Part shown: positions 1-64,000 of the stretch, one piece after another
Layout: each line of letters starts with the position of its first letter
How positions within the stretch are numbered: position 1 is the first letter of the stretch
Source of the DNA: Psammoneis japonica
Lineage: Eukaryota
Direction: 5' to 3'
DNA: 64,000 nt
Assembly: GCA_008632985.1 (NCBI GenBank)
Contig: QPGO01000200.1
Coordinates: 62,001-126,000 of the forward strand
The notes under the pieces: generated by a model
The model's input: only the letters and a program-made list of their open reading frames with translations
Told to the model about the DNA's origin: nothing
The model's database searches: none
Position numbers and translations under genes: made by a program

Positions 1-1272
1 GGGTGTCTTCCGCGTGAATTGTTCGTGTGCATCATCAACTGAGACTCTATCAACATCGATATCCCCGTAAATGACCTCGGACAAATCCAAGCCGGCGTAT
101 TCTGTGAGTACTGTGTTTGCACAATGCCCATAAATATCAACGACGTTCGGCGACGAAGATAATCTTTCCATGACAAGCGCATCGCGTCGATGACGATCCA
201 AGTTACGAGGATCGAGTTCGTGCTCTCCCTTCATCACTTTGAGAACGGCGGGGGCACTGAAGGACCCATCACGGCTAACAGCACCACGTGCCTCGGCATG
301 TGGGTCGACTTTCCATACACTCCTCCACAGTCCGCTCCCAACGAAGCCACTTTTCTTTGCGGTCACTGTAACTCCTTTCGCCAGGCGAAAAGATTCTCGT
401 AAGTCAATCTCATGAATATCATTGCACGTAGGGAAGACCAAATTTTGCCACTCAGTCGCCTTGCACCCTTCTGGAAGCGCTTCGACGACAGCCATCTTTT
501 TCTTTCTGTGTCGAGGGGCTGTCTTGAATTTATTCGATAGCCCTTCTACCGCGCCACGTACTGCATCTCTTGCGGAAGTTCCTAGGACCTGTCCTCCATC
601 TCCCTTGTGCTTTTGCTGCAATATTTTTAAACGCTCTTTGAGCTTTCCAGCAGAGAGTTCGTGTTGAAATGGATCATCATTATCTCTCCACCCCATCGTA
701 GGCTTGTTGCCATATTTTGATTGGACGTACAGCCAAACTAACAAAGACAGGATTAGACTAACAGTGCATTTGCGGCCACCAATTATTGCTCCGTGGTTTC
801 GTTTTCGACGGCGTCGTCGTTTGCTGCCGTAGCTTTCAGCGCTATTCATGGAGGGATCTTGCTCCGATTCAAAGGCATACGACGGCGACGTTATTCCCGT
901 CGCACGTCGTCGTACTGAAGTTACATGGCCGTACATTCCTTCCTCCTGTGAGTATGAAGGACTCTGGAGAGAAGAGGAGAGGCTGCGCCTGGCGCTTTCA
1001 TCATTCAAGGACGACGATTCAGTGTCAGAAGACGATGATTCATCTTCATTGCTGCTTGTGCTGTCTGAACGCAGATCACTGCCACTGTAAGAAGACGCAC
1101 TGTCGTCGCTGTGCTCTTCTTGGTCGTCCCAATTAATCTCATTCTCATGTGACGCCTGGACTCGACGGAACATGCTTTTAGGGTGGACGGGTCGCCGCCA
1201 TCGTGAAACAACAATCGAACGAGAGCAAGAGCAGAAAGCAAAAAGGCAAACCAAACGTGACAACCATGCCAT
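1..1272 (-). CDS. Protein kinase with a type II membrane anchor (secreted/Golgi PKDCC-like diatom family); 3' end runs off the window
   Basis: Manual translation (not in the ORF track because there is no stop): open frame from ATG 1272 or 1173 to base 1. It contains a TM segment (CTVSLILSLLVWLYV), WQNLVFPTCNDIHEIDL, a Gly-loop GFVGSGLWRSVWKV, AVLKVMK and RRDALVMERLSSSPNVVDIYGHC. Confidence 0.8.
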   Translation of the reverse strand, partial: MAWLSRLVCLFAFCSCSRSIVVSRWRRPVHPKSMFRRVQASHENEINWDDQEEHSDDSASSYSGSDLRSDSTSSNEDESSSSDTESSSLNDESARRSLSSSLQSPSYSQEEGMYGHVTSVRRRATGITSPSYAFESEQDPSMNSAESYGSKRRRRRKRNHGAIIGGRKCTVSLILSLLVWLYVQSKYGNKPTMGWRDNDDPFQHELSAGKLKERLKILQQKHKGDGGQVLGTSARDAVRGAVEGLSNKFKTAPRHRKKKMAVVEALPEGCKATEWQNLVFPTCNDIHEIDLRESFRLAKGVTVTAKKSGFVGSGLWRSVWKVDPHAEARGAVSRDGSFSAPAVLKVMKGEHELDPRNLDRHRRDALVMERLSSSPNVVDIYGHCANTVLTEYAGLDLSEVIYGDIDVDRVSVDDAHEQFTRKTP

Positions 1273-1522
1273 CCGGCACATGCAACATTCCTAATTCTGG
1301 ATTCCGCGCTCTACGCTCACGTCGTGTGTTATCTTTATACGACCAAAATGACCGGGGTCATAGACAGAAGACAAAAATACTCGCGGTGACGACGGGAAGT
1401 GCCATGAAGTCGCGCCACTCCTCACAAAATCTCTCATTTTCCGCGTGGCAACAGAGCAATTGGAAACTTTCAACGTGTACGGACATCGAGCACGTAGGAA
1501 GGCGAAATCCGGTATAAGAACT

Positions 1523-2860
1523 ATGGCGCCAGAAATGAACCACAACGGCGTGTCATCTCCTGTTCATCAAAAACCATCTCTTGGCTTTACGATTGTTGGG
1601 GACGGAGATGACGTGAGAATTCTGGTAGACGCCGGGATGATATCAACGATAAGGCAGAGTTCTCTCTGGTCTCTTTCTTCCGAACAAGCCGATTATGAGA
1701 ATCACGGGGTGGCGTGGACTTGCGAACTATGCTGCTATGAGAATGCGGATGGGTGCAGTAATATGTGCTCTGTCTGCGGCACCAAAAGGGCAGCCGAACC
1801 GAATCCCTTGCCTGAACGCGATGACGACCCGAGCAACAAGCCAAAAGACAACAAGGCAGAACATCCTGGAGCCAACATTGAAGCTGAAGCATCTTCCGGG
1901 CGTGTGGACGAAGAAGAAAAACGTGGCGAGGACCAGTATTCAGAAACCGAAGATGAAGCCAAAACGCATGTCACAGAAGATCCTATGAAGACCGAAAACG
2001 AAACCAAAACGCAAGTCAAAGAAGATCCTATGAAGAGTTTGACCAATGCAAAGGAAAGTCTCCCCAATCAGGAAGGTGAGTCACCAAAGGAAGACTTCGA
2101 AGATAGAGGAACCCAAAGGAGAGCAAGTATTTCGAGCCAAGGTTCCAAGAAGACGACGACTAGTTTCCAAGAGTTGATGTCAATGAGCTTCGCCAATTGG
2201 TCTCTCAGCGACAACGGGCCTTGGCAGTGTACGACCTGCACATACGTCAACCAAGAAACCCTTCATCTGACTTGTGCGGTGTGTGGCGAAGCTCGCACAA
2301 AATCGAATACGTCTTCCAATCAGAAATCACTTCATGATCAGTTCAACTCATCCTTGGCAAGCACTGAAGCTATGCGTTTGGCTGGTTGTGATATTGTCTT
2401 CAACGAATTTGGAGGCAAACTAATGGAAAGGGAACGTATGAACGAAACAATCGCCGATCAATTCAGGATTCTCTCAGGGCTGCAGACCCCCCAGGAAGAG
2501 AAATCTACCGAAAACGAAAACGCAAGCCCCGGAAATCTGGAAGAGTCCTGGCAAAAGCTGGAAGAAGCGAAAAGGACGATTGCCAGGCTTGAAAACCAAT
2601 TAGCCATTGAGCGCCACGAACAACAGGTGGCCGAAGAAGCCCAACGTCGGAGGCAGCTAGAGCTTCAGAGGAGAACCGAATCATCGGCAGGTGATGGCGA
2701 ATGTAGCAACTTTGATAGAAATGAATCTTCAATGGAGTTGATGGCGCAACAGAAGCTGCTTGACGACTGGAAGAATAACTGGGAAGTGCGTGAAGCACAA
2801 CTTGAGTATGTTCGTACGCAACAGGCCAATCTTCTTCAACGCTATCAGCGTTGGGAGTAG
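1523..2860 (+). CDS. Protein with two RanBP2/NZF-type zinc fingers and a C-terminal coiled coil
   Basis: ORF 1445..2860, first ATG at 1523. Motifs WTCELCCYEN..CSVC and WQCTTCTYVN..CAVC match W-x-C-x2-C-x3-N-x6-C-x2-C. E/Q/R-rich tail. Confidence 0.8.
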   Translation: MAPEMNHNGVSSPVHQKPSLGFTIVGDGDDVRILVDAGMISTIRQSSLWSLSSEQADYENHGVAWTCELCCYENADGCSNMCSVCGTKRAAEPNPLPERDDDPSNKPKDNKAEHPGANIEAEASSGRVDEEEKRGEDQYSETEDEAKTHVTEDPMKTENETKTQVKEDPMKSLTNAKESLPNQEGESPKEDFEDRGTQRRASISSQGSKKTTTSFQELMSMSFANWSLSDNGPWQCTTCTYVNQETLHLTCAVCGEARTKSNTSSNQKSLHDQFNSSLASTEAMRLAGCDIVFNEFGGKLMERERMNETIADQFRILSGLQTPQEEKSTENENASPGNLEESWQKLEEAKRTIARLENQLAIERHEQQVAEEAQRRRQLELQRRTESSAGDGECSNFDRNESSMELMAQQKLLDDWKNNWEVREAQLEYVRTQQANLLQRYQRWE

Positions 2861-2934
2861 GACTATCTCCGCTACTGTCACGGCAAACTAATAGAAAGAG
2901 AGGCTTTCGCCTCAAATTAGAGTCCAATGCGCAC

Positions 2935-3135
2935 TGCTAGGCTAGGGCCCTAGGGGCCCTAGGTAGTCAAAGTCTAGAAAGTAGATTGGGTTGAAGTCAT
3001 CCCTCTCCTGTACTCTCTCTAGAGAGTCGAGAGAGAAAGTGAGGCACAGCAGTTCAAAAGTGGTAGTACTGATGTAGATATGCCTAGAGTAGGGAATTGC
3101 GGATTGATTAGAGTAGATAGTACGTACGGTACAGT
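2935..3135. repeat. CTAG/CTAC/AGAG-rich low-complexity intergenic tract containing TAGGGCCCTA
   Basis: ctagggccctaggggccctaggtag...tctagaaagtag...ctctctagagag...gtagtact. Confidence 0.75.
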
Positions 3136-3701
3136 GCCCTACCAGCACCACCACCTGATTGCAATGGTACATACGGTGCGGCCGCGAAAAAGTGTGAGTT
3201 CGCAGTTTCGACGATAAAAACATGGCTGGCTGCCAAACAAGCCATGGTCATTGGCATTCAATAGACATTTTTCGGTTGATATCATTTTTATCATATTATT
3301 TATAATGGTCACCCAGTCACGAATACCCTCAACATCTGTCATCGTAATAGAAAGTGTTATTGTTCCTTTACCCCCATGTGCTGTGATATGGACACATGTA
3401 TTTTGTCATAAGTACTTATGATGGTCAACGTGCGAAGGTTTGTTACATAAGGGAGTCAGTCACGAGTTAAGATGAAAGAAATATGCCCTCCAGGACATTC
3501 CCGAGCAGAAAAGCGTAAGGTCATTCATCTGCCTTCTTCCCTCTTTGCGCGTTCAGTACCGGTATAGTGTTGAAATTGTTCTGTGCTTCGCAGATCGCAG
3601 ATGAAGCGGCGAAAACGTTGTGAACTGACAAAACAATCTCTTCACTTCTGAAAGAGGAGTTTTATTGAAACTCGCAGTCACTGCTAGTATTCTGGTTGCT
3701 A

Positions 3702-5043
3702 TGAATTCCCGTCCGAGAGCAACGACACCTGGTGCTGTGTATGTCACGGGCCGAGCTGCAGGTTCCTACCCTGTGTGGGGTCGAACGCAGGCTCCTCCTA
3801 CAAGTAGCCCTGACATTATCGATGCACATTGTGTTGCGACGACATCCACCGACGATAATCCCCGTACTTGTCAACCGAACATTGGCTTCACCGTCGTCGG
3901 GGATGGGACGGACACAAGGATTCTACCTTTCGACGCCACTATGCTGTCGAGTAGAAATCTGATGGACGGTCATTCTGAATCGAATAACGTGCCTTGGAAT
4001 TGCACGCTTTGCTCCTACGAGAACGCGGATAGCACGGCTCTAGCGTGCTCAGTTTGTGGTTCGACACGTACAAGTCGAGACGAACCATCAAACCCAGCTT
4101 CGAGGGCGACTGTACGAGTCGCTTCCGTGGAGTCCTTGCATCAGGAGGACGTCGTTGTTGAAGAACCTCAGATGGAAGCGTCGACGATTAGGCAATCGAG
4201 CCCCGACCATAACTTGTTGCCGAGTACTCCGACCCAGCGTCGCCGATCCTCGAGGTCTACCAGAACGCCTGGTCGACCCTCCCTGCGAAAGACTACCAGT
4301 TTCAAGCAAGCTCTCGGGACGAGCTTCGCGATTTGGTCGAAGAATGACAAAGGACCATGGACGTGTCCCTCGTGCACTTACTTGAATCAAGACTACCTTC
4401 ACCTATCTTGTGAGGTGTGTGGTAGGATCCGATCTGGATCTGTGGTTGATGATCCTGCTCTGAAGACGAAAGTTCCTTGACGGACTACTTCAATTCTTCT
4501 CTTGGGAATGGGCAATTGATGGCGCTAGAAGACCAAGAACGGGTTGTACAAGATGTGCAGCAAGGCGTGATTGAGCGGGAGCGAATGTATGAGTTGATGG
4601 AAGAACAGGCACGTATTCTTGCCGAGATGCAAGCGGAAAATTGTAGTCACTCTGTTGAAGAATCGATCAAGGACGGCCAAGAAACATCTTCCGAAACGGC
4701 CAGCACCAAGTCGCAAGTGAAAGAAACGAAGCTTGAACTCCAAAAGCTACGCGAAGAGCTAGAGACTGCTCTCGAGAGTGAGAAGAATCAACTTGAGAAG
4801 GTGGAGGAGGTCCAGCGGCAACGACGTGCTGAGATTGAACAAAGTGAAGACTTAGTCCTCGATGACCTACGTCTACAAGAAGGTTCGGCTAACACGAATC
4901 TGCCACCATCTGCGCTTGATTGGCTAGCGCAAGAACGCATGCTCGAAGACTGGAAGTCGCAACGCAAGGTTCGCGAAGAACAGCTAAATGAAGTTCGTCG
5001 ACAAGAGGATAGGGTGTTCAAGATGTACGAAAGCATGGCGTGA
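3702..5043 (+). CDS. Tandem paralogue of the upstream RanBP2-type zinc-finger protein, split near 4465 by a frameshift or a 44-nt intron
   Basis: ORFs 3665..4480 and 4477..5043 align end to end with 1445..2860: GFTVVGDG, WNCTLCSYEN..CSVC, GPWTCPSCTYLN..CEVC, FNSSL, ERERM, QERMLEDWK. Confidence 0.75.
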
Positions 5044-5194
5044 ATATTGTGCTTCGAGGACCTACATGCAACAAAATTATGTTGTCTAGCGTAACACTGT
5101 TTGGCTCCTGTAGTGGGTATAAAAAACAGATAATTATATGATTCCCTTTGCAGTCGACATGCTCTCAACTCAAGTCTCGAGAACATTCAGAACA

Positions 5195-6505
5195 TTACGC
5201 TTTAACATAAATGTCCCATCGATTGATGGACCCGCGTATGTCGTACGACTTCTTCAGTCGACCTCCAATAGGTTTTGCATTGACTGGGCGTTTCACAACT
5301 ACACGAAACCTGGCAGCCTCGTATGCCGCCTCCAGCAGCTGAGTATGTCTTGCTTCCGATTGTGCGTTTTCGCTTGTATCTTGTGAATCCAGAAGTTCGT
5401 GAAGAAGCTGCATATTTTTCTTAACCTGGGCTGATTTTGATCGAGGAGGAAACATTGGATCAAGATAGCAAACATCAGGACGTTGCGATGAGGTATCCGA
5501 CAAAGTGCAATTGTACGAGTTGATGCTTTTTGCGACGTCTATGCCGTCAGCAAGAGCAAAACTCAATTTTTGTGACAGTTCGATGGCCGTTTTAACCCGG
5601 GCATCATCTTTCTCTTCAGATTCAGCAACCAACCGAAGCCTGCGCAGAGAATCTTCAAGCAACGTCCCAATGACCGGGTCTCGTTCCACCATGTGGACCT
5701 TTGCCGCGCCACCACGTGCTATGACAACTGAGACAGAATCAAGACTCAGACGAAAGTGCCAAGACGAAGGAGAGCACGCAAATATTGAGAATCACAAACC
5801 TGAGTCCTGACCAAATCCAGCGGTAAGGTCATACACAATCGCACCGGAACGACCAGGGGCTCTAGCTGGCCCAACAGATTTTATCAGTAAGTCTTTTCCC
5901 ATTTGGCCTTTGATTCTTTTATCGAGCTTGCTACCCATTGGAGGACAGAAGTCGATAAAGAAAGGTTTTCGAACGCTTTTCGGAAATTGACGATGATCTC
6001 CCCCTCTTGTCATTCTTCTTTTTGAGAGATCTTTAGGCGGCAGCTGCTCAATGGCGATGGCATAGCTCGATGTTTCCTTGTGAGGGATAACGCGCAAACA
6101 GTGGGAGCACGTTTCCGATGCACGCACGCTTTCGGAATAGAGAGGCAGAGATGTCTTCTCGACAAGAGAATGAACAACATCGAAGAAATCCGAGGACAAA
6201 ATGTCATCCATCACACAAACTTTACTGTAGGAAGAAGGGCCTCGCCCCTCTTGTCGAGCATCGCTGGCTATTTGGAGATTACTAGAGTGGAGCTTCCCGC
6301 TGCAATTCTCCATCCCAGAGTAGTATGACTTAGACAGAAGTCCGTTCCTTTTTCTTTTCTTGACCAAGCGACGCGATTTCAGCGAGACAAAAGCGCTGAG
6401 TTGCCGTGGCACAAGCGGCGTAGCATCAGCTACCAACGCGTTAAGTAAAAGTAAAATCAAAAGAATGCAATGGCGTTCCCCAATTCCAATTTGACTTGAT
6501 CTCAT
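5195..6505 (-). CDS. RsmJ/YhiQ-like SAM-dependent rRNA methyltransferase, probably organelle-targeted; intron 5728-5799
   Basis: Motifs IVYDLTAGFGQDS, MVERDP, YLDPMFP..KSAQVKKNMQ, RVVVKRP and RWDIY. A GT-AG intron joins the two ORFs in frame. Hydrophobic N-terminus followed by SAF. Confidence 0.85.
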
Positions 6506-6618
6506 GGCGCGCAACACCCATTAAACACTACAGTAAGTAAATTGAGCCGCAATGCCGAAGACCGAACATCAACTGAAGGTGCCGGTCACGAATGCGCGCG
6601 CGAGTGATTCTTTAGAAC

Positions 6619-6730
6619 AGGGCCCTCTGCTACTCTCTACTCTCTCTACTAGAGAGTAGAGCCAGCTCTACCACTCTAGGTACTCTCTAGACGACTCTCT
6701 ACTCTAGAGAGAGCAGTGCTGTAGAGAGAG
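6619..6730. repeat. CTAC/CTAG-rich tract at the left border of repeat block 1
   Basis: agggccctctgctactctctactctctctactagagagtagagccagctctaccactctaggtactctctag. Confidence 0.75.
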
Positions 6731-8020
6731 AAAAATTAGAGGGGAGAAAAAGGGTGGGCCGAAGGTGCGGGGACAGACGGTCGAGAGGAGGAGTTGGCAA
6801 TGGCAGGATGGCGAAGAAGAAGAGCTTGGCATGTGGAGCGATGGTTGGAGAGAGCAAAGCCAAAGTCGAGGCTGAGGATTTGGGAGGCCCAGAGTTGAGG
6901 GGTTGCAGTGTGACAGGAGGAGCCGAAGCAGACCAGTGAAAGTTGTTTCCAGGCTGCATTGGAGTGGGCAAGGAGGTTGGATGGTGCGAGCAGCGAGTTG
7001 GTGAAAGTGGAAGGATGCTTGAGAGTTGGAAAGGGAGGGCGGGCTTGTCCAGGGTGGTTTGGGAGGAAGGGGTGGGATGGAGGAGGATGTTGTGTGGCTG
7101 GTTGAGGTGCCAAAAAAGAGGATGTGCTGGGGAAATGACACCCGACTCTCCACCAAGGTGGTCGAATGTGAAAGGAAGGAGGAGTGGTCCAGCTTGATTG
7201 ACAGCGTTGATGATGTCAGAGCCACGGGGCAGATGGTGTGGAGTGACCAAGAAGCTTGTCCCATGCGCTGCTGAGGCAAGCCTTGCTTGATGGGTTTTCA
7301 GGGACCAGGGACAGGCAACAAACCAGGTGCAGGAGGCGGGGAAGCTGGCGGCACAGTGACACCGATGGCCAAGAATTGGTGGGTGGATGGGGCATTTGGT
7401 GGTGTGGAACTGGGGTGAGTTGAGCACCGATGTCAGTGGGGCATTTGAGGGGGTGGTCAGCTAAGAGGCCGGCAGGGTCAAGGCAAACTTGTTGGTGGGA
7501 AAGGCATGGACCACAAAGAGGGCCCAGTGTTTCAACAATGGTGCAAACGGTGTCTCAAATGTGATTTGGTAGAAGGCCTTCATGCATTTTAGAGCATGCA
7601 AAGGTGTGGTCTCCGCAAGGGTCTGGGTGGGTGCAGCCGCATGGGCAGCTGCATTGGAGCAGATTTGAGGGAATTGTTGGGAGGCACAGCTTGTGCAGGA
7701 GAAGGAATGCAAACAAGTTTGATGAGAGCAGGTTGGAGGCGGGAGCTCAGGAAAGAGAGTGAAGGCACAGGCTTGCCAAAGGAGATGGCAGGGATGGAAG
7801 GGCTGGCTGCATGGAGGGATTGGCAAGGATCTGAGGGAGAGTGTTGTTCTTGTGATGACATGGGTGAAGGTGCTGTGCAAGACCGGTGGGAGTTGGGGTT
7901 CCCCAAACTGCCATCAGCTTCAAAATGGGTGGTGCAGTGGAGGTGCAGTGGGGTGGTGGTTCTGGGCACGACAAAAACGACCCAATGGACCAATGGACGT
8001 GGGTGAAGAAGATGCACCGG
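6730..8020 (-). mobile_element. Decayed 3' end of a non-LTR retrotransposon with a restriction-like endonuclease (zinc knuckle + RLE)
   Basis: Manual minus-strand translation around 7440-7630 gives PDPCGDHTFACSKMH..NHI*DT..LDPAGLLADHP, resembling the D-P-x-G-D-H-x-F-x-C / H-N-x-I-R-D / R-P-A-D pattern. LLPFTFDHLGG follows downstream. Confidence 0.6.
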
Positions 8021-11000
8021 TGAGAAAATGATGAGTGTCTGAAAAACTTTGCATCAGCAGACAGAGCAACATCTGCTTGATGCAATGCACACTTTGCTTT
8101 GTAAGTTTCCTTGATTCTTGAGAAAGTGTGGAGCAGGCCAGCTGGCATTGTCTGCAGTTGTTCATGACCCAGTTGTGCACATCCTGTTGGTCGCATCTTT
8201 TTCTCTTTCCCATGACTTGCTTTCTTTTTCTTCACCCCCTGCTGCTCACAAAATTTCTGGAACCATGTTGTGGTTTGCCAGCATTGCCACAGAGTCCTGT
8301 TGCTGATTCCACACATCAACAAACCACTGGGTGGTTTGGACTTTTTTCCAATGCTGCTCTGTGGTGTTTTCTGCAGGATGAGAAAATCTCTGGCAGCACC
8401 CATCACAGAGATTTGACAGCAATGTCATTGCATGCACAAGCAGTTTCTAAAACAAAAAGTGCTGAGAATGATGGCCATTTGCATTGGTCAACAGGCTGCG
8501 CACATGGAGGCACTGCTTGGTTTCATCAGTCACAAGTTTTGTTCTGAGTGGTTTGATTTTTTGCCCGAGTGGGGACAGGGCTGCAGCACTGCACTCAGGG
8601 CTCCACTTGAGTGACTCTCTGCCTGTGTGTGTGCAGCATCTGTGTGTGCCACTGCTGCTTTGCTGGTTTGTGTCCTGTTGGAGCAATCTGGCTGGCATGG
8701 TGACAGTTGGAAAACCAGAATCCTGACATTTGGGCAGGAAGAGGCAAACTGTTTCTTGGGCTTGCTTCCCAGCTTTTTGGACCAATGGTGGGTTAAAGTG
8801 GCCAATGAAACAATGGAAAAAAAGCCTCCCAATGCATTGTCAAGGGATGTTGCACACTCAACATTGACTCTGGGAGAAGGACTCTCAACTGGCTTCAAGG
8901 CATCTCCCCTTGTGTTGGTCTTGACAAGGCCAGAGAGCAGGGTTCTGCTCTGGGGAAAGAGTGGCAGGTGGGCAGAGGCAAACAGAGCAAGAGCTGCACC
9001 AACTTCCAATGACAACAGGCATTTTTGCTGCTCAGCAAAAGCCATGACAAGCAAGTGTTGTGCTTGCCATTGCGCAAATGGTCAGACTGGAACAAAGTCC
9101 CAGTCCTTTGGTGTGCTTTTCTCAAAAGATGGGACCCAGATCCTTCTCAATTGCAGTGAATGGCACACTGGTGCAATGCATTGCTGGAGCCCTGCTCCCA
9201 GTTGCACCTCCTTTGGTGGGGCCTGCCTGACATTGAGGCCACAGCTGCAATCTGTCTGGTCTGTTTTCTCATGAAGCTGTGGATTTCTCCTTTTGAGCTT
9301 GACCAGGTGTCTCAAGAAGGGGGTCTTGTCACACTGATCATTGCTTCAGAAAGAGCTGCCTTTGCTCTTGACTTTTGTTGCTTGACCAAGGCTGAGACCC
9401 CCCAATGACACTTGGTCACCATCCCTGTGCGTGTTGGTGCTGCCTCTGACTCTGCTTGGACATCTTCTCTCACCTCCTGTCTGTTTTGGGCTTTCCCTTT
9501 CTTTGTCTGGTGGGCCTGGTGCTTCAACACACTTCCTGTGCTCTGTTGCAAGTTGTTGGTTGTAAAATTGTCTGCTGTGGCATTCAAAATCTGGCACTGG
9601 AGCTGTGCAAAAAAGCAAACATTGCAGCCACTTTGCACAAAACATCTCACAAACATGATCTTGGTGAGAAGACAGCACGCCACTGTGCAAAGATCTCTCT
9701 TCACAATGTGTTGTTCTGTCACAAAAAAATGCTGCCTGTCAAGCTGTTTCGTGCACTTTGTGCTTGACACATGATTGCATTTCTCCAACCCCACAGGATT
9801 GAAGAACTTTCCCCTCCTCCTGAAACACAGGACATTGTCCACCTGTCCTGCACCTCACACCCCGAGACTCTGAACAAAGTTCCTGGTGTCCACAGCAGCT
9901 GGGGATCACCATCACAAAATCCTGCCAGCTTCAACTGCATCAAGCCCTGGCATTCAGCCTCAGTTTGGGTGAGTTGCTGGCTGGCATGCCTCTTCCCAGG
10001 CTCTTGGTCATGCTGTCACAGACCTTGCACATTGGTGTGCCATGCATGGGGTGCCAACCCACTCTGTTTGATGATGCCCCTAGTTTGTCTGCTCTGGGAG
10101 TGAGTGTTGCATGACTTGCCCCATCTGCTTGAGATCATTTGCACCTGGGTCATGTGCTCTCATTTGCAAAAATGAGATTGTTGTCTGCAGGTCCTCTGGT
10201 CACAAGTTTCTGCTTTGACAGGAAGAGCAAATTTTCAATGTTTGATGTGAGCACACTGCTTTTTCCCAAGCTTGGGGATCCAAGTGTGTTGGTGCCAGAG
10301 CAGAATTCTCTTTCTGTCCATGCTTGCTGGTGGTTCCTCTGCATGAGTTCATCTGTGTGCTGGAGCATGCTCAACTTGACCTTTCCTTCTTCCCACAGCC
10401 AACAGTCATGCCCAGATGTTTGAACATCATGGTTTCTGCAAGTGACTGTGAGAGCTCTGAAAATTTGCCATGCTCCTTCAGGGTTTTGACCATGTCCCTT
10501 GTTGTGACACTTGACTCCACTGTGTGGGGCACTCTTTCTGAGTCATTGGGCACACCACAGAATGAAGCACATTTCTTTCTGTTGACAACTTTGTTCACCA
10601 CACACACAGATTGCAAGGGGCAGCTTCAGTCAAATGCCTTCTTCCAGGCCAGGATGACTCCTTGCAGCATTCCATGTGGGGCCTTGCTCAGCTGCTCAGG
10701 AGTTCACAAAGGCCAACCACTTCACTCTCAAGTTTGATGAACATCATGTCTCCTTTTTGCTTGGCTTGCATCATGATGTCTCTTCCTTCCTTTGCATTGT
10801 CAACAATGCATGACAACAGAGCTGACTTGGTGTGGGCTTCAGGGGCCAAAAGGCATCCTCCCTTGTCATGCACCCCACATTTTTGGGTCTTCCATCAAAA
10901 CACACAGCACATGATCCTTGGATGCGCCCCTTGTCCATGTGTTTGAGTTGCTCCACTCTCTTGGTTGCTGCACATCTTTGTTTTTTTTTTCCCAAACAAC

Positions 11001-14000
11001 CTCAGCCCCTTCTTCATTGGGCACTGTGAGTTGTTCATGCTTTGGCACATTGGCACAGTCATGTGAAGGTGGTTGCAGTGCTGAAGCTTTCTTTTGTGTG
11101 GGCCACAGGTGCTGCTGCATTTTTCACATTCACTTTTTGTTCATTTTGTCCTTGGCAGCTCTGTCATTTGCAGCCACCAATGTCATCAGGTGAGCCAGCC
11201 ACATGTCTGCACCCAAGCTCATTTGGTGTCATCCCTCATTGAGTGAGATTTTTGTCTTGAGGATCCTGTTTTGTCCACTCCTTCATCTCTGTTGGGCTGC
11301 ACTTTGCTGTTGTCCAGTGCTGCTTTCATCACATGCTGCACTCCTGTGTTTTTGAAGTTGTTGCTGGCATTGTGCTCATCTTGATTGTTGGGCAGGCCAT
11401 CAATTGGATCCTTGGGCTGGTCCTTCATTTGGTGCTGATCTTGTTTGCTGCAGCCATTGTTGCTTTGCTCATCTTCCACTCATGTGGCAGCAGAGTCATT
11501 GTGCACAGCTGCTGTTGGAAGCATTGTTGTTTTGGGAAAAGCTTTGCTTGCATCCAAAAGATGGTCTGCTCTGACATTGTGTCTGCAGCTCTGCCAGTGT
11601 GCAGCTGTTGTCAGTTGTGGGGCCCACTGGGGTGTCATCATGGCCAACATTGTTTTCATTGTCATTGCTGGGATCTGGCAGGACACACGTGCTGCTGTCA
11701 CACCATTGCCATCCCATCTGCCTTGTTTGCATCAACCACTGTTGCCACACCAGCCCTTTAACCTGGCAGTGCAGATGGAGCAGCCAGCAGCCCATGTGCT
11801 GAAATTTTAGCCAGCTTGGAGCCTGGCAGCCAGACTGAGAGGAAGTGTCATCTGCCCTGCTGCATGGTGTTTCCAGTGGCTTTCTGCCAAAGACACAGCA
11901 TTGATTGCTGCCCATCATCACACCCACCTTGGCTTGCAACACAGCACATGAGTTGAAGAGCAGTGCACTGTGCTGGCTCTGGACATGGTGCTTGACACTT
12001 CATGCAAACACTGCTTCATCTCAGCAACATGCTCTTCAAGTGAAGCAGCACTGAGATTGATGCCCACCTCTGCAAGACCTGCTGACTGACAATGGCTCAA
12101 GTTGTCCTTCTGCATGCTGGGTTTTGTGCATTTGGAAACTGCACTTCACATTGTGCCCCACCTTGACTTCTTGTTTGGCAGAGGCAAGCAACATGGTCAC
12201 CATTGTGCTGGTGCCTCACAAGGTCAACACTGCCTTGTTTGACATTCCTCAGGTTGGTTGTGCCACAAAAGGCACACCACTTGTTTTCACACAACAGTGC
12301 AGCAAATGATGTGATGCCCTTGTGCTGGGCTGCCACCAAGGCCTGTGCACATTCTGTGCAGCTTTCAGCACATGGTGATTGCTTGCTCACATCCATCACA
12401 CATCTTTGCTCTTGAAAGCATGCACACCTGGCTTCCAAAGATGTTCTCTGCTGCTCAGACATCTTGGACAGTGACTGGGCAGTTTGAGAAATTTCCTTGT
12501 CACATCTTGTGATTTGGGCAAACCGCCTCACAGCCAGTGCCTTCCAATGGTCATGACCTTCTAGAGCTTGTGTGCAAATGCAGTCATCCCAGAGCAGTCA
12601 CAAGTGGTGTGCCCAGATGTTTTCTCTGCTGCAGCTGCATTAAAAACAAAGCCACCCTGTGCTTCATGAGCTGTGGTCTTTGCAGCATCACAACAGAACA
12701 GCCCGTTCTTGGACTTGATGGCAAAGTTTCTTGTGTTGCTGTCTTCCTTTTGTGCACAGAAAGTGAAGCTGCCTTGGCTGCCACAGGTTGCCCCCAGCAC
12801 TTGGACTTGGCACTGGTAGATGGTTGGGTGTTTGCAGCACCCTGAGGATGCCACAATTTTCCACAACCAGGAGGGAAGGTGGTGCCATGAGGTTGGTCTT
12901 CTTGTCTTGCAAGCTGTGTTGCAGAGGTTGAACATTGTGTGTCTTGTTGAGCATCTTCTTGCTTGAGGACATGATGTGCGTGGGCTGGCTGCCCAACAAA
13001 ACCCAGTTTTGGTTTGCAACCACCCCAATTTCTTGCATTTGCACACCACACACTCTCCTCAGGGACATGAGAAAGGCTCGCTCTCCTGCATGTGCAACCC
13101 GCAGAGTCTTTGTGATGCACTCACAAACACCCTTGCATGGGATTTTGTGTGATGTTGGGCACCCACAGAATTCCATGAGTGAGCTCTGCAGCAAATTGTT
13201 GGGTGATGAATGCACCACTGGTGACTGCCAGCAGAAAAAAGAGGCAGTTTTACAAATGCACAAACTCGTGCATGCTCGCAGCATTGTTTCTAGCTTGCCC
13301 AACATTTTCAGACAATGAAGAAAATGCCCCACCCAATTTTTGCTCACAAAAGCACCAATGCTTGCCTGGTGAATGAAAAGCCTTTTGCTTTGCAAAACAG
13401 AGCTCTCTGCATGCACATGTGAGTCATCATGGCCCAACTGGCCATCTCGTGGCTGGCATGCCTTGCATGAACAAGTGGTTTGTGCAAGATCTGCACAGTG
13501 CCAAACATGTCCCTGCTGTCACACAGGGACTTAAACTCAGCTCAGCTCACTGTGTTACACCCACATGCATTGTGCACAGAATGGTCACACAATCAACAAG
13601 TTTTCACACCTGAGGCAGCACTTGGACCCCATTCCTGTGTGGGGCACAGCCGCACCACTCCCACAAGTGCAAGATGCTCTGGAGACATGAGGAGTGCAGT
13701 TGCCAGCACTTGGTCAAATTGCATTTGGGTTGGCATTAATTGAATGCAGGAAAGCCCAACGGAGCCATGCAGGACCTGCATTGACCTTGCCTCTGGCACA
13801 GAATTTACATGACAGCCAGTTGGCTCATGACTGGTCCGCGGGGAACTCCCACGCAACCAATTTCAAACTGTGCAAACCCACAAGGAGTTGCACTTTCAAA
13901 ACAGTGCACTTGTGCATGATCAGCTGCCCCTGTGGGCCAGCCTGCAGATGCTTGAGCAGCCTTGCTGGACAACCCAGAGGGGATTGCCCACTGCAAAAGA

Positions 14001-14200
14001 GCCAGGGGCAAAAGGGCCGCTGTTGGGACTGGCAAAAAAAGACAGCACTGTGCCACTGCACACAGACTCTCAGAGGAGCACAAACAAAATGGGAAAAGAT
14101 GGTGTCGCTTTCTGAGGTGAGACAGGCCTGAGTGACAAACAACAAAGCATTTCCACGGCAAATTTGACTTTTCCCAGTTGTGCCGTCAGGCAGTTTTCGC
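8020..14200. mobile_element. Heavily decayed repeat/transposon-derived block (family not assignable by eye), depleted of CpG and TpA
   Basis: No coherent ORF. Dozens of short overlapping Cys/His-rich, almost Tyr-free ORFs in all frames. Composition matches the recognisable TE remnants elsewhere in the window. Confidence 0.6.
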
Positions 14201-14499
14201 GTCAGTTCCCACATGAGATTGTTGTTTGTCTCTCGGACACTCGACCAACACTGCCAGCTAGACTACTTGATGTTTTCTTCACCCGCCATCATGGCTGCGG
14301 AAGCAGCAGATAACGATTTAGTTAAGCGCACAACAAGCCAAACACTTCAATGTAACATAAAAGAGATAAATCGCCATCTGCAGTCGGCATCAGGTCGAGG
14401 TCACACTGACCCAGGACACACAGCGTCAAATCCATTTGAAATGCGTGTGTCTGACTCTTTCGATGTGTGCTCCCCACAGTGCTACTATCATATGCGTGC

Positions 14500-14662
14500 T
14501 TGACTCTCCTCTCTACTATACTCTAGACTAGCTCTACTCTAGAGATAAAGTAGCTCTAGCTAGCTAGAGAGAGAGAGAGTAGAGCTCTCTACTAACTCTA
14601 CCAGTAGAGTAGAGAGAGACAGCGAGTACTACCCTACATAGTAGTAGCTACAGTAGTAGATT
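14500..14662. repeat. CTAG/AGAG/GTAG-rich tract at the right border of repeat block 1
   Basis: ctctactatactctagactagctctactctagagataaagtagctctagctagctagagagagagagagtagagctctctact. Confidence 0.8.
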
Positions 14663-14864
14663 GTACATGCGGTGGAGATAGCTGTGACGAGAGCACCGGC
14701 CTGAAGTCTTATCCAATGGGTGTAGATTCGATTGCTAAGTAGTGAGCATCTCCCGGTCTACAAAGTACTAAAACAACAATACACTACTTGTGTGCGTGAA
14801 TTCCACTAGATGGTTGCCACCTTCTTCGATTCTTGTCTGCGTTCTCCAAAGCCGATGCGTACGG

Positions 14865-17800
14865 CTACTCGCGGCTCCCTTCTTCCTCTGAACTCTCACC
14901 ACTTACTTCTTCAATTGTGCTCTGGGTTTTGCCTTCAAAAGTCGAGTGTGATAACGCGCTACCCAGCGAAGTTGATCTGTGCCGGCCGCTGCTCGTACGC
15001 CTTTTCTTCGCAGACGGCGAAAAATTGTCGTCGTCCGACTCGTTCGCGCCCTCTTCGTACAGCGGTGACAGAGACCTGTGAGCCGACATCTTTGACCGAA
15101 TACTGCTGATGCTACTGCCACGTGACAACCTCCCACGAAGCCGAGATGATCTATCCGCGGAACCAGGAGTCATACTTACACTCCTATGGGATTCGTCGCT
15201 ATCTTCAGCGGAAGAGACACTTCGAGGGGAAGATCCCCTCTTCCGTGTCTCCTTAAGCCCGACAGATGCCCGAAAAGCTGTAAGGGCTGCCAGATCGTCC
15301 TCATGCACTTCTGGGAAATCTTCGTGAGCACGAAGCTCCGTCTCGTAATCGATTACAGTATTGCGAACAACTGTGAGTTGATCTTCGTTCTTCTTTATCC
15401 AATTGACATACCTGAACAGTAGGAACGAGATTGTGATGTCAGAGATGCTTAAGGCAGTTGCAATGGAACCCGAAACATAATGCGTCCCTACCTGCTCAAG
15501 ATGTTCAAAAAGGTTAGGCGGACGCCTAACATCAACTCATCGTCATCTTCATCCGCGACGCCTCCTGTTTTTGTTGTTGAAAATGCAAACCGAATACCCT
15601 CTTTGACAAATCCCAAAAGTGCCGGCGACAATTTCTCGTCACGTAGCTTGCCAACTCCCAGTGACATCGAAAGCCTAGCTCCTTGTTGCTCCAAAGTATG
15701 GAACTTAGTATGAGGAAACGAAGGTTGTAAGAAAACCTCTCCACAGCAAGTTGACAAAGAAAATCACACTACAACTTACCAACTTCTCGTGTTTTCGCTC
15801 CTCTTCCTCGAACGCGGCCATTTCTTCGTCAGTTGGGCAGTCATTTTCTAACTCATCTGGTCGCATTTCCGACCAGTCCTCGTACGACTGTCGCAAACAA
15901 GCCATGTGAGCTTCTAGGAGTCGGACGGGTTCGACCTTCTTCATCAAACGAGACAGTGCACCGATCAGGTCTGAAGCGGCCGTCCCGCTACCAGTTACAT
16001 GCGCAAGTGCAACACCAGCTTCCCTACGGTTGCCTTGTCGCCAATTCGTACCAAGCCCGCGGCCCATTGTAAGGAGCAAAGGCTGTACAAGATCCATATC
16101 CTCCTTATCTTCGCGCTCGCTTTCACGAAGCTGGGGAAGCGACAGAAACTTGTGAGATGAGTGGATAAAGTAAATTTTTGCACGATGACAGTTAGTACAT
16201 CTCTCTTACATGTTCCTCTTTCGATCGAAAGAACCGAATAAAGCCGCCAATGAGTCGCCCGTCTTGAGTCAACGCACAAGCCCTGAGTAACGGACTCACG
16301 GCATCGGCCCATTCCCTTGGGAAAAGCATACGCAAATCGGATGCCACCACTCCGGCGTGAATCTGCACCGCTTCTGCAAACTCACGGTGTTCGGTTGAGT
16401 ACGGCGACCCTTCCTGTTCCTCCTCCGTTTCTTGGTCTGGAAGGTACTGCTCAAAGCAGAGTTCTGCGATGGAAACCAGTTGGTCCCTCAGGCGGACAAC
16501 GATGTGATCAGTCATGTCTTCGTCACTTTCATCAATGTCCATATCGTTTGTTCCGTTCGGTACTAGGAGGTTCTCTTCTTCCTGAGCTTCGCGTAGCTTC
16601 CATGCCGTGGTAGCTAGAAGAAAAGACATGGCTTCATTAGTAGATTTTGCAACTGCGCCGTGCACATCGGCGTCGCAGTTCTTCCACACATCCGGAATAA
16701 CAACCTGGGTCTCTTCGTCATCATTCTCTCCTTCCATGAATTCCAACTTACGCTCCTCTAAACGCCTGGCTATACCTTCGACCACTGAGCCGCAGATAGC
16801 TTCGATTCCATTGCTCGGCGACTGAGTCGAGCTTTCCAGAAGATTGGCAAGGTCACACCTTTTCGAGAGCACACGAAGTCTCTTCAAGCAAAGATAGATT
16901 GCATGCTCGACGTCCTTCTTGTCGTGAGTGCCATGAGCGTCGTTGGTCACAGATGTTTCAGCTGAACACTGACTTGACGGTGAGGACGCTTTGCTACGTC
17001 GTCGCTTGGCCGGACTCTTCTTATTCTCTCCGGTGGCGTCGTTGTCCTTCTTGAGCAATTCCACGAGCCTATCTCCAAGCGTCGAGACCATTTGCTTCAA
17101 CTGCAAACGACCGTCACGAGCTCTCGAGTGATCCCCACGAGACAGGAACATCAAAGACAACGCGGTATTTTGAAGGACTGAATCATCTGCCGACTCGAGG
17201 AAAATGCCCGAGAGGCTCTTTATCAAAGCCACGAAGTCTTTCTTGCGCTGCGGCAGACTGACGACAGACGGCACTGACACACAAAGCGTAAAAAGTGGTG
17301 ATGAGCAACGTGGCAACGACGCCAACAGCATACAAATGACGAAGCAATAAGGAATCACGTACGCAAATATCTGGGGAGCTTTGTGAGACTGCCTAGAACA
17401 GCAGAGTCTCCCTTGAACTTTGTGATCAATTCTGGAAGCGACTTAAGCAGTGCGACAGAGAGCGTTTCGTGTGCGTTCCCTTCGCCAGTTGAGGTTTTGC
17501 TACGTTTGCTGGGAGGCTTACTTGCCTCTACTAGCAGCCCTGAATTCGACGTTGCGCCTACAGCATCAGTGTCAACGTCGCCAAGCAAGAAGTCCGGGTC
17601 TGCAACTTCTGCAACCTCCGCTTCCGCAGCACAGGCAAGCATCTGCACAAGAATCCGCTGTCGCACGTGCACATCGTCGACGTTATCCCCATCCTCGGTT
17701 GATGAAGCACCCGAATCTTCGCTAATGGATTTGAGCATTGTTGGCCAATTGGTTGCGAGAGATCTGTATTTTGGCATATCTCGAAGAGAGTAAATTATAA

Positions 17801-20055
17801 AATCTGCGAGCTGGAAATCGAGGTCGTCGTTGGGGTCTGTGTTGTAGTGAAGTGTATGCGCGATCCTGTTACATCGAAGAAGGCGACGATTGTTGAGATA
17901 CACCCTGCCGGAAAGGAACCACGAAAGGAGAAACGAAGACTTACCAGTTCACCAATTCAGCAAGACGCCGACTTGCGACATGGTTCGATGACCGAGCAAG
18001 CGATGCGCTCTTGTCACTCGAAACGTTTGACACTCCATGTGGGTCGGAATCAGCTTCTTCATCGAAGGGCTCTAGCTGATCAATAATGAAATAGAGAGCA
18101 TCCCGACGTACAAGCGGAGAGGCATCGCGTGCAATCGCTCGTGTGTTGATCCGGGTCCAGAAATCTTCTTCCTTGTCTTCTTCCAGATCATCAAGAAACC
18201 CGTTCTGCAGAAGTGCTAAAAGTAGCGCCATCGCTTTCTCTTGGACGGCGATGCTGACGTCGTTGACACATTCCACCATTCTATTCAAGAATTTGGAGAC
18301 AACGTTGCGCATCGACTCAATATCAATTTTGAAGCGCCCGCTTCTTCCTTTTGACCCGTCCTTTTGCTGGGTGACTTGAAAAGGGACTAGCAAGCCGTTC
18401 ACGCTTGCGATCCGGACAGCGGCGGTCTTGTCGTGCATCATCCAACCAAAATACTTGAGGTACTTGTCCTTGAGAAAGAGATCGGGTCTCTGTAGCGTCA
18501 TCATCGAGAGCGCCTCGACACAGGCGCGGCGGATATGCATACTGGAGTCCCGGTACCGGTGCATGAAAACGCCTTGAATGACTGAACTCATCACAACCTC
18601 TTCCAGGTCAGCACGCGTTCGCTTGAGAGAATCAATCTGGTGCTTCAATGACTCTGCCTTGAGCGAAAGTTTGGAACGCTGCTTCTTGCCTCCTGCAGCA
18701 GCGGTAAACTGACGAGATGCTACATCAATCTTGGAAGTCAGGACTACCGTCTGGTCCAACAAGGCTCTAGCCATGCAAAGAGCCGCAGTTGTGGCTGCAG
18801 CGCGAATGTCGGGTTGACCGACGGAGGTAAGCTCGAGGATCCTCAAAATCACATCCCGTATAATTTCCGTATGAAAGCGCGACGTGGATGTAAAAGTTGT
18901 GGGTTCCCTGAGATCACTGTCGGTCGAGTCCTCGTCCTCGTCTTCACTGATCTGCGCCGTGTTGTTAGTACTAGACACACTCTCTGACAGAGCCACCATC
19001 CCGAAGACATAAAAGAACTCTTCAAAAATCTTTCGGTATTCCCGCACGCCAAGGGCCGATGCGGCAACCGTGAGTTTGGATGGATCCCTTCGCGACTCCA
19101 TGGCTGCCGCGTGGGCTGCCCCGTCCGGGTCAGCGCTGAATAAAATATGTTCAACGGGTTTGTGTCTCATTTCGTCGACAAGATCCGTCACAACCGATTC
19201 CCACTGTTTGTTGTCCATGTCCTCCAAGGTTTCTTCTTCTGGATTTATGCTCGTCTCAGTCGACCCCCCAACAGAACGAAAGATAAGGTTCAATATGGCC
19301 GTTTGAGCCTTGTTGGGGTCGTCCTTGTTCTGTTCGACCACGCGACGAGCAACGTCTCTAGACCCGTTGTGTAGACCGTTCTGTTCTCCTCTCGAACCGG
19401 ACGTTGCGTTTCCTTGGAGGTACTTCTGTCGAACTTATGAGCTTGTAGTAGAGCGGCTGCCAACGAGTTCTCTGGATTCTCTTCCTTCTCCAACGCTTTT
19501 TTCGCAAGCGAAGCCAGAGCGGTTTGGAGTGCTTTCGGAGGCACACTTCCTTTCGGGGCGCGAGTTCTCGCCCCCTTCTTCGTCGGAGCGCCCGCCTTCG
19601 CACCAATCTTTTTCGCTGCTGGGCCCTTGAACTTCTTCGTAGAGCGTCTTGGCGTGGAACGTTTCGACTCGAATTCCTCCTCGTCACCAGAAGAGTTCTC
19701 GTCGGAAGACGGTTCGTTTTCCTCCTCGTTTACCGATTCGGGTTCTGTGTCGTTCTGCTCACCTGCTCCTTTGGAGGCTTCGTCATCTGAGTCTTCTTCA
19801 TCTGAGTCCCTGTAACGATAACGTCCAATTGAAATAGCATACCGATGGTTAGACGCTCTCATCATGGTGGCAGACGACTCCATACGTACAGATCCGCCGG
19901 CAACGAACGCAGCGAAAAGTAAACATGATGGTAGCTCCTTACGCTCGCTCTTACCTCGATTTCGCCGGACTGGCTTCCTCAAGCAACTTCTTTGCTTCAT
20001 CATAAACAGTCTGAGCCGGACGTCTAGTCCGGGCCGACCGTCGCACTGCCGTCAT
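14865..20055 (-). CDS. SCC3: Cohesin subunit SCC3/STAG (SA), about 7 exons; apparent 1-nt frameshift near 19355
   Basis: STAG/SCD motifs QPDIRAAAT and GVFMHRYRDSSMHIRRAC..FLKDKYLKYFGWMMHDK..VR. Approximate exons: 20055-19955, 19810-17945, 17866-17362, 17274-16210, 16130-15780, 15706-15492, 15412-14865, with GT-AG boundaries. Confidence 0.9.
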
Positions 20056-20364
20056 TGTGTGGTGCTCTCAGCTGCGGCTGCTTGTTGTTGCTGCTTTCGA
20101 CTTTCGAGAGGAGTGACAGCGGCGGCGCTGAGAGCGGTGTGTTGCAGCGAGTTTGATATTTTGGCGCGTCAACTTGAAAAGTGTTGTCGAATTCTACGCG
20201 ATCCAGTACTTTACGAGCGTGCCGGCGTCTCGCGCCGTTCCCGCCTCCAACCCAAAATCTTCTCAGATGATTTGTTCGACTAAACTATTGATGTCTGTCT
20301 GTCATCTACCGGTATTGCCACTTGCCAAATGCTCTGATGCATCATCTTGGATGCATGATTGATT

Positions 20365-20510
20365 CCTCTCTCTACCGGTATCTACTACTCTCTCTAGAGT
20401 AGCTAGTAGTAGTAGCTTCTCTAGCTAGAGGGCCCTACTCTAGTAGAGTAGAGAGGTACCGGTAGGAATACTCTTCTACTAGTAGTAGAGAGTACCGCTG
20501 CTAGAGCACA
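20365..20510. repeat. CTAG/GTAG-rich intergenic tract with TACCGGTA x2 and GAGGGCCCTA
   Basis: tctaccggtatctactactctctctagagtagctagtagtagtagcttctctagctagagggccctactctagtagagtagagaggtaccggtag. Confidence 0.8.
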
Positions 20511-20614
20511 TGCGCATGGAGAAGCCTAATTCATCCCAAAAGCCAACGCAGTACAGTAAGGTTATCTATGTATAATTTGTGCTACTATTTTCAATTTCAC
20601 GGAGACCTAACCTG

Positions 20615-21951
20615 TCACAGAGCTGCCACAGTCGGTAGAGGCACGTCATTGTAGCTAATTTCAATCTCACGGTTTTCTGCGTTGGATTTGGCAGCTGCAT
20701 CAGCAACCTTCTGAACTCGAATACAATCATCTGCACTAATTTTCCAAGGGGAACCCAGTAGCAATGTATCCGCGAAAGCGTCCAGTTCGGAAGCGAAGGC
20801 CTGGTTGAATCTCTGAGGGAACGAATGTTTGAGTCTCGATCTGTGAATCCCAGAGCGATCAGAGAGGACAGCACTGTGTTCGTGTTCATTACCAACTGAC
20901 ACATGACCCAAGTCACCGAATATTTCACAGCGTTGGTCGTAGCCATAGGTCGCAGAACGACTCATGAAGAGTGTCACGACAGCTCCTGATCAGTACATGC
21001 CGCAGACTGAAATGTAAGCGAATTAAATTGCACGGAAACCCCATTTACAGTACGACGCTCTCACCTTTTTGAAACTTCATCACCATTGTTGCGTTGTCGT
21101 GTACGCCACAGGCGGCCAACTCATCAGTCGAGGACGTACCAGTGGCAAAGACGCTCACCACCTCGTCCTGTAGCGCCCAGCGAATGAAATCCACATCATG
21201 CGCACTCAGGTCCATAAAGATGTTCCCTCCAGTTAACAGGAATTCTTTTGGTGGCACAGGGTGGTCGGCAAAAAACAAATTTGCAGTAATTGGCCTTCCG
21301 AGTCCACCCGTGTGAACTGCATTTGCAGCCGCCGCGTAAGAGTGGTCAAAGCGTCTCTGGAATCCGCAGCATAAGGTTATTCCGCCGTCTAAGGCGGCTG
21401 CAAAGGCACGTCAATCTTTTCAGCGGTCTCCTCTACAGGTTTTTCTGTAAAGACGGACAAGCCGTTGGAAGCAGCTTCCTCAATCACAGATTCGTGAGTG
21501 AATGTAGGGGTTGACAGTACTATCGCGTCCAAGCTTGATTCGCTAAACGGTGCGTTTGAGCCAATTCCAGCCATTGCATCAGACAGACTCGTGAACGGAG
21601 TCGTCTACACGAGCATTAGATAGAGGGAGTGGGGCGTGAGACGACATCAAATGATGCTTTGTTCGCGAAAAAAGCTCTTTTCTTCTTGCCTAGCCTGAGC
21701 TTTCTTACCCCAAACTTCGTTGCCGCAGCCGTCGCTCCCTCGTAGTCAACATCCACAATTCCGCATAGCTCAAACCTCGGATTAGCGTACACAAGCGAAG
21801 CTCGAATCTGACCCATCCTACCACTTCCCACAACGACAACCTTTGCCCGTTTTCCAACTGTGGAAGTGGTCGACGAAAGCCACCTCTGCAACGCATTGCT
21901 TCGATCTCTCCCGCAAAGTCGTCTTGAGATAGAAACAGAATATGGCACCAT
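20615..21951 (-). CDS. Gfo/Idh/MocA oxidoreductase (myo-inositol 2-dehydrogenase-like); 2 introns and an apparent 1-nt frameshift near 21410
   Basis: VVVGSGRMGQIRA, STPTFTH, VFTEKPV, CGFQRRFD, GGNIFMDLSAHDVD, YGYDQRCEIFG. Confidence 0.85.
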
Positions 21952-22509
21952 AGTTGAAGGAATGTATTCCGGCAAGTCTACCGCAGCCGAATCACGTCAT
22001 CAACTCAACGAAAGTTTCACTTGAGGTAGGGTAGGTATGTCTTGTGTGCTACCTTTTTGTTGTCAGAAATAATGGCATGATAATGTTGAATGTCATGAAC
22101 GAATGTCGTGTTGTCGTTGCAGTTTCGTGGCGCGCGTGACATCCGTGACAGCCTCAATCACTTTCATGAATATTCTCCAGACATGTATACTGTAGTTAAA
22201 ATTCTTTGAATCGATGATATTGAATTCTTTGAACATGAAAATAATATTGGAATCAATGGCCTTCAGCTTCAGGCGATTGCGCTCTTTTTCTACTAACCAT
22301 ACGTACGTCGCGGACGGACGCGAATGAACGCATAAATGGTGAGCACACAAACCGGCGTTGAAACATAGTCTTACTTCGTTTCATGGAATCCTAGTTTGTA
22401 GGTTGAATTCAAATAAACGAGAATTCAAGTCGAAGACTCACAAAGAACCTCAAGTCCGATGCGCCATCTTGTCAGTTTTCGAACCAGGACGCACACTTCT
22501 GATTCCGAC

Positions 22510-24329
22510 TTAATCGAGGCGTTTCCATCTTGAGTTAATGAATTGTATACCACATCCCATAATGGCCTCTCCTGTGGTTGGGTACGCGTGGATATTACGC
22601 CCAATTGCAAACAGGCCGATGTTCTCTTTCATGGCAAGGGTTACCTCGTTGATTAATTCACCTGCGCGATTTGCAACGATGACAGCACCAACAATCTCAT
22701 CAGTTTCCTCTTTGCAAAATATCTTGACAAACCCACGGTCCGAACTCTCCAAAATCGCACGATCGTTGTGTTCAAGCCCTGCACGATACACGTCTACCTT
22801 CAAACCAACCTTGTCGGCGGCTTCCTCTCCAATTATACCTACTGTGGCATATTCGGGTTCGGTGTAAGCCACGGCCGGCTGCCATACCATACCGGGATCA
22901 TTATTTACATATAATATAGTGAAATGCATGAGACAACGAGGTTTGAGTCTTCGAACGCCCAACCAATACACACAGCAAGAATTCAATCGCGGGTACGTAC
23001 AACAACAAGGCTACTGAGCTTCCAAGTATCGTTGAAAAGAGAATTCTGGACGGCGAGCTTGGCCATTTCTCCGCTCATGTGTGTCAGCCGAGGCACACCA
23101 GCGCAGCAATCTCCAACCGCAAAAATGTCTGGGTTGCTTACTGACCGAGCAAAATCGTCTACCAGAATACCCTTGCCAACCTCGTACTCTACCCCAGCGT
23201 TTTCAAGACCCAAATCTTCGACATTCGCGGCTCGTCCTGTAGCCACCAGTAAACACTCGCACTCAAGGTCAATCTCCTTTCCATTTTTAGCGGTCACGGC
23301 GACTTTCATGAGTGGTAATTCGCCTTGACTGCCCCTGTCTCGCAGAGTTGTCACTTTGTCAGTTTTTCCTGACAAGAATGTGACCCCGTCGTCCTCAAGA
23401 GCAGACTGCAAAACTTTAGCTGCTTCTTTGTCTCCACCTTTTGAACCAAACAAGCGCTCGGAACGCTGAATAACGGTAACCTGAGTCCCAAAGGTAGCGA
23501 ACGTCTGTGCCATTTCCAGCGATATCACCCCGGCTCCGAGAATTACCATTCGTGGAGGCAAAGTCTCTAAGTTGAAAAGTATCTCGTTCGTAGTGTATGG
23601 AGCGTCCGCAAGGCCTGGAATCGATGGAACGACCGGTCGTCCTCCAGTTGCAATCACTGCTTTCTTGAATTGAAGTGTGACTCCATTGACCTCAAGTGTG
23701 TTGCGTCCTGTAAATCGCCCTCGTCCCTGAAAGACATGTGCACCAGCGGCACGTGTTCCAACATGCCCATCAGCGGGCGCGATTATAGATCGCTTTTCTC
23801 GCAAACGTTTCATAATAAGGTCAAAGTCAATGTTAATCTCTCCCTCAGGAAGGATGACACCAAACTGAGCTGCACGTCGAACCTCGGCAATAGCTCGAGC
23901 TGATCGGATCAAGGCCTTGCTTGGAACACATCCCACGTTCAGACAGTCGCCACCTGCTAGTAATTCGCTGATCATGGCACTTTTTGCTCCACGCCGAGCA
24001 GCCTGCTTCGACGACACAAGGCCACCAGCTCCAGCGCCAACAGCGATCAAATCATAGATCACATGCACCTCCGCATCGGACTGTTCGTATCCACGTGGAT
24101 GTACTTCGTTGAGGAGAACGGCGTTGTATTCATCAAGTGGCCAAACATCGAGCTTCTCGCGTGCCTCTTTAGCTTGGCTTTCATCAGATGATGTCCATGA
24201 TGATGACATGGCAGAACACGTTCGGCTTGGCCTCGGTTGAGCGTGTGCGATAGGGAACGCACGTTGCAGAGAGAATCTTGACACCAACAAAAGTGCCGTC
24301 TGTGAAAATGGGATGACAGTCTGTTTCAT
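22510..24329 (-). CDS. Class I pyridine nucleotide-disulfide oxidoreductase (mercuric reductase/dihydrolipoamide dehydrogenase-like); intron 22879-23000
   Basis: GAGAGG FAD motif, redox motif GGDCLNVGCVPSKAL, IATGG, LVATGR, IFAVGD, YTEPE and IHAYPT. Start at 24329 or 24209. Confidence 0.9.
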
Positions 24330-25080
24330 ACCAGGTACGACTATAGAGGCTGCTGAAGCTAGTGGAGGCGGAAGCTAGTCGAAAGAACAGAGGTTTTGAT
24401 GTGGAACGAAGGGAACAGAGCGAATGATACAGGAACTCGGTGAAAAACGCCGGTTGCGGCATCAGATGCCATCTCCATCAACCATCAATTCCACATCCCA
24501 CCAATCTAAAAGCCTTCCATCATCATCTTCCGATCCGTGATGCGTACGTACGCCGCACGCACGCCGTCCTCTCCTTCTCTGATAAACTCCTACTCCTACC
24601 TACTTACTTCTAGCTAATAGAGGGCTACTCTACAGAGTAGTTCCTCTGCCAACTTATTCCCATAACATCGGTTTCTGAGAACATCGCATGGAATTTAATT
24701 CATTTAGGATGATTGTTTGTCGAGTCGGTCGTATGGATATATATTTTTGGGCTGCTCATCAACCTGCGATGATTGTAGACTACTACGTGTCGCATTTTGT
24801 GTGTAAGACCTGCCAGCTGCTACTTGTAGGGCCCTACCATAACTACTGTAAGATCTGTTATGATTTCTTCGCGCTGTCCATTATTTGCTCGAACATTCTT
24901 GACGTTCCTGTTGTCCTATCCTACTTTCTTCCCCGCAAGACTCCAGCATGAATTGCATTTTTTGGATGCGCTTGGCGGCCTTGTGAGGTGACAATTTACA
25001 TCAATTTCTAGCGATCCCGGAGCTGCAAGGAAGTCACTCGAATCCAAGGTGTAGAGTCAAACTATAGCTAGCCTCTAATG

Positions 25081-26890
25081 CTATGCTACACCAGATTGTT
25101 CCAGGCAACGTCTCAGCTCCTCCATCATCTCATGGTTTCTGGGGAAGAACAAGGAAAGTTTCTCATACACATCTTGCAGTTCCTGGATGGCTTGCAAAGG
25201 GTTTGGCGCTAGGAAAAGTCGCAGCTTCGCTACCTTATAGCGCAAAATGGTTTTATTGAGGATGGTCCAGCCCGCTGTGTCGTGACTATTGTAGTGGGAA
25301 AGAATCTCCTCCGCGAAAACGAGCGCGCCATTGCAGAGATTCCTCATTTCTATTTCAGACTGGACGTCCGTCAAGGAATGAAGGTAGCTCTGAACCAACT
25401 TTTCACCCGCAGATCGAACATAATATGAACTCGGATAGCAGGTGGATTTGAGTTCCTCGTATATAGTTTGTGCTCGGTTGCGACACTCATTTCGACTTTT
25501 CGAGTCTTGAAAATTGCCAGCCAAACAAAGCCGATTGGAATCATATTTTCGAATTAACTCCTGCGGTGATTGGAAATCCGTCGCTGAACAAACATCACAC
25601 ATCCAAGCTGTATTGCCTCCTGATACTGATCGTCGCACTCCTCTTCCGCGACAGCCGTCCTTCTGACAGCGCAAACCTTCCACAATAGCGTCCCTTTCGT
25701 CGTCACTGCAAGCAGAACAGGCGCACCAAAAGCTGTAATTTTTGATGAGATTCTCTCTTCGAATGTCACGTGGACAGGTACAGTCAATGTAGCTTATGCA
25801 AACCTCTTGGTTTGCTTGAATGTCGGAACAAGCCGAGATCCGCAACCGTGGTAGGCGGTCGCTTTCACTGTACATAAAGGTCTGGATCGCGTTTGGCGCG
25901 CAAGAATGGTTTATGTTGGAAGCAATAGGGAAGAGACCCAAGCCCATTGCAACTGATTCTCCGTCACACACACTGAAACCATTCGTTTTGACCTTTGCGA
26001 GAACGCCGGTGATGTATTCCGCCGAAAATGCTGCTAGCTTTTTTCGCGAGTACTCAGGAAGCGAGTAACACTGTTTGGATGTGAACAGCAGCAGTTCTGC
26101 AACGAAAATTACAACAGCATGGGCGTGTAGCTGTTCCTCACTGCTATTTGAGAATGAAGTACACTTTGTCTCATCATTTGGCTGCAAGTCAGCGATTCGT
26201 GAGCTTGTACTTGTTGGTTCCCCTGGCGTCTTGGTTGCTATCTTGGGTGTTGCTTCTTCAGCGGCGATTTTGAATAGAATTCGGTAAAGCAATATGACTG
26301 TTGGCATGACTGGTTGGCTGTGTTTCAAGGACGAACAAACTGCAGCAACAGCTCTCTCTTCATCCAACAAGGAGATCAAGTCGGCTCGTTCGCGACATTG
26401 ATGCGAGCAGAAGCATACATCGTAACAAGGATTATGCGCGACATCGTCAAATAATAGTCTTGAACTGTCATCGATTTGACGAAAACACAGTGAACAACGG
26501 TTCCACCGTTGGTCAATATTGAGAACTGGTGCCACCAACGGATCGAAGAACTCGTTTCAGCAATAGATTCTCCCAAGGAAATGTGGCGAGAAGCAATCAT
26601 ACACCGGCCTCTGCTTTCTCCTCGATGTTCAATACGATAACAAGAGACTTTCCATTCGCCGAAGAAACCTGGGCGAGAGCACGATGCTTTTTGCACTGCT
26701 CTTTATGCACGGGGTGGTGTCGTTTCTGGCACTTGACGTCATGGTACCAAGCGTTCTTGCACAGCGAGCACCGCTTCAGAGGAAGAGGCGTATCAGTTTC
26801 ACTGGATATCCGAGGAGGTAAGCCACAACCCGAGCAACGTCTACCATTATCCGACATTGTAATAATTGTGCTTCTCGGACGTCGTTGCAC
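25081..26890 (-). CDS. SET and MYND domain protein (SMYD-like lysine methyltransferase) with an extra N-terminal MYND finger; two apparent 1-nt frameshifts (about 26645 and 26545)
   Basis: LKRCSLCKNAWYHDVKCQKRHHPVHKEQC; RGRCMIASRHISLGE; CFCSHQC; GLFPIASNINHSCAPN; EVCISYID; YSFWCACSAC. The pieces lie in three frames (ORFs 26597..26890, 26376..26696, 25081..26538). Confidence 0.85.
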
Positions 26891-27198
26891 ACCCTGTTTC
26901 TTCTGATGCTTATAATGTTACCAGGTGCGTTCGCCTGTGAGTGTTATTATCGTAGATGTTGATGCATGTTTGTTTGCGAAGTCAAAGTCTCATCATCGAT
27001 GCACCGCCGGCAGGCAGGACAGACACACGCTCTCAGCGTCATCGATTTTTTCTTTTTTCAGCGCTTTCCTTTTCTGGACATGCAACACCAGACGAGAACT
27101 TCGTTGTTCCTTGGTTGGTATTGTGTTCAGTTGCGTTGCCGACGAAAGAGTGGTCTGCTACGCCTAGTGCATTCATTGTCGTTTTTTTAAATCATAGG

Positions 27199-27786
27199 AT
27201 GGGCGCAGGAAAGAACAAGGCTCATCGCAAAAAGCGAATAAGTAAACACGTACGCGAAGCACAGGAACGAAAGTCCGAGAAAGGCGACACTGCGGTGGAT
27301 TCGGCACCGAGGCAAGAGAAAAAGCCGTCCAAATCGAGAAAGAACAAGAAAGTCAAGGACCCATCTGAAGCTGCGTCATACCTTTCAACCTGGAAGCATC
27401 GAAACGCTGGCGCTGACGTGTGGAAGTTCAACAAGAATACCCAGTCTTGGCTCATTCGTCACATGTACGAAGCAGATAAAGTGCCCAAAGCCACCTTTGA
27501 GATATTGATGGAGTATATCGCTAATGGAGGGGAATCTCTCCGTTCACGCGTGAATCAAGATGCGACAAGGAGGGCATTACGGTATAAACAATTCGAAAAG
27601 GGTCTCGAGTCGAGCAGCAGAAACGACAAAGACAACACGGAAGCTGATGTACAAGCTGACAAACACAACGAGACTGAGGACGACAAGGACGACGCTGCAC
27701 GATGGAAAGCATTAAGCGACTATGAGAAGAGAAAAGAGTATAAGAGATCCAGAAAGATTCTCGACCTCTTGAAGGATAGCAAATGA
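27199..27786 (+). CDS. WKF-domain protein (C7orf50/DUF2373-like)
   Basis: YLSTWK..WKFNKNTQSWLIRHMY..F..LMEY; Lys-rich N-terminus. Confidence 0.8.
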   Translation: MGAGKNKAHRKKRISKHVREAQERKSEKGDTAVDSAPRQEKKPSKSRKNKKVKDPSEAASYLSTWKHRNAGADVWKFNKNTQSWLIRHMYEADKVPKATFEILMEYIANGGESLRSRVNQDATRRALRYKQFEKGLESSSRNDKDNTEADVQADKHNETEDDKDDAARWKALSDYEKRKEYKRSRKILDLLKDSK

Positions 27787-28197
27787 ACATCCCGAGAATT
27801 TTGCTGCATCCACGTTCGATGATGCATTGCTTTCTTGCCGTACGTGCCGGTCGCTTCGTTCTGTCATTTCTGGCGATATCGGTTAACGTTTATCGAAGAA
27901 AATAGCATCTTGTTGAAAGAGACTCTACTTCATGAGAAAGAGAGTTGTTGAGGGCGTAATAACTTTTGTCCAGCGATGTAACAACAGTGATCAAACCAGG
28001 TTTCCATACTAGAATCCAAAGCTAGTTACGGTACCATACTCTACTCAACTTGAACTGCTAAGTCATTCTTACTGTATGCCTGCTTTTCGACATGAACGTT
28101 CTTTTTGCAAAACGGCGTGTACTTGTGAAGGAAAGCATCGACGCGGAAGTTAGTCGCGGTACCAACTCGATGACATACAAATCTCAAAAGCGCAATA

Positions 28198-29718
28198 TTA
28201 AGGACTGCCAGATGAAGTTGTTTCGGTTTCATCTTCGTGACGCTTCAAGAGTGGATCATCCCAGTCTTCTTTGCCCATGAAGCAGAGGGCGCTGTGGTAC
28301 ATCGTTCGACAACATACAACTACAAGTGCCAGTGTAGCAATTCCCATAAAAATGGCAGCCATTACCTCTGCTGCCGGAGTGCCCACATCAGAAGCATACT
28401 GTACACAAGCGTTTCCAAGTGCCGACACTGGAAAGACGTATGCCCAATAGTTCCCCAATACCGATGGTCGTGATGCAATCATTGGGCCCAGCTTGCAGAG
28501 CAACAAAAACACAACGAGACACCAACCGAGAACCATTTCTGCAGCAACGCCAAATTCCTCTGGATCTCCATCAAACCCATTTAGTGCAATCACCGCAACA
28601 GACGGTGGTGCGATAAGCAGAGTCAGGGATGGCGAGCCCTTGCAGCTACCACATCTGTGGATTCTAGTGAAGATGTTGCTCACCACCAATATGTAAAACA
28701 TTGTTCCAGCTCCAAAGCAAAACGATGGTAGCCCGAGGCCCCATACTTCCTCTATTCGGGCAACTTGTCCCAAAACAGAAAGAAGGAACCATCCAACTGT
28801 AGACAACAAAAGCTGAGGCCTTGCAATAGCAATGTTTTGGGTTGAAGAGAACATCCATTTTTCATACACAAACAGTGTAATTATCAGCTGTGCAGAAAAT
28901 GCAATTGTCCACAAGACGCGCCGACACGTTTCGCTGACTCTGATGGAATTGGGTATGCCGATGGAGAGCATCGTCAACGCCAAATGCGGAGCGTTCATGA
29001 AGTGAATACGGGTTGGATCGGCGTACTCGCGACGACAGAGGTCGGGTGTTGAACACAGTCTGTACACGTAGGCAAGACCTGTGATTGCTCCGACCACCAC
29101 AGCGGTAATCCAAAGTATTTCATTCGCAAGGCCAGCATTGACTCCAACGAAGTCAGCTTCAGAAGCTGTGTTCCACATGATGGAGTTTCCGGCAAGCCCC
29201 ATGGCGATACCAAAAGCGGTATTCGGTATGCGCACAATAACCGGCGGCATCCTCGCCACATCCTCGCCACGCGATGAATCCTCATTATCTTCGGAGCCAT
29301 AAATAACCGTGAGTCGAGATTGACTTGTTTCGCCGGTCGTCGCGGGTTCATTTTGTGTTCCTGTGCCTCTGTAGTCCTGTTCGAGACGGCGAGGCACCGA
29401 TCTAGATGACGCCACAACCGTGATGGTGGGAGAAATCACAGGATTTCCTGACAGAGATAATGTTGAAGAGTTGGTAGGTGAAATGATGTTTCTGTCGGTC
29501 GCCGAGGAACACCTATCTTGGCCGCCTTCTACTTCTACAGAGAGTTTTCTGGAGCGGAGTTGTTGGCGTCGGGCCTCGTCAGGTTCTCCAGTCGACTGTT
29601 TAGTATTATGAATATTATTGTGCATGGCTTCATTCATTACTGTTATGAAACGTCGGGTAAGTCTTTTTAAATACTTAGCTGTAAGCAGACAAGTTGTCAG
29701 TGGTTCTGTTGTGTTCAT
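28198..29718 (-). CDS. SLAC1/TehA (TDT family) anion channel
   Basis: About 10 hydrophobic segments; FGIAMGLAG, REYADPTRIHF, LLIAPPSVA, YWAYVFP. Start codon uncertain. Confidence 0.85.
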   Translation of the reverse strand: MNTTEPLTTCLLTAKYLKRLTRRFITVMNEAMHNNIHNTKQSTGEPDEARRQQLRSRKLSVEVEGGQDRCSSATDRNIISPTNSSTLSLSGNPVISPTITVVASSRSVPRRLEQDYRGTGTQNEPATTGETSQSRLTVIYGSEDNEDSSRGEDVARMPPVIVRIPNTAFGIAMGLAGNSIMWNTASEADFVGVNAGLANEILWITAVVVGAITGLAYVYRLCSTPDLCRREYADPTRIHFMNAPHLALTMLSIGIPNSIRVSETCRRVLWTIAFSAQLIITLFVYEKWMFSSTQNIAIARPQLLLSTVGWFLLSVLGQVARIEEVWGLGLPSFCFGAGTMFYILVVSNIFTRIHRCGSCKGSPSLTLLIAPPSVAVIALNGFDGDPEEFGVAAEMVLGWCLVVFLLLCKLGPMIASRPSVLGNYWAYVFPVSALGNACVQYASDVGTPAAEVMAAIFMGIATLALVVVCCRTMYHSALCFMGKEDWDDPLLKRHEDETETTSSGSP

Positions 29719-30179
29719 TGCGTTTGCTGCTCATGCGGTTTTCGCGTTTTTTCGCATGGATTTTGGATTTTGTGTGAGAAGATTCTTCCAAGATCCCGCT
29801 CGTCGCGCGCGCGCCGGGCTAATCCGAAATTCCAAAAAGGGGAGGGTGAAAACGCATGCACCCCTGTGGTAGGGGAGCTGTGTGTGTGTGCGTGGTTGTG
29901 CGCGCACGGCTTCGCCGTGCGTTGAGTTTTAATGTTAATATCCACGCGAATGTGTATATTCCATAAGTAAAAATTCCTATTCCACAGCTCCCCTAAAACT
30001 CTAACCACCAAAAACCGAGGGGTCGGAAGCGCACTTTCGGGAGCTCTTTTTCTCCGCACAAAAAACACGCGTTTCGTCGACTCGACCATGATGATGCCTC
30101 GTGGTTCTGCCCCATCGCCTTCCCAGGACGCCGATCCTACTGACACCGTTGCCAACAACACTGACACAACAGGTAATGT

Positions 30180-30745
30180 CATTATTCCGGTTCTTGTGGG
30201 TGTGACACGTACAAAATAAGATGCTACAAACTCACACTGTTGTTGGCACGCTCCACCGCCTCCCACAGATGCCATCACGAATTCCAACGCCGCACCTGCG
30301 TTTCGGCCCCCTAGCATGCCCGATGCTGTTACTCCTGCCCTTGCTGCCGCAGGTGCTGTTGACACTGTTATTGTGTTTTGCCAATGACGTCCACAATGAA
30401 ATGCCAATGACTCACACTTCTTTCATTCTCGCCCCACCGCCTCCCACAGACACTGTCACGAATTCCAACGCCGCACCTGTGTTTCGCCCCCCTGGCATGC
30501 CCGACACTGTTGCTCCTGCCCTCACTGCCGCAGGTGCTGTTGATGCTGTCATTGTCTTTTGCCAATGACGTCCACAACGAAATGCTTGTAACTCACACTT
30601 CTTTCATTCTCGCCCCACCGCCTCCCACAGATGCCATCACGAATTCCAACGCCGCACCTGCGTTTCAGCCCCCTGGCATGCACCACACTGTCAATCCCAC
30701 CCTCAATGCTGCAGTTACTGTTGACACTGTTGTTGTTTTTGCTTC
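30180..30745. repeat. Three tandem copies of a ~190-bp unit
   Basis: Repeated cgcctcccacaga..tcacgaattccaacgccgcacctg..gcatgc..gcaggtgctgttga..ttttgccaatgacgtccacaa at about 30257, 30438 and 30619. Confidence 0.9.
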
Positions 30746-30959
30746 AGGATTTTTCCTGCTGCCATTGGCATTTGTGTGCAAATGCACAAACAGGTGTGAG
30801 GACATTCACACAAAAATGTAATGAACAAGACACAAACTGCCACGTGACCATGACATCACCACATTCTCCCCTGCCACAGGGGTGAAACACATGCAGTGCA
30901 TCAAATGGAATTATGTGCACATTCATGTGTTTACATGTGTTGCTTTTTCGCGCCCGCCG

Positions 30960-31095
30960 AAGACGCAAGAGGAGAAGAAGAGACCATGAGACATGCACGC
31001 GATTCGACCAAAGCAAAAGACCCGCCAAAGCAAGATGCAAGAGAAGAAGAAGAGATTGTGAGACATGCACGCGATTCGACCAAAGCAAAAGACTG
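30960..31095. repeat. Direct duplication of a ~60-70 bp unit
   Basis: gcaagag(g/a)agaagaagag....tgagacatgcacgcgattcgaccaaagcaaaagac occurs twice. Confidence 0.9.
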
Positions 31096-31099
31096 ATGA

Positions 31100-32660
31100 C
31101 ACCACGACGACAGACCGAATGGCAATTGACGAAAACACAGTGTGAAATCAGCCATTTTCACCGGGCAAGAGTGGCGACAGCTGTGCATGACAAAATCACA
31201 ATCAGCGCGAGGAGGTCTGGTGGACAGTGGACAGAAGCAATGGAAATGTTGGCCCTGGCGCCACTCACTTTCCTTCAGCGGCGGCAAGTCTCTGGAAAGA
31301 CACCACCGCAACCTGCACATTTTTGGATCTTGCCACACTGCTCCTTTTTCAGTTTTTTTCTTTTTTCCTGAGCCCGGGCACTTTGCACCCCAGGCTTTTT
31401 GAAAAACACTCTCCTCTGTCATCAAGCCCAGCTGGCGTGGTGGTGAGACACCATCAAAGCTCAGCTCCCAAAGAGAGCTTCTGAGCACCAAAGCATTTGG
31501 CTGCAAGTTCTCTGGCACCACACCACCCTTGCACCCATTTGAAGAAATTCCAGCACTGTCTCCTTGCTCCAACAAAAGCAGCCAAACATGTGGCTGGCAG
31601 CTTGTGCCAACAAGAAGAGACAGGCAGCACCACAGAGAGTGCACACACGCAAGAAGCAAATGCATCTGAAAAGTTTTTGTGGTGCCCGTCATGTCAACCA
31701 ACAGTTTGAGACACTCTCTTGCTTGGGTGAGCTTGGCAGAATTCAGAGCTTTTGTTGCTCTGTGAGCCCCGCCAGAGAACAAAGCTCCTCTCTGCTCATG
31801 GAAAAGTTTTTGCTGCTTTGAACACCCACCTTGTGTTTGTCATGGCACAAGTGACAGCCCTCGAGTTCATTCATTTCTGCAACAGCTGTGGTCTCTCTCA
31901 AACAAACAACAGATCGTGTGCAGCATGTCCAGCAAAAGAAGAGACAACATTGCTGTTGCAAGCAATGACAAGATCCAGGTGGCTCTGTTTCTCTTGCTTG
32001 CTGCAGCCATTTGTTCTGGCACCACTCCAGCCTTGCAGCAGAGGAAATTTTTGTCTCGCATGTCGCGCTCTTGCTTTGGCAGCAGAAGCGGTGCACCTGA
32101 CCAGTGCTTTCTTGGAAACCCCAGGAGCTGGTGCAGCAAAGGGGGCACAAGTGGATTCTCTCATTGTTGCTCAGCTTTCAAAGGAGCTTCCTCTCCAGTG
32201 TGACGTGCTGCTGCATGATGACACGCTGTTGCATGATGGTGCCCCGGCTCAGGGGGGGGTTGAGCAAGCTGTTGCCCCCCCATGGCAGCTCCAAGCTTGC
32301 CAGCAAACATCCAAGTCTTGCCCACTTTGGCACCCTTTTCAACTTGTTTGCTGCTTTTGAGGTGCTGTGCCCCTGACTTGGCTGAGCATCTTGAGCATTG
32401 TCTTGCTGTGCTGCGCTGCCGGCCGCTGCAGCAAGTGTCTCTCGCGAGGAAAGCTCCGCGCGCAGATCTTGGATTTGCAATTTGTTGTGTGTTGCGTTGC
32501 GTCGCCTGTTGTGAAGGCTTTCTACCGATATTTTCGCTTTTGTCTTTCGTCGCGTCTGTCGCAAATTCTTCTGCTGTTTAACACAAAAACGACGATCGAA
32601 ATCGCTGGACCTCTGGTGAACTGGTAAGACGAAGGCGACGAAAACGACGGATACGGGACG
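31100..32660 (-). pseudogene. Decayed gene or transposon ORF with a relatively intact CpG-rich 5' end and a TpA/CpG-depleted body
   Basis: ORF 32178..32663 reads like protein at its start (QKNLRQTRRKTKAK..LQIQDLRAELSSRE) and then breaks into Cys/His-rich fragments. Confidence 0.4.
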
Positions 32661-32746
32661 CACTGTTGACTATAACCTCAATACGAATACTATTGGCATC
32701 GCAGCAAACAACGACATACCAGTACGTAAAAAGATAATCGAAAGAG

Positions 32747-33700
32747 ATGAACGCCAGTGCACCAAAGGAGAACGAAAATCCCTTAGTCCACGAGGTTCGA
32801 AATCAAGACAGAAGAGACCTGAAAAAGGCGCTTGGTTGGTCTCAAGTTGAGCGTTTGAACTTTGTCAGCAGCGACACCTACGACGATGCGAGAGACGGAG
32901 GACCGATGCAGTTTTCGGCTACACGTTCATTAAACTCTTCCTTCAGTACAGAGGCGCGATCAATCTTTCTCGCTTTAACAGGTGCCGCTTCCACGTCGGG
33001 AAGTGGATCTGTTGCGCTTCTTAGAAACGCGGGCTTTTCGCTCCCGTCTGTGGAAGAGCTTTCGCCGTATCCTCCGCCGTTTCTGCGTCAACCAACTTTT
33101 GTACCTGCAGCGTTAGCCGAGGAAGCGCCTCACGATCAAGCCCCAGAGCGACTCAGGGACAACTTCGATTCAGAAGAGGTCTTTGAAATCATTCGCAACA
33201 TTCAGGATCCAGAACACCCCCTGACGCTCGAGCAACTCAACGTCGTGAACTTGAATCACGTTGAGGTGCACGATGATTTTGACCAAGGTTTCTCTGAGAC
33301 TGTATCATCAGATACAGCTCAGCAAAAAACAAAGTTGTCATCTGTTGATGTTCGGTTCACGTGAGTGAGATAGCGATGGTGCTAGTTCCGGCTTGAAAGT
33401 GTCGGTTGAGTTGTTTATCTCACACGTGATCGAATTTTGCACTTTCTCAAATGCAGACCCACCATTCCCCACTGTTCCATGGCAACTCTGATTGGGTTGT
33501 GCATACGAGTGAAGCTTCTTCGGTCTCTTCCTGCGAGATTCAAGGTGACCGTAAGAATCGAACCAGGTACGCATGCGAGCGAGAATGCGGTGAACAAACA
33601 ATTGGCTGACAAGGAGCGAGTTTGCGCCGCCTTGGAAAACGAGCATCTACTTGGTGTTGTAAATCGTTGTATTGAAAATGGAATGAAAACCAGTGTGTGA
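32747..33700 (+). CDS. CIA2: Cytosolic Fe-S assembly component CIA2/FAM96 (MIP18 family); intron 33361-33456
   Basis: [30 protein letters not shown]; spliced [44 protein letters not shown]. Confidence 0.95.
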
Positions 33701-33955
33701 TTGCACATGCGTAATTTAAAACAACATGCAGTCACATAATACTCGTCATCCAAAGATTCGCGCAAAGTCCCATACCTTTGACGATAAACTTCCAAGTGTT
33801 GCTTAGCAGGAAATTGCTATTGGTGTATGTAAGCGACAGACAATCAGTAGCAGATGTTGATGTACGGCATGCTATGCAAAGAAGAAGAAGACATGTCGAC
33901 TACAAACAAGTAATGTTGATGAGGAGCGTTTTCAATCGTGTTTAATTTAGTTCTT

Positions 33956-36592
33956 TCATGATGGATTATCTCGCCATAAATGCAGTCCGCCAAACATTGG
34001 TTTTGGGGAGCATGTGTTGGTGTTAATGTCCCCTTGTCCTAATCGACCAGAATTGTCGCCACAAGACAGTACGCTGCCTGAGGCTGTAACAAACACAGAG
34101 GAATCGTATCCAGCGCAAGCATGCATCACACGAACACTAGATGATTCGGAGCTCGACACCTTTCTCGCGCCCGGTAGGGAATGGCACGAGTCCATTGAAA
34201 GTGCAAGATCGTTCTCTGAAACGGAACGACAATTCCTAATGCTTGAATCCAGCTGGCTTGAAAGTTGTATATCCACAGGTCGAGGCGACCATTCAACAAC
34301 ATCATTGACACATGATTGCGCTATATTCTCAGAGGCGGTCTCGTCAGATCGATTTTCTTCGTTCACACATGCTTTCGGGGAACTAGTATATCCCAGCCTG
34401 TTGCCGGAAGCATTGCCCCATGCATAAACCTTTCCGTCTCGTGATAAGGCGACTGCGTGTCGAGCTCCGACACTCACAGATGCGATTCCATTCACTAAGT
34501 CCGTATGGCCGTCAGGGAACAAAAGGCTCTTTGGCTCGGTCGATTTCGTAATTGCTGGACCACGCCCAAGTAACCCATCTTCGCTCGTCCCAAACGATAG
34601 ACATCGTCCCGTTGAAGTTACAATAAAAGTGCACTTTGGTCCTAGCGCTACATGCGACGGATACTCGCCATGCACCTGTTCGTTTGGCGAGTGATAAGGA
34701 GCTGACTTGGCTGACAACGATTCATCTCCACCATCGAGTGATTGTAGCTGCTCCCAATCTTCATTGGAAGGATAAAATGATAGCTTTCGCACGACGCTTG
34801 GTGTACCAACGTTGTGGCTACGACGTGGTTTCGACCCCGTGCCATTCATTTTCGTCTGCTTTCTATTCTCTTTAGTATCAGCAGACGTACTTGTTTTCCT
34901 CCTCGAGTCATCTATCAAAGACATTTCATCGACTAGATTGTGTGGTCCTAGAGCACCATCGCCTGCAAAACCCCATGTGTAAAGTTCAATAGCACCAGTA
35001 GCACGCCTAACCAACGCAGCCGAATGTTGCTCAGAAGCGCTTATTGCAAAAATTCCCGGTGTAGGCCCTCCTGAGGTTCCAGGCCACACACTGCAGTGAA
35101 GTGCGACACGTCTAGGCAATGGGACATCTTCTTCTTGGTCTTCATTCGCTGCGCATGCGTCTTTCACAACAGGGTTGACCAGTCCAAGTTTCATGCAATT
35201 ATTGCGACCAAAGCCGTACATTTGATGGTGATAAATGAGTTCAGATGGATCGGCAGTGGTTGAACTTGTTGTTGATTGGTCTAAGCTTTCGTCGTCGGTT
35301 CCGATTATTCTGGGAGGTGAAGAAACTACTCGAGACATTTCGACAAAAGAGTCACGCGTTGCGGCGTTTTTGCGCACGCTGCTCATTCGTCTACCGTCAG
35401 TGTTTACAACTACCAAGGAATGGTCCACTCCGGCTGCACATGCAATCGCTTTCCCTCCGTTTTCAAGTAGCGGGGTCACTATTGTTGGCGATGTGACGAA
35501 TCCTTGGTTTTCGTCTTGGGATGATGATGTTCGCCCGATGCCAAGTTGGCCGTGATCATTGAGACCAAAAGAAAACAACAACGCCTCCTTTGATATGAGA
35601 AGAACATGAGATCCTAGTGGATGCGCAGAAACCTGTTTGATGGATATTTGCGCCAAAGACGAAAGAAAAGTTGGAACACCGTGTATCACCATCGGAGGAG
35701 ATACTGGGGATCCAGCTGGCCGGAGTCTCCCGATCGAACTTGGGACTGGTTCGATATCGCCACCGAAACACATGGGATCTTTCGTATCCCTGCTGGAATC
35801 ATGATCTGGCGACGGTGTTATTGATGCATCCGACCCATCTGGTATGCTTAAATCTGTTCTTTGAGTTTGCGATTCGTTCTTTTCTCCTTCCAGTACAGCA
35901 GCCAGGTACGACGGTGATGCCATTTCTGTCTCTTCTTTTGACCGATTCCGTTCCTCTGAACCGGGTATCATATCGTTTCCGTTGTCCGCAAAGTGAGAGT
36001 AGTCAAAGCTAGGTAAAGGAAAGAGGTTGTCGCTTTTGCCGTCGGGGCCTAGCTGGTCCTGAAATGAATCTCCATCTGCATTAATTGGTGGTTTTGGCGA
36101 AACGGGGACCGTGGAAGAAAGCGAGTCCGACGCCGATTCTTGTGCTACATTATTTTGTTTGGGTCTAACATCTGATTCTGGTACATCTGACGTCTCTCCT
36201 TTTCCGCCAAGAAGGCCGCCTCGTACATGCCTGTTGGCGACATCGAGTGATGCGTAGTCAGGAGCGCACAGATTCAGTACGGAGCTTTGATCCAAGTTCT
36301 CAAGACCACACCACAATAAATCAGAGTCATTCTCGTTCTTATTTTTCCTCCGTCTTCTTTCTGGCGGGATCATGTATGCCTGTGAAGACTTTCGGCACCG
36401 GCTCACCAGCACGTCGCCTGTCGCAGATAACAACACAGTTTCAACTTTGGACATTGCGACGCCTCCCTGAAAGCTTAACGGTGGCGTCAAAGGCTCATCG
36501 GAACGGGGTGAAAGAGGAGGATGCGGTTGGATTGACGGAGGTATTGCTGTAGTCATCGCGTCGCCCGCAGCTCTCTTTGACTTAACAACCAT
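33956..36592 (-). CDS. RCC1-repeat protein
   Basis: FSFGLNDHGQLG, ACAAGVDHSL, YTWG..GALG, VSVGARHAVALSRDGKVYAWG, GRLGQG. Confidence 0.9.
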   Translation of the reverse strand: MVVKSKRAAGDAMTTAIPPSIQPHPPLSPRSDEPLTPPLSFQGGVAMSKVETVLLSATGDVLVSRCRKSSQAYMIPPERRRRKNKNENDSDLLWCGLENLDQSSVLNLCAPDYASLDVANRHVRGGLLGGKGETSDVPESDVRPKQNNVAQESASDSLSSTVPVSPKPPINADGDSFQDQLGPDGKSDNLFPLPSFDYSHFADNGNDMIPGSEERNRSKEETEMASPSYLAAVLEGEKNESQTQRTDLSIPDGSDASITPSPDHDSSRDTKDPMCFGGDIEPVPSSIGRLRPAGSPVSPPMVIHGVPTFLSSLAQISIKQVSAHPLGSHVLLISKEALLFSFGLNDHGQLGIGRTSSSQDENQGFVTSPTIVTPLLENGGKAIACAAGVDHSLVVVNTDGRRMSSVRKNAATRDSFVEMSRVVSSPPRIIGTDDESLDQSTTSSTTADPSELIYHHQMYGFGRNNCMKLGLVNPVVKDACAANEDQEEDVPLPRRVALHCSVWPGTSGGPTPGIFAISASEQHSAALVRRATGAIELYTWGFAGDGALGPHNLVDEMSLIDDSRRKTSTSADTKENRKQTKMNGTGSKPRRSHNVGTPSVVRKLSFYPSNEDWEQLQSLDGGDESLSAKSAPYHSPNEQVHGEYPSHVALGPKCTFIVTSTGRCLSFGTSEDGLLGRGPAITKSTEPKSLLFPDGHTDLVNGIASVSVGARHAVALSRDGKVYAWGNASGNRLGYTSSPKACVNEENRSDETASENIAQSCVNDVVEWSPRPVDIQLSSQLDSSIRNCRSVSENDLALSMDSCHSLPGARKVSSSESSSVRVMHACAGYDSSVFVTASGSVLSCGDNSGRLGQGDINTNTCSPKPMFGGLHLWRDNPS

Positions 36593-37242
36593 AGTGAGAC
36601 TGAAGCTTCGCCAAACTTTAATTCAACTCTCTGAGAGCTTTAAAATGAAACGTTGCGGCGGTGGTGGAGCTATTGTGGTTCACTCCCTTTTGGCGCTGGC
36701 CTTGTGTCATTTATCTGAAGCGTGTTGATCTCGTCGACGGCGGCGCTCTTCTTGAGGTCTTCTTGGTTGATGCTGTGGCCCGTTGGCATCACCTTTCATC
36801 AGTCGGCGAAACAATGCTCGGAAAACTTTCCATTCACGAAAATATTATGTTTAGACTAAAAATCGAAGTTCTATATCACTTTTTGGATTTATAGACATCT
36901 TTTATCTTTTATATAAATAATTCAATGAAAGCCGTTGAGGTCATTAACTGTTATTTGTGCCTTAATAAGGTGAAAAGTGAACATCCGTCAAATATTATAT
37001 AAGATACAAGGTTCATAATAAAAATTTGAAAGGCGAGCTTCACAAGCTGTCGTCACAACATCATCCTTTCCTCTTCCAGCTTCTGCCCATTATGCCATCC
37101 CTTCTGTCTCATCATTCTTGCTTGGATAGTGGGTTATGGGTTAGGTGTTACCGTAGGTGTCATCCCGCCCCGATGCCGATTGCTAATCACCCTAAATAGT
37201 CTCTGAGGGTTGTTAGAACATCGAACATCAGTCCTGCTTTTG

Positions 37243-38430
37243 ATGAAGTCTTCCATCCACCCAGCATTTTTTGTGCCAGCTTCTCCCTCGCCGCCCGGGC
37301 TGAAGGCTACTCTTCTTTTTTCAGTCCTCTTGCTACTTCGTGTTGCTCTTCCCATCGATGCTTTAGTTTTCCCGCAAAGAATCACTTCTTCAACGAAGGG
37401 AGGCCCAGGACCTTCTCACGCCCATCATATTGGGAATCATAGGTTGTGCGGATCAACTCATAATGTAAACCCCCGACCGAAATTTTCTGATAACGTTCTG
37501 CAATCACAGTATCCCAACTGGGAAGGGGACGACATTAGATGGACACGCAAGCTGCGACGACGCTTCAAGAAACTGAACGGGCGGTCGCTGTCAGCACGAT
37601 CCATGCTGGTATTTCTGAATGTTACTTTTTTCCTGTATCAGGTGGTCAATGCTACGTCAAACATTCGGCGTCGCTATCCACAGTATTGGCCTAGAGATGC
37701 CCTTGCAATTGTTGTCGACGTCATTTCTGGCCGCTCAATTACAGGGCCATTCACAATGGATTTTATTCACTCCACATCTTTGTCAAAGTACCAGCCACAT
37801 CGATATCTAACAGCCGGCTTCCTCCACGGTAGCATAATTCACCTTGCCGTGAATCTCAACGTACTGCTCGGACTGCCAATGTGGTTGGAATCAGGATTGG
37901 GCTGGCCTCTCTACTTGACAACTTATCTCATTTCGATCATTGTAGGAAACGCTGTTCATCGAAACCCATCATCGCTTTGTGTTGGAGCAAGTGGGGGAAT
38001 CTGTGGCCTCTACGGACTCATGTTTACAGCGCTACAGAAAATGGGAAACAAAACAGGAGTTTCCAGCATCCTCCGAAGTATGATCGTGCTTGTTTTCACT
38101 GGTTTCGTATTTGAGAACATTAGCAATGCGGGACACGTGGGTGGCTTCCTTGCCGGCTTAGCTGTGGGCTATCTCTGTGGGCCTGGATATCGAAAGAGCT
38201 ACAGCATGCGAAGAAAATGGAGTTTGGAGGTGGATGAGGCTCCCGCGGACTATCGTCAGGCCATGGGATTTGGAAATACGCCAACAAAAAGAGCTCTGAT
38301 TCCGGTTCAATTCGTTTGGGTTGCAGCCGCCTTTGCATTTCTTTCCCAGCCTAGACTGAGGTCTATTCCAAAGGTGGTATTGCGGGGCTTTCTGCACCCC
38401 GGGTCGCTTGCTGGTCCGAGATACATTTGA
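37243..38430 (+). CDS. Rhomboid-family intramembrane serine protease
   Basis: RYLTAGFLHGSIIHLAVN; catalytic GASG; ISNAGHVGG. Confidence 0.9.
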   Translation: MKSSIHPAFFVPASPSPPGLKATLLFSVLLLLRVALPIDALVFPQRITSSTKGGPGPSHAHHIGNHRLCGSTHNVNPRPKFSDNVLQSQYPNWEGDDIRWTRKLRRRFKKLNGRSLSARSMLVFLNVTFFLYQVVNATSNIRRRYPQYWPRDALAIVVDVISGRSITGPFTMDFIHSTSLSKYQPHRYLTAGFLHGSIIHLAVNLNVLLGLPMWLESGLGWPLYLTTYLISIIVGNAVHRNPSSLCVGASGGICGLYGLMFTALQKMGNKTGVSSILRSMIVLVFTGFVFENISNAGHVGGFLAGLAVGYLCGPGYRKSYSMRRKWSLEVDEAPADYRQAMGFGNTPTKRALIPVQFVWVAAAFAFLSQPRLRSIPKVVLRGFLHPGSLAGPRYI

Positions 38431-39391
38431 AACGCTCGAATTATCCGACTAGCAGCAGAGTAGTCGAAAACCTCAAACCCCATCTTCGTCAATGTTACGT
38501 CGTACATGGACCGCTAGCCTGCTCTTTCTTGCTTGTTCCACGGCGTGCTCTGTAAATTGCATCCATGCCGTTGGACGAGGAAGTGATGCCGCTGTTCGTG
38601 GGTTTTGGAGCCATGGTCTTTGACCTCGTCGAGTGTCTCGCGCGGGGGGAGGGTCGTCATCTACGGGAACAGACGTGGCCATGATGATGTTCAATGTACT
38701 CCTCGTAGTAGGATGAACTACAACGGTATTGATCATTTGGCCTGAAGAAAGTAAAGAAACGAAATCTTTTGGGGTGACAGGTGATGGGATCGCCTCGGAA
38801 ACGATCAACATCCACTGTACGTCATGTCGACTGGACGCAAACTATTGGTAGAGCTTCGTAGGCGGAGCGAGAGCGGTCTGATCTTTTTCTTACATGGAGA
38901 ATTCAGGGATATGACATAAATAAGGTACTAGCACTGAAAGCATGAATGAATCTTTTTCATTTTCTCGTTTCACAAGTACTACGCGCATACCGGTACGATT
39001 AGCGCCGCCGTTTAGGTGGGAATTAGCTTTCTTGACGAGAATCGGACAGCCATATCCCCTAATCCGTAATTGGTAGTAGCTAGACTATGTGACAGTCGTC
39101 GCACTATTGATAGACGTCTTCTTGAATGTCAAGTCAAAAAGTAACGTCTTCTTTTGCGCATGTTTCCTCTGGAAAATTCATTGTCGTCATGTCTGCAGGC
39201 TTTCGTTGAAATCACCAAGTCCTCATCCAACATCGCGTTCTAGGCTTTTTCTGAGCTGAAAGGTAAACTACTCTGCAGATATGCATCGAAGTATAGAATC
39301 ATAAAATACACCTACTACATCACTTTCATATTGTCCAATCCACTCATCTGCCACACATGTATACGGTACTAATCTCTGCGGAATTCTCTCT

Positions 39392-39861
39392 CTAGATTCC
39401 GTATCCACCCGAAATGCGGATCTCGTTCTCTTCTTTCTTGTAGGTAACAGTGACATGATTCCCCTTCAAAACAAGAGTATCGTATCGAATACTGGCGGTG
39501 ACGTACGTGCCCAAGATCTCGTCTTGAAAGCGGTCTAGAGGGATCTTTCCTCCTTTGGTCTTGTCCTTGTCCTCGAGGTTCATGAAAGCACGAAAGGTCG
39601 GTTCGTCGCAAATCGAAGTCCAAGAGAAACGCGCGGCACCAGTCTTGCATTTAGGCTTCCACTTCATCTGCTTCTTGATCTGTTGGCTTGCCATGGTTCG
39701 TAGACGAGAAGCCTTTGGGCAACTTTCTCGGGGTCAATTGACGGCGCCGCCACCTTTGCCTTTTTCAAGGCTTGGATGGTTTCATCACGCTTGGTGAGCT
39801 CAGAAATGAGCTCGGCCTTGGACATGTCATCGTACAGACGTTTGTTCGTAACGTTCTCCAT
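39392..39861 (-). CDS. Small hypothetical protein with an apparent 1-nt frameshift near 39718
   Basis: ORFs 39664..39861 and 39392..39694 join as ..PEKVAQ(K)ASRLRTMASQQIKKQMKW.. if one base is added in caaag. Confidence 0.6.
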
Positions 39862-40483
39862 CGTAATGCTCTTCTCTCGTGTTTTTGTGGTGTCGTGTTG
39901 ATGGAGTTTGTGTCAAGGGGTGAAAAGCTGGGCGACGGAAAAGGTCGAAATAAAATGGCGCGCTCCGTCTGCCCATCGTAGCGATTGCCGCGCCAGAGAA
40001 GATCCCCACGTACGTGCGTCGATCTTCAACACATGGTGACGTAGCACAGCCAATCAAAAGGAGTTTACGAAGAACACCATCGACAGGCATCAAAGACATC
40101 CGCCGATGCGAGGCACACGATGTGAGAAAGAACAACAACAACCATCCCCATCACTACTCTAGACTACTACAGTACCGGTACTTCTTGCCATCAAGGGACC
40201 CACATCAAGCGAGGGCCAAAAAACAACCATCGTCTACAACTTGTACATTTCCAATTATTTTTTGTGTTGTTATCGTTCTTCATAATGCTCTGCGCTCAAA
40301 GAATGCTGCGCTGTTCAACAAGGCGACCTGATGCTGTGAGGTCAAGAGCGGCGGGTGCGGCTAAAGCACGTCAGCCTCAATGCTCCTTTCGCGGGATCTG
40401 TTCGACGTCCGAGCGACAGGTAAGTGCACTCGGAATGTTCTCTGCTCAGTCAGCAGTCAGCAGCACTCTCCTGTTTGAGTCTC

Positions 40484-41224
40484 ATGATGTTTGCCACTTT
40501 CAATGTTCGTCTTCAGAATGGTTCTGTCTCTCAAGCATCGGTTCAAATCAGGCATACTGATACTGGTAACGAAGGTGGCGAGCAAGTCTATAAAAAGGCG
40601 TTTATGCGGGAATTCGATGAGGTATGTACAGTGGTGTCGTGTGCTTTCGTCTGATCCGGTTGTAATTCTCATCATGATGTTGTGATCTTCGTTTCCGACT
40701 TGTGTTTGCAGAATGAGTCCTTTCGCAACTCCATGGCATACTCTCTCGCCTTTGCCGATTCAGAAGGCGCTCACCACAAAATGGCTTTTGCGAAACTTCC
40801 TACTGATCTCATGCGAGAGCAGCTTAGCATGGCGGCTCTCTTTCAATCCGAGTTTGATCATCGCGCACTTCCCCACACGTTGGAAGAGGCTCTGCGTCCT
40901 TCGAATCGAGCTATTGTCATTACAGAGACCAAGAGGCCTTTCAGAGTTGTTGATGTAAACGAAGCTTGGGAAGGCTTGTGTGGCTACTCTTTTCTAGAAA
41001 GCCAGGGAAAAACCTTGGGCAGTTTGTTGCGTGGACCCGAAACGGATCCAGCTTCAGTCACTGCTCTCATGTCTCAATTGTTGCGAGGAGAGGAAGCTGG
41101 AACAGTTCTCACAAACTACAAAAAAGATGGAACCAAGTTTCAAAACCATATTCGTGTAGGTCCACTGATGAACAACGAAGGAATGCTGAGCCATTATGTT
41201 GGAGTGTTGCAAGAAATTCATTGA
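40484..41224 (+). CDS. PAS-domain (LOV-like) protein lacking the flavin-adduct cysteine; intron 40622-40712
   Basis: AIVITE..VDVNEAWEGLCGYS..GKTLGSLLRGPETD..LTNYKKDGTKFQN..HYVGV. A GT-AG intron joins exon MMFATF..FDE to NESFRN. Confidence 0.85.
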
Positions 41225-41829
41225 GCACGATTGTGCGGGAAACCGTGTTTGGATTTATGTTCTCGCTACTTTACCAGCTATCATACCGGTAGTAGACTAT
41301 ATGAAACGGCGTTATACCTTTTCCACTCTACATGTACGAACACTTAGAGGGCACGTTGCCTAGTCTAATTAGTTTTTGAGTTTCTTGTAAGGTTACCGGT
41401 ACAGTACGTAGTTAGAGATCGACTCGTTCCAACGGAACGAAAGAGGGTACAATAGCTCTACAGAGACACAGAAGATAGAGCACCCAGCTTCGCCTAATGT
41501 TTCATGCATCGACGACGACGAATAGGTACTTAGGACTTAGGGCCCTAGGCCTTCGCCTTGTATGGTGCCAGAGTTAGTAGAGAGAGGGCTATCAACCATC
41601 GTCTAATTCTAAATATGATTTGGCTACAGAGTGAGCTTTGTTTGTGTGTCGGCATCCGTGGAGTGTTGGTGACCGTCCTGACTGACCGACCACCGACAAC
41701 CCGCCCTGATGTCTGTCTTTGCATCCCGCGCTTCCTATTCGCACTCATTCAACATATTCACGCTCTAAAATATGGTATGTTATTCAGCTTGTGCGACCTG
41801 ACTCAACAATACAGTACGACGCTTCCACC

Positions 41830-42997
41830 ATGGCGGCGAGCAACTATTCCGATGCAGGTCCCTTGCATGCACCTGATCAGGAACCGTGCTCTTCAGAAAT
41901 GTCTGATGCCTCTGTTGATTCCGCAGCTGATGCAGTTGACATGGATCGAACGAGCAAAACCGATGCCGACGGTATGTTGTTTTCGTTGCCTTTTTCGGTG
42001 GTTCTGAACGCATTGCTTCTAATTTGTTTTCTTCACTTGCGTCTTTCGTCACCTATTTCCTGAAGTAAAAACATATGGAACGTCTTATTCAACTCTTGGC
42101 ACTATTCTCCCATTTACTGGCTTGTTGGTATGGCCGCTCATGATGTTTCTACCTCTGCTTCTTTCATCGCCCCTGAGCCCGACTTCGTATGCTTCCGTGT
42201 TTCCGTCGAGCTGGTATGAATACGACGCGAAAAACAAGGAGGAATGGCCTCGACCACTTGGTCTTTCCTTGGGAATTCTTGCCGTTGCTGTTGGTCAAGT
42301 GTTTGTGTTGGCTTACTTTTATCTGCACAAGTATGGCTACCTTTCGCTGGGTGTGGAGCCAACTCCGATTCAAACCAAAGGAGCGCCGTCGTATCAATTC
42401 TCAGAGGGCGTTACAACTCACTTGTCTCAGCCGGAAGGATTTGTTTTGCTAACCGGCTATCTCACGACCACGTGGATGTTCCATCTCATGCCGGCGACCT
42501 ACTACAGCTTCGAGGGGAGCATCATGTGGAAAGAGTTGGCTCTGTGTTTAGTTATTCAGGATGGGGTTCAATTCGTTATGCACCGTCTGGAGCACGTGGT
42601 ATCTCCTACCTTTTATCAGAAGTCTCACAAACCGCATCACAGATTTACAAACCCTCGATTGTTTGATGCCTTCAACGGCAGCCTGGCGGACACCTTTTTC
42701 ATGATCTTGGTTCCGCTCTACTCGACTGCCAATATCGTCCGCAACTGTAATGTTTGGACGTATATGGCGTTTGGTTCAACCTATGCCAATTGGCTTACGC
42801 TTATTCACGCAGAATATGTGCTGCCGTGGGACGGAGTCTTTCGTCGGTTGGGGTTGGGAACCTCAGGAGACCACCATGTTCACCACAAGTTTTTCAAATA
42901 CAACTATGGGCACCTCTTTATGTGGTTCGACCAGATTTCTGGGACATACCGGAATCCAAAGGAATTTACCAAACGAGCTTTCAATGAAGGCGCGTGA
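41830..42997 (+). CDS. Fatty acid hydroxylase/sterol desaturase family protein; probable intron ~41972-42065
   Basis: His boxes HRLEH, HKPHH and HHVHH; YNYG..WFD..GTY. The 5' exon is tentative because the splice phase is off by one base. Confidence 0.85.
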
Positions 42998-43420
42998 GCA
43001 GGGTTGGGCCTTTTGTTGTTTGAGGGACTCTGCGTGAAGTTCACGCTAGAGTCGGTGTTAGTAGCGGAGCCCAGCTCTATAGTGTACTTTTAGAATCATC
43101 ACTGCATGAAAGTCTTCACTCAATTCATGTTCCGTACTGTAGGGCTTTTATGAGCTCGGAGCTCCCTCTAGCCTCTAGAGTAGAGTGACCTTACCAGACG
43201 GCACGGTACATACCCCTGTATCGTGAGTGAGAGCTATGGTTCAGTACGCAACTGCCGTAGAATTCCACGAAGGGAACCTTCGACGTGCACGCACTCACGC
43301 ACTTTCAACTTGTGGCCTAGCGAGAACTTCACAGTCCAGTTGTTGGGTGTTCGTACGTATTGTGTCTCTTCGAAAGTATCCTTGGGGCATTGGAAGTGTG
43401 CAGTATACGGCAAGAGAGAA

Positions 43421-44848
43421 ATGACAGACCTTACCGTCTATGCAGAGGCGCTGATTGCAACAGTGGCAAGAGCGTTTTACGACGATGATGCCATTTGTTT
43501 GATTGATGTTTTATTGAGAGACAAATTTCTCCGAGACGATGACATGGCACCTCGGTTGTCGCTTCCGGCCAAACAGTTGCGAAGGACGCTCCAATTCTTA
43601 CAGGAAGAGCACTTGGTGAAGTTCGAGCTGGTGGATGACTTGAGTTCAGGTGGAAGTCAGGCTACCAAGTTTTGGTACATTGATTATAACCATGCCGTCA
43701 ATACCATACGATTGCGCATTCATCTGTTACAGAGAAAACTTGAGAAGGATGAAATGGCTGCGCGGTCAAGCAGCTTTTACCTTTGCCCTGGATACAAAGA
43801 AAAGCGATGCAATGGACGATACACCGAGACCGAAGCACAGCAGGTAGTGGATCTAGAGACCGGCTTATTTCTGTGTCAGGAGTGTGTCAATGACTATGCC
43901 AACAACCCAAGTCCGCCATCAAAGGAAACGTATACGCTGCGCTTGGTGGATAACACAGCCGCCCTCAAGCTTGCTGTAGATAACATGCGTCGAGTTAAGG
44001 TACAGCTTTCGACGAAAATGGTTGGGAACCACCAGCTTCGAGCCGGTATCTTTGACCTGCTGCAGAAGGTTAGGGTCAAAGGAAAAGGACCTCTTACGTC
44101 CAACCTTCCTTCAGAAAACTTTCAATTGGGTATCGGCTCAAAGCGATTGGCGGGGACGGGACGAACTGCAGGGAATCTGGCAAAGAAATTGGCACAGCAG
44201 GGCGTCGTTTCCAAATCGGAATCGGGCTCAATTTTGGGCGGCGCAAGACGCACAGAAGAGGGGAGCGGCCCGTTGTTTTTGAAGAATGCAATGGGACAGC
44301 AAATTCAACTCAAAGTGGAAAAAGGCGGTGGTGCAAGGGCAAACCTTCTGGCGACCAACCGACGGCGCCGAAGAAAGCTTATGGACGCTGCGGCCACAAG
44401 AGCCGGAATCCACGTGCCTCTTTACTGGAAAATGAGAGAACAGAAAAAGCGAGAAAGAGAGGAGAAAGACGGACAAACCGGTGCAAAGAAGGCACGTACA
44501 GAATTCGCAACTCTTGACTTTTTAAAGAATAACATCGGGCGCAAGGATGACTACGAAGAAAGACACGACCTACAAAAGCAAAATATTCAAGAAGAGGTAG
44601 TTTGCGACGACTCAGACGAAGAGACCGATGCTCTCGTTTTGATTGATGATGTAGACATCTTGCTATCAAAGACAGAGGAAGAGCGCCGAACGATTTTCCA
44701 GGCACAGTACAAGCTAGAAGTTGAGAGACAGTTGGCATTGCTGCAACCGGAGCTCTACGAGACTACGGAGAACTCCAATCCTCCAACTCTTGTTGCGGAC
44801 GATGGAGTCGACGAAGATTTCATTAATATCCCCTGGGAAGATGCATAG
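43421..44848 (+). CDS. TFA1: Transcription initiation factor TFIIE alpha subunit
   Basis: TVARAFY..LLRDK..LR..L..L (winged helix); WYIDY; zinc ribbon YLCP..C..Y..FLCQEC; C-terminal WED. Confidence 0.88.
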   Translation: MTDLTVYAEALIATVARAFYDDDAICLIDVLLRDKFLRDDDMAPRLSLPAKQLRRTLQFLQEEHLVKFELVDDLSSGGSQATKFWYIDYNHAVNTIRLRIHLLQRKLEKDEMAARSSSFYLCPGYKEKRCNGRYTETEAQQVVDLETGLFLCQECVNDYANNPSPPSKETYTLRLVDNTAALKLAVDNMRRVKVQLSTKMVGNHQLRAGIFDLLQKVRVKGKGPLTSNLPSENFQLGIGSKRLAGTGRTAGNLAKKLAQQGVVSKSESGSILGGARRTEEGSGPLFLKNAMGQQIQLKVEKGGGARANLLATNRRRRRKLMDAAATRAGIHVPLYWKMREQKKREREEKDGQTGAKKARTEFATLDFLKNNIGRKDDYEERHDLQKQNIQEEVVCDDSDEETDALVLIDDVDILLSKTEEERRTIFQAQYKLEVERQLALLQPELYETTENSNPPTLVADDGVDEDFINIPWEDA

Positions 44849-47800
44849 CTGCTATGAATTCAATGGTAGTGATTGTTCGCAATGCAATCCGAACGACGCC
44901 TGTGCATTCTGGAACAATGCGCCATCGTGTCTTCCCCTGGCTCTTGATTGGCCAAGGTGGCCAGTTTGAGAATTTCTTCAACCAGGCGGCTTTGCCCTAC
45001 TCCTTGGCCTGGTGCAGGTGCATTCCAAAAGAAGCTTGGCTCAGTCCATGAAAGCAACTGCCGCCTCGTCTCCGACATGCTTCCGGTGAGACTCGTCTTC
45101 TTCAACACGCCCCAAACACTCTCACACGAAAGACAAGGCGTCTGTAACAGTACTTACGATTCGGTCGCACAGTATGTGCATGGTGATAGTAATCAGATAT
45201 GTAGTTCCCTTTAGGTTTACCTATGTGATGTTGAAGAAAGCCATCTGTAGCTGTCGCTGATGTTGACAACTGTGCGATACATGTGCACCGTTTTTGTCCA
45301 TAGGATTGCTTTCGTTTTCACAACTACGAAACAGTCATGCTTGTGGATGAATCTAGAGTCCCATCTCCAGATCAGGCCAGATGCTGTGTTTAAATTGACC
45401 AGGTATGGAGAAACTCTAGCTAGCTTTGTGTCCATGTTAGAGGCCAAAATCACGTCAACAGAAGGGAACACAGCAAAATACAATGAAGGATGGATGAGGA
45501 GGGATTGTGTGACCTTTGGTGACATGCACCACAATGACAACGTTTCACATAAATGCCACTTTTGTTCTTCAAAGGCCAGAGCAAATGACACTCTACTGCT
45601 CTCTAGCAGAAGCAGCTGCCTGGTGCTGCAGCACTCTAGAGCAGAGAGCCGATGAAGCTCTACTCCAGCAGCCAAGTGAGTGCTGCAGCTTGAGAGTTGT
45701 GCATGAGAAAACAGCTTCAGAACTGCTGAAGTGCCGTTTCTTTCCTTTCCATTGCAAAACAGTTTGAATTCCCACCACTGGCCTGCAGCCATGATTGCCA
45801 GGCAAGCATGAACCAGACCAGAAAGTTGGGGTTGTGTGAGTGCAGCAGTCAATGACCATTTCGTGTCCGTTGATCACCTTTGCCTGAGCACTTCCTGCAT
45901 CCTCTCTTGCACGAGTCCTGGTTTTGACAAATTGATCCTGCAGTTGGACTCATTTGAGGAAAGTGACAATGCAACAAATTTTGTCAACAATGTGCCAATG
46001 CTGGCAGGTTGCATCATTGACATTGAGTTCTTCAAGAAAAGATTGCTGGATGGTGCTTCTCGCTGGCATCCCCATCATCCTGCATGCAATCCTCCTGGTG
46101 CAGCTTTTCAAGACCCCTTGTCAAACCCCAGCGAGTGTTTTAGATTTGAGGACAATGGTCATGATGAGAAGTCACTCCATTTCACAGTGGTGAGTGCAAC
46201 TTTTGCTGTGGGTTTCTGCTTCCTTGTCATTTTGTGGAAGTTTGCCACTCTTCAGCAGCAGAATCAGATTCAACTCATCTGGCTTTCATGCAATTACACA
46301 ACAGTCCTTGCTGAGCAGCAAAGATTGGCAAGCAACCTTCTTGAATCAAAGCCAGTTGACTCCAATGTTTCAAAGTCCCAATTTCATGCATCGTGTGTGG
46401 TTTCTGGCCCCTTTTGTCTCAGCTCTGGACACTGGCCTGCAATTTGGAGGTCGTCACTTGGGCGTCATTTCCAACACCAACATTGCTGCTCATGTTGCTG
46501 GCAAGTCTGTTTTTGTGAACTGGTTCCTTGACTTTTCTTTCATTGTGTCCACAGCAAGGATGGGCCAAAACAGCAAAAACAACGTTGCAGTTCTTGTCCT
46601 CATCTTTTCCAGCTTTTGGCCGCACCTCAAGTTGGTGTCTGGCCTGTGCTGTTCTTTCTGCCACCAACACAACTTGGTGTGTCAAAATGGGAGACAATGA
46701 CTTTGCTTTGGCTTGATGTTCTCTCAAAGTTGTCAGTCGTTGACATGTTCTTTGCTGTCCTGCCAGCCATTGCAGTGCTCGACTTGTCATTTGTGCTGGC
46801 AGGCCCAACAAAAGGTTTTCAAACAAAGGCAATCCTTTTCATGTGAAATCAGTGGTGGCACCACAGGGTCATTGGAGCTGGACAATGCAGGTGAAATGCT
46901 GAAAATGGTGTGCACAGGGATGGGATCCATCAAGAGTGGTGAGAGTGCAGAGATTCCCAATGGGGCTGCTCTTGTTGCAGCAACTCTGGAGCCATGCACA
47001 TCCCACAACTGATGTGCACCACCAACATGATTCCAAATCCATCACGTCACTTCTGCTTTCACCAGCAGTGTTTGAGGGAAGCATGGTGGTGACATGATTG
47101 CAGCCACCCTTGTGAGCAACTTGCAACAGCATGCTGCATTGGCTGTGTGTGGGGATGAGTGAGAAGAGAGAAGAGTTTGGGGAGAGTGAAAAGAACAAGA
47201 GCAACAATTCACAATGATGACAACAACAACAATGACAAACATGACTTGACTGTGGTGGGGACAATCCACTTTCCACTCTAGTGTGGTGGCTTTGACAAGG
47301 ATGAGGCCCAACACCCAACAGGCACACTCCTGATGAGCATGTGGCAGGGCCTGGCCAGCTGGATGAGGCCATTGGCAGGTGTTTTTCACCTGTGGGCAGA
47401 GCATTTGAAAATGAGAAAGAAGGATGGGACTTCCCAGAGAATTGTGCACATTTTCCTGTGCAGAATTAGAGAGACCCATCAACCACACATGACTGCCAGC
47501 AGACCATTTTCAAATCCTTTTTTGAATGCCATGCATCCGGGTTTGATTCTGTTTCAGCACCATGTGGAAGCAACAGCAGCAAGGCAAACTGAAAAAGACT
47601 CAACTCTTGATTTCAACTTGCCTTTGGAGCAAAGTCATTTTCATCAATGATCAATGAGATGCGATTGCTCAACAGCAATGCAGCTGCTGCAAGAGTCTTC
47701 TGGGGTGGGATCCAGCTGAAGCTGTTGGGTGCCTTGGGCAAGACACATCATCACAATCAGCACATCAAAACCATGCAGTGTGCTCTCATGCACAAACAAT

Positions 47801-48279
47801 TTGTCCTTGTTGTGGAGTCAAGTTCATGCAGTGACTTTCATTTTGCTGGCATCCATGGCTTGCAGGCAATGCCATGGAAATTGCACCAAAATTCAGATTG
47901 TTGGTCCTGCAAATGTGAGACCATGCAAAAGAGCCAAGTGTTTGCAAGTTTGAGAGTGAGAACAAGAGAGAAACAGAGACATTGCACAAAATGCAAAAGT
48001 GGCTCACCTTCAATTCATTCTCAGCCCTCCCCTTCCACACTTCATTTTGCAACTCCCACTGTTGTCATTTTAACACAAACAAACAAGTGCAAAGAAAATG
48101 CACAGCACTTGAAATGAGAAGCATGCCACTTCAAATGCTCTTTTCAAATGCTCCATTTTTCCATTGTGGCAAAGTGCGGAGAGTCTTTCAACTCACCTCC
48201 TGGTTCTTGTTGAGTTTTTTTCAACTCGCCTCATGACACCCATGCTGAAGCCACACAAGCCTCTGGCACAGGCAAACTG

Positions 48280-48810
48280 AGAATTTGCCCCCATTTGAAA
48301 GACATGACCTGCCCACAAATCTGCCACCATCCTGAACTTTCATGAACAGTCTAATTCCACCACCACCCTAAAAATTCAGGACTGCAGTGGCCAGCAGCAA
48401 CCACCATGGCTTAAGTTCACAACTGCAATTCTGTCATGTCACGCAACACTGTGATGGTGTCCAACCAGCCTGAATTTGCCACCATCCTAAAAATTTGCCA
48501 CTGGCTTAAATTCATGACTTGCACAAATCCGCCACCATTCTAAAAATTCACAACTGACCCTGATTCACAACTGGCATAAATTCGCCACCATCCTGCACAA
48601 TTTACGACTGGCCTGAATTCACAACTGGTCCAACTCCGCCACCTGTCATGTGGCAACAGGACCCTAAATTCATGACTGGCCCAAATCCACCGCCATCCTA
48701 AAAAGTTCATGACTGGCCTGAATTCACAACTGTCCCAACTTCACCACCATCATAAAAAGCTCATGACTGGCCTGAACTCACAACTGCCCAAAACTCTGCC
48801 ACCTGTCACT
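48280..48810. repeat. Degenerate tandem array of ~40-55 bp units
   Basis: Recurring ccgccaccatcctaaaaattca(c/t)gactggcctgaattcacaactggcccaaa. Confidence 0.85.
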
Positions 48811-50139
48811 GTGATGGAGGTGGATGAGAAGAGGAAGAAAGGACAGAAGCAAGCTTTGGAGACGCAACACAACATTTGCAAGCATTGCTGCAACACAGAC
48901 ATTGTGCCACCAGGTGCATTTGGCGAAATCCCAATGAGTGTTGTGGGATGTGTTGGAGGTGGCCGTGTGGAGCACTTGACAAATCTGAACCTTTTTGAAA
49001 CTGCAATGGTGGCACATGCAACAACAAAGCATGCCTTGAAAGACAGCAGCATTGACAATGCTGGCAATGCTGCAATGTTGGTGGGTGACTTGGAGCCAGA
49101 GGAGGATGGTGCCATGTGTGTTGGAAATTCAAACAGAACAAAAACTGATGTCTTGTTTCAAATGCAAAGTCAGCATTTGACAGCTCAAAGTGCAAAAATC
49201 AGGATCTTGTTTGTGCCTCATTGACAGGTGTCATGGATGTGGTGCACTTCTTTTTTGACAGCAGCACTGCAAGAAACTCAGAATCAGAATCATGTGCAGC
49301 AGTCACGGCAGCATCTTGATGCAGCAAGGCTCTTCCAATCACTTGGCAATGTCAATGATGCAAAAAAGGAGATGCAGCTGCATCTCAAAAAGTCTCAAGT
49401 TAAGGGCAACGAGAACAAATTGCTGGATGTGAGTGCCATTGATGTGTGTGCATGTTGTTGTTGTTTTGTCTTCATCAAAATGTTGTTTCTCCTTTTTCTG
49501 CCTGTCACGTCTGAAAGGACATGAAGAGGATCAAAATGCTGATCAAGCAAGGGAGTCATCAAAGAGGATGGTGCAAGGAATGGCAAGTTTTGCCATTGTT
49601 GTTTTGTCATCATTGAAATGTTGCTCACTCCTTTTGCCATCATCTGAAAGGATGCACAAGAGAATCCAGTGGCTGATTAAGCAAGGGGGTCACCAAAGGA
49701 TGCAGGTCAGGATCCGGGCTCACAATTGGTCCGCTGTGGCTTTTGTGATTGCCCCAGGCCTGATGAGCCTGTTGGGACAAGAGATGAGGCAAAACACCAT
49801 GATTGCAATTGTGGGTTTGGTTTGTGGTCATCAAACAAGTGCTGGAACTTTGAAAAGTGTCATTGTTGCTTGCACAGTGTTGGGTGCCATGCATGCCTTG
49901 ACAAGTGCAACATGACATTGTTGACTTGCAGCCACCAAGATTGTTGCGGCAATGTGCAACTTCATTTTTGCATCAGAGACTTGCATGATTCACAGGAAGT
50001 CCAGATGCATGGACAATGGATGGCAATGCACATCACATTAGAAAGCAAGGAGTGACACCAGGAATGGGAACTCTTCCATGAGTGTTTGCATTTGCAGCTG
50101 TCCCGCCAGCCCCTGTCAAATTCACTCTGCTGCAGGCAT

Positions 50140-51060
50140 TGCTCAAGAAGTGTTTGGACTTGTGGGACAATCAATGACAATGACATTGTCTGCAGAATCA
50201 GAGCTTTTTTGTGGTGCTGCTTTTGTTTCCATGGCCCTGGAGAGCAGATCCAAATCCGCATTCAGACATCCAACCAATGCTGCAATTGCGCACCAAAATC
50301 CCAATGTGTTTTGCTCAAGTGGGCATTGCTCCAGCAATGCTCAGAACAGTGGGACAACAAATGGTGGTGACAACATCTGCAGAACAAGCACTTTCCAATG
50401 GTGTCACTTTTCTTTCCATGCCTTGAGTGCATCCAATTCTGCTTTGAGACATCCAGATGGACCCACATTTGCGGACAACAAATGGCAGTGACAACATCTG
50501 CAGAACAAGCATTTTCCAATGGTGTTGCTCACATTTCCATGCCTGAAGCACATCCAATTCTGCTTTGAGATCTCCAGATGGCCCCGCATTTGCACGCCAA
50601 AATCCTGATGCGATTTGCTCAAGTGGGCATTGCTTTGACAATGCTTGGAATTGTGGGACAACAAATGGCAACAACAACATCTGCAGAATGAGAGCTTTTC
50701 AATGGTGTTGCTTGTGTTTCCATGCCTGCAGCAGATTCAATGCTGCTTTGAAATCTCCAGATGGCCCCACATTTGTGCGCCACACAATCCCAGTGCTTTC
50801 CAACAGTGTTGCTTTTGTTTCCACACCCAAAGCACATCCAACTCTGCTTTGAGATCTCCACATGGCCCCGCATTTGCACGCCAAAATCCCAGTGCAATTT
50901 GCTTAAGTGGGTGTTGCTTCAGCAACACTTGGAGTTGCTGGGCAAAAAATGGCAATGACAACATCTGCAGAATGGGAGCTTTTCAAAGATGTTGCTTGCA
51001 TTTCCACACCCCATGGATCCAATTCTGTTTTGGGGTCTCCAAATGACAACACACTTGTGC
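50140..51060 (-). pseudogene. Decayed leucine-rich-repeat (BspA/LRR_5-like) gene seen as ~190-bp tandem repeats
   Basis: Repeated acaacatctgcagaa..ttccaatggtg units. Minus-strand reads TIGKCLFCRCC..L and IPSIVK, like the BspA consensus IPxSVxxIGxxAFxxCxxL. Confidence 0.55.
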
Positions 51061-53399
51061 ACCAAAACCCTCTGGCTGGCCAGCTGGCAGCAGGCATTTT
51101 GCTGGCACACCTGCAACATCATGTCACGGCTCCCCAGGGAAGCAACACTCTGTGGCACAGGCATTGCTGACACATGCCTGCAACAGCAGGTCTCAGATGG
51201 TGGCTGCTCCAGATGTTGCAAAGCCTTGATCTGCGGACACACTGATGACATTGCAATCAAGGGACTTTGGTGCATGATCCCTTGTTTTAATCTGCTGACA
51301 CAGGGTGCCATTCAGATGCAATTGCAGGCTTGCAGACGGGCACGCAAACATTCACTCACCCTCACATGCACTGCCCTCACAAAGGTGTGTTGTTGCATTT
51401 GTCAAGAAATGCATTGCACGGGTTTGAGCAAACATGCGATCTGCACCAATGCCAAGCTTCTTTGCACTTTACATTGTCAGCAGCGGGAACAGCCAGCTGC
51501 TTGGGCCATTTGCACATCCAAGTTCAATTGATTCATGGGCACTGCTGTTGAGGTTGTCATTTTCATTTTCCAGTCCAGTTGGCAATTCACAGCCCAATGT
51601 CAGAAGAGGTTCATGTCATGTCCTCACATGCAAAACCAACACCCACTGAACATGAAGTCAGCACATGATGTGAAGACACATCCAAGTCTCTGCAAATGCA
51701 AATCACAAATGCAGTTGTCCCACTGGCTCCACTGATGCAGAGTCCAATCTTGCTCATGAGCTGATGTGGGGATGCATGTCACCAACATCATGCCACATGG
51801 ACCACACTGAGACAGCATCTTAATGGCATGTGTGTGATGATGCCGGTCATCCCAGATTGAAGATGGATTGCTGCATCACACAGGCCACGTGAAGAGCTTT
51901 TGTGCCCCATCATCTGCACTGACTGGTCCAGACCCAAGGCGGCAACATCGGCAGACAGAGACATCAGCAAAGGAGCACATGTCGAGCTCCAGTTGTTTGG
52001 GCATGCCAAGGTGGTTCCATGACACCTTGTGCCGCATTCCATGTGTTGTTCACATTTTCTCCTTCTTGAGACAGTGGCACATTTTGTCATGGAACATTGG
52101 GAAGTGTGGTGCCCACATTGCCATTGCTTCTGGCCTGATCAAGCGGCAGAGGAATCTCTCATCCAGATGCATCACAAGAAACCTGCATCCCTTCTCCTGC
52201 TCATTCTCAGAACCACCAAAATCCATTGAATTGGCAAGCTTTTTGCAAGAAAGAGCCATTGACATTTTGGACAGCATGCACATCAAACGCTCTTCTGCAA
52301 AATGGCAGAAGCTTCCATTGTGATTCTGACCCCTGTTTTGAGGAACTCAGACATCCTTGTCCAACTCAAAATTTTGCAGCAAAGCCTGAAGTTTGTCCTT
52401 TGTCAGCCTTGTTGTCTCCTGTTTGGCTCTGTTGTTGCATTGCAATGCATCAATTGTTTTTTGGAGTTAGATGACCAGACATTGCTCCTTCTTCATCTAA
52501 GTCCAGCAAGGCTGAATCCAGCTCAGCACACACAATTGCCAGACCAAAGCAATTGCGTGCTTTTGCAAGGTGCTGGATGGTGAGCAAAAGTGGGAATGTG
52601 ATGGACCATGTTGCCAATGAGCCCCAATTTTTTGCATTGCATTCAGCACACTCTTGCCCATGCCAAGCTGCATCTGATGACTTTGAAGATGCAAATCCAG
52701 ATCCTTGCTTCTGCACCTGCTTTGCACTCATGAGCTCTTTGACCTTAGATGACATTGTGGCCTTTTTCTTTCATGGCAAGCTCCACCCAGAAATTTTGTG
52801 CCTCCTCCCTGTTACAGGATTGCACAAAAAAAGCTTGGTTGATTGTTTCTTTGCAATCGCACTGCATCTTCAAGCCTCTGCTCTCTGCTTCTTGTTTGCA
52901 GAAAGGCTGGTGCAAAACCTGTGGAAAAATCTGGCGCGGGCTCCTTTTCATGAAATGATGGACACGACTGAATGCAAATGACCTCAACGTGCTTCTCATT
53001 CCTGAACAACAGCTGCGTTTGCATCTTGTGTTGCACATTGGAAACCATCTGCCTTAACACGTCATCATCAGAAAGAACTCAAATGATGTCATCAGTGTGA
53101 CATCAGGGTTCCTTCTCATGCCATCAAATGTCATGCAGTGGCCCTGGGTGCTCTGGAGCAGAGAGTGTGCAGCAGAGAGTGGCTGTCTGCCTTTAGAGGG
53201 CACTGCTTGCCAAACATGCTGCCAGTGCACCCATCATCATTGCAGTGCTGTTGCTCGTGTGCATTGCATTGTGAGTGAGGGGAAAATGTGGCTGCACTCT
53301 CTCTCTGCCACCGGTGCGGCACAGAGATGCCATGCAGAGCATGCAGCGAGAGAGTCAGTTGGAGCATTGGTGCTGCCCACTTTCACCTTGGCACCTTTC

Positions 53400-54132
53400 A
53401 CCTGCATGATGCAACTCATCCAGCTCACCCCAGCTGCCTCTGTTGCCTCCCCTCTTGGATACCAACACCTTGCAATCGACGTCACCACCCCCAAAAACCT
53501 CCCCCATCACCTGCTCCTGGCTTGCCTGCCCCAACGCAGAGGCACACCACATGAGCACCAAACGGGGAAGTTCAACAGAACCCATGAAACCCAAAATGAA
53601 GCCACCCTTGCATCCACTCTCAACAACGCTGGCATCTGCCTAATTCCTTTCACCATCAACCACATGGGAGCCCCTGGCCTCTTCGCTCGTCGCCCACTTT
53701 TCGGGGCCAACCAAGAACACCCCATCCCTGCCCCCCACCGGCCCCTCCCTGGACTGCTGAATCCTCCTTCCAACACCCAGCCACCCATGCTGCATGCACT
53801 CACGCCCAACTGTCACCATCTGCCATTCTCCCTGCAGCTGTTGCCGCTTGGCAGAACATGTCCAGCCACTGCGAACTTCGGCCTCACCCAGCCACCACAC
53901 TTCCACTCCATCACAATGGGGCCTTCAAAGCCTGAGCCTGGCAATTGCCAGATCACTCGCTGACCAACTGACCCGATGCTCCACCAAACTACAATCCCAA
54001 CTCTCCAACCCCAATCCGAAACCCATCCCTTTTCCTGCCTGCATGACTCAGTCAGTGCAGTGCGCAGGCAGCACTGCAGTTCCACCCTTGCTCCGCGTCT
54101 GTCCCACCCCCGCGCCACTCTCTACTAGGTGA
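53400..54132 (+). mobile_element. Decayed 3' end of a second RLE-type non-LTR retrotransposon
   Basis: LAIDVT..H..E..KF..LIPFTINHMG, resembling LLPFTFDHLGG in the element at 6.7-8.0 kb; C-rich sense strand. Confidence 0.55.
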
Positions 54133-54330
54133 CATTGCACGTGAACTCCGCGCGCGTCGCGCGTACTACTACCGTACTTACTACCTATCCATGACTCCAG
54201 TCTGCCTGGTCTGCTTGGTGTTTGGTGTTGTGTGTTGCAATATTATAAGGTGTTGTGTCCGCCATAGCCATTACAAATTACAAGTCCTCGTGTCTCAGCG
54301 GTCTGTTGATCCATTTAAAAATACGTTAAA

Positions 54331-54844
54331 ATGAGTTATCGCGAAGATGAAGAACTGGAGGGAGAAGAAGAAGAGGCCGTCTCCGTCCCTCAACAGGTTG
54401 CCGAGTTGGCTCAGGCTAGTGTGCCCGATTCAATGAAAGGCATCCGTGCATGCAAGCGTTGCGGTATCCTGAAGACATTAGATCAATTCATCGTTGAAGG
54501 GTGTGAGAATTGTCCCTTTCTCGAAATGGTGCGAAAACTGCTGTTTGTTGCTACCTCGATTTATCTTGTGCGCCTGTGTTCATTGCCGTGTCTGCCTATT
54601 ACGTTGTGTTAACGTGTTGCAGGTGGACAACCCCGAGCGATCCAACATGTGCACTACCGCATTTTTTGAGGGCCGGGCCGCTATTATGGATCCCCGTGAG
54701 AGCTGGGCTGCAAAGTGGATTCGTACGGACAACTATCTTCCTGGCGTGTATGCAATATCTGTCACTGGTCAGTTCGACAGGGAAATTGAAGAAGATTTAG
54801 AGAATCGTGGCATTCGTTGGCGGTGTCGACCAGCGCCAGCCTAA
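54331..54844 (+). CDS. SPT4: Transcription elongation factor SPT4; intron 54529-54622
   Basis: RACKRCGILKTLDQFIVEGCENCPFL; CTTAFFEG..MDPRESWAAKW..PGVYAISVTG. Confidence 0.95.
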
Positions 54845-55805
54845 AAAAATTGCTAGTACGGGACCTGTGACTCGGGTTCAGTGTTGCTGGAACTCTAGCG
54901 GTTGCTATGCTGCAATTGAGACCGTATAATATGGCGGCATGACTTGACTTCGTGATGGTGGCGGTGCGATAGGTTCGTCTTTCTCATAAGGAAGGTAGTA
55001 ACTACCAGGTGTCTGGATATCAAGTATTGCTTCGGCTCACTAACTAGAGTGCACGCTTGGCCGCGATGAACTTCGCTTTAAGATTGTCGGAATCTGAACG
55101 ATCCCGTGCAGTCCTGGTCACAACTACAAGCATTCTACAGCGTAGCGATTGCTCTCGGTCGTTTCTAGTGAACTTATATTTCTGTTTGCTTTCCGAATGG
55201 CCCAGACTCGTTGAGAATGTATTGCATTTTGACCACGTCTACCACGTCAGGAGGGATTCACTTTCTTCCGGCATCAGTGTGACTTTCAATTGTTATTTAC
55301 CACTCTCGTGGACTATGAAATCTACTTTGAACTTGCTTAGGCTGACACACACCGGATGTCGGAGTGGTGGATCTGAGATCTGCGAATGATTTTATGCGTT
55401 GCTTTTCTGCCTGCAGAATTTGCTCTCGCCGGGGCGCCGCTTGCGTGCGAGCGCGCTCATGAGTGTGCGAATTCGGGTTGGCAGGGTTGACTACCAAAAA
55501 TACCGGGACTGACATAAGAAAAATACCAAATTTGGTACTGTTGGTATGTCAATCCAATAGAGTATCTCTGTCAAGCCGGGCCGGCGCCGGCCGAGCGCGA
55601 GAAACGCGCGTCTGTCATACGTCCGTCTCGCGCCAATGCCATCTCGCTCTGTTCTCAAGCATCCATCACGAGTTTACCATACGTACCGGTACGGTAGTAG
55701 GGCCCTACATGCACTGCCACAATATGAGATGAGACACTACACCATAAACCCTCTTGTCAAAAAGAATCCTTTTGCGACGATCATCTGAAGCTACTTCTAT
55801 CAACA

Positions 55806-56072
55806 ATGCCGAAGAAATTCGAAAGTGAAGAGGAAAAGAGAGAGTACAATAGGAAAGCGAAGGCCAAACAACGCCAAAGGGAAAAGGAAGAGGAGGAAGA
55901 GAAACAGGAATTGGCTGACAAGCAACAAGCCGCGTCATTGGGAATAAGTGTGGAGGAATTGCGCAAGCAACGCCAAGAGCAGAAAGAAGCCGAGGCCAAG
56001 CGACGCAAAGAAGAAAGCAAAGCCAAGGCTTTGAAGAAAAGGGCCTGGATCAAGGATCGAGGTCGAGCCTAA
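55806..56072 (+). CDS. Small highly charged coiled-coil protein
   Basis: 88-aa K/E/R-rich ORF with an ATG in a caacaATG context. Confidence 0.65.
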   Translation: MPKKFESEEEKREYNRKAKAKQRQREKEEEEEKQELADKQQAASLGISVEELRKQRQEQKEAEAKRRKEESKAKALKKRAWIKDRGRA

Positions 56073-56267
56073 GTCAAGCGCGGCGGCGCGCGCCGTTTCC
56101 CGCCATTATATTATATTCCAGCTTTCCACCACTCAACCGCACACGCACACGACACACGAGGCCTTCAAAATAAATTAAACCCCGTCCTAATACTCTCCAG
56201 CTCATCGCATGTTGACACGGCAAGATAGAGATTGACACGTGGTTAAGCTTGCGCTGTGGGTGAAAGA

Positions 56268-57248
56268 ATGATGACCAGTTTTTCTGTGGTTGTGTCTGCT
56301 CTTGCAGCTTGCCATGTCGAAGCGTTTTCATGTCTGGATTCGCAAAGGGTCGAATTGACACGAGAGATTTGAATGTTGGCGATAAATCTGAAATCCCCTC
56401 TCGTCGCGACGTGTTCAAGGAATCAGTTGGGGTGCTAACTGCGAGTGGTCTTGGATATTCGCTATTGCTTCAACCTGCGACTGCCGTGACTGGTGCCCAA
56501 GACGGAAATCTCCCCGATCTTCCTCCGGATGGCGTTCGAAGCTATCTTCAATACCGTGTTGGTTTGCAAATTTCTGCTGATTTCTATTTGTGGGAATTGC
56601 AGGATATGTGTGGGGATACGGACAGGTGGGGAGAGCTGCAACAGATATTTAGTGCCAGCAATAACAGAGGACAAGGCCTCCCTAGTCGTGCCGAGCGTGA
56701 CTTCTACAATCCCATGAGGATTCTGAGCTTGAGCTTTCCACCAGATGTTGGAGATGCGCTGAGGGATGATCAGTTCAAGTTCGAAAAGGCGATGTCAATG
56801 GTAACGAAAGCAACAGCCGGGATACGCAGAGACCTGCCTGTAGAAATTGACAGGGGAAGTGTCGTCTCTGCCAAAGAAGGATGGGAACTTGGGAGGGTAG
56901 CTCTCAATGACTTCTTCAACACTCTCAATGAAGCGACTGGACTTTCGGAATTGAAAGGGATCCCGCCATCTGGGCCCAATCAGACTAGTGAGTATGGAAG
57001 GAGCCAACGCAGATATTTTGAGCTGATGAAGAAAACGAAGCTATGCCAGAATAGGGGCGGTCCTACCCTATCTCAGGCATGGGGACAACTGATGGTACGT
57101 GAACAAGTGTTGCCTATCTTGGAAAAATGTGTTCCTTGACCAAGCACATTTAATGAAGTGTGGTCTTCCTCCTCTCGTGTCACAGGTAAGCGGTTACATG
57201 CAAGATTCGTGCGGAATCCCTGATTTGGAGAAATATTTCTATCAATAG
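56268..57248 (+). CDS. Putative plastid/thylakoid-targeted hypothetical protein; intron ~57094-57186; apparent 1-nt frameshift near 56340-56365
   Basis: Signal-like MMTSFSVVVSALAACHVEAF from ATG 56268 lies one frame off ORF 56309..57139, which has a twin-arginine-like SRRDVF plus a hydrophobic stretch ending ATA. Last exon VSGYMQDSCGIPDLEKYFYQ*. Confidence 0.7.
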
Positions 57249-57659
57249 ATCGGAGCTCGCCATAGGAGCACGGCACGTTCAGTTTTTCTGGAGCCTCTTT
57301 TAAGTCAGAACCAGTGTCCCTTAAAGGCGATTATATTTAGCCTGCTAAGTCGTCGTGCGTGTATAGTGCTGTCATCACACACATCATGGTGTCCCCACTC
57401 TCATGAAATCCGTACAATGTTTCGTCCGTCCGACAGCCTTGCTGATTCGTTGCTTGCCAAAAAAGAAGCACCACCTTGACCTTCACTGTGTTTGTCACAC
57501 AGAACGATGACACTGCCCTTGTTGGAACTCAACAACACAAGGCTTCAAAGATCAATGCGACGTGTCCGATGTGGCAACCAGTGCGATGAGAAATGAAGTC
57601 TGCTTTGAGCAGTGCAATTCAGCACTGACACCCTGAGAAACCCCTGTGAGATGACAGAA

Positions 57660-59190
57660 CCTCGGCAATGTTTTGGGCAAAGTGCCTTGTGGTTTTGGCT
57701 GGCTGCAGTGTTGACAAACAGCAAAATGACTTGAGTGCTTCACCACAAGAAAGTGATTGTGCTGATGCTGTTTGTTGGAACGTCAGGACATTTTTGAGAA
57801 AAAGCTGGCAGCAGGCCTTTTGTGGGCAACAGGTTGAGAAATGTGGCAGCTTGCCGAGCAGTGCAACAAATCATTTGATCTCAGCAGCAATGTGTTGTTG
57901 ATTCTTGATGCCAGCCAGGTGAAAAAAGCAAATGCTCCCCCCAGCAGCTGCACCTCCCAGTGGCAGCAGCAAGCGGTCTGCCTCTTTTTCGGGGTTTTTC
58001 TCTGGTTGCTGGTGGTTGGGTGCCAAGTGCCAAAAAACAAGAGGCAGCCTCTTGTGCTCCCCTTGGTGCCTGTGCAGACCAAGCTGTTCTTTCATCCTGT
58101 TTTTGCACCTTGATGAAGTGCTTCTTTTGTGCAAACCAGCAATGTGCCAAGGTCTTTGCTGCTGCTGCTGCTGCTGCTGCTTTTGGCTGAGGCATTTTGC
58201 CAAGAGAGCAAAGGCTGTGCTGTGTGGGGCTGGGCAAGCAGCACTGAGACAAAAAATCTCTGCTGCACCTCATCTGCTGCCAGGGAGGCACAGCACTCTG
58301 TGCCACAGCTGCTGCCAGGTGGCAGCTCTTGATGCTTAAAAAAAGAGGGAGCCAGCCCCACACACACACACACAAACATGATGCTCCTTGGGCCACCCGT
58401 GCCAAGTGTGGCAACCACTGGTGTTTGTGACATCTCAAAGACCCAGGTGCAGATGGAGTTGCAAAGGTTTCACAAAAGCAGCATCATTCATGGCAAAGCA
58501 CACAGCAAATGCATCAAAGCACTTTTTTCTCATGGTGTTGCCCCCACACTGGAGAGCTTTTTGTTCTGCCTTGTTTGGCTGTGCTGTGTGGCAAAGAAGA
58601 AGCATTGCTGAGCAGAAATCCAAAAAGCAAAAAACAAAAGGTGGGGGCTCACTTTGCTTCTTGAGCACACATGAAAAATTGGATCCCAAAGAACAAACAA
58701 CCAGCCCCCAGCAGTGAGACATGCACCAGTTTGCCCCCAGCCAGACTGCTGCAGAGTTGACAACACTGCCTGTGTGGCTGCATGCCACAAAACATGTCCA
58801 GACACAATGCATTTTTGGCAGAGAGGACACCATGCTTGGATGTAGGTTGCAAATGATGTTGACTGCAATGCATGTCCAAATGTGGCAAACAAAAATTGTT
58901 TGCTCATCCTGTTGGAGTGAGAAGTGTCTCTGCTTCTGGGGCTCAGACTTGTGAAATCACAAGTGTCCTGCAAAATGATGAAGCACATTGTGATTGGTGT
59001 CCTCATGGTCAACAATTGCCCTGGAATGGTGAGCCAGCCCCTTTTGTTGGTTCTCTGCTCTTTCCCTTGGCTTTGCCAATCTTGTCTTTTTTCAAGGTGT
59101 CCAGAACATTCTTGTTCTCATTGTTCTTGTTCCTTTTTTTGCTGGTCACACCAAATCCATTGGCCAGATTGTTTTCAGCACTGTTTCTGC
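57660..59190. repeat. Copy A of a ~1.5-kb repeat (possible LTR-like direct repeat)
   Basis: Colinear with 61570-63060 and 63060-64000, e.g. gcagtgcaacaaatcatttgatctcagcagcaatgtgttgttgattcttgatgccagccagg. Confidence 0.9.
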
Positions 59191-59289
59191 CTGAATCTGC
59201 ACTGTCAAGATCCTGGGTCATGGATTCATGCTGGCTGGATCTGCCACCTGCTGTTGGTGGCTTTGCAGCTTCCAGACATGTGTGCTCTT

Positions 59290-61500
59290 TGTGTTCCAAT
59301 GCACTCTTGCAACAATGACTCAGGTTGTCAACTGGGGCACTCTTGTTGCCCATCATGCTCATGATCTGATTTAGAGTCTCAAAATGATTGGCTGCAACCC
59401 TTGGCTGCAATGGCTTGGTAAAGCAGTCAGCAAGCATGGCATTGGTTGGGCAATGCCCAGCTGCCAAATTGCCCTTCAGAACATGGTTGGCCACAAAAAA
59501 TGTGGTGACTTGCTTGGTCCTCTTGCTGCTCAACCATTCTTTGCCAACAAAATGGAGCTCTCATTGTCCTGGCATGTTCTCCTTGATCTTGAATCCTTGT
59601 GCTTCCACAAAGTTTCTGGTGGTCCAGTTTGCTGTGCACGACCCTGACAGGCTCACTTTCAGCAGAGCTGTGCATGTTGCAACTTCTGCTTGGGCAAAGT
59701 GCTGCTGATGGCACCCCCCTCCAGCATTGCTGCGAGTGTCCAGTGTGACCTCTCATGTTGGGCTGTGCTGCACATGCTGAGGCATCAATCTGCTGTCCAA
59801 CAATCAATTTTGTTCAGGAACAAGATGCCTGGTGAGATGACACAAATCCTCTGCCTCAAATGCCTGATGATTTTGTGGAAAATCTGTTCATGTGGAGTGT
59901 GAGTGGCAGACCCTTTGTAAACTGTGGAAGGTGCTTTCTGACTCCCACGCAAGTTTCTTCCGGCTGTCAGACCCAGAGTCACAGATCTGGGTGAATGAGA
60001 ACAAGAATCTTTTTGCAGTCTGCAGGTTGGGCCTGGTCCTCTGTGACAGGAATGTCATCTTTGCCACAGTCAAGTGGAAAGTTGCCTGGTTGTCATGTTG
60101 CCCAGTGTTCCCAGGCTTTCCTCCTTGCTCATGCCAAACAAACAATTTGCTGCAGGAGCAGGGCTCTCCCTGGACTCTCCCCATCCATTCCTTCCAGCAG
60201 TGAGCCAAGGAGTTTGTTTGTGCATTGGAACATGCTCACTTTGACCCTCCCCTTTGCACTGCAGTTGATGGGCTGGTCAGGCCAAAATGTTCTTGGATGC
60301 CTTCTCAGGCAGTGGCAAGCCCAAAGTGTTTTGCGCATCCCAGCTTGAGGTCTCCAATCAGCTTGATGACTGCATTGTCAGGATCCATCATGCACAATGG
60401 CCTTGGGTCATCCACATGCCACAGGATGAGCATTGTTTCCCACTGTTGATTTTGTTTGCCACACACGTGGCCCTGGCTTTTTCTTCTTTCATGCTGACAA
60501 TGCTCCTGTCACCATGCTGCGCAGTGCTTTCTGGAGCTTTGCATGTGGCACCTCTTTTCTGTTCTCACAGACCACACATCTTGTTCCGGCACAGGCTGCA
60601 TGCCTGGTGCACTCATCACATTTCTTGTCAATGTCCTTTTTGATGTCAGCATTGCCAGCTTGGCTCTTGTTGTCTGGCTTGTCATTGTGGGGGACATGTT
60701 GGCACAGGCTGTCACCTGATCCCTGGTGTCATCCTTGATTTGGTCCTGTGCATCTGCTGCATCCTGCTTTGTTCCTGTGCTTGTGGCTGCATTGTGCCCC
60801 ACTCCCACTGTTCTTGCCAGTGGGGTTCTTGGTCCACTCCTGTGGTTTGAGAGTCATTGTTGGCTGTGCCGGTGTCAATTGCTCTCACATTGAGGCCATC
60901 TTGGGAGGTGTCATCCATGTTCATGTCCAGGGGGGTCTTGTCATCCAAGTGAAGGTGTTCAGCGGGAGTGTTTTGGGTTTCTGCTTGCTCAATGTCTGAG
61001 CAAGTTGCAAGCAAAAATGCCATCACCACAGTGCCAGAGTCTGCAACAGGAGGTCATGGTGGTCACTGTCATCATTGTCAAGAGGTTTTGGAGCTCACAT
61101 CCTCCTCCCAATTGTTTTGAGACTTTGCACCCTTGTTGATTGACCCCCACTCTGATCCTAGAAGCTGTTCCCTTTTGGCACCTTTTTGTGCCTGCAATGT
61201 GGTGCACCTGGTCAGTTGTGACATCAGACAATGGGTGGTGGTGCTGTCCAAGCATCATCCTGTTGCAAAGCTTGCAAAGCCACAGAGTGATGGCACCAAT
61301 CACCAACGGCACTGCTGGCTACACTTTTGTCATGGTCCTTGTGTGTCTGTGTGCCTTGCCCCAATTTCATCATGGACAGTGCTTGTTGCAGTCAACCTCA
61401 GACCAGTTGCAACCACTGATGGACTGTGCTGACTGGAGATGCCTTCCTTTGCCACAAACCAGTTCAGCCAGAACATGGCTCTCTGCACTTTTTTGATGAC
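59290..61500 (-). mobile_element. Decayed Ty1/Copia (diatom CoDi-like) pol: post-integrase linker, RT and RNase H
   Basis: VIGAITL..DVTTDQVHHIA; FHLTVAKMTFLSQRTRPNLQTA; IDASACAAQPNMRGHTG; SSKRTKQV..FFV..HCPTNAMLADCFTKPLQ (Copia consensus YCPTxxMxADYFTKPLQG). Confidence 0.9.
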
Positions 61501-61569
61501 CAGCTGGTGTGAGAAATTGTCTCTTGCCAAAAAATGAGCACCTTGACCTTTGCTGTGTTTGACAGAACC

Positions 61570-63060
61570 ACGGCAATGTTTTGGGCAAAGTGCCTTGTGG
61601 TTTTGGCCAGCGGCAGTCTTGACAAACAGCAACATGACTTTTCAGTGCTTTCCAACACAAACTGTGATTGGTGTTGATGCTGTTTGTTGGAATGTCAGGA
61701 CAGCATTGACAAAAAGCTGGTGGCAGGCCTTGTGGAGAACAACAGGTTGAGAAAGGTGGCAGCTTGCTGAGCAGTGCAACAAATCATTTGATCTCAGCAG
61801 CAATGTGTTGTTGATTCTTGATGCCAGCCAGGTGAAAGAAGCAAGTGCCCCCCCCCTCCCCTCAGCGGCTGCACCTCCCAGTGACAGCAGTGGATGGTCC
61901 ACCCATTTTGCAAGGTTTTTCTCTGGTTGCTGGTGGTTGGGTGCCAAGTGCCAAAAAACAAGAGGTGGCCTCTTGTGATCCCCTTTGGCACCTGTGCAGA
62001 CCAGCTGTTCTTTTGTCCCTTTTTGCACCTTGATAAAGTGCTCTTTTGCAGACCAGCACTGTCAAGGTCTTTGCTGCTGCTTTTGGCTGAGGCATTTTGT
62101 CAAGAGCAAAGGTTGTGCTGTGGGGGCTGGGCAAGCAGCACTGAGACAAAAACATCTGCTGTCGTGCCTCATCTGCTGCCAGGGAGGCACTGCACTCTGT
62201 GCCACAGCTGCTGCCAGGCCACCAGGCAGCTCCTTGGGCCACCCAGCACACTTGTTGTTGAGCCATTTTGTTGACCACAGGTGCTGGCACTGCCAAGAGT
62301 GGCAACCACCAGCAAGTGAAATCTCAAAGACCCAGGTGCAGATGGAGCTGCAAAGGTTTCAAGAAAAGCAGCACCATGGCACAATGCACAGCAAATGCAT
62401 CAAAGCACTCTTTTCTCATGGTGTTGCCTCCACCCAGCCACAGAACTTCTTGTTGTGACTTGTTGGGCTGTGCTGTGTGGCAAAGTAGAAGCATTGCCAG
62501 GCAGAAAACAAATGATGGGGGCTTGCTCTGCTTCTTGAGCATGGGTGGAAAATTGGATGACAAAAAAACAGCCAGCCCAGGAGTGAGGCATGCACCATTT
62601 TGCCCAGCCAGACTGCTGCACAGTCAACAATGCTGCCTGTGTGGCTGCTCACCACAAAACCTGTCCAGATGCAATGCATCTGTGGCACAGAGGGCCTCAT
62701 GCTTGGATGCTGGTTGGAAACGATGTTGACTGTGCAATGCATGTCCAAATGTGGCAAACAAAGATTGTTTGCTCATCCTGTTGGAGCAACTCCTCTGCTT
62801 CTGGGGCTTGGATTTGTAAAATCACAAGTGTCCCATAAAAAGATGCAGAACACATTGCAATGCATGGGTGTCAGGGTCAACAATGATTGCCCCAAAATGA
62901 GCCAGCCTCCTTTGTTGGTTCTTTGCTCTTTCCCTTTGCCCATCTTGTCTTTCTTCCTGGCATCTGGAACACTTTTGTTCTCGTTGTTCTTTTTTTTCTT
63001 GGTGGGCACAACTCCATGGGGGGCACACCATCTTCAGCACTGTTTCCTCCTGAGTCTGCA
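61570..63060. repeat. Copy B of the ~1.5-kb repeat (more diverged)
   Basis: Colinear with copy A, with indels. Confidence 0.9.
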
Positions 63061-64000
63061 GCAACATGACTTTTCAGTGCTTTCCAACACAAGACTGTGA
63101 TTGTGTTGTGATGCTGTTTGTTGGAATGTCAGGACAGCATTGACAAAAAGCTGGTGGCAGGCCTTTTGTGGGCAACAGGTTGAGAAAGGTGGCAGCTTGC
63201 CAAGCAGTGCAACAAATCATTTGATCTCAGCAGCAATGTGTTGTTGATTCTTGATGCCAGCCAGGTGAAAAAAGCAAATGCTCCCCCCAGCAGCTGCACC
63301 TCCCAGTGGCAGCAGCAAGCGGCCTGCCTCTTTTTCGGGGTTTTTCTCTGGTTGCTGGTGGTTGGGTGCCAAGTGCCAAAAAACAAGAGGCAGCCTCTTG
63401 TGCTCCCCTTGGTGCCTGTGCAGACCAAGCTGTTCTTTCATCCTGTTTTTGCACCTTGATGAAGTGCTTCTTTTGTGCAAACCAGCAATGTGTCAAGGTC
63501 TTTGCTGCTGCTGCTGCTGCTTTTGGCTGAGGCATTTTGCCAAGAGAGCAAAGGCTGTGCTGTGTGGGGCTGGCAAGCAGCACTGAGACAAAAAATCTCT
63601 GCTGCACCTCATCTGCTGCCAGGGAGGCACAGCACTCTGTGCCACAGCTGCTGCCAGGTGGCAGCTCTTGATGCTTGACAAAAGAGGGAGCCAGCCCCAC
63701 ACACACACACAAACATGATGCTCCTTGGGCCACCCGTGCAAGTGTGGCAACCACTGGTGTTTGTGACATCTCAAAGACCCAGGTGCAGATGGAGTTGCAA
63801 AGGTTTCACAAAAGCAGCATCATTCATGGCAAAGCACACAGCAAATGCATCAAAGCACTTTTTTCTCATGGTGTTGCCCCACACTGGAGAGCTTTTTGTT
63901 CTGCCTTGTTTGGCTGTGCTGTGTGGCAAAGAAGAAGCATTGCTGAGCAGAAATCCAAAAAGCAAAAAACAAAAGGTGGGGGCTCACTTTGCTTCTTGAG
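63060..64000. repeat. Copy C of the repeat, in tandem after B and truncated by the window end
   Basis: Nearly identical to copy A (ORF 63129..63428 vs 57783..58082). Confidence 0.9.

Follow-up and report, generated by a model that had tools for sequence, protein, structure and literature searches.

A TpA-specific mutational process probably acts in place, alongside CpG decay, in repeat islands of a Psammoneis japonica chromosome

The window analysed here is a 64,000-nucleotide stretch of a nuclear chromosome of the diatom Psammoneis japonica (GCA_008632985.1, contig QPGO01000200.1, positions 62,001 to 126,000 of the forward strand); all coordinates count from its first letter. Next to genes, it contains four blocks, 24,026 bp in sum, that are poor in both TA and CG:

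6738–14258, unstranded: block 1, a TA/CG-erased repeat island with 19 TA (296 expected) and 61 CG (449 expected)
30933–32522, unstranded: block 2, a short island with 0 TA (63 expected) and 49 CG kept (95 expected)
45662–53989, unstranded: block 3, a TA/CG-erased repeat island with 31 TA (328 expected) and 86 CG (497 expected)
57414–64000, unstranded: block 4, a TA/CG-erased repeat island that continues past the window end, with 11 TA (260 expected) and 35 CG (393 expected)
6635–6721, unstranded: a TA-rich low-complexity cluster of CTCTAG/GTAGAG type, that adjoins block 1 on its left side

A partner of this cluster lies to the right of block 1 (14511–14609), and similar TA-rich clusters are found at the left edge of block 3 (45591–45658) and, without a block, at 20370–20635.

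Together, the four blocks retain 61 TA where ~947 were expected, i.e. ~94% are gone, and 231 CG where ~1434 were expected (CG observed/expected, o/e, 0.16, against 1.01 outside the blocks), while the o/e of CA/TG rises to 1.84. The original prediction had described 10083–10920 as free of TA and CG but rich in TG and CA, and 10083–11758 as free of TA. Counting bore this out: the former has 0 TA (55 expected) and 0 CG (48 expected), with an o/e of 2.10 for CA and 1.71 for TG, and the latter has 0 TA (102 expected) and 2 CG, the exact TA-free gap being 10082–11759 (1678 bp). At the TA frequency of the flanks, a run of 1678 bp without TA has a log10 probability of –29. When the TA-free gaps of the window are ranked by length, the first 25 (361–1678 bp) all fall inside the four blocks; outside them the longest is 249 bp. 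Over 6730–14200 the o/e was 0.04 for TA and 0.12 for CG, and the other three blocks named in that prediction, at ~31–32.4, 45.5–54 and 57.4–64 kb, likewise follow the pattern (TA o/e 0.00, 0.06 and 0.03; CG o/e 0.35, 0.18 and 0.09). Adjacent genes, said to be spared, indeed are: outside the blocks, CG o/e is ~1.0, and that of TA is 0.51 in long ORFs, 0.52 at codon positions 2–3, 0.60 at codon positions 3–1 and 0.80 in non-ORF DNA (10,977 bp), and CA/TG is at 1.14–1.33 in genes. On these values the contrast with adjacent genes is real, and the blocks also fall far below non-genic DNA.

The summed frequency of YR steps is the same in blocks (0.2419) and flanks (0.2409), therefore the fall of CG from 0.0597 in flanks to 0.0096 in blocks and of TA from 0.0394 to 0.0025, with the rise of CA from 0.0709 to 0.1149, reflects the conversion of TA and CG into CA/TG by transitions. 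This reading takes the ancestral composition of the blocks to have been flank-like, since no source copy without the mutations was found. TG and CA are near balance, with TG/(TG+CA) at 0.48–0.55 per block. Relative to non-ORF DNA, AA/TT is not depleted (1.08x), and AT and TC/GA stand at 0.80x and 0.81x. Plain GC-biased conversion, i.e. a context-independent change of A to G, was raised as a counter-explanation from the start and is excluded by a GC content of 0.496 in blocks, compared with 0.486 in all flanks and 0.469 in non-ORF DNA, as well as by the undepleted AA/TT and the AT of just 0.80x. Across 333 kb of diatom-like metagenome loci, just one mild 1-kb case of the TA/CG pattern was seen.

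The blocks are old, non-coding, degenerate and partly multi-copy repeat islands. None of 192 block ORFs of at least 80 aa matched Pfam at E up to 0.01 (blocks 1, 3 and 4 each had none), and one 163-aa block ORF had no relatives among 1.84 billion representatives. With regard to LTR retrotransposons, which carry reverse transcriptase, integrase, protease or gag domains and are flanked by long direct repeats, there was no Pfam domain match, and block 4 has direct repeats of ~1.5 kb. The repeats are probably transposon-derived. Repeat status was judged from paralogs within the window, listed below, and from word depth in one public DNA run, X1.

57652–59201, + strand: paralog A of a ~1.5-kb repeat, an LTR-like direct repeat in block 4
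61560–63060, + strand: paralog B of the same block 4 repeat
63059–64000, + strand: paralog C of the same block 4 repeat, truncated by the window end
10308–10609, + strand: a block 1 segment homologous to 60175–60470 in block 4, aligned in a purine/pyrimidine alphabet
50165–51064: internal repeat families of block 3

Word depth in X1 rises to 1808 at 6635–7585 and to 390 at 12975–13291 and is ~60 elsewhere; block 1 is therefore partly multi-copy, and most of it is single-copy at the 31-mer level in this run.

Comparison of the paralogs suggests that conversion took place where the copies now lie. A and B share 79% nucleotide identity and 87.5–91% identity in the purine/pyrimidine alphabet; for other paralog pairs identity rises from 83% to 95% and from 74% to 89.5%. 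CA/TG makes up 29 of the 92 adjacent double differences between A and B, followed by a class of 5, with the other double-transition classes at 1–4. Another 15 CA/TG doubles separate B from C, and each pair among three units at 50.2–51.1 kb has 11–13. The match of 10308–10609 to 60175–60470 scored 198 bits in the purine/pyrimidine alphabet (null maximum 60), its 289 columns comprising 155 identities, 90 transitions and 44 transversions, with 21 CA/TG doubles. Because TG/CA doubles dominate between paralogs, the copies appear to have resolved one ancestral step differently after their separation, and these alignments indicate that TA/CG conversion is in situ and independent in each copy. The transversions (44 of these 289 columns and 88 of 1457 aligned columns in a second comparison) show the repeat families to be old, so that a slow process is possible for the block interiors. 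A and C, however, are 96% identical and both already lack TA and CG, hence at least the A/C duplication postdates erasure; in this case the elements may have been TA-poor already when copied.

Two tandem arrays give the change a polarity:

30207–30749, + strand: three tandem 181-nt units at the left edge of block 2, which is soft, with TAs in the outer unit and TG/CA at those steps in the inner units
48478–48792, + strand: a tandem array of 54-nt period within block 3, in which one step is variously TA, TG or CA among units

In units 1–3 of the 181-nt array, the patterns by site are TA/TG/CA, TA/CA/TG, TA/TG/TG and TG/TG/TA, and six more sites are mixed TG/CA. Between units 1 and 2, 14 of the 17 differing bases fall within YR steps, and outside YR steps only 3 of 129 columns differ. 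Conversion had reached 26 of 30 TA-type copy-sites, compared with 3 of 24 CG copy-sites. The variable step of the 54-nt array reads CTAA, TTAA or ATAA in some units and CTGA or CCAA in others, a CACG step is found as CACA or CATG, and 5 of 6 units retain the TA in CCTAAAAA-type contexts. Sites with all three states, TA, TG and CA, are present in both arrays; an ancestral TA is the simplest explanation for them, and it makes the change directional.

Loss of TA and loss of CG behave differently at the borders. On the left of block 1 the last TA is at 6737 and the next at 7462; on the right the corresponding positions are 13806 and 14259. TA density drops stepwise, from one per 5–20 bp to none over a few bases, whereas CG o/e fades across ~1 kb and goes from 0.34 to 0.03 across the first 1.5 kb of block 1. 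As block 2 demonstrates, TA can vanish entirely while about half of the CG persists. The two losses are therefore separate, and that of TA is the faster.

TA loss also depends on context. Among the surviving TAs, just 61 in number, xTAT is absent (0 of 61, compared with 410 of 1579 in the flanks), and 15 of 61 lie in TTAA (55 of 1579 in the flanks). Counting both strands, TAA/TTA accounts for 65 of 122 surviving views and 618 of 3158 in the flanks. In short, TTAA, TTA and TAA are spared and TAT/ATA is erased. CGs flanked by A/T are the most depleted (TCGA 10 vs 215 in the flanks; CCGC 24 vs 111).

The base calls are supported by contigs of X1, which has a word depth of ~60 and was compared with the window down to 85% likeness. 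Of the contigs that match block 1 and its surroundings, one (6586–6897) differs in 0 letters and spans the left border, a second (8537–10989) differs in 5, and a third (10992–15500) differs in 12 and spans the right border. X1 is probably the source sample of the assembly, hence this read support is non-independent. Among 20 block 1 variants listed for single X1 contigs, with 71 further entries lying outside this count, 13 are CG or TA versus CA/TG, or TG/CA doubles (n = 2); the rest are 4 other transitions and 3 transversions. By these listed variants, TA/CG conversion is recent or ongoing.

Could the elements have lacked TA and CG before they inserted, with no mutation at the chromosomal site? 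Active transposons might have been selected to avoid dinucleotides that host defence reads, or an RNA or cDNA intermediate might have been edited, and such an origin would suit the likeness of A and C, the lack of any copy with a normal TA content within the window, and the finding that none of 15 well-supported multi-copy variants listed (6839–7816, contigs at least 85% alike) gives TA for a window TG/CA. We nevertheless consider it unlikely. Paralogs differ mostly by TG/CA doubles, so resolution came after separation, three-state sites occur inside tandem arrays at a single locus, the outermost 181-nt unit retains TAs missing from the inner ones, and the blocks have no remaining coding capacity for selection to act upon; the near balance of TG and CA also speaks against the editing of a single RNA or cDNA strand. 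Somewhat less probable again is a neutral equilibrium, in which TA decays throughout the genome, selection keeps it in genes and short intergenic DNA, and junk reaches the TA-free state. The moderately low TA and moderately high CA/TG of genes are in its favor, as is a compact genome with little neutral unique DNA to compare, but the TA o/e of non-ORF DNA and of codon boundaries is 13–20 times the block value, TA drops abruptly at borders, the blocks are adjoined by TA-rich low-complexity DNA, and TA retention varies between tandem units only 181 nt apart.

The first mechanism listed in the original prediction, error-prone repair patches made by a pol-eta-like polymerase round T:G mismatches from deaminated 5mC, was not supported, and we regard it as highly improbable. 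It would have explained why TA loss and CG loss share the blocks, and pol eta is biased toward A to G changes at WA motifs. However, TA is fully gone where most CGs remain (block 2, the 181-nt units and the block edges), and since CGs mostly survive there, few deamination events can have taken place. AA, the other WA motif, is undepleted, and TA borders are sharper than CG borders. A technical origin, by which base-calling, polishing, assembly error or a misread modified base turned TA/CG into TG/CA, merits equally little credence. The DNA runs in which the stretch is present all trace to a single sample from a single study, perhaps the source of the assembly; yet the independently built X1 contigs match 7 kb of block 1 across both borders into normal sequence, paralogs carry a stable, copy-specific TG or CA, and symmetric miscalls at a modified palindromic step would be expected to leave some TA.

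Collectively, we consider it likely that an in-situ, domain-restricted, TpA-specific mutational process has acted in the blocks. A second, block-confined conversion of TA to TG/CA beside CG decay was the part of the original prediction that held: the three-state sites make it directional, the TG/CA doubles place it in situ, and the AA/TT and AT values make it TA-specific. In the model that we propose, a mutation regime limited to each island would act by transitions on the self-complementary YR steps, CG and TA, and drive them to CA/TG, through two overlapping processes. Conversion of CG to TG/CA would be the expected decay of CpG in silenced, presumably methylated repeats; decay of methylated CpG by deamination is established chemistry. 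The distinct A:T to G:C change at TpA would be specific to that step, far outpace CG decay, halt at a sharp domain border and be sensitive to neighboring bases. Its agent would be an enzyme directed to chromatin that is presumably silent: either a DNA adenine deaminase that targets the A of TpA and yields inosine, which is read as G, or an oxidase of TET/JBP type that targets the T of TpA and yields 5hmU or 5fU, which mispairs with G. That this lineage, or diatoms, possess a chromatin-directed TpA mutator of one or the other kind that rewrites silenced repeats is a tentative proposal, to which we give slightly less than even weight; the adenine deaminase alone, or the thymine oxidase alone, is doubtful. 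If the proposal is true, the mutator works at a rate orders of magnitude over background and over methyl-CpG decay, it constitutes a RIP-like genome defence with the chemistry reversed (A:T to G:C), and dead mobile elements lose two of three stop codons together with TA-based signals.

A literature search found no described mutation process that matches the TA loss, and the blocks share some traits with several known systems. As in the 5mC-driven CpG decay of vertebrates and others, CG gives TG/CA in the repeat blocks alone, with a matching gain of CA/TG; such decay accounts, however, for just ~56% of what was converted (0.050 of 0.087 per dinucleotide) and does not remove TA, which the blocks lose more completely than CG. 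The pattern of pol eta in phase 2 of somatic hypermutation, WA to WG, is also absent, given AA/TT at 1.08x and TA lost where few CGs changed. APOBEC3 (G to A) and ADAR (A to G, with a preferred 5' U) hypermutate retroelements, and clusters of transitions that disable mobile elements are common to them and the blocks. Their edits are made before integration on single-stranded cDNA or RNA, are strand-biased and do not saturate, whereas the block changes are near strand-symmetric, arose after duplication at the chromosomal site, as tandem units and paralogs that differ in situ suggest, and removed ~94% of TAs. In basidiomycetes (Microbotryum, rusts), repeats are hypermutated from TCG to TTG, a repeat-restricted, context-dependent CpG transition that the depletion of TCGA recalls; to our knowledge, that system has no TA component.

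There is also a likeness in outline to RIP of Neurospora and other ascomycetes (RID/DIM-2), where dense transitions are limited to repeated non-genic DNA, strike each copy independently, abolish coding capacity and end sharply next to genes. RIP turns CpA into TpA and leaves AT-rich targets, whereas the blocks lose TpA, accumulate CA/TG and keep a GC content of 0.496. Targets of RIP have a TpA/ApT of at least about 0.89 and a (CpA+TpG)/(ApC+GpT) of at most about 1.03; both indices are inverted in the blocks (0.049 and 2.08, compared with 0.879 and 1.10 in non-ORF flanks), and the label "reverse RIP" in the original prediction suits the pattern. Moreover, TA can give TG/CA only through A to G or T to C, which cytosine deamination, as in RIP, cannot produce. 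RIP is triggered by duplicated sequence and acts before meiosis; paralogs are present in the blocks, but block 1 is mostly single-copy at the 31-mer level. No homologue of a RID/DNMT4-type cytosine methyltransferase is encoded within the window. According to PMC9998398, diatoms have enzymes of the DNMT4 group, of unknown function and reportedly akin to fungal RID, and in the diatom Phaeodactylum DNMT5 methylates transposons. Dinoflagellates provide a mechanism lead by analogy: in the part of PMC11572971 that we consulted, their TET/JBP thymidine hydroxylases are described as making repeat-enriched 5hmU tied to transposon silencing, TA loss from repeats goes unmentioned, and older work cited there is said to show that 5hmU favors the dinucleotides TA and TC, which may be compared with the erased TA and the TC/GA of 0.81x in the blocks.

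We set the limits of the TA/CG-poor blocks from a 500-bp profile together with the positions of every TA and CG. Four blocks, summing to 24,026 bp, were delimited:

6738–14258: block 1, TA/CG-poor
30933–32522: block 2, TA/CG-poor
45662–53989: block 3, TA/CG-poor
57414–64000: block 4, TA/CG-poor, continuing beyond the window end

Direct counting bore out the original prediction that 10083–10920 lacks both dinucleotides (0 TA with 55 expected, 0 CG with 48 expected). The longer stretch 10083–11758 is likewise free of TA (102 expected) and contains 2 CG, and the reported abundance of CA and TG was recovered there at observed/expected (o/e) ratios of 1.7–2.4. Across the four blocks, 61 TA and 231 CG were present, versus ~947 and ~1434 predicted from the frequencies in the flanks, that is, in the rest of the window. 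The window's 25 longest TA-free gaps (361–1678 bp) all lie inside blocks, and the longest one outside is 249 bp; at the flank TA frequency, a TA-free run of 1678 bp has a log10 P of -29. GC content is 0.496 in the blocks versus 0.486 in the flanks. We noted a strong plus-strand G-over-C skew (+0.43) at 7001–8000, in the multi-copy left end of block 1; TG-versus-CA skew along the blocks had no consistent strand or edge pattern.

Between the blocks lie long, nearly unbroken ORFs with ordinary eukaryotic domains (pyridine-nucleotide oxidoreductase, SET, SLAC1, RCC1, rhomboid, fatty-acid hydroxylase, TFIIE alpha and cohesin SCC3/STAG). The best relatives of the oxidoreductase are diatom proteins, mostly pennate, at 65–73% identity, with none closer on record; this gene content and these relatives identify the window as diatom nuclear DNA. 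The blocks themselves are non-coding and degenerate. Their 24 kb hold 192 stop-to-stop ORFs of at least 80 aa (up to 302 aa), none of which has a Pfam match at E up to 0.01. A 163-aa ORF in the segment common to blocks 1 and 4 has no relatives among 1.84 billion representative proteins, and the whole window gave no Rfam match. Long spurious ORFs abound in the blocks because TAA and TAG codons are absent; by eye, Cys, His, Gln and Trp seem abundant in their translations and Tyr scarce. An ORF for a putative SAM-dependent methyltransferase (PF04445; 5198–5791, minus strand, E 2.2e-30) lies ~1 kb from block 1. We take this family to be of the RNA methyltransferase type, and its position is probably a coincidence.

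The blocks are at least partly repetitive, and the repeats and associated motifs are as follows:

57652–59201: paralog A, copy of a ~1.5-kb unit, block 4
61560–63060: paralog B, copy of the same unit, block 4
63059–64000: paralog C, copy of the same unit, block 4
30207–30749: three tandem 181-nt units, soft left edge of block 2
48478–48792: array with a 54-nt period, block 3
6635–6721, 14511–14609, 20370–20635, 43046–43180, 45591–45658 and, in the metagenome locus L011, 14050–14120: TA-rich low-complexity clusters of CTCTAG/CTAGAG and CTCTAC/GTAGAG

Block 3 contains several internal repeat families, and a 300-bp segment is common to blocks 1 and 4. A search over the blocks in a purine/pyrimidine alphabet returned one cross-block match clearly above a reversed-sequence null, and blastp between block ORFs returned only weak links (block 3 at 53.6–53.9 kb versus block 1 at 6.7–7.2 kb, E 1.9e-8). 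Word depth in X1, a public DNA sequencing run, rises from a base level of ~60 up to 1808 over 6635–7585 and to 390 over 12975–13291. Block 1 has a CTAG-type cluster on either side, and block 3 has one at its left edge; the cluster at 20.4 kb has no adjoining block, and the CTAG-rich stretch of L011 adjoins a mildly TA/CG-poor kilobase. Such clusters might serve as an insertion target or a boundary element, or might be the termini of elements.

We then compared step frequencies between flanks and blocks.

Dinucleotide step frequencies, counted on both strands
CG: flanks 0.0597, blocks 0.0096
TA: flanks 0.0394, blocks 0.0025
CA (= TG): flanks 0.0709, blocks 0.1149
All pyrimidine-purine (YR) steps: flanks 0.2409, blocks 0.2419

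Since the YR total is conserved, TA and CG have given way one for one to CA/TG, by transitions. Genome-wide neutral decay of TA, checked only by selection, is ruled out by control compartments that lack the pattern: o/e ratios for TA and CG are 0.80 and 1.01 in the 10,977 bp of non-ORF DNA outside the blocks and 0.51 and 1.01 in long ORFs outside the blocks, and twelve ORFs, split by codon position, give a TA o/e of 0.52 (positions 2-3) and 0.60 (positions 3-1). Plain GC-biased conversion was also rejected, as GC content is unchanged, AA/TT is normal and AT is near-normal (0.80x non-ORF DNA). Weaker, secondary shifts relative to non-ORF DNA (GC 1.38x, GG/CC 1.25x, GA/TC 0.81x, AT 0.80x) hint that A:T to G:C drift also occurs at a low level in other contexts, a reading confounded by ancestral composition. 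TA versus CA/TG is also the difference at two flank sites where X1 contigs depart from the window (6331, TTA to TCA; 14650, CTA to CTG), and in genes the o/e ratio of TA is only 0.5–0.6, that of CA/TG being 1.14–1.33. It is possible that these variants and the low genic TA are a weak genome-wide echo of the same bias.

In an alignment of paralogs A and B (1457 columns), adjacent double differences were most often TG versus CA (29 of 92), with 5 in the next class and 1–4 in the other double-transition classes. Fifteen such doubles separate B from C, 11–13 separate each pair of three units at 50.2–51.1 kb, and 21 were found in the segment common to blocks 1 and 4, where 289 columns carry 90 transitions and 44 transversions. 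Upon recoding to purines and pyrimidines, the identity of A and B rose from 79% to 87.5–91%; the 181-nt units went from 83% to 95% and the 50-kb units from 74% to 89.5%. TG in one copy and CA in another at the same step point to an ancestral CG or TA that was resolved independently in the two. Judging from these alignments, conversion took place in situ, separately in each copy.

Two tandem arrays bear on the polarity of conversion. The outermost 181-nt unit keeps its TAs, and the inner units carry TG or CA at those steps (site patterns TA/TG/CA, TA/CA/TG and TA/TG/TG); the ancestral state is taken to be TA, since no other state both lies a single step from TG and from CA and accounts for the retained TA. 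One step of the 54-nt array reads CTAA, TTAA or ATAA in some units and CTGA or CCAA in others, and a CACG step is CACA or CATG in other units. We also noted that the 181-nt units resemble an ~84-nt exon plus an ~97-nt intron (a pyrimidine tract ending in CAG; GT after GCAG), with an ATG upstream at ~30089 (region 30080–30790). The array may represent a gene, built of repeated exon-intron modules, that extends into block 2; the ORFs overlapping the units, 29718–30422 (minus strand) and 30411–30818 (plus strand), have no Pfam match.

At the left border of block 1, TA occurs every 5–20 bp up to 6737 and then not once until 7462, and step-like TA borders are also seen at 13806/14259, 30932/32523, 53990/54123 and 57413. 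By contrast, CG o/e declines gradually into block 1 (0.34, 0.26, 0.12, 0.03). Block 2 has 0 TA versus ~63 expected and 49 CG versus ~95 expected, which, given flank-like ancestry, puts the TA rate in this block at no less than ~6 times the CG rate. The step-like borders and the block 2 counts support the original prediction of a second process, apart from CG decay, in the repeat blocks. Among the 181-nt units, 3 of 24 CG copy-sites are converted, compared with 26 of 30 TA or mixed TG/CA copy-sites, and units 1 and 2 differ in 3 of 129 columns outside YR steps; in this small sample from the block 2 edge, TA conversion appears far ahead of background substitution and of CG decay. Collectively, these sequence comparisons argue that TA loss is a process separate from CG loss, and a faster one. 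They also speak against the mechanism that had been put forward first, error-prone pol-eta-like repair around deaminated 5mC: TA is gone where CG persists, and AA, the other WA motif, stands at 1.08x non-ORF DNA and is not depleted.

The case for speed is that of block 2 and its edge. The repeat families are old (transversions in 6–15% of aligned columns), so block interiors may have been erased slowly. TA and CG are already absent from both paralogs A and C, which share 96% identity, and this places their duplication after the erasure; for this pair, the element may have been TA-poor already when copied. Among the variants listed for the multi-copy part, the majority letter pair is CG where the window has CA/TG at 6935, 6955, 7361 and 7496. 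None of the multi-copy variants listed has a majority TA at a window CA/TG site, and no unmutated source copy of the blocks was found.

Surviving TAs are a non-random sample. None of the 61 lies in xTAT (410 of 1579 in flanks), 15 lie in TTAA (55 of 1579 in flanks), and TAA/TTA accounts for 65 of 122 views on both strands versus 618 of 3158 in flanks. ATAT, GTAC and ATAG/CTAT are extinct in the blocks, and TA in CCTAAAAA-type contexts is retained in five of the six units of the 54-nt array. Surviving CGs favour G/C flanks (CCGC 24 versus 111 in flanks; TCGA 10 versus 215). As for the direction of conversion, TGC is above and TGA below the flank-based prediction, a result that depends on the assumed ancestral composition; we treat these contexts as a lead.

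The stretch was found in the runs of one study only, which may be the source sample and hence is not independent. X1 contigs (~60x word depth) match 8537–10989 with 5 differing letters and 10992–15500 with 12, and span both borders of block 1 into normal sequence; a second run, X2, covers flanks only, and a third, X3, covers none of the stretch. The runs listed for the stretch include none of RNA. Among the block 1 variant rows listed for single X1 contigs (20 sites, with 71 further rows beyond these), 13 sites are CG or TA versus CA/TG, or TG/CA doubles (2); the others are 4 other transitions and 3 transversions. These putative alleles fit a process that has kept running since the split of two haplotypes or strains. 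One X1 contig joins 6661 to 14598. We rejected it as an allele lacking block 1, as its shorter side is 21 letters long and both sides lie in one CTAG-type motif; the block word depth (~60), equal to that of the flanks, also contradicts such an allele.

What the sequence shows is an A:T to G:C conversion that is specific to TpA, restricted to domains and sensitive to context; it overlaps CpG decay yet is separate from it. An enzyme directed to silent chromatin would carry out the TA conversion. It might deaminate the A of TpA to inosine, which would be read as G; this would be the adenine counterpart of methyl-CpG decay, with a 3' A disfavoured. Alternatively, a TET/JBP-type dioxygenase might oxidise the T of TpA to 5hmU or 5fU, which would mispair with G, with a 5' T disfavoured. 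5fU is mutagenic. PMC11572971 describes dinoflagellate TET/JBP homologues that make 5hmU, which is repeat-enriched and linked to transposon silencing, and cites older work in which T was replaced preferentially in the dinucleotides TA and TC; this gives the oxidative route a precedent in another SAR lineage. Speculatively, a single 5-methylpyrimidine oxidase might attack T in TpA as well as 5mC in CpG. According to PMC9998398, diatom DNMT4 is a relative of fungal RID without known function; cytosine deamination, however, is unable to remove TA.

Domain-restricted, near-saturated removal of TpA by A:T to G:C conversion would be a new mutational chemistry on nuclear DNA, implying an enzyme or base modification so far undescribed; if a TpA-specific enzyme is real, its chemistry would be categorically new, and for base editing a natural activity on DNA that turns A into G or T into C specifically at TpA would be of interest. 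The pattern would also give a sequence-only marker of silent chromatin in diatoms, which are major primary producers with poorly understood genome defences. On the practical side, TA-free DNA stops only by TGA and so yields false long ORFs, which automatic annotation may call as genes that pollute catalogues. Transitions also mask repeat homology in nucleotide searches, and here the purine/pyrimidine alphabet recovered it.

Of 50 metagenome loci (332,814 bp) that surround relatives of the oxidoreductase, only L011, a microbial-mat metagenome contig encoding a 65%-identical oxidoreductase, has a mild version of the pattern, at 14209–15252 (~15 TA and ~16 CG per kb versus ~50 each in neighbouring DNA; CA/TG o/e 1.59). 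This stretch may represent the same process in another diatom, in a weaker or younger form. Repeats are poorly assembled in metagenomes, and the scan therefore says little on other diatoms. No description of TA erasure in repeats emerged from the full texts of the open-access literature, and a 2025 preprint on diatom transposable elements makes no use of the terms dinucleotide, deamination, hypermutation, RIP or CpG.

In its effect, the process resembles repeat-induced point mutation (RIP): it is repeat-restricted and copy-independent, with dense transitions that destroy coding capacity. Unlike RIP, the blocks have a TpA/ApT ratio of 0.049, a (CpA+TpG)/(ApC+GpT) ratio of 2.08 and no AT enrichment, and thus depart from RIP in every compositional index. 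If the blocks are methylated, the CG half would be ordinary methyl-CpG decay. For the TA half we know of no matching system; to our knowledge, all described repeat-directed point-mutation systems (RIP, methyl-CpG decay, APOBEC) rest on cytosine deamination. We file TA/CG erasure as a variant of repeat-directed point mutation, newly described here.

Follow-up and report, generated by a model that had tools for sequence, protein, structure and literature searches.

Tyrosine codon loss in a Copia pol relic and probable TpA-directed hypermutation of repeat islands in the diatom Psammoneis japonica

A process directed at TA dinucleotides has so far been described once before, in an unrelated alga, Bigelowiella natans. 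According to the accessible text of that report (Mettrop et al., bioRxiv 10.64898/2026.01.13.699255), de novo TpA>TpG/CpA mutations arose in mutation-accumulation lines, integrated viral DNA underwent TpA-restricted hypermutation within bounded, transcriptionally silent foreign regions, and the long-term signature consists of TpA-depleted clusters enriched in CpA and TpG, in which reverse-transcriptase and DDE Pfam families are over-represented; its Discussion adds that ADARs favour a 5' U. Transposable elements (TEs) of diatoms are CpG-methylated through DNMT5a, as stated in the consulted part of PMC9998398. Our literature searches brought up no publication on TpA erasure in the repeats of diatoms, and the accessible portions of the 2009 study of diatom CoDi elements by Maumus et al. 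(PMC2806351) and of PMC8147415 make no mention of RIP, dinucleotide or TpA.

We analysed a 64-kb window (the whole stretch of DNA considered here, 64,000 nucleotides of contig QPGO01000200.1 from Psammoneis japonica), in which four blocks with sharp TA limits hold TE relics and repeats. It is probable that a DNA-level, strand-symmetric and regionally bounded TpA→TpG/CpA hypermutation erased TA in these four repeat islands, beside CpG decay. The blocks are as follows, none being assigned a strand.

6783..14197: block 1, TA and CG erased (dinucleotide composition)
30932..32522: block 2, zero TA with CG partly lost (0 TA between 30932 and 32523, ~50 CG)
45662..53989: block 3, TA and CG erased (dinucleotide composition)
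57414..64000: block 4, TA and CG erased, holding the Copia relic (57559-63998: TA 11, CG 29, TG 837, CA 675)

The four blocks amount to 23,921 nt with an observed/expected ratio (o/e) of 0.04 for TA and 0.15 for CG, compared with 0.60 and 1.01 in the 40,079 nt outside them, corresponding to a loss of 93% of TA (a 15-fold depletion of TpA) and 84% of CG. Frequency shifts between the blocks and the rest (TA −0.0367, CG −0.0504, TG +0.0484, CA +0.0399) balance closely, with a combined TA and CG loss of 0.0871 matching a combined TG and CA gain of 0.0883; all other dinucleotides shift by ≤0.019 (AA, GA and AT by ≤0.017), and AA is undepleted in the blocks (o/e 1.25 vs 1.14 in the rest). Over some tens of bases at the block edges, TA density falls from ~39 per kb to zero, and the ordinary non-coding DNA beside them is dense in TA (e.g. 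14483-14599 and 57301-57413). A flank of 238 nt outside the LTR-like repeat described below has 0 TA (P=8.7e-5). Stop codons in the six frames of block 4 are almost exclusively TGA (261, with 8 TAA and 6 TAG). The CG o/e of 0.15 in the blocks appears to follow the CpG-decay pattern, while at block edges TA is gone and CG is kept.

As in B. natans, the change would be from TpA to TpG or CpA by strand, in bounded regions with TE content. The window shows TpA-limited change, strand symmetry and bounded regions, silence being putative, and the phenomenon matches, as an apparent further case, the TpA hypermutation recently described in that species. The two systems differ in that B. natans is a chlorarachniophyte (Rhizaria) in which de novo mutations were observed, whereas the diatom presents the end state alone; erasure is far more complete here (TA o/e 0.04 vs a Rho of 0.45 for the B. 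natans NCLDV region), the targets are LTR-retrotransposon relics and tandem repeats rather than integrated viral DNA, and 84% of CpG is lost here, whereas CpG occurs 0 times in the accessible B. natans text. Ascomycete RIP changes C to T mainly at CpA, thereby enriching TpA. It is similar in that DNA-level, dinucleotide-context transitions kill repeats in place and are able to spill past their edges, but the direction is reversed, with TpA destroyed and CpA and TpG created here; RIP also depends on duplication, whereas such a dependence is not evident among the tandem copies below, the first of which was spared. With TpA 15-fold depleted and CpA and TpG enriched, we rejected fungal RIP as an explanation. 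CpG decay shares the loss of CG to TG and CA in putatively silent TEs (84% here), but was rejected as sole cause, since a CG loss of 0.050 falls short of a TG and CA gain of 0.088 and the loss of TA is left unexplained.

By its sequence, the region at 59290..60150 is a dead, 5'-truncated and frameshifted Ty1/Copia-type pol relic on the minus strand. It had been recognised in the original prediction from the motif strings HCPT, ADCFTKPLQ and IDASAC, which we found where they had been placed, all on the minus strand within 59405-59789. A phmmer search against 1.84 billion representatives gave 184 matches at E≤1e-3 (best 3.5e-12), RVT_2 was present in 13 of 15 relatives scanned as well as in two better-preserved metagenome loci (L038 and L061), and a profile built from 17 long phmmer matches was used to map the relic. 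Profile pieces 963-1010, 1032-1086 and 1084-1173 follow one another in profile order along the minus strand, an RNase H and CPT..M.AD..TKPLQ end colinear with RT. The assignment to the Ty1/Copia type is made because of these matches, the RVT_2 domain of the relatives, the colinear pieces and the WHVDD box, whose His is the family's normal residue. All the mapped features are on the minus strand.

59402..59656, minus strand: C-terminal piece of the Copia pol relic (profile 1084-1173, holding HCPT and ADCFTKPLQ), best piece (profile match i-E 3.9e-16)
59405-59431, minus strand: ADCFTKPLQ, string located in the sequence
59444-59455, minus strand: HCPT, string located in the sequence
59640..59810, minus strand: RNase H piece of the relic with IDASAC (profile 1032-1086), in another frame, weak but colinear profile match (i-E 0.15)
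59772-59789, minus strand: IDASAC, in a reading frame that differs from that of HCPT and ADCFTKPLQ
59951..60100, minus strand: piece of the relic between RT and RNase H (profile 963-1010; match i-E 5.1e-8)
60407..60430, minus strand: LILWHVDD, RT catalytic box, string located (WHVDD also in P0004, L038 and L061)
61360..61512, minus strand: upstream pol piece (profile 348-398; match i-E 6.9e-5)
12505-10107, minus strand: second Copia-like relic, inside block 1 (profile mapping)

Pfam yielded no match on the relic (0 families among 10 ORFs and 0 among 6 read-through frames), and the read-through frames of block 1 were likewise blank, as were those of block 4. The integrase family rve had no match at E≤0.01 in the long relatives or L038, and the 62-aa C-terminal piece, used as query in a word-indexed protein search, gave 4 candidates, 0 of them significant.

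The original prediction held that Tyr codons of the Copia consensus had become Cys or His codons at three residues of these motifs. Tyr is indeed the commonest residue at the HCPT column; the other two columns, for which Tyr had also been given as established (with Phe as the alternative at one), are Phe/Tyr mixtures. The codons concerned, together with a further one that had not been cited, are the following, with residue counts from relatives.

59453..59455, minus strand: CAT (His) preceding CPT, in a column shared by Tyr and His (Y83 H53 W7 F4 of 150), not diagnostic
59423..59425, minus strand: TGC (Cys) in ADCFTKPLQ (F62 Y28 I19 C8 H8 of 150)
59772-59774, minus strand: TGT (Cys) in IDASAC (F40 Y29 H7 C1 of 77)
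59572..59574, minus strand: TGC (Cys) before QDN (Y70 F21 H19 of 146), third frame, weak profile piece 1112-1129 (i-E 0.097)

Active family members with His or Cys at these sites had been named as counting against the proposal, and for the HCPT column this applies, 53 of 150 relatives having His. By themselves the three cited residues are weak evidence for TA>TG/CA, and the cleanest candidate for a Tyr-to-Cys change is the TGC at 59572..59574. Taking the relic as a whole, there are 0 Tyr codons compared with 7.2 expected over 239 aligned columns; a Copia pol is impossible without Tyr codons, and the TA-free state is therefore derived. Cys and His codons of the relic fall in Tyr-rich columns (permutation p=0.018), TA was kept at 0 of 5 Tyr-class columns and at 67 of 114 columns of the remaining classes (p=0.014), and the five Tyr-plurality columns read TTC, TTC, TGC, ACA and CAT, with the predicted Cys or His outcome in two. 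These values suggest a modest codon signal beyond chance inside the window's own relic. Its four Cys/His sites divide 3:1 between TGY and CAY, and the dinucleotides of 59290-60150 comprise 3 TA (33.8 expected), 4 CG (51.4 expected), 117 TG and 82 CA.

Alignment to intact elements, as proposed with the original prediction, was carried out on the related, near-intact metagenome Copia loci L061 and L038 rather than on the window's own family, and Tyr codons proved to be preferentially lost. In L061, Tyr-class codons survived at 2 of 14 columns and codons of the other classes at 193 of 246 (p=1.5e-6); for L038 the corresponding figures are 3 of 18 and 319 of 399 (p=4e-8). The control loci L026 and L025 retained their Tyr-class codons at 15 of 18 and 11 of 18 columns. 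Among the 27 changed Tyr-class codons of L061 and L038, 22 are TGY or CAY, 11 each, and the proposed test of strand symmetry gave TGY:CAY ratios of 5:5 (L061) and 6:6 (L038). Strand-coherent patches, assessed by counting runs, gave no clustering in L061 and a hint that is not robust in L038 (4 runs among 13). The nearest DNA relatives of both loci, at 64-71% identity, are too distant for a site-by-site table. Seven low-Tyr metagenome proteins have Cys or His at 20 of 26 non-Tyr residues of Tyr columns, the corresponding figure for the remaining 143 proteins being 84 of 259 (p=1.7e-5). JGI/IMG, ENA and Logan contigs show the Tyr-to-Cys/His pattern as well. The ORFs of L061 and L038 contain 0 and 1 stops, and their CG o/e is 0.81 and 1.02. 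Because TA was lost with CG remaining, both in these loci and at block edges of the window, TA erasure is separable from CpG decay; TA loss runs ahead of, and occurs without, CG loss.

Further evidence on direction and timing is provided by repeats within the window.

57652..59201, no strand assigned: LTR-like direct repeat, copy 1 (79% identity over 1594 nt to copy 2; 96% to copy 3)
61560..63060, no strand assigned: LTR-like direct repeat, copy 2 (distinguished from copy 1 by 30 TG/CA double differences)
63059..64000, no strand assigned: LTR-like direct repeat, copy 3, running off the window (96% identity to copy 1)
30207..30746, plus strand: tandem array of three 180-nt copies that spans the block 2 edge (TA 6/0/2, CG 10/9/8)

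LTR-like copies 1 and 2 lie on either side of the pol relic and are 79% identical, with copy 3 abutting copy 2. They may stem from separate insertions instead of being one element's pair of LTRs, as the truncation point of the element falls at copy 2. The 30 TG/CA double differences between them (any other double difference occurs ≤4 times) comprise 16 CA>TG and 14 TG>CA, with orientation unclustered (20 runs among 30 sites), and the copies evidently mutated independently of each other. They are also separated by 107 transversions over 1538 aligned sites (~7%), so that slow decay contributes, and by ~7% non-YR transitions; the relics are evidently old. In the tandem array, copy c1 was spared and c2 and c3 were affected, with similar overall divergence. 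Columns 180 and 219 read TA/TG/CA across the three copies, for which a TA ancestor is the sole two-step explanation, and 7 more columns are CA/TG; CG/TG and CG/CA variable columns are also present among repeat copies. Contigs from sequencing run X1 (~61x word depth), which is possibly the assembly's own source, match the block, one of 780 nt being identical, and paralogous X1 contigs (≥80% likeness) differ from it by TG/CA swaps, with at least 6 pairs among the 40 listed of 201 differences. Among these same 40 listed differences, no X1 contig has TA at the window's TG/CA sites, except at 58844.

The proposed direction, TA>TG/CA, is therefore supported by Tyr codon absence, dinucleotide mass balance, the TA/TG/CA columns of the tandem array and the codons of L061 and L038. 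The accompanying claim that the change followed insertion and did not stem from an element-specific RT bias also holds: bias at the RT or RNA level is excluded because the sense strand carries TGY as well as CAY and because non-retroelement tandem repeats and the 238-nt flank are affected too. Four putatively silent repeat islands would thus have been hypermutated in place, TpA becoming TpG or CpA on either strand, with CpG decay to the same two products, TG and CA, alongside. As TAY are the only codons obliged to contain TA, Tyr would vanish, with Cys (TGY) and His (CAY) as the single-step outcomes, and TAA and TAG stops would vanish likewise, giving long spurious ORFs in all six frames. Adenine deamination by a DNA-acting deaminase is the most likely chemistry in our analysis, the adenine of TpA presumably being converted to hypoxanthine on either strand, as proposed for B. 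natans; CpG would be lost through deamination of 5-methylcytosine, and the process may be aimed at silent foreign DNA as a defence.

A by-product of base modification, in which a symmetric TpA mark in silenced repeats mispairs at replication as collateral to silencing and with no dedicated deaminase, is an unlikely source of the same pattern. TpA is self-complementary like CpG, as would suit a symmetric mark that is maintained, the two outcomes in the LTR-like copies fall site by site and symmetrically between the strands with long strand-coherent stretches lacking, and CpG loss co-occurs in block cores; however, no TpA-specific mark in diatoms was found in the literature examined, TA loss where CpG is kept (block edges, L061 and L038) is not tied to CpG methylation, and L038 has runs of CAY, then TGY, then CAY that hint at strand-coherent patches. 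Passive ageing, by which a general bias against TA, with an o/e of 0.6 even in genes, and CpG methylation would bring old neutral relics to equilibrium with no targeted or accelerated process, is quite unlikely. The abrupt fall of TA beside TA-dense non-coding DNA argues against it, as do neighbouring tandem copies with 6, 0 and 2 TA despite similar overall divergence, and L061 and L038, which lost most Tyr codons with their ORFs open. TA is admittedly already at an o/e of 0.60 in the window's ordinary DNA and transversions by themselves account for 7% divergence between the LTR-like copies, but a 93% loss of TA would require ~2.7 hits per TA, vs ~7% non-YR transitions between those copies.

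We regard as very improbable that the changes were fixed at insertion after ADAR-like A-to-I editing of retroelement RNA, or after deamination or misincorporation during reverse transcription. ADAR and APOBEC activity has in common with the window that deaminase-type transitions inactivate retroelements, which are among the affected sequences, and the 5' U preference of ADARs would suit TpA. The substrates of these enzymes are RNA or single-stranded cDNA, and a single strand bears the marks, whereas here both strands are equal, TGY and CAY occurring together on the sense strand (11:11 in L061 and L038 combined, 3:1 in the relic); moreover, TA/TG/CA differences also separate tandem copies of non-retroelement sequence, the flank outside the LTR-like repeat lacks TA and AA is not depleted, and pre-integration ADAR/APOBEC editing was rejected on the first two of these grounds together with both polarities on the sense strand. 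Hardly credible is the combination of ordinary family variation at the cited His and Cys with artefacts of assembly or base calling at modified bases as the cause of block composition. His in 53 of 150 relatives at the HCPT column and Cys in 8 of 150 at the AD-C column are in keeping with the former, and the latter draws on the sole run containing the stretch being possibly the source of the assembly; yet contigs at ~61x depth agree with the block at every one of 780 nt, with paralogues differing by TG/CA swaps, the frameshifts, truncation and 7% transversion divergence represent real decay, and the same Tyr-to-Cys/His pattern appears in the JGI/IMG, ENA and Logan contigs.

TpA-directed hypermutation at the DNA level in a diatom would, if true, make stramenopiles the second supergroup lineage, after Rhizaria, with a RIP-like defence of opposite chemistry (A:T>G:C at TpA), and would turn a single-species observation into a comparative problem in which the enzyme is searchable by phylogenetic profiling. 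We tentatively suggest, with slightly less than even confidence, that genome defence by TpA-directed editing of double-stranded DNA is widespread among eukaryotes rather than peculiar to one chlorarachniophyte, saturating in diatoms (93% of TA erased) beside CpG methylation, and operating also in several uncultured protists whose near-intact metagenome Copia elements show Tyr changed to Cys or His; the enzyme should then be findable via deaminase-like genes common to signature-bearing genomes. Erased islands are nearly devoid of TAA and TAG and produce long false ORFs, and Pfam misses their TE content, so that TE annotation and gene prediction would be biased in such genomes. The Tyr-to-Cys/His footprint offers a simple protein-level detector of TpA erasure in metagenomes.

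No RNA run was listed as containing the stretch, and run X2, which is RNA-like with GT..AG joints, gave no cover over 57514-61500, and this was counted neither for nor against expression. The putative LINE zinc knuckle of the original prediction is present as a string in block 1 (DPCGDH, 7606-7623) but lacks family support, Pfam being blank for that block. The string IGKCLFCRC, attributed there to an LRR relic, is present at both 50373-50399 and 50494-50520.

The tyrosine codons that, in the original prediction, had been changed to Cys and His by TA>TG/CA substitution (59290..60150) belong to a relic located in one of four blocks nearly free of TA and CG, which total 23,921 of the 64,000 nt.

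Blocks nearly free of TA and CG, and a repeat at their edge
6783–14197: block 1
30207–30746: tandem array of three 180-nt copies at the block 2 edge
about 30.9–32.5 kb: block 2
about 45.6–54.0 kb: block 3
57.4 kb to the window end: block 4

Observed/expected (o/e) ratios in the blocks are 0.04 (TA), 0.15 (CG), 1.82 (TG) and 1.87 (CA), compared with 0.60, 1.01, 1.15 and 1.13 outside them, a loss of 93% of TA and 84% of CG. The frequency drop between blocks and the rest (TA 0.0367 plus CG 0.0504, together 0.0871) is matched with a gain of 0.0883 (TG 0.0484, CA 0.0399) and all remaining dinucleotides shift by ≤0.019, so that CG loss alone is insufficient for the gain in TG and CA, the remainder being equal in size to the TA loss. 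Six-frame translation of block 4 gives 261 TGA, 8 TAA and 6 TAG stops (575, 240 and 306 in ordinary DNA), and the near absence of TAA and TAG explains the many overlapping long ORFs of the blocks, where false calls by gene finders are likely. Such ORFs are seen in every frame of all four blocks, with lengths up to 302 aa (e.g. 30931–31839). Two of them, at the outer end of block 1 (6699–7460, minus strand) and of block 3 (53058–53963, plus strand), encode similar peptides (LLPFTFDHLGG.../LIPFTINHMGA...), a resemblance that suggests inverted copies of one element family; at both, TA is gone and CG just half lost. The peptide IGKCLFCRC occurs twice (50373–50399 and 50494–50520) in ~121-nt tandem repeats of block 3 (50135–51071).

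The motifs first read, HCPT (59444–59455), ADCFTKPLQ (59405–59431) and IDASAC (59772–59789), are all genuine minus-strand sequences, with IDASAC in a different reading frame from the other two; three-frame translation revealed several frameshifts and in-frame TGA stops. No Pfam family was detected in 10 ORFs or in the six read-through frames of 57.3–64 kb. Exhaustive phmmer comparison of a 369-residue read-through frame with 1.84 billion representatives retrieved 184 proteins at E≤1e-3 (best 3.5e-12), with RVT_2, the Ty1/Copia-type RT domain, in 13 of 15 matches scanned, and a profile built from 17 matches, each ≥1000 aa, gave colinear pieces on the minus strand of the relic. Judged by these RVT_2-bearing relatives, the colinear pieces and the WHVDD catalytic box, the stretch is a dead, 5′-truncated Copia-type pol relic. 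A (CTG)n microsatellite in the LTR-like repeat (58160–58190 and 63505–63525) varies in length among the three copies. Pfam gave no match in the second Copia-like relic.

Copia-like features of the window
61512–61360, minus strand: match to profile positions 348–398
60407–60430, minus strand: WHVDD catalytic box of the relic's family
60100–59951, minus strand: match to profile positions 963–1010
59810–59640, minus strand: match to profile positions 1032–1086
59656–59402, minus strand: match to profile positions 1084–1173
57652–59201: LTR-like direct repeat copy 1, flanking the relic
61560–63060: LTR-like direct repeat copy 2, flanking the relic, 79% identity to copy 1
from 63059: LTR-like direct repeat copy 3, 96% identity to copy 1
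12505–10107, minus strand: second Copia-like relic, in block 1, with weak, colinear matches to profile positions 172–200, 506–678 and 987–1015

Residues were counted per column in 150 relatives aligned to the profile. The HCPT column holds Y83 H53 W7 F4 of 150, His thus being a normal variant, and by the test that the original prediction set for itself the proposed Tyr loss fails at this site; the Cys columns of ADCF (F62 Y28 I19 C8 H8) and IDASAC (F40 Y29 H7 C1 of 77) are mixtures of Phe and Tyr. A cleaner site, absent from the original prediction, is TGC at 59574–59572 (Y70 F21 H19 of 146). Across 239 aligned columns, in 97 of which the relic carries the commonest residue, 7.2 Tyr were expected and 0 observed, compared with 3.9 and 9 for Cys, 7.4 and 10 for His and 8.7 and 17 for Gln, and Cys/His codons are enriched in Tyr-rich columns (permutation p=0.018). 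In the comparison of TA with AA, GA and CA that the original prediction had proposed, made here on codon positions 1–2, TA was retained in 0/5 columns, AA in 10/17, GA in 9/19 and CA in 7/8 (67/114 for all non-TA classes; p=0.014), but only two of the five Tyr columns (TTC, TTC, TGC, ACA and CAT) show the predicted Cys/His. The signal inside the relic therefore has the right direction but is thin.

Metagenome contigs were scanned with the alignment of relatives, and the medians of the best 80 of 585 confirmed loci (TA o/e 0.64, CG 0.865) were taken as the reference level of intact members of the clade; the seven Tyr-plurality columns of these 80 comprise 397 Tyr and 33 Cys/His codons of 547. 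Two loci depart from the rest. L061 (TA o/e 0.23, CG 0.81) keeps codons of the Tyr class (columns where Tyr is commonest) in 2/14 columns vs 193/246 for other classes (p=1.5e-6), and its 544 aligned columns are free of stops. In L038 (TA o/e 0.48, CG 1.02) the corresponding figures are 3/18 vs 319/399 (p=4e-8), and a single stop occurs in 1180 columns. Two control loci, L026 and L025, keep 15/18 and 11/18. RVT_2 exceeds the Pfam cut-off in both departing loci.

Near-intact Copia ORFs with Tyr mostly changed to Cys/His and CG kept
L038:118–3768: 1 stop
L061:337–1986: 0 stops

Their 27 changed codons comprise 11 TGY, 11 CAY, 2 TGG and 3 TTY, which bears out the proposed TA>TG/CA direction and its strand symmetry. 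TA is retained in the last Tyr codons of L038 (RYFF, EYCPT) and in its 3′ flank, so the mutated zone stops near position 3600, still within the ORF. Among the 150 relatives, seven proteins low in Tyr, which come from single contigs of JGI/IMG, ENA and Logan sources, show H14 C6 F4 V1 W1 Y1 in the Tyr columns, compared with Y505 F102 H76 C8 and others in the remaining 143; Cys/His make up 20/26 and 84/259 of the non-Tyr residues, respectively (p=1.7e-5). One of the seven, a predicted Tyr-free protein of 127 aa from a JGI/IMG contig (P0001), closely related to the L038 family, carries the Copia C-terminal motif twice, as VECCPT and VEHCPT, placing both outcomes of one Tyr codon side by side. In this Copia clade, Tyr-to-Cys/His change is thus a true mark of TA loss, symmetric between the strands, and the demonstration comes from related elements of unknown hosts, not from the relic in the window.

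Because Tyr codons were indispensable to a working Copia pol, the absence of TA is a derived state. The tandem copies at 30207–30746 give direct evidence at the DNA level: they contain 6, 0 and 2 TA and 10, 9 and 8 CG; at two columns the three copies have TA, TG and CA, a pattern reached in two steps only from ancestral TA, and seven further columns show CA vs TG. Between the first two LTR-like copies there are 30 TG/CA double changes (16 vs 14 by direction, without clustering of orientation; any other double change ≤4), and paralogous contigs in X1, the sequencing run containing the stretch, show the same TG/CA-type differences from the window. At block edges TA loss extends beyond CG loss: TA is absent from 30932–32522, where ~50 CG occur, and the 238 nt left of the first LTR-like repeat contain 0 TA and 9 CG (P=8.7e-5). 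Tandem copies, LTR-like copies, paralogous contigs and block edges together show that the process works on the DNA where it lies, follows the limits of regions rather than of elements and can be told apart from CpG decay.

An assembly or base-calling artefact is countered by X1 contigs of ~61x word depth that match the block exactly over 780 nt (59889–60667, 0 other letters), although X1 is the sole run containing the stretch and may itself have supplied the assembly. RT bias, deamination of cDNA or editing of RNA before integration would be at odds with equal TGY and CAY on the sense strand, with affected tandem repeats that are not retroelements and with the affected flank beside the LTR-like repeat, and the original case against an element-specific RT bias holds on these same grounds; AA is not depleted in the blocks. 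Passive ageing alone fits poorly with sharp block edges next to TA-dense non-coding DNA and with the disappearance of Tyr codons from ORFs that are still open (L061, L038). The original observation is confirmed in part, and its interpretation as TA-directed change in place is supported by evidence stronger than that first offered.

A precedent exists in mutation-accumulation lines of Bigelowiella natans: of the 231 mutations reported for two integrated viral regions that are silent, 230 were A>G or T>C, all on TpA, at ~6e-7 per site per generation; the same work describes 124 TpA-depleted, CpA- and TpG-enriched clusters, with RT and DDE Pfams enriched (bioRxiv 10.64898/2026.01.13.699255). The window thus adds a further case of hypermutation of DNA targeted at TpA, in a lineage other than B. 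natans, from which it differs in that erasure is more complete in the blocks and CpG decay accompanies TA loss. An ADAT2-like DNA adenine deaminase was proposed for B. natans, and the available text of that 2026 preprint mentions neither CpG nor diatoms (bioRxiv 10.64898/2026.01.13.699255); both the chemical step and the enzyme behind TpA loss are what we infer. The literature searched contained no account of TpA being erased from the repeats of diatoms. Diatom transposable elements are described as undergoing CpG methylation via DNMT5a, and some diatoms as possessing a RID-related DNMT4 of unknown function (PMC9998398).

Genes in the window have long exons, and one product is TFIIE-alpha-like; a single Atlas hit puts this protein closest to a cluster in which Bacillariophyta is the most frequent phylum, which would suggest a diatom-like organism rather than B. 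natans. Between blocks 3 and 4, two short introns in ordinary genes (54528–54621 and 57094–57184) are marked by contigs of an RNA-like run (X2), from which 94 and 91 nt bounded by GT..AG are missing.
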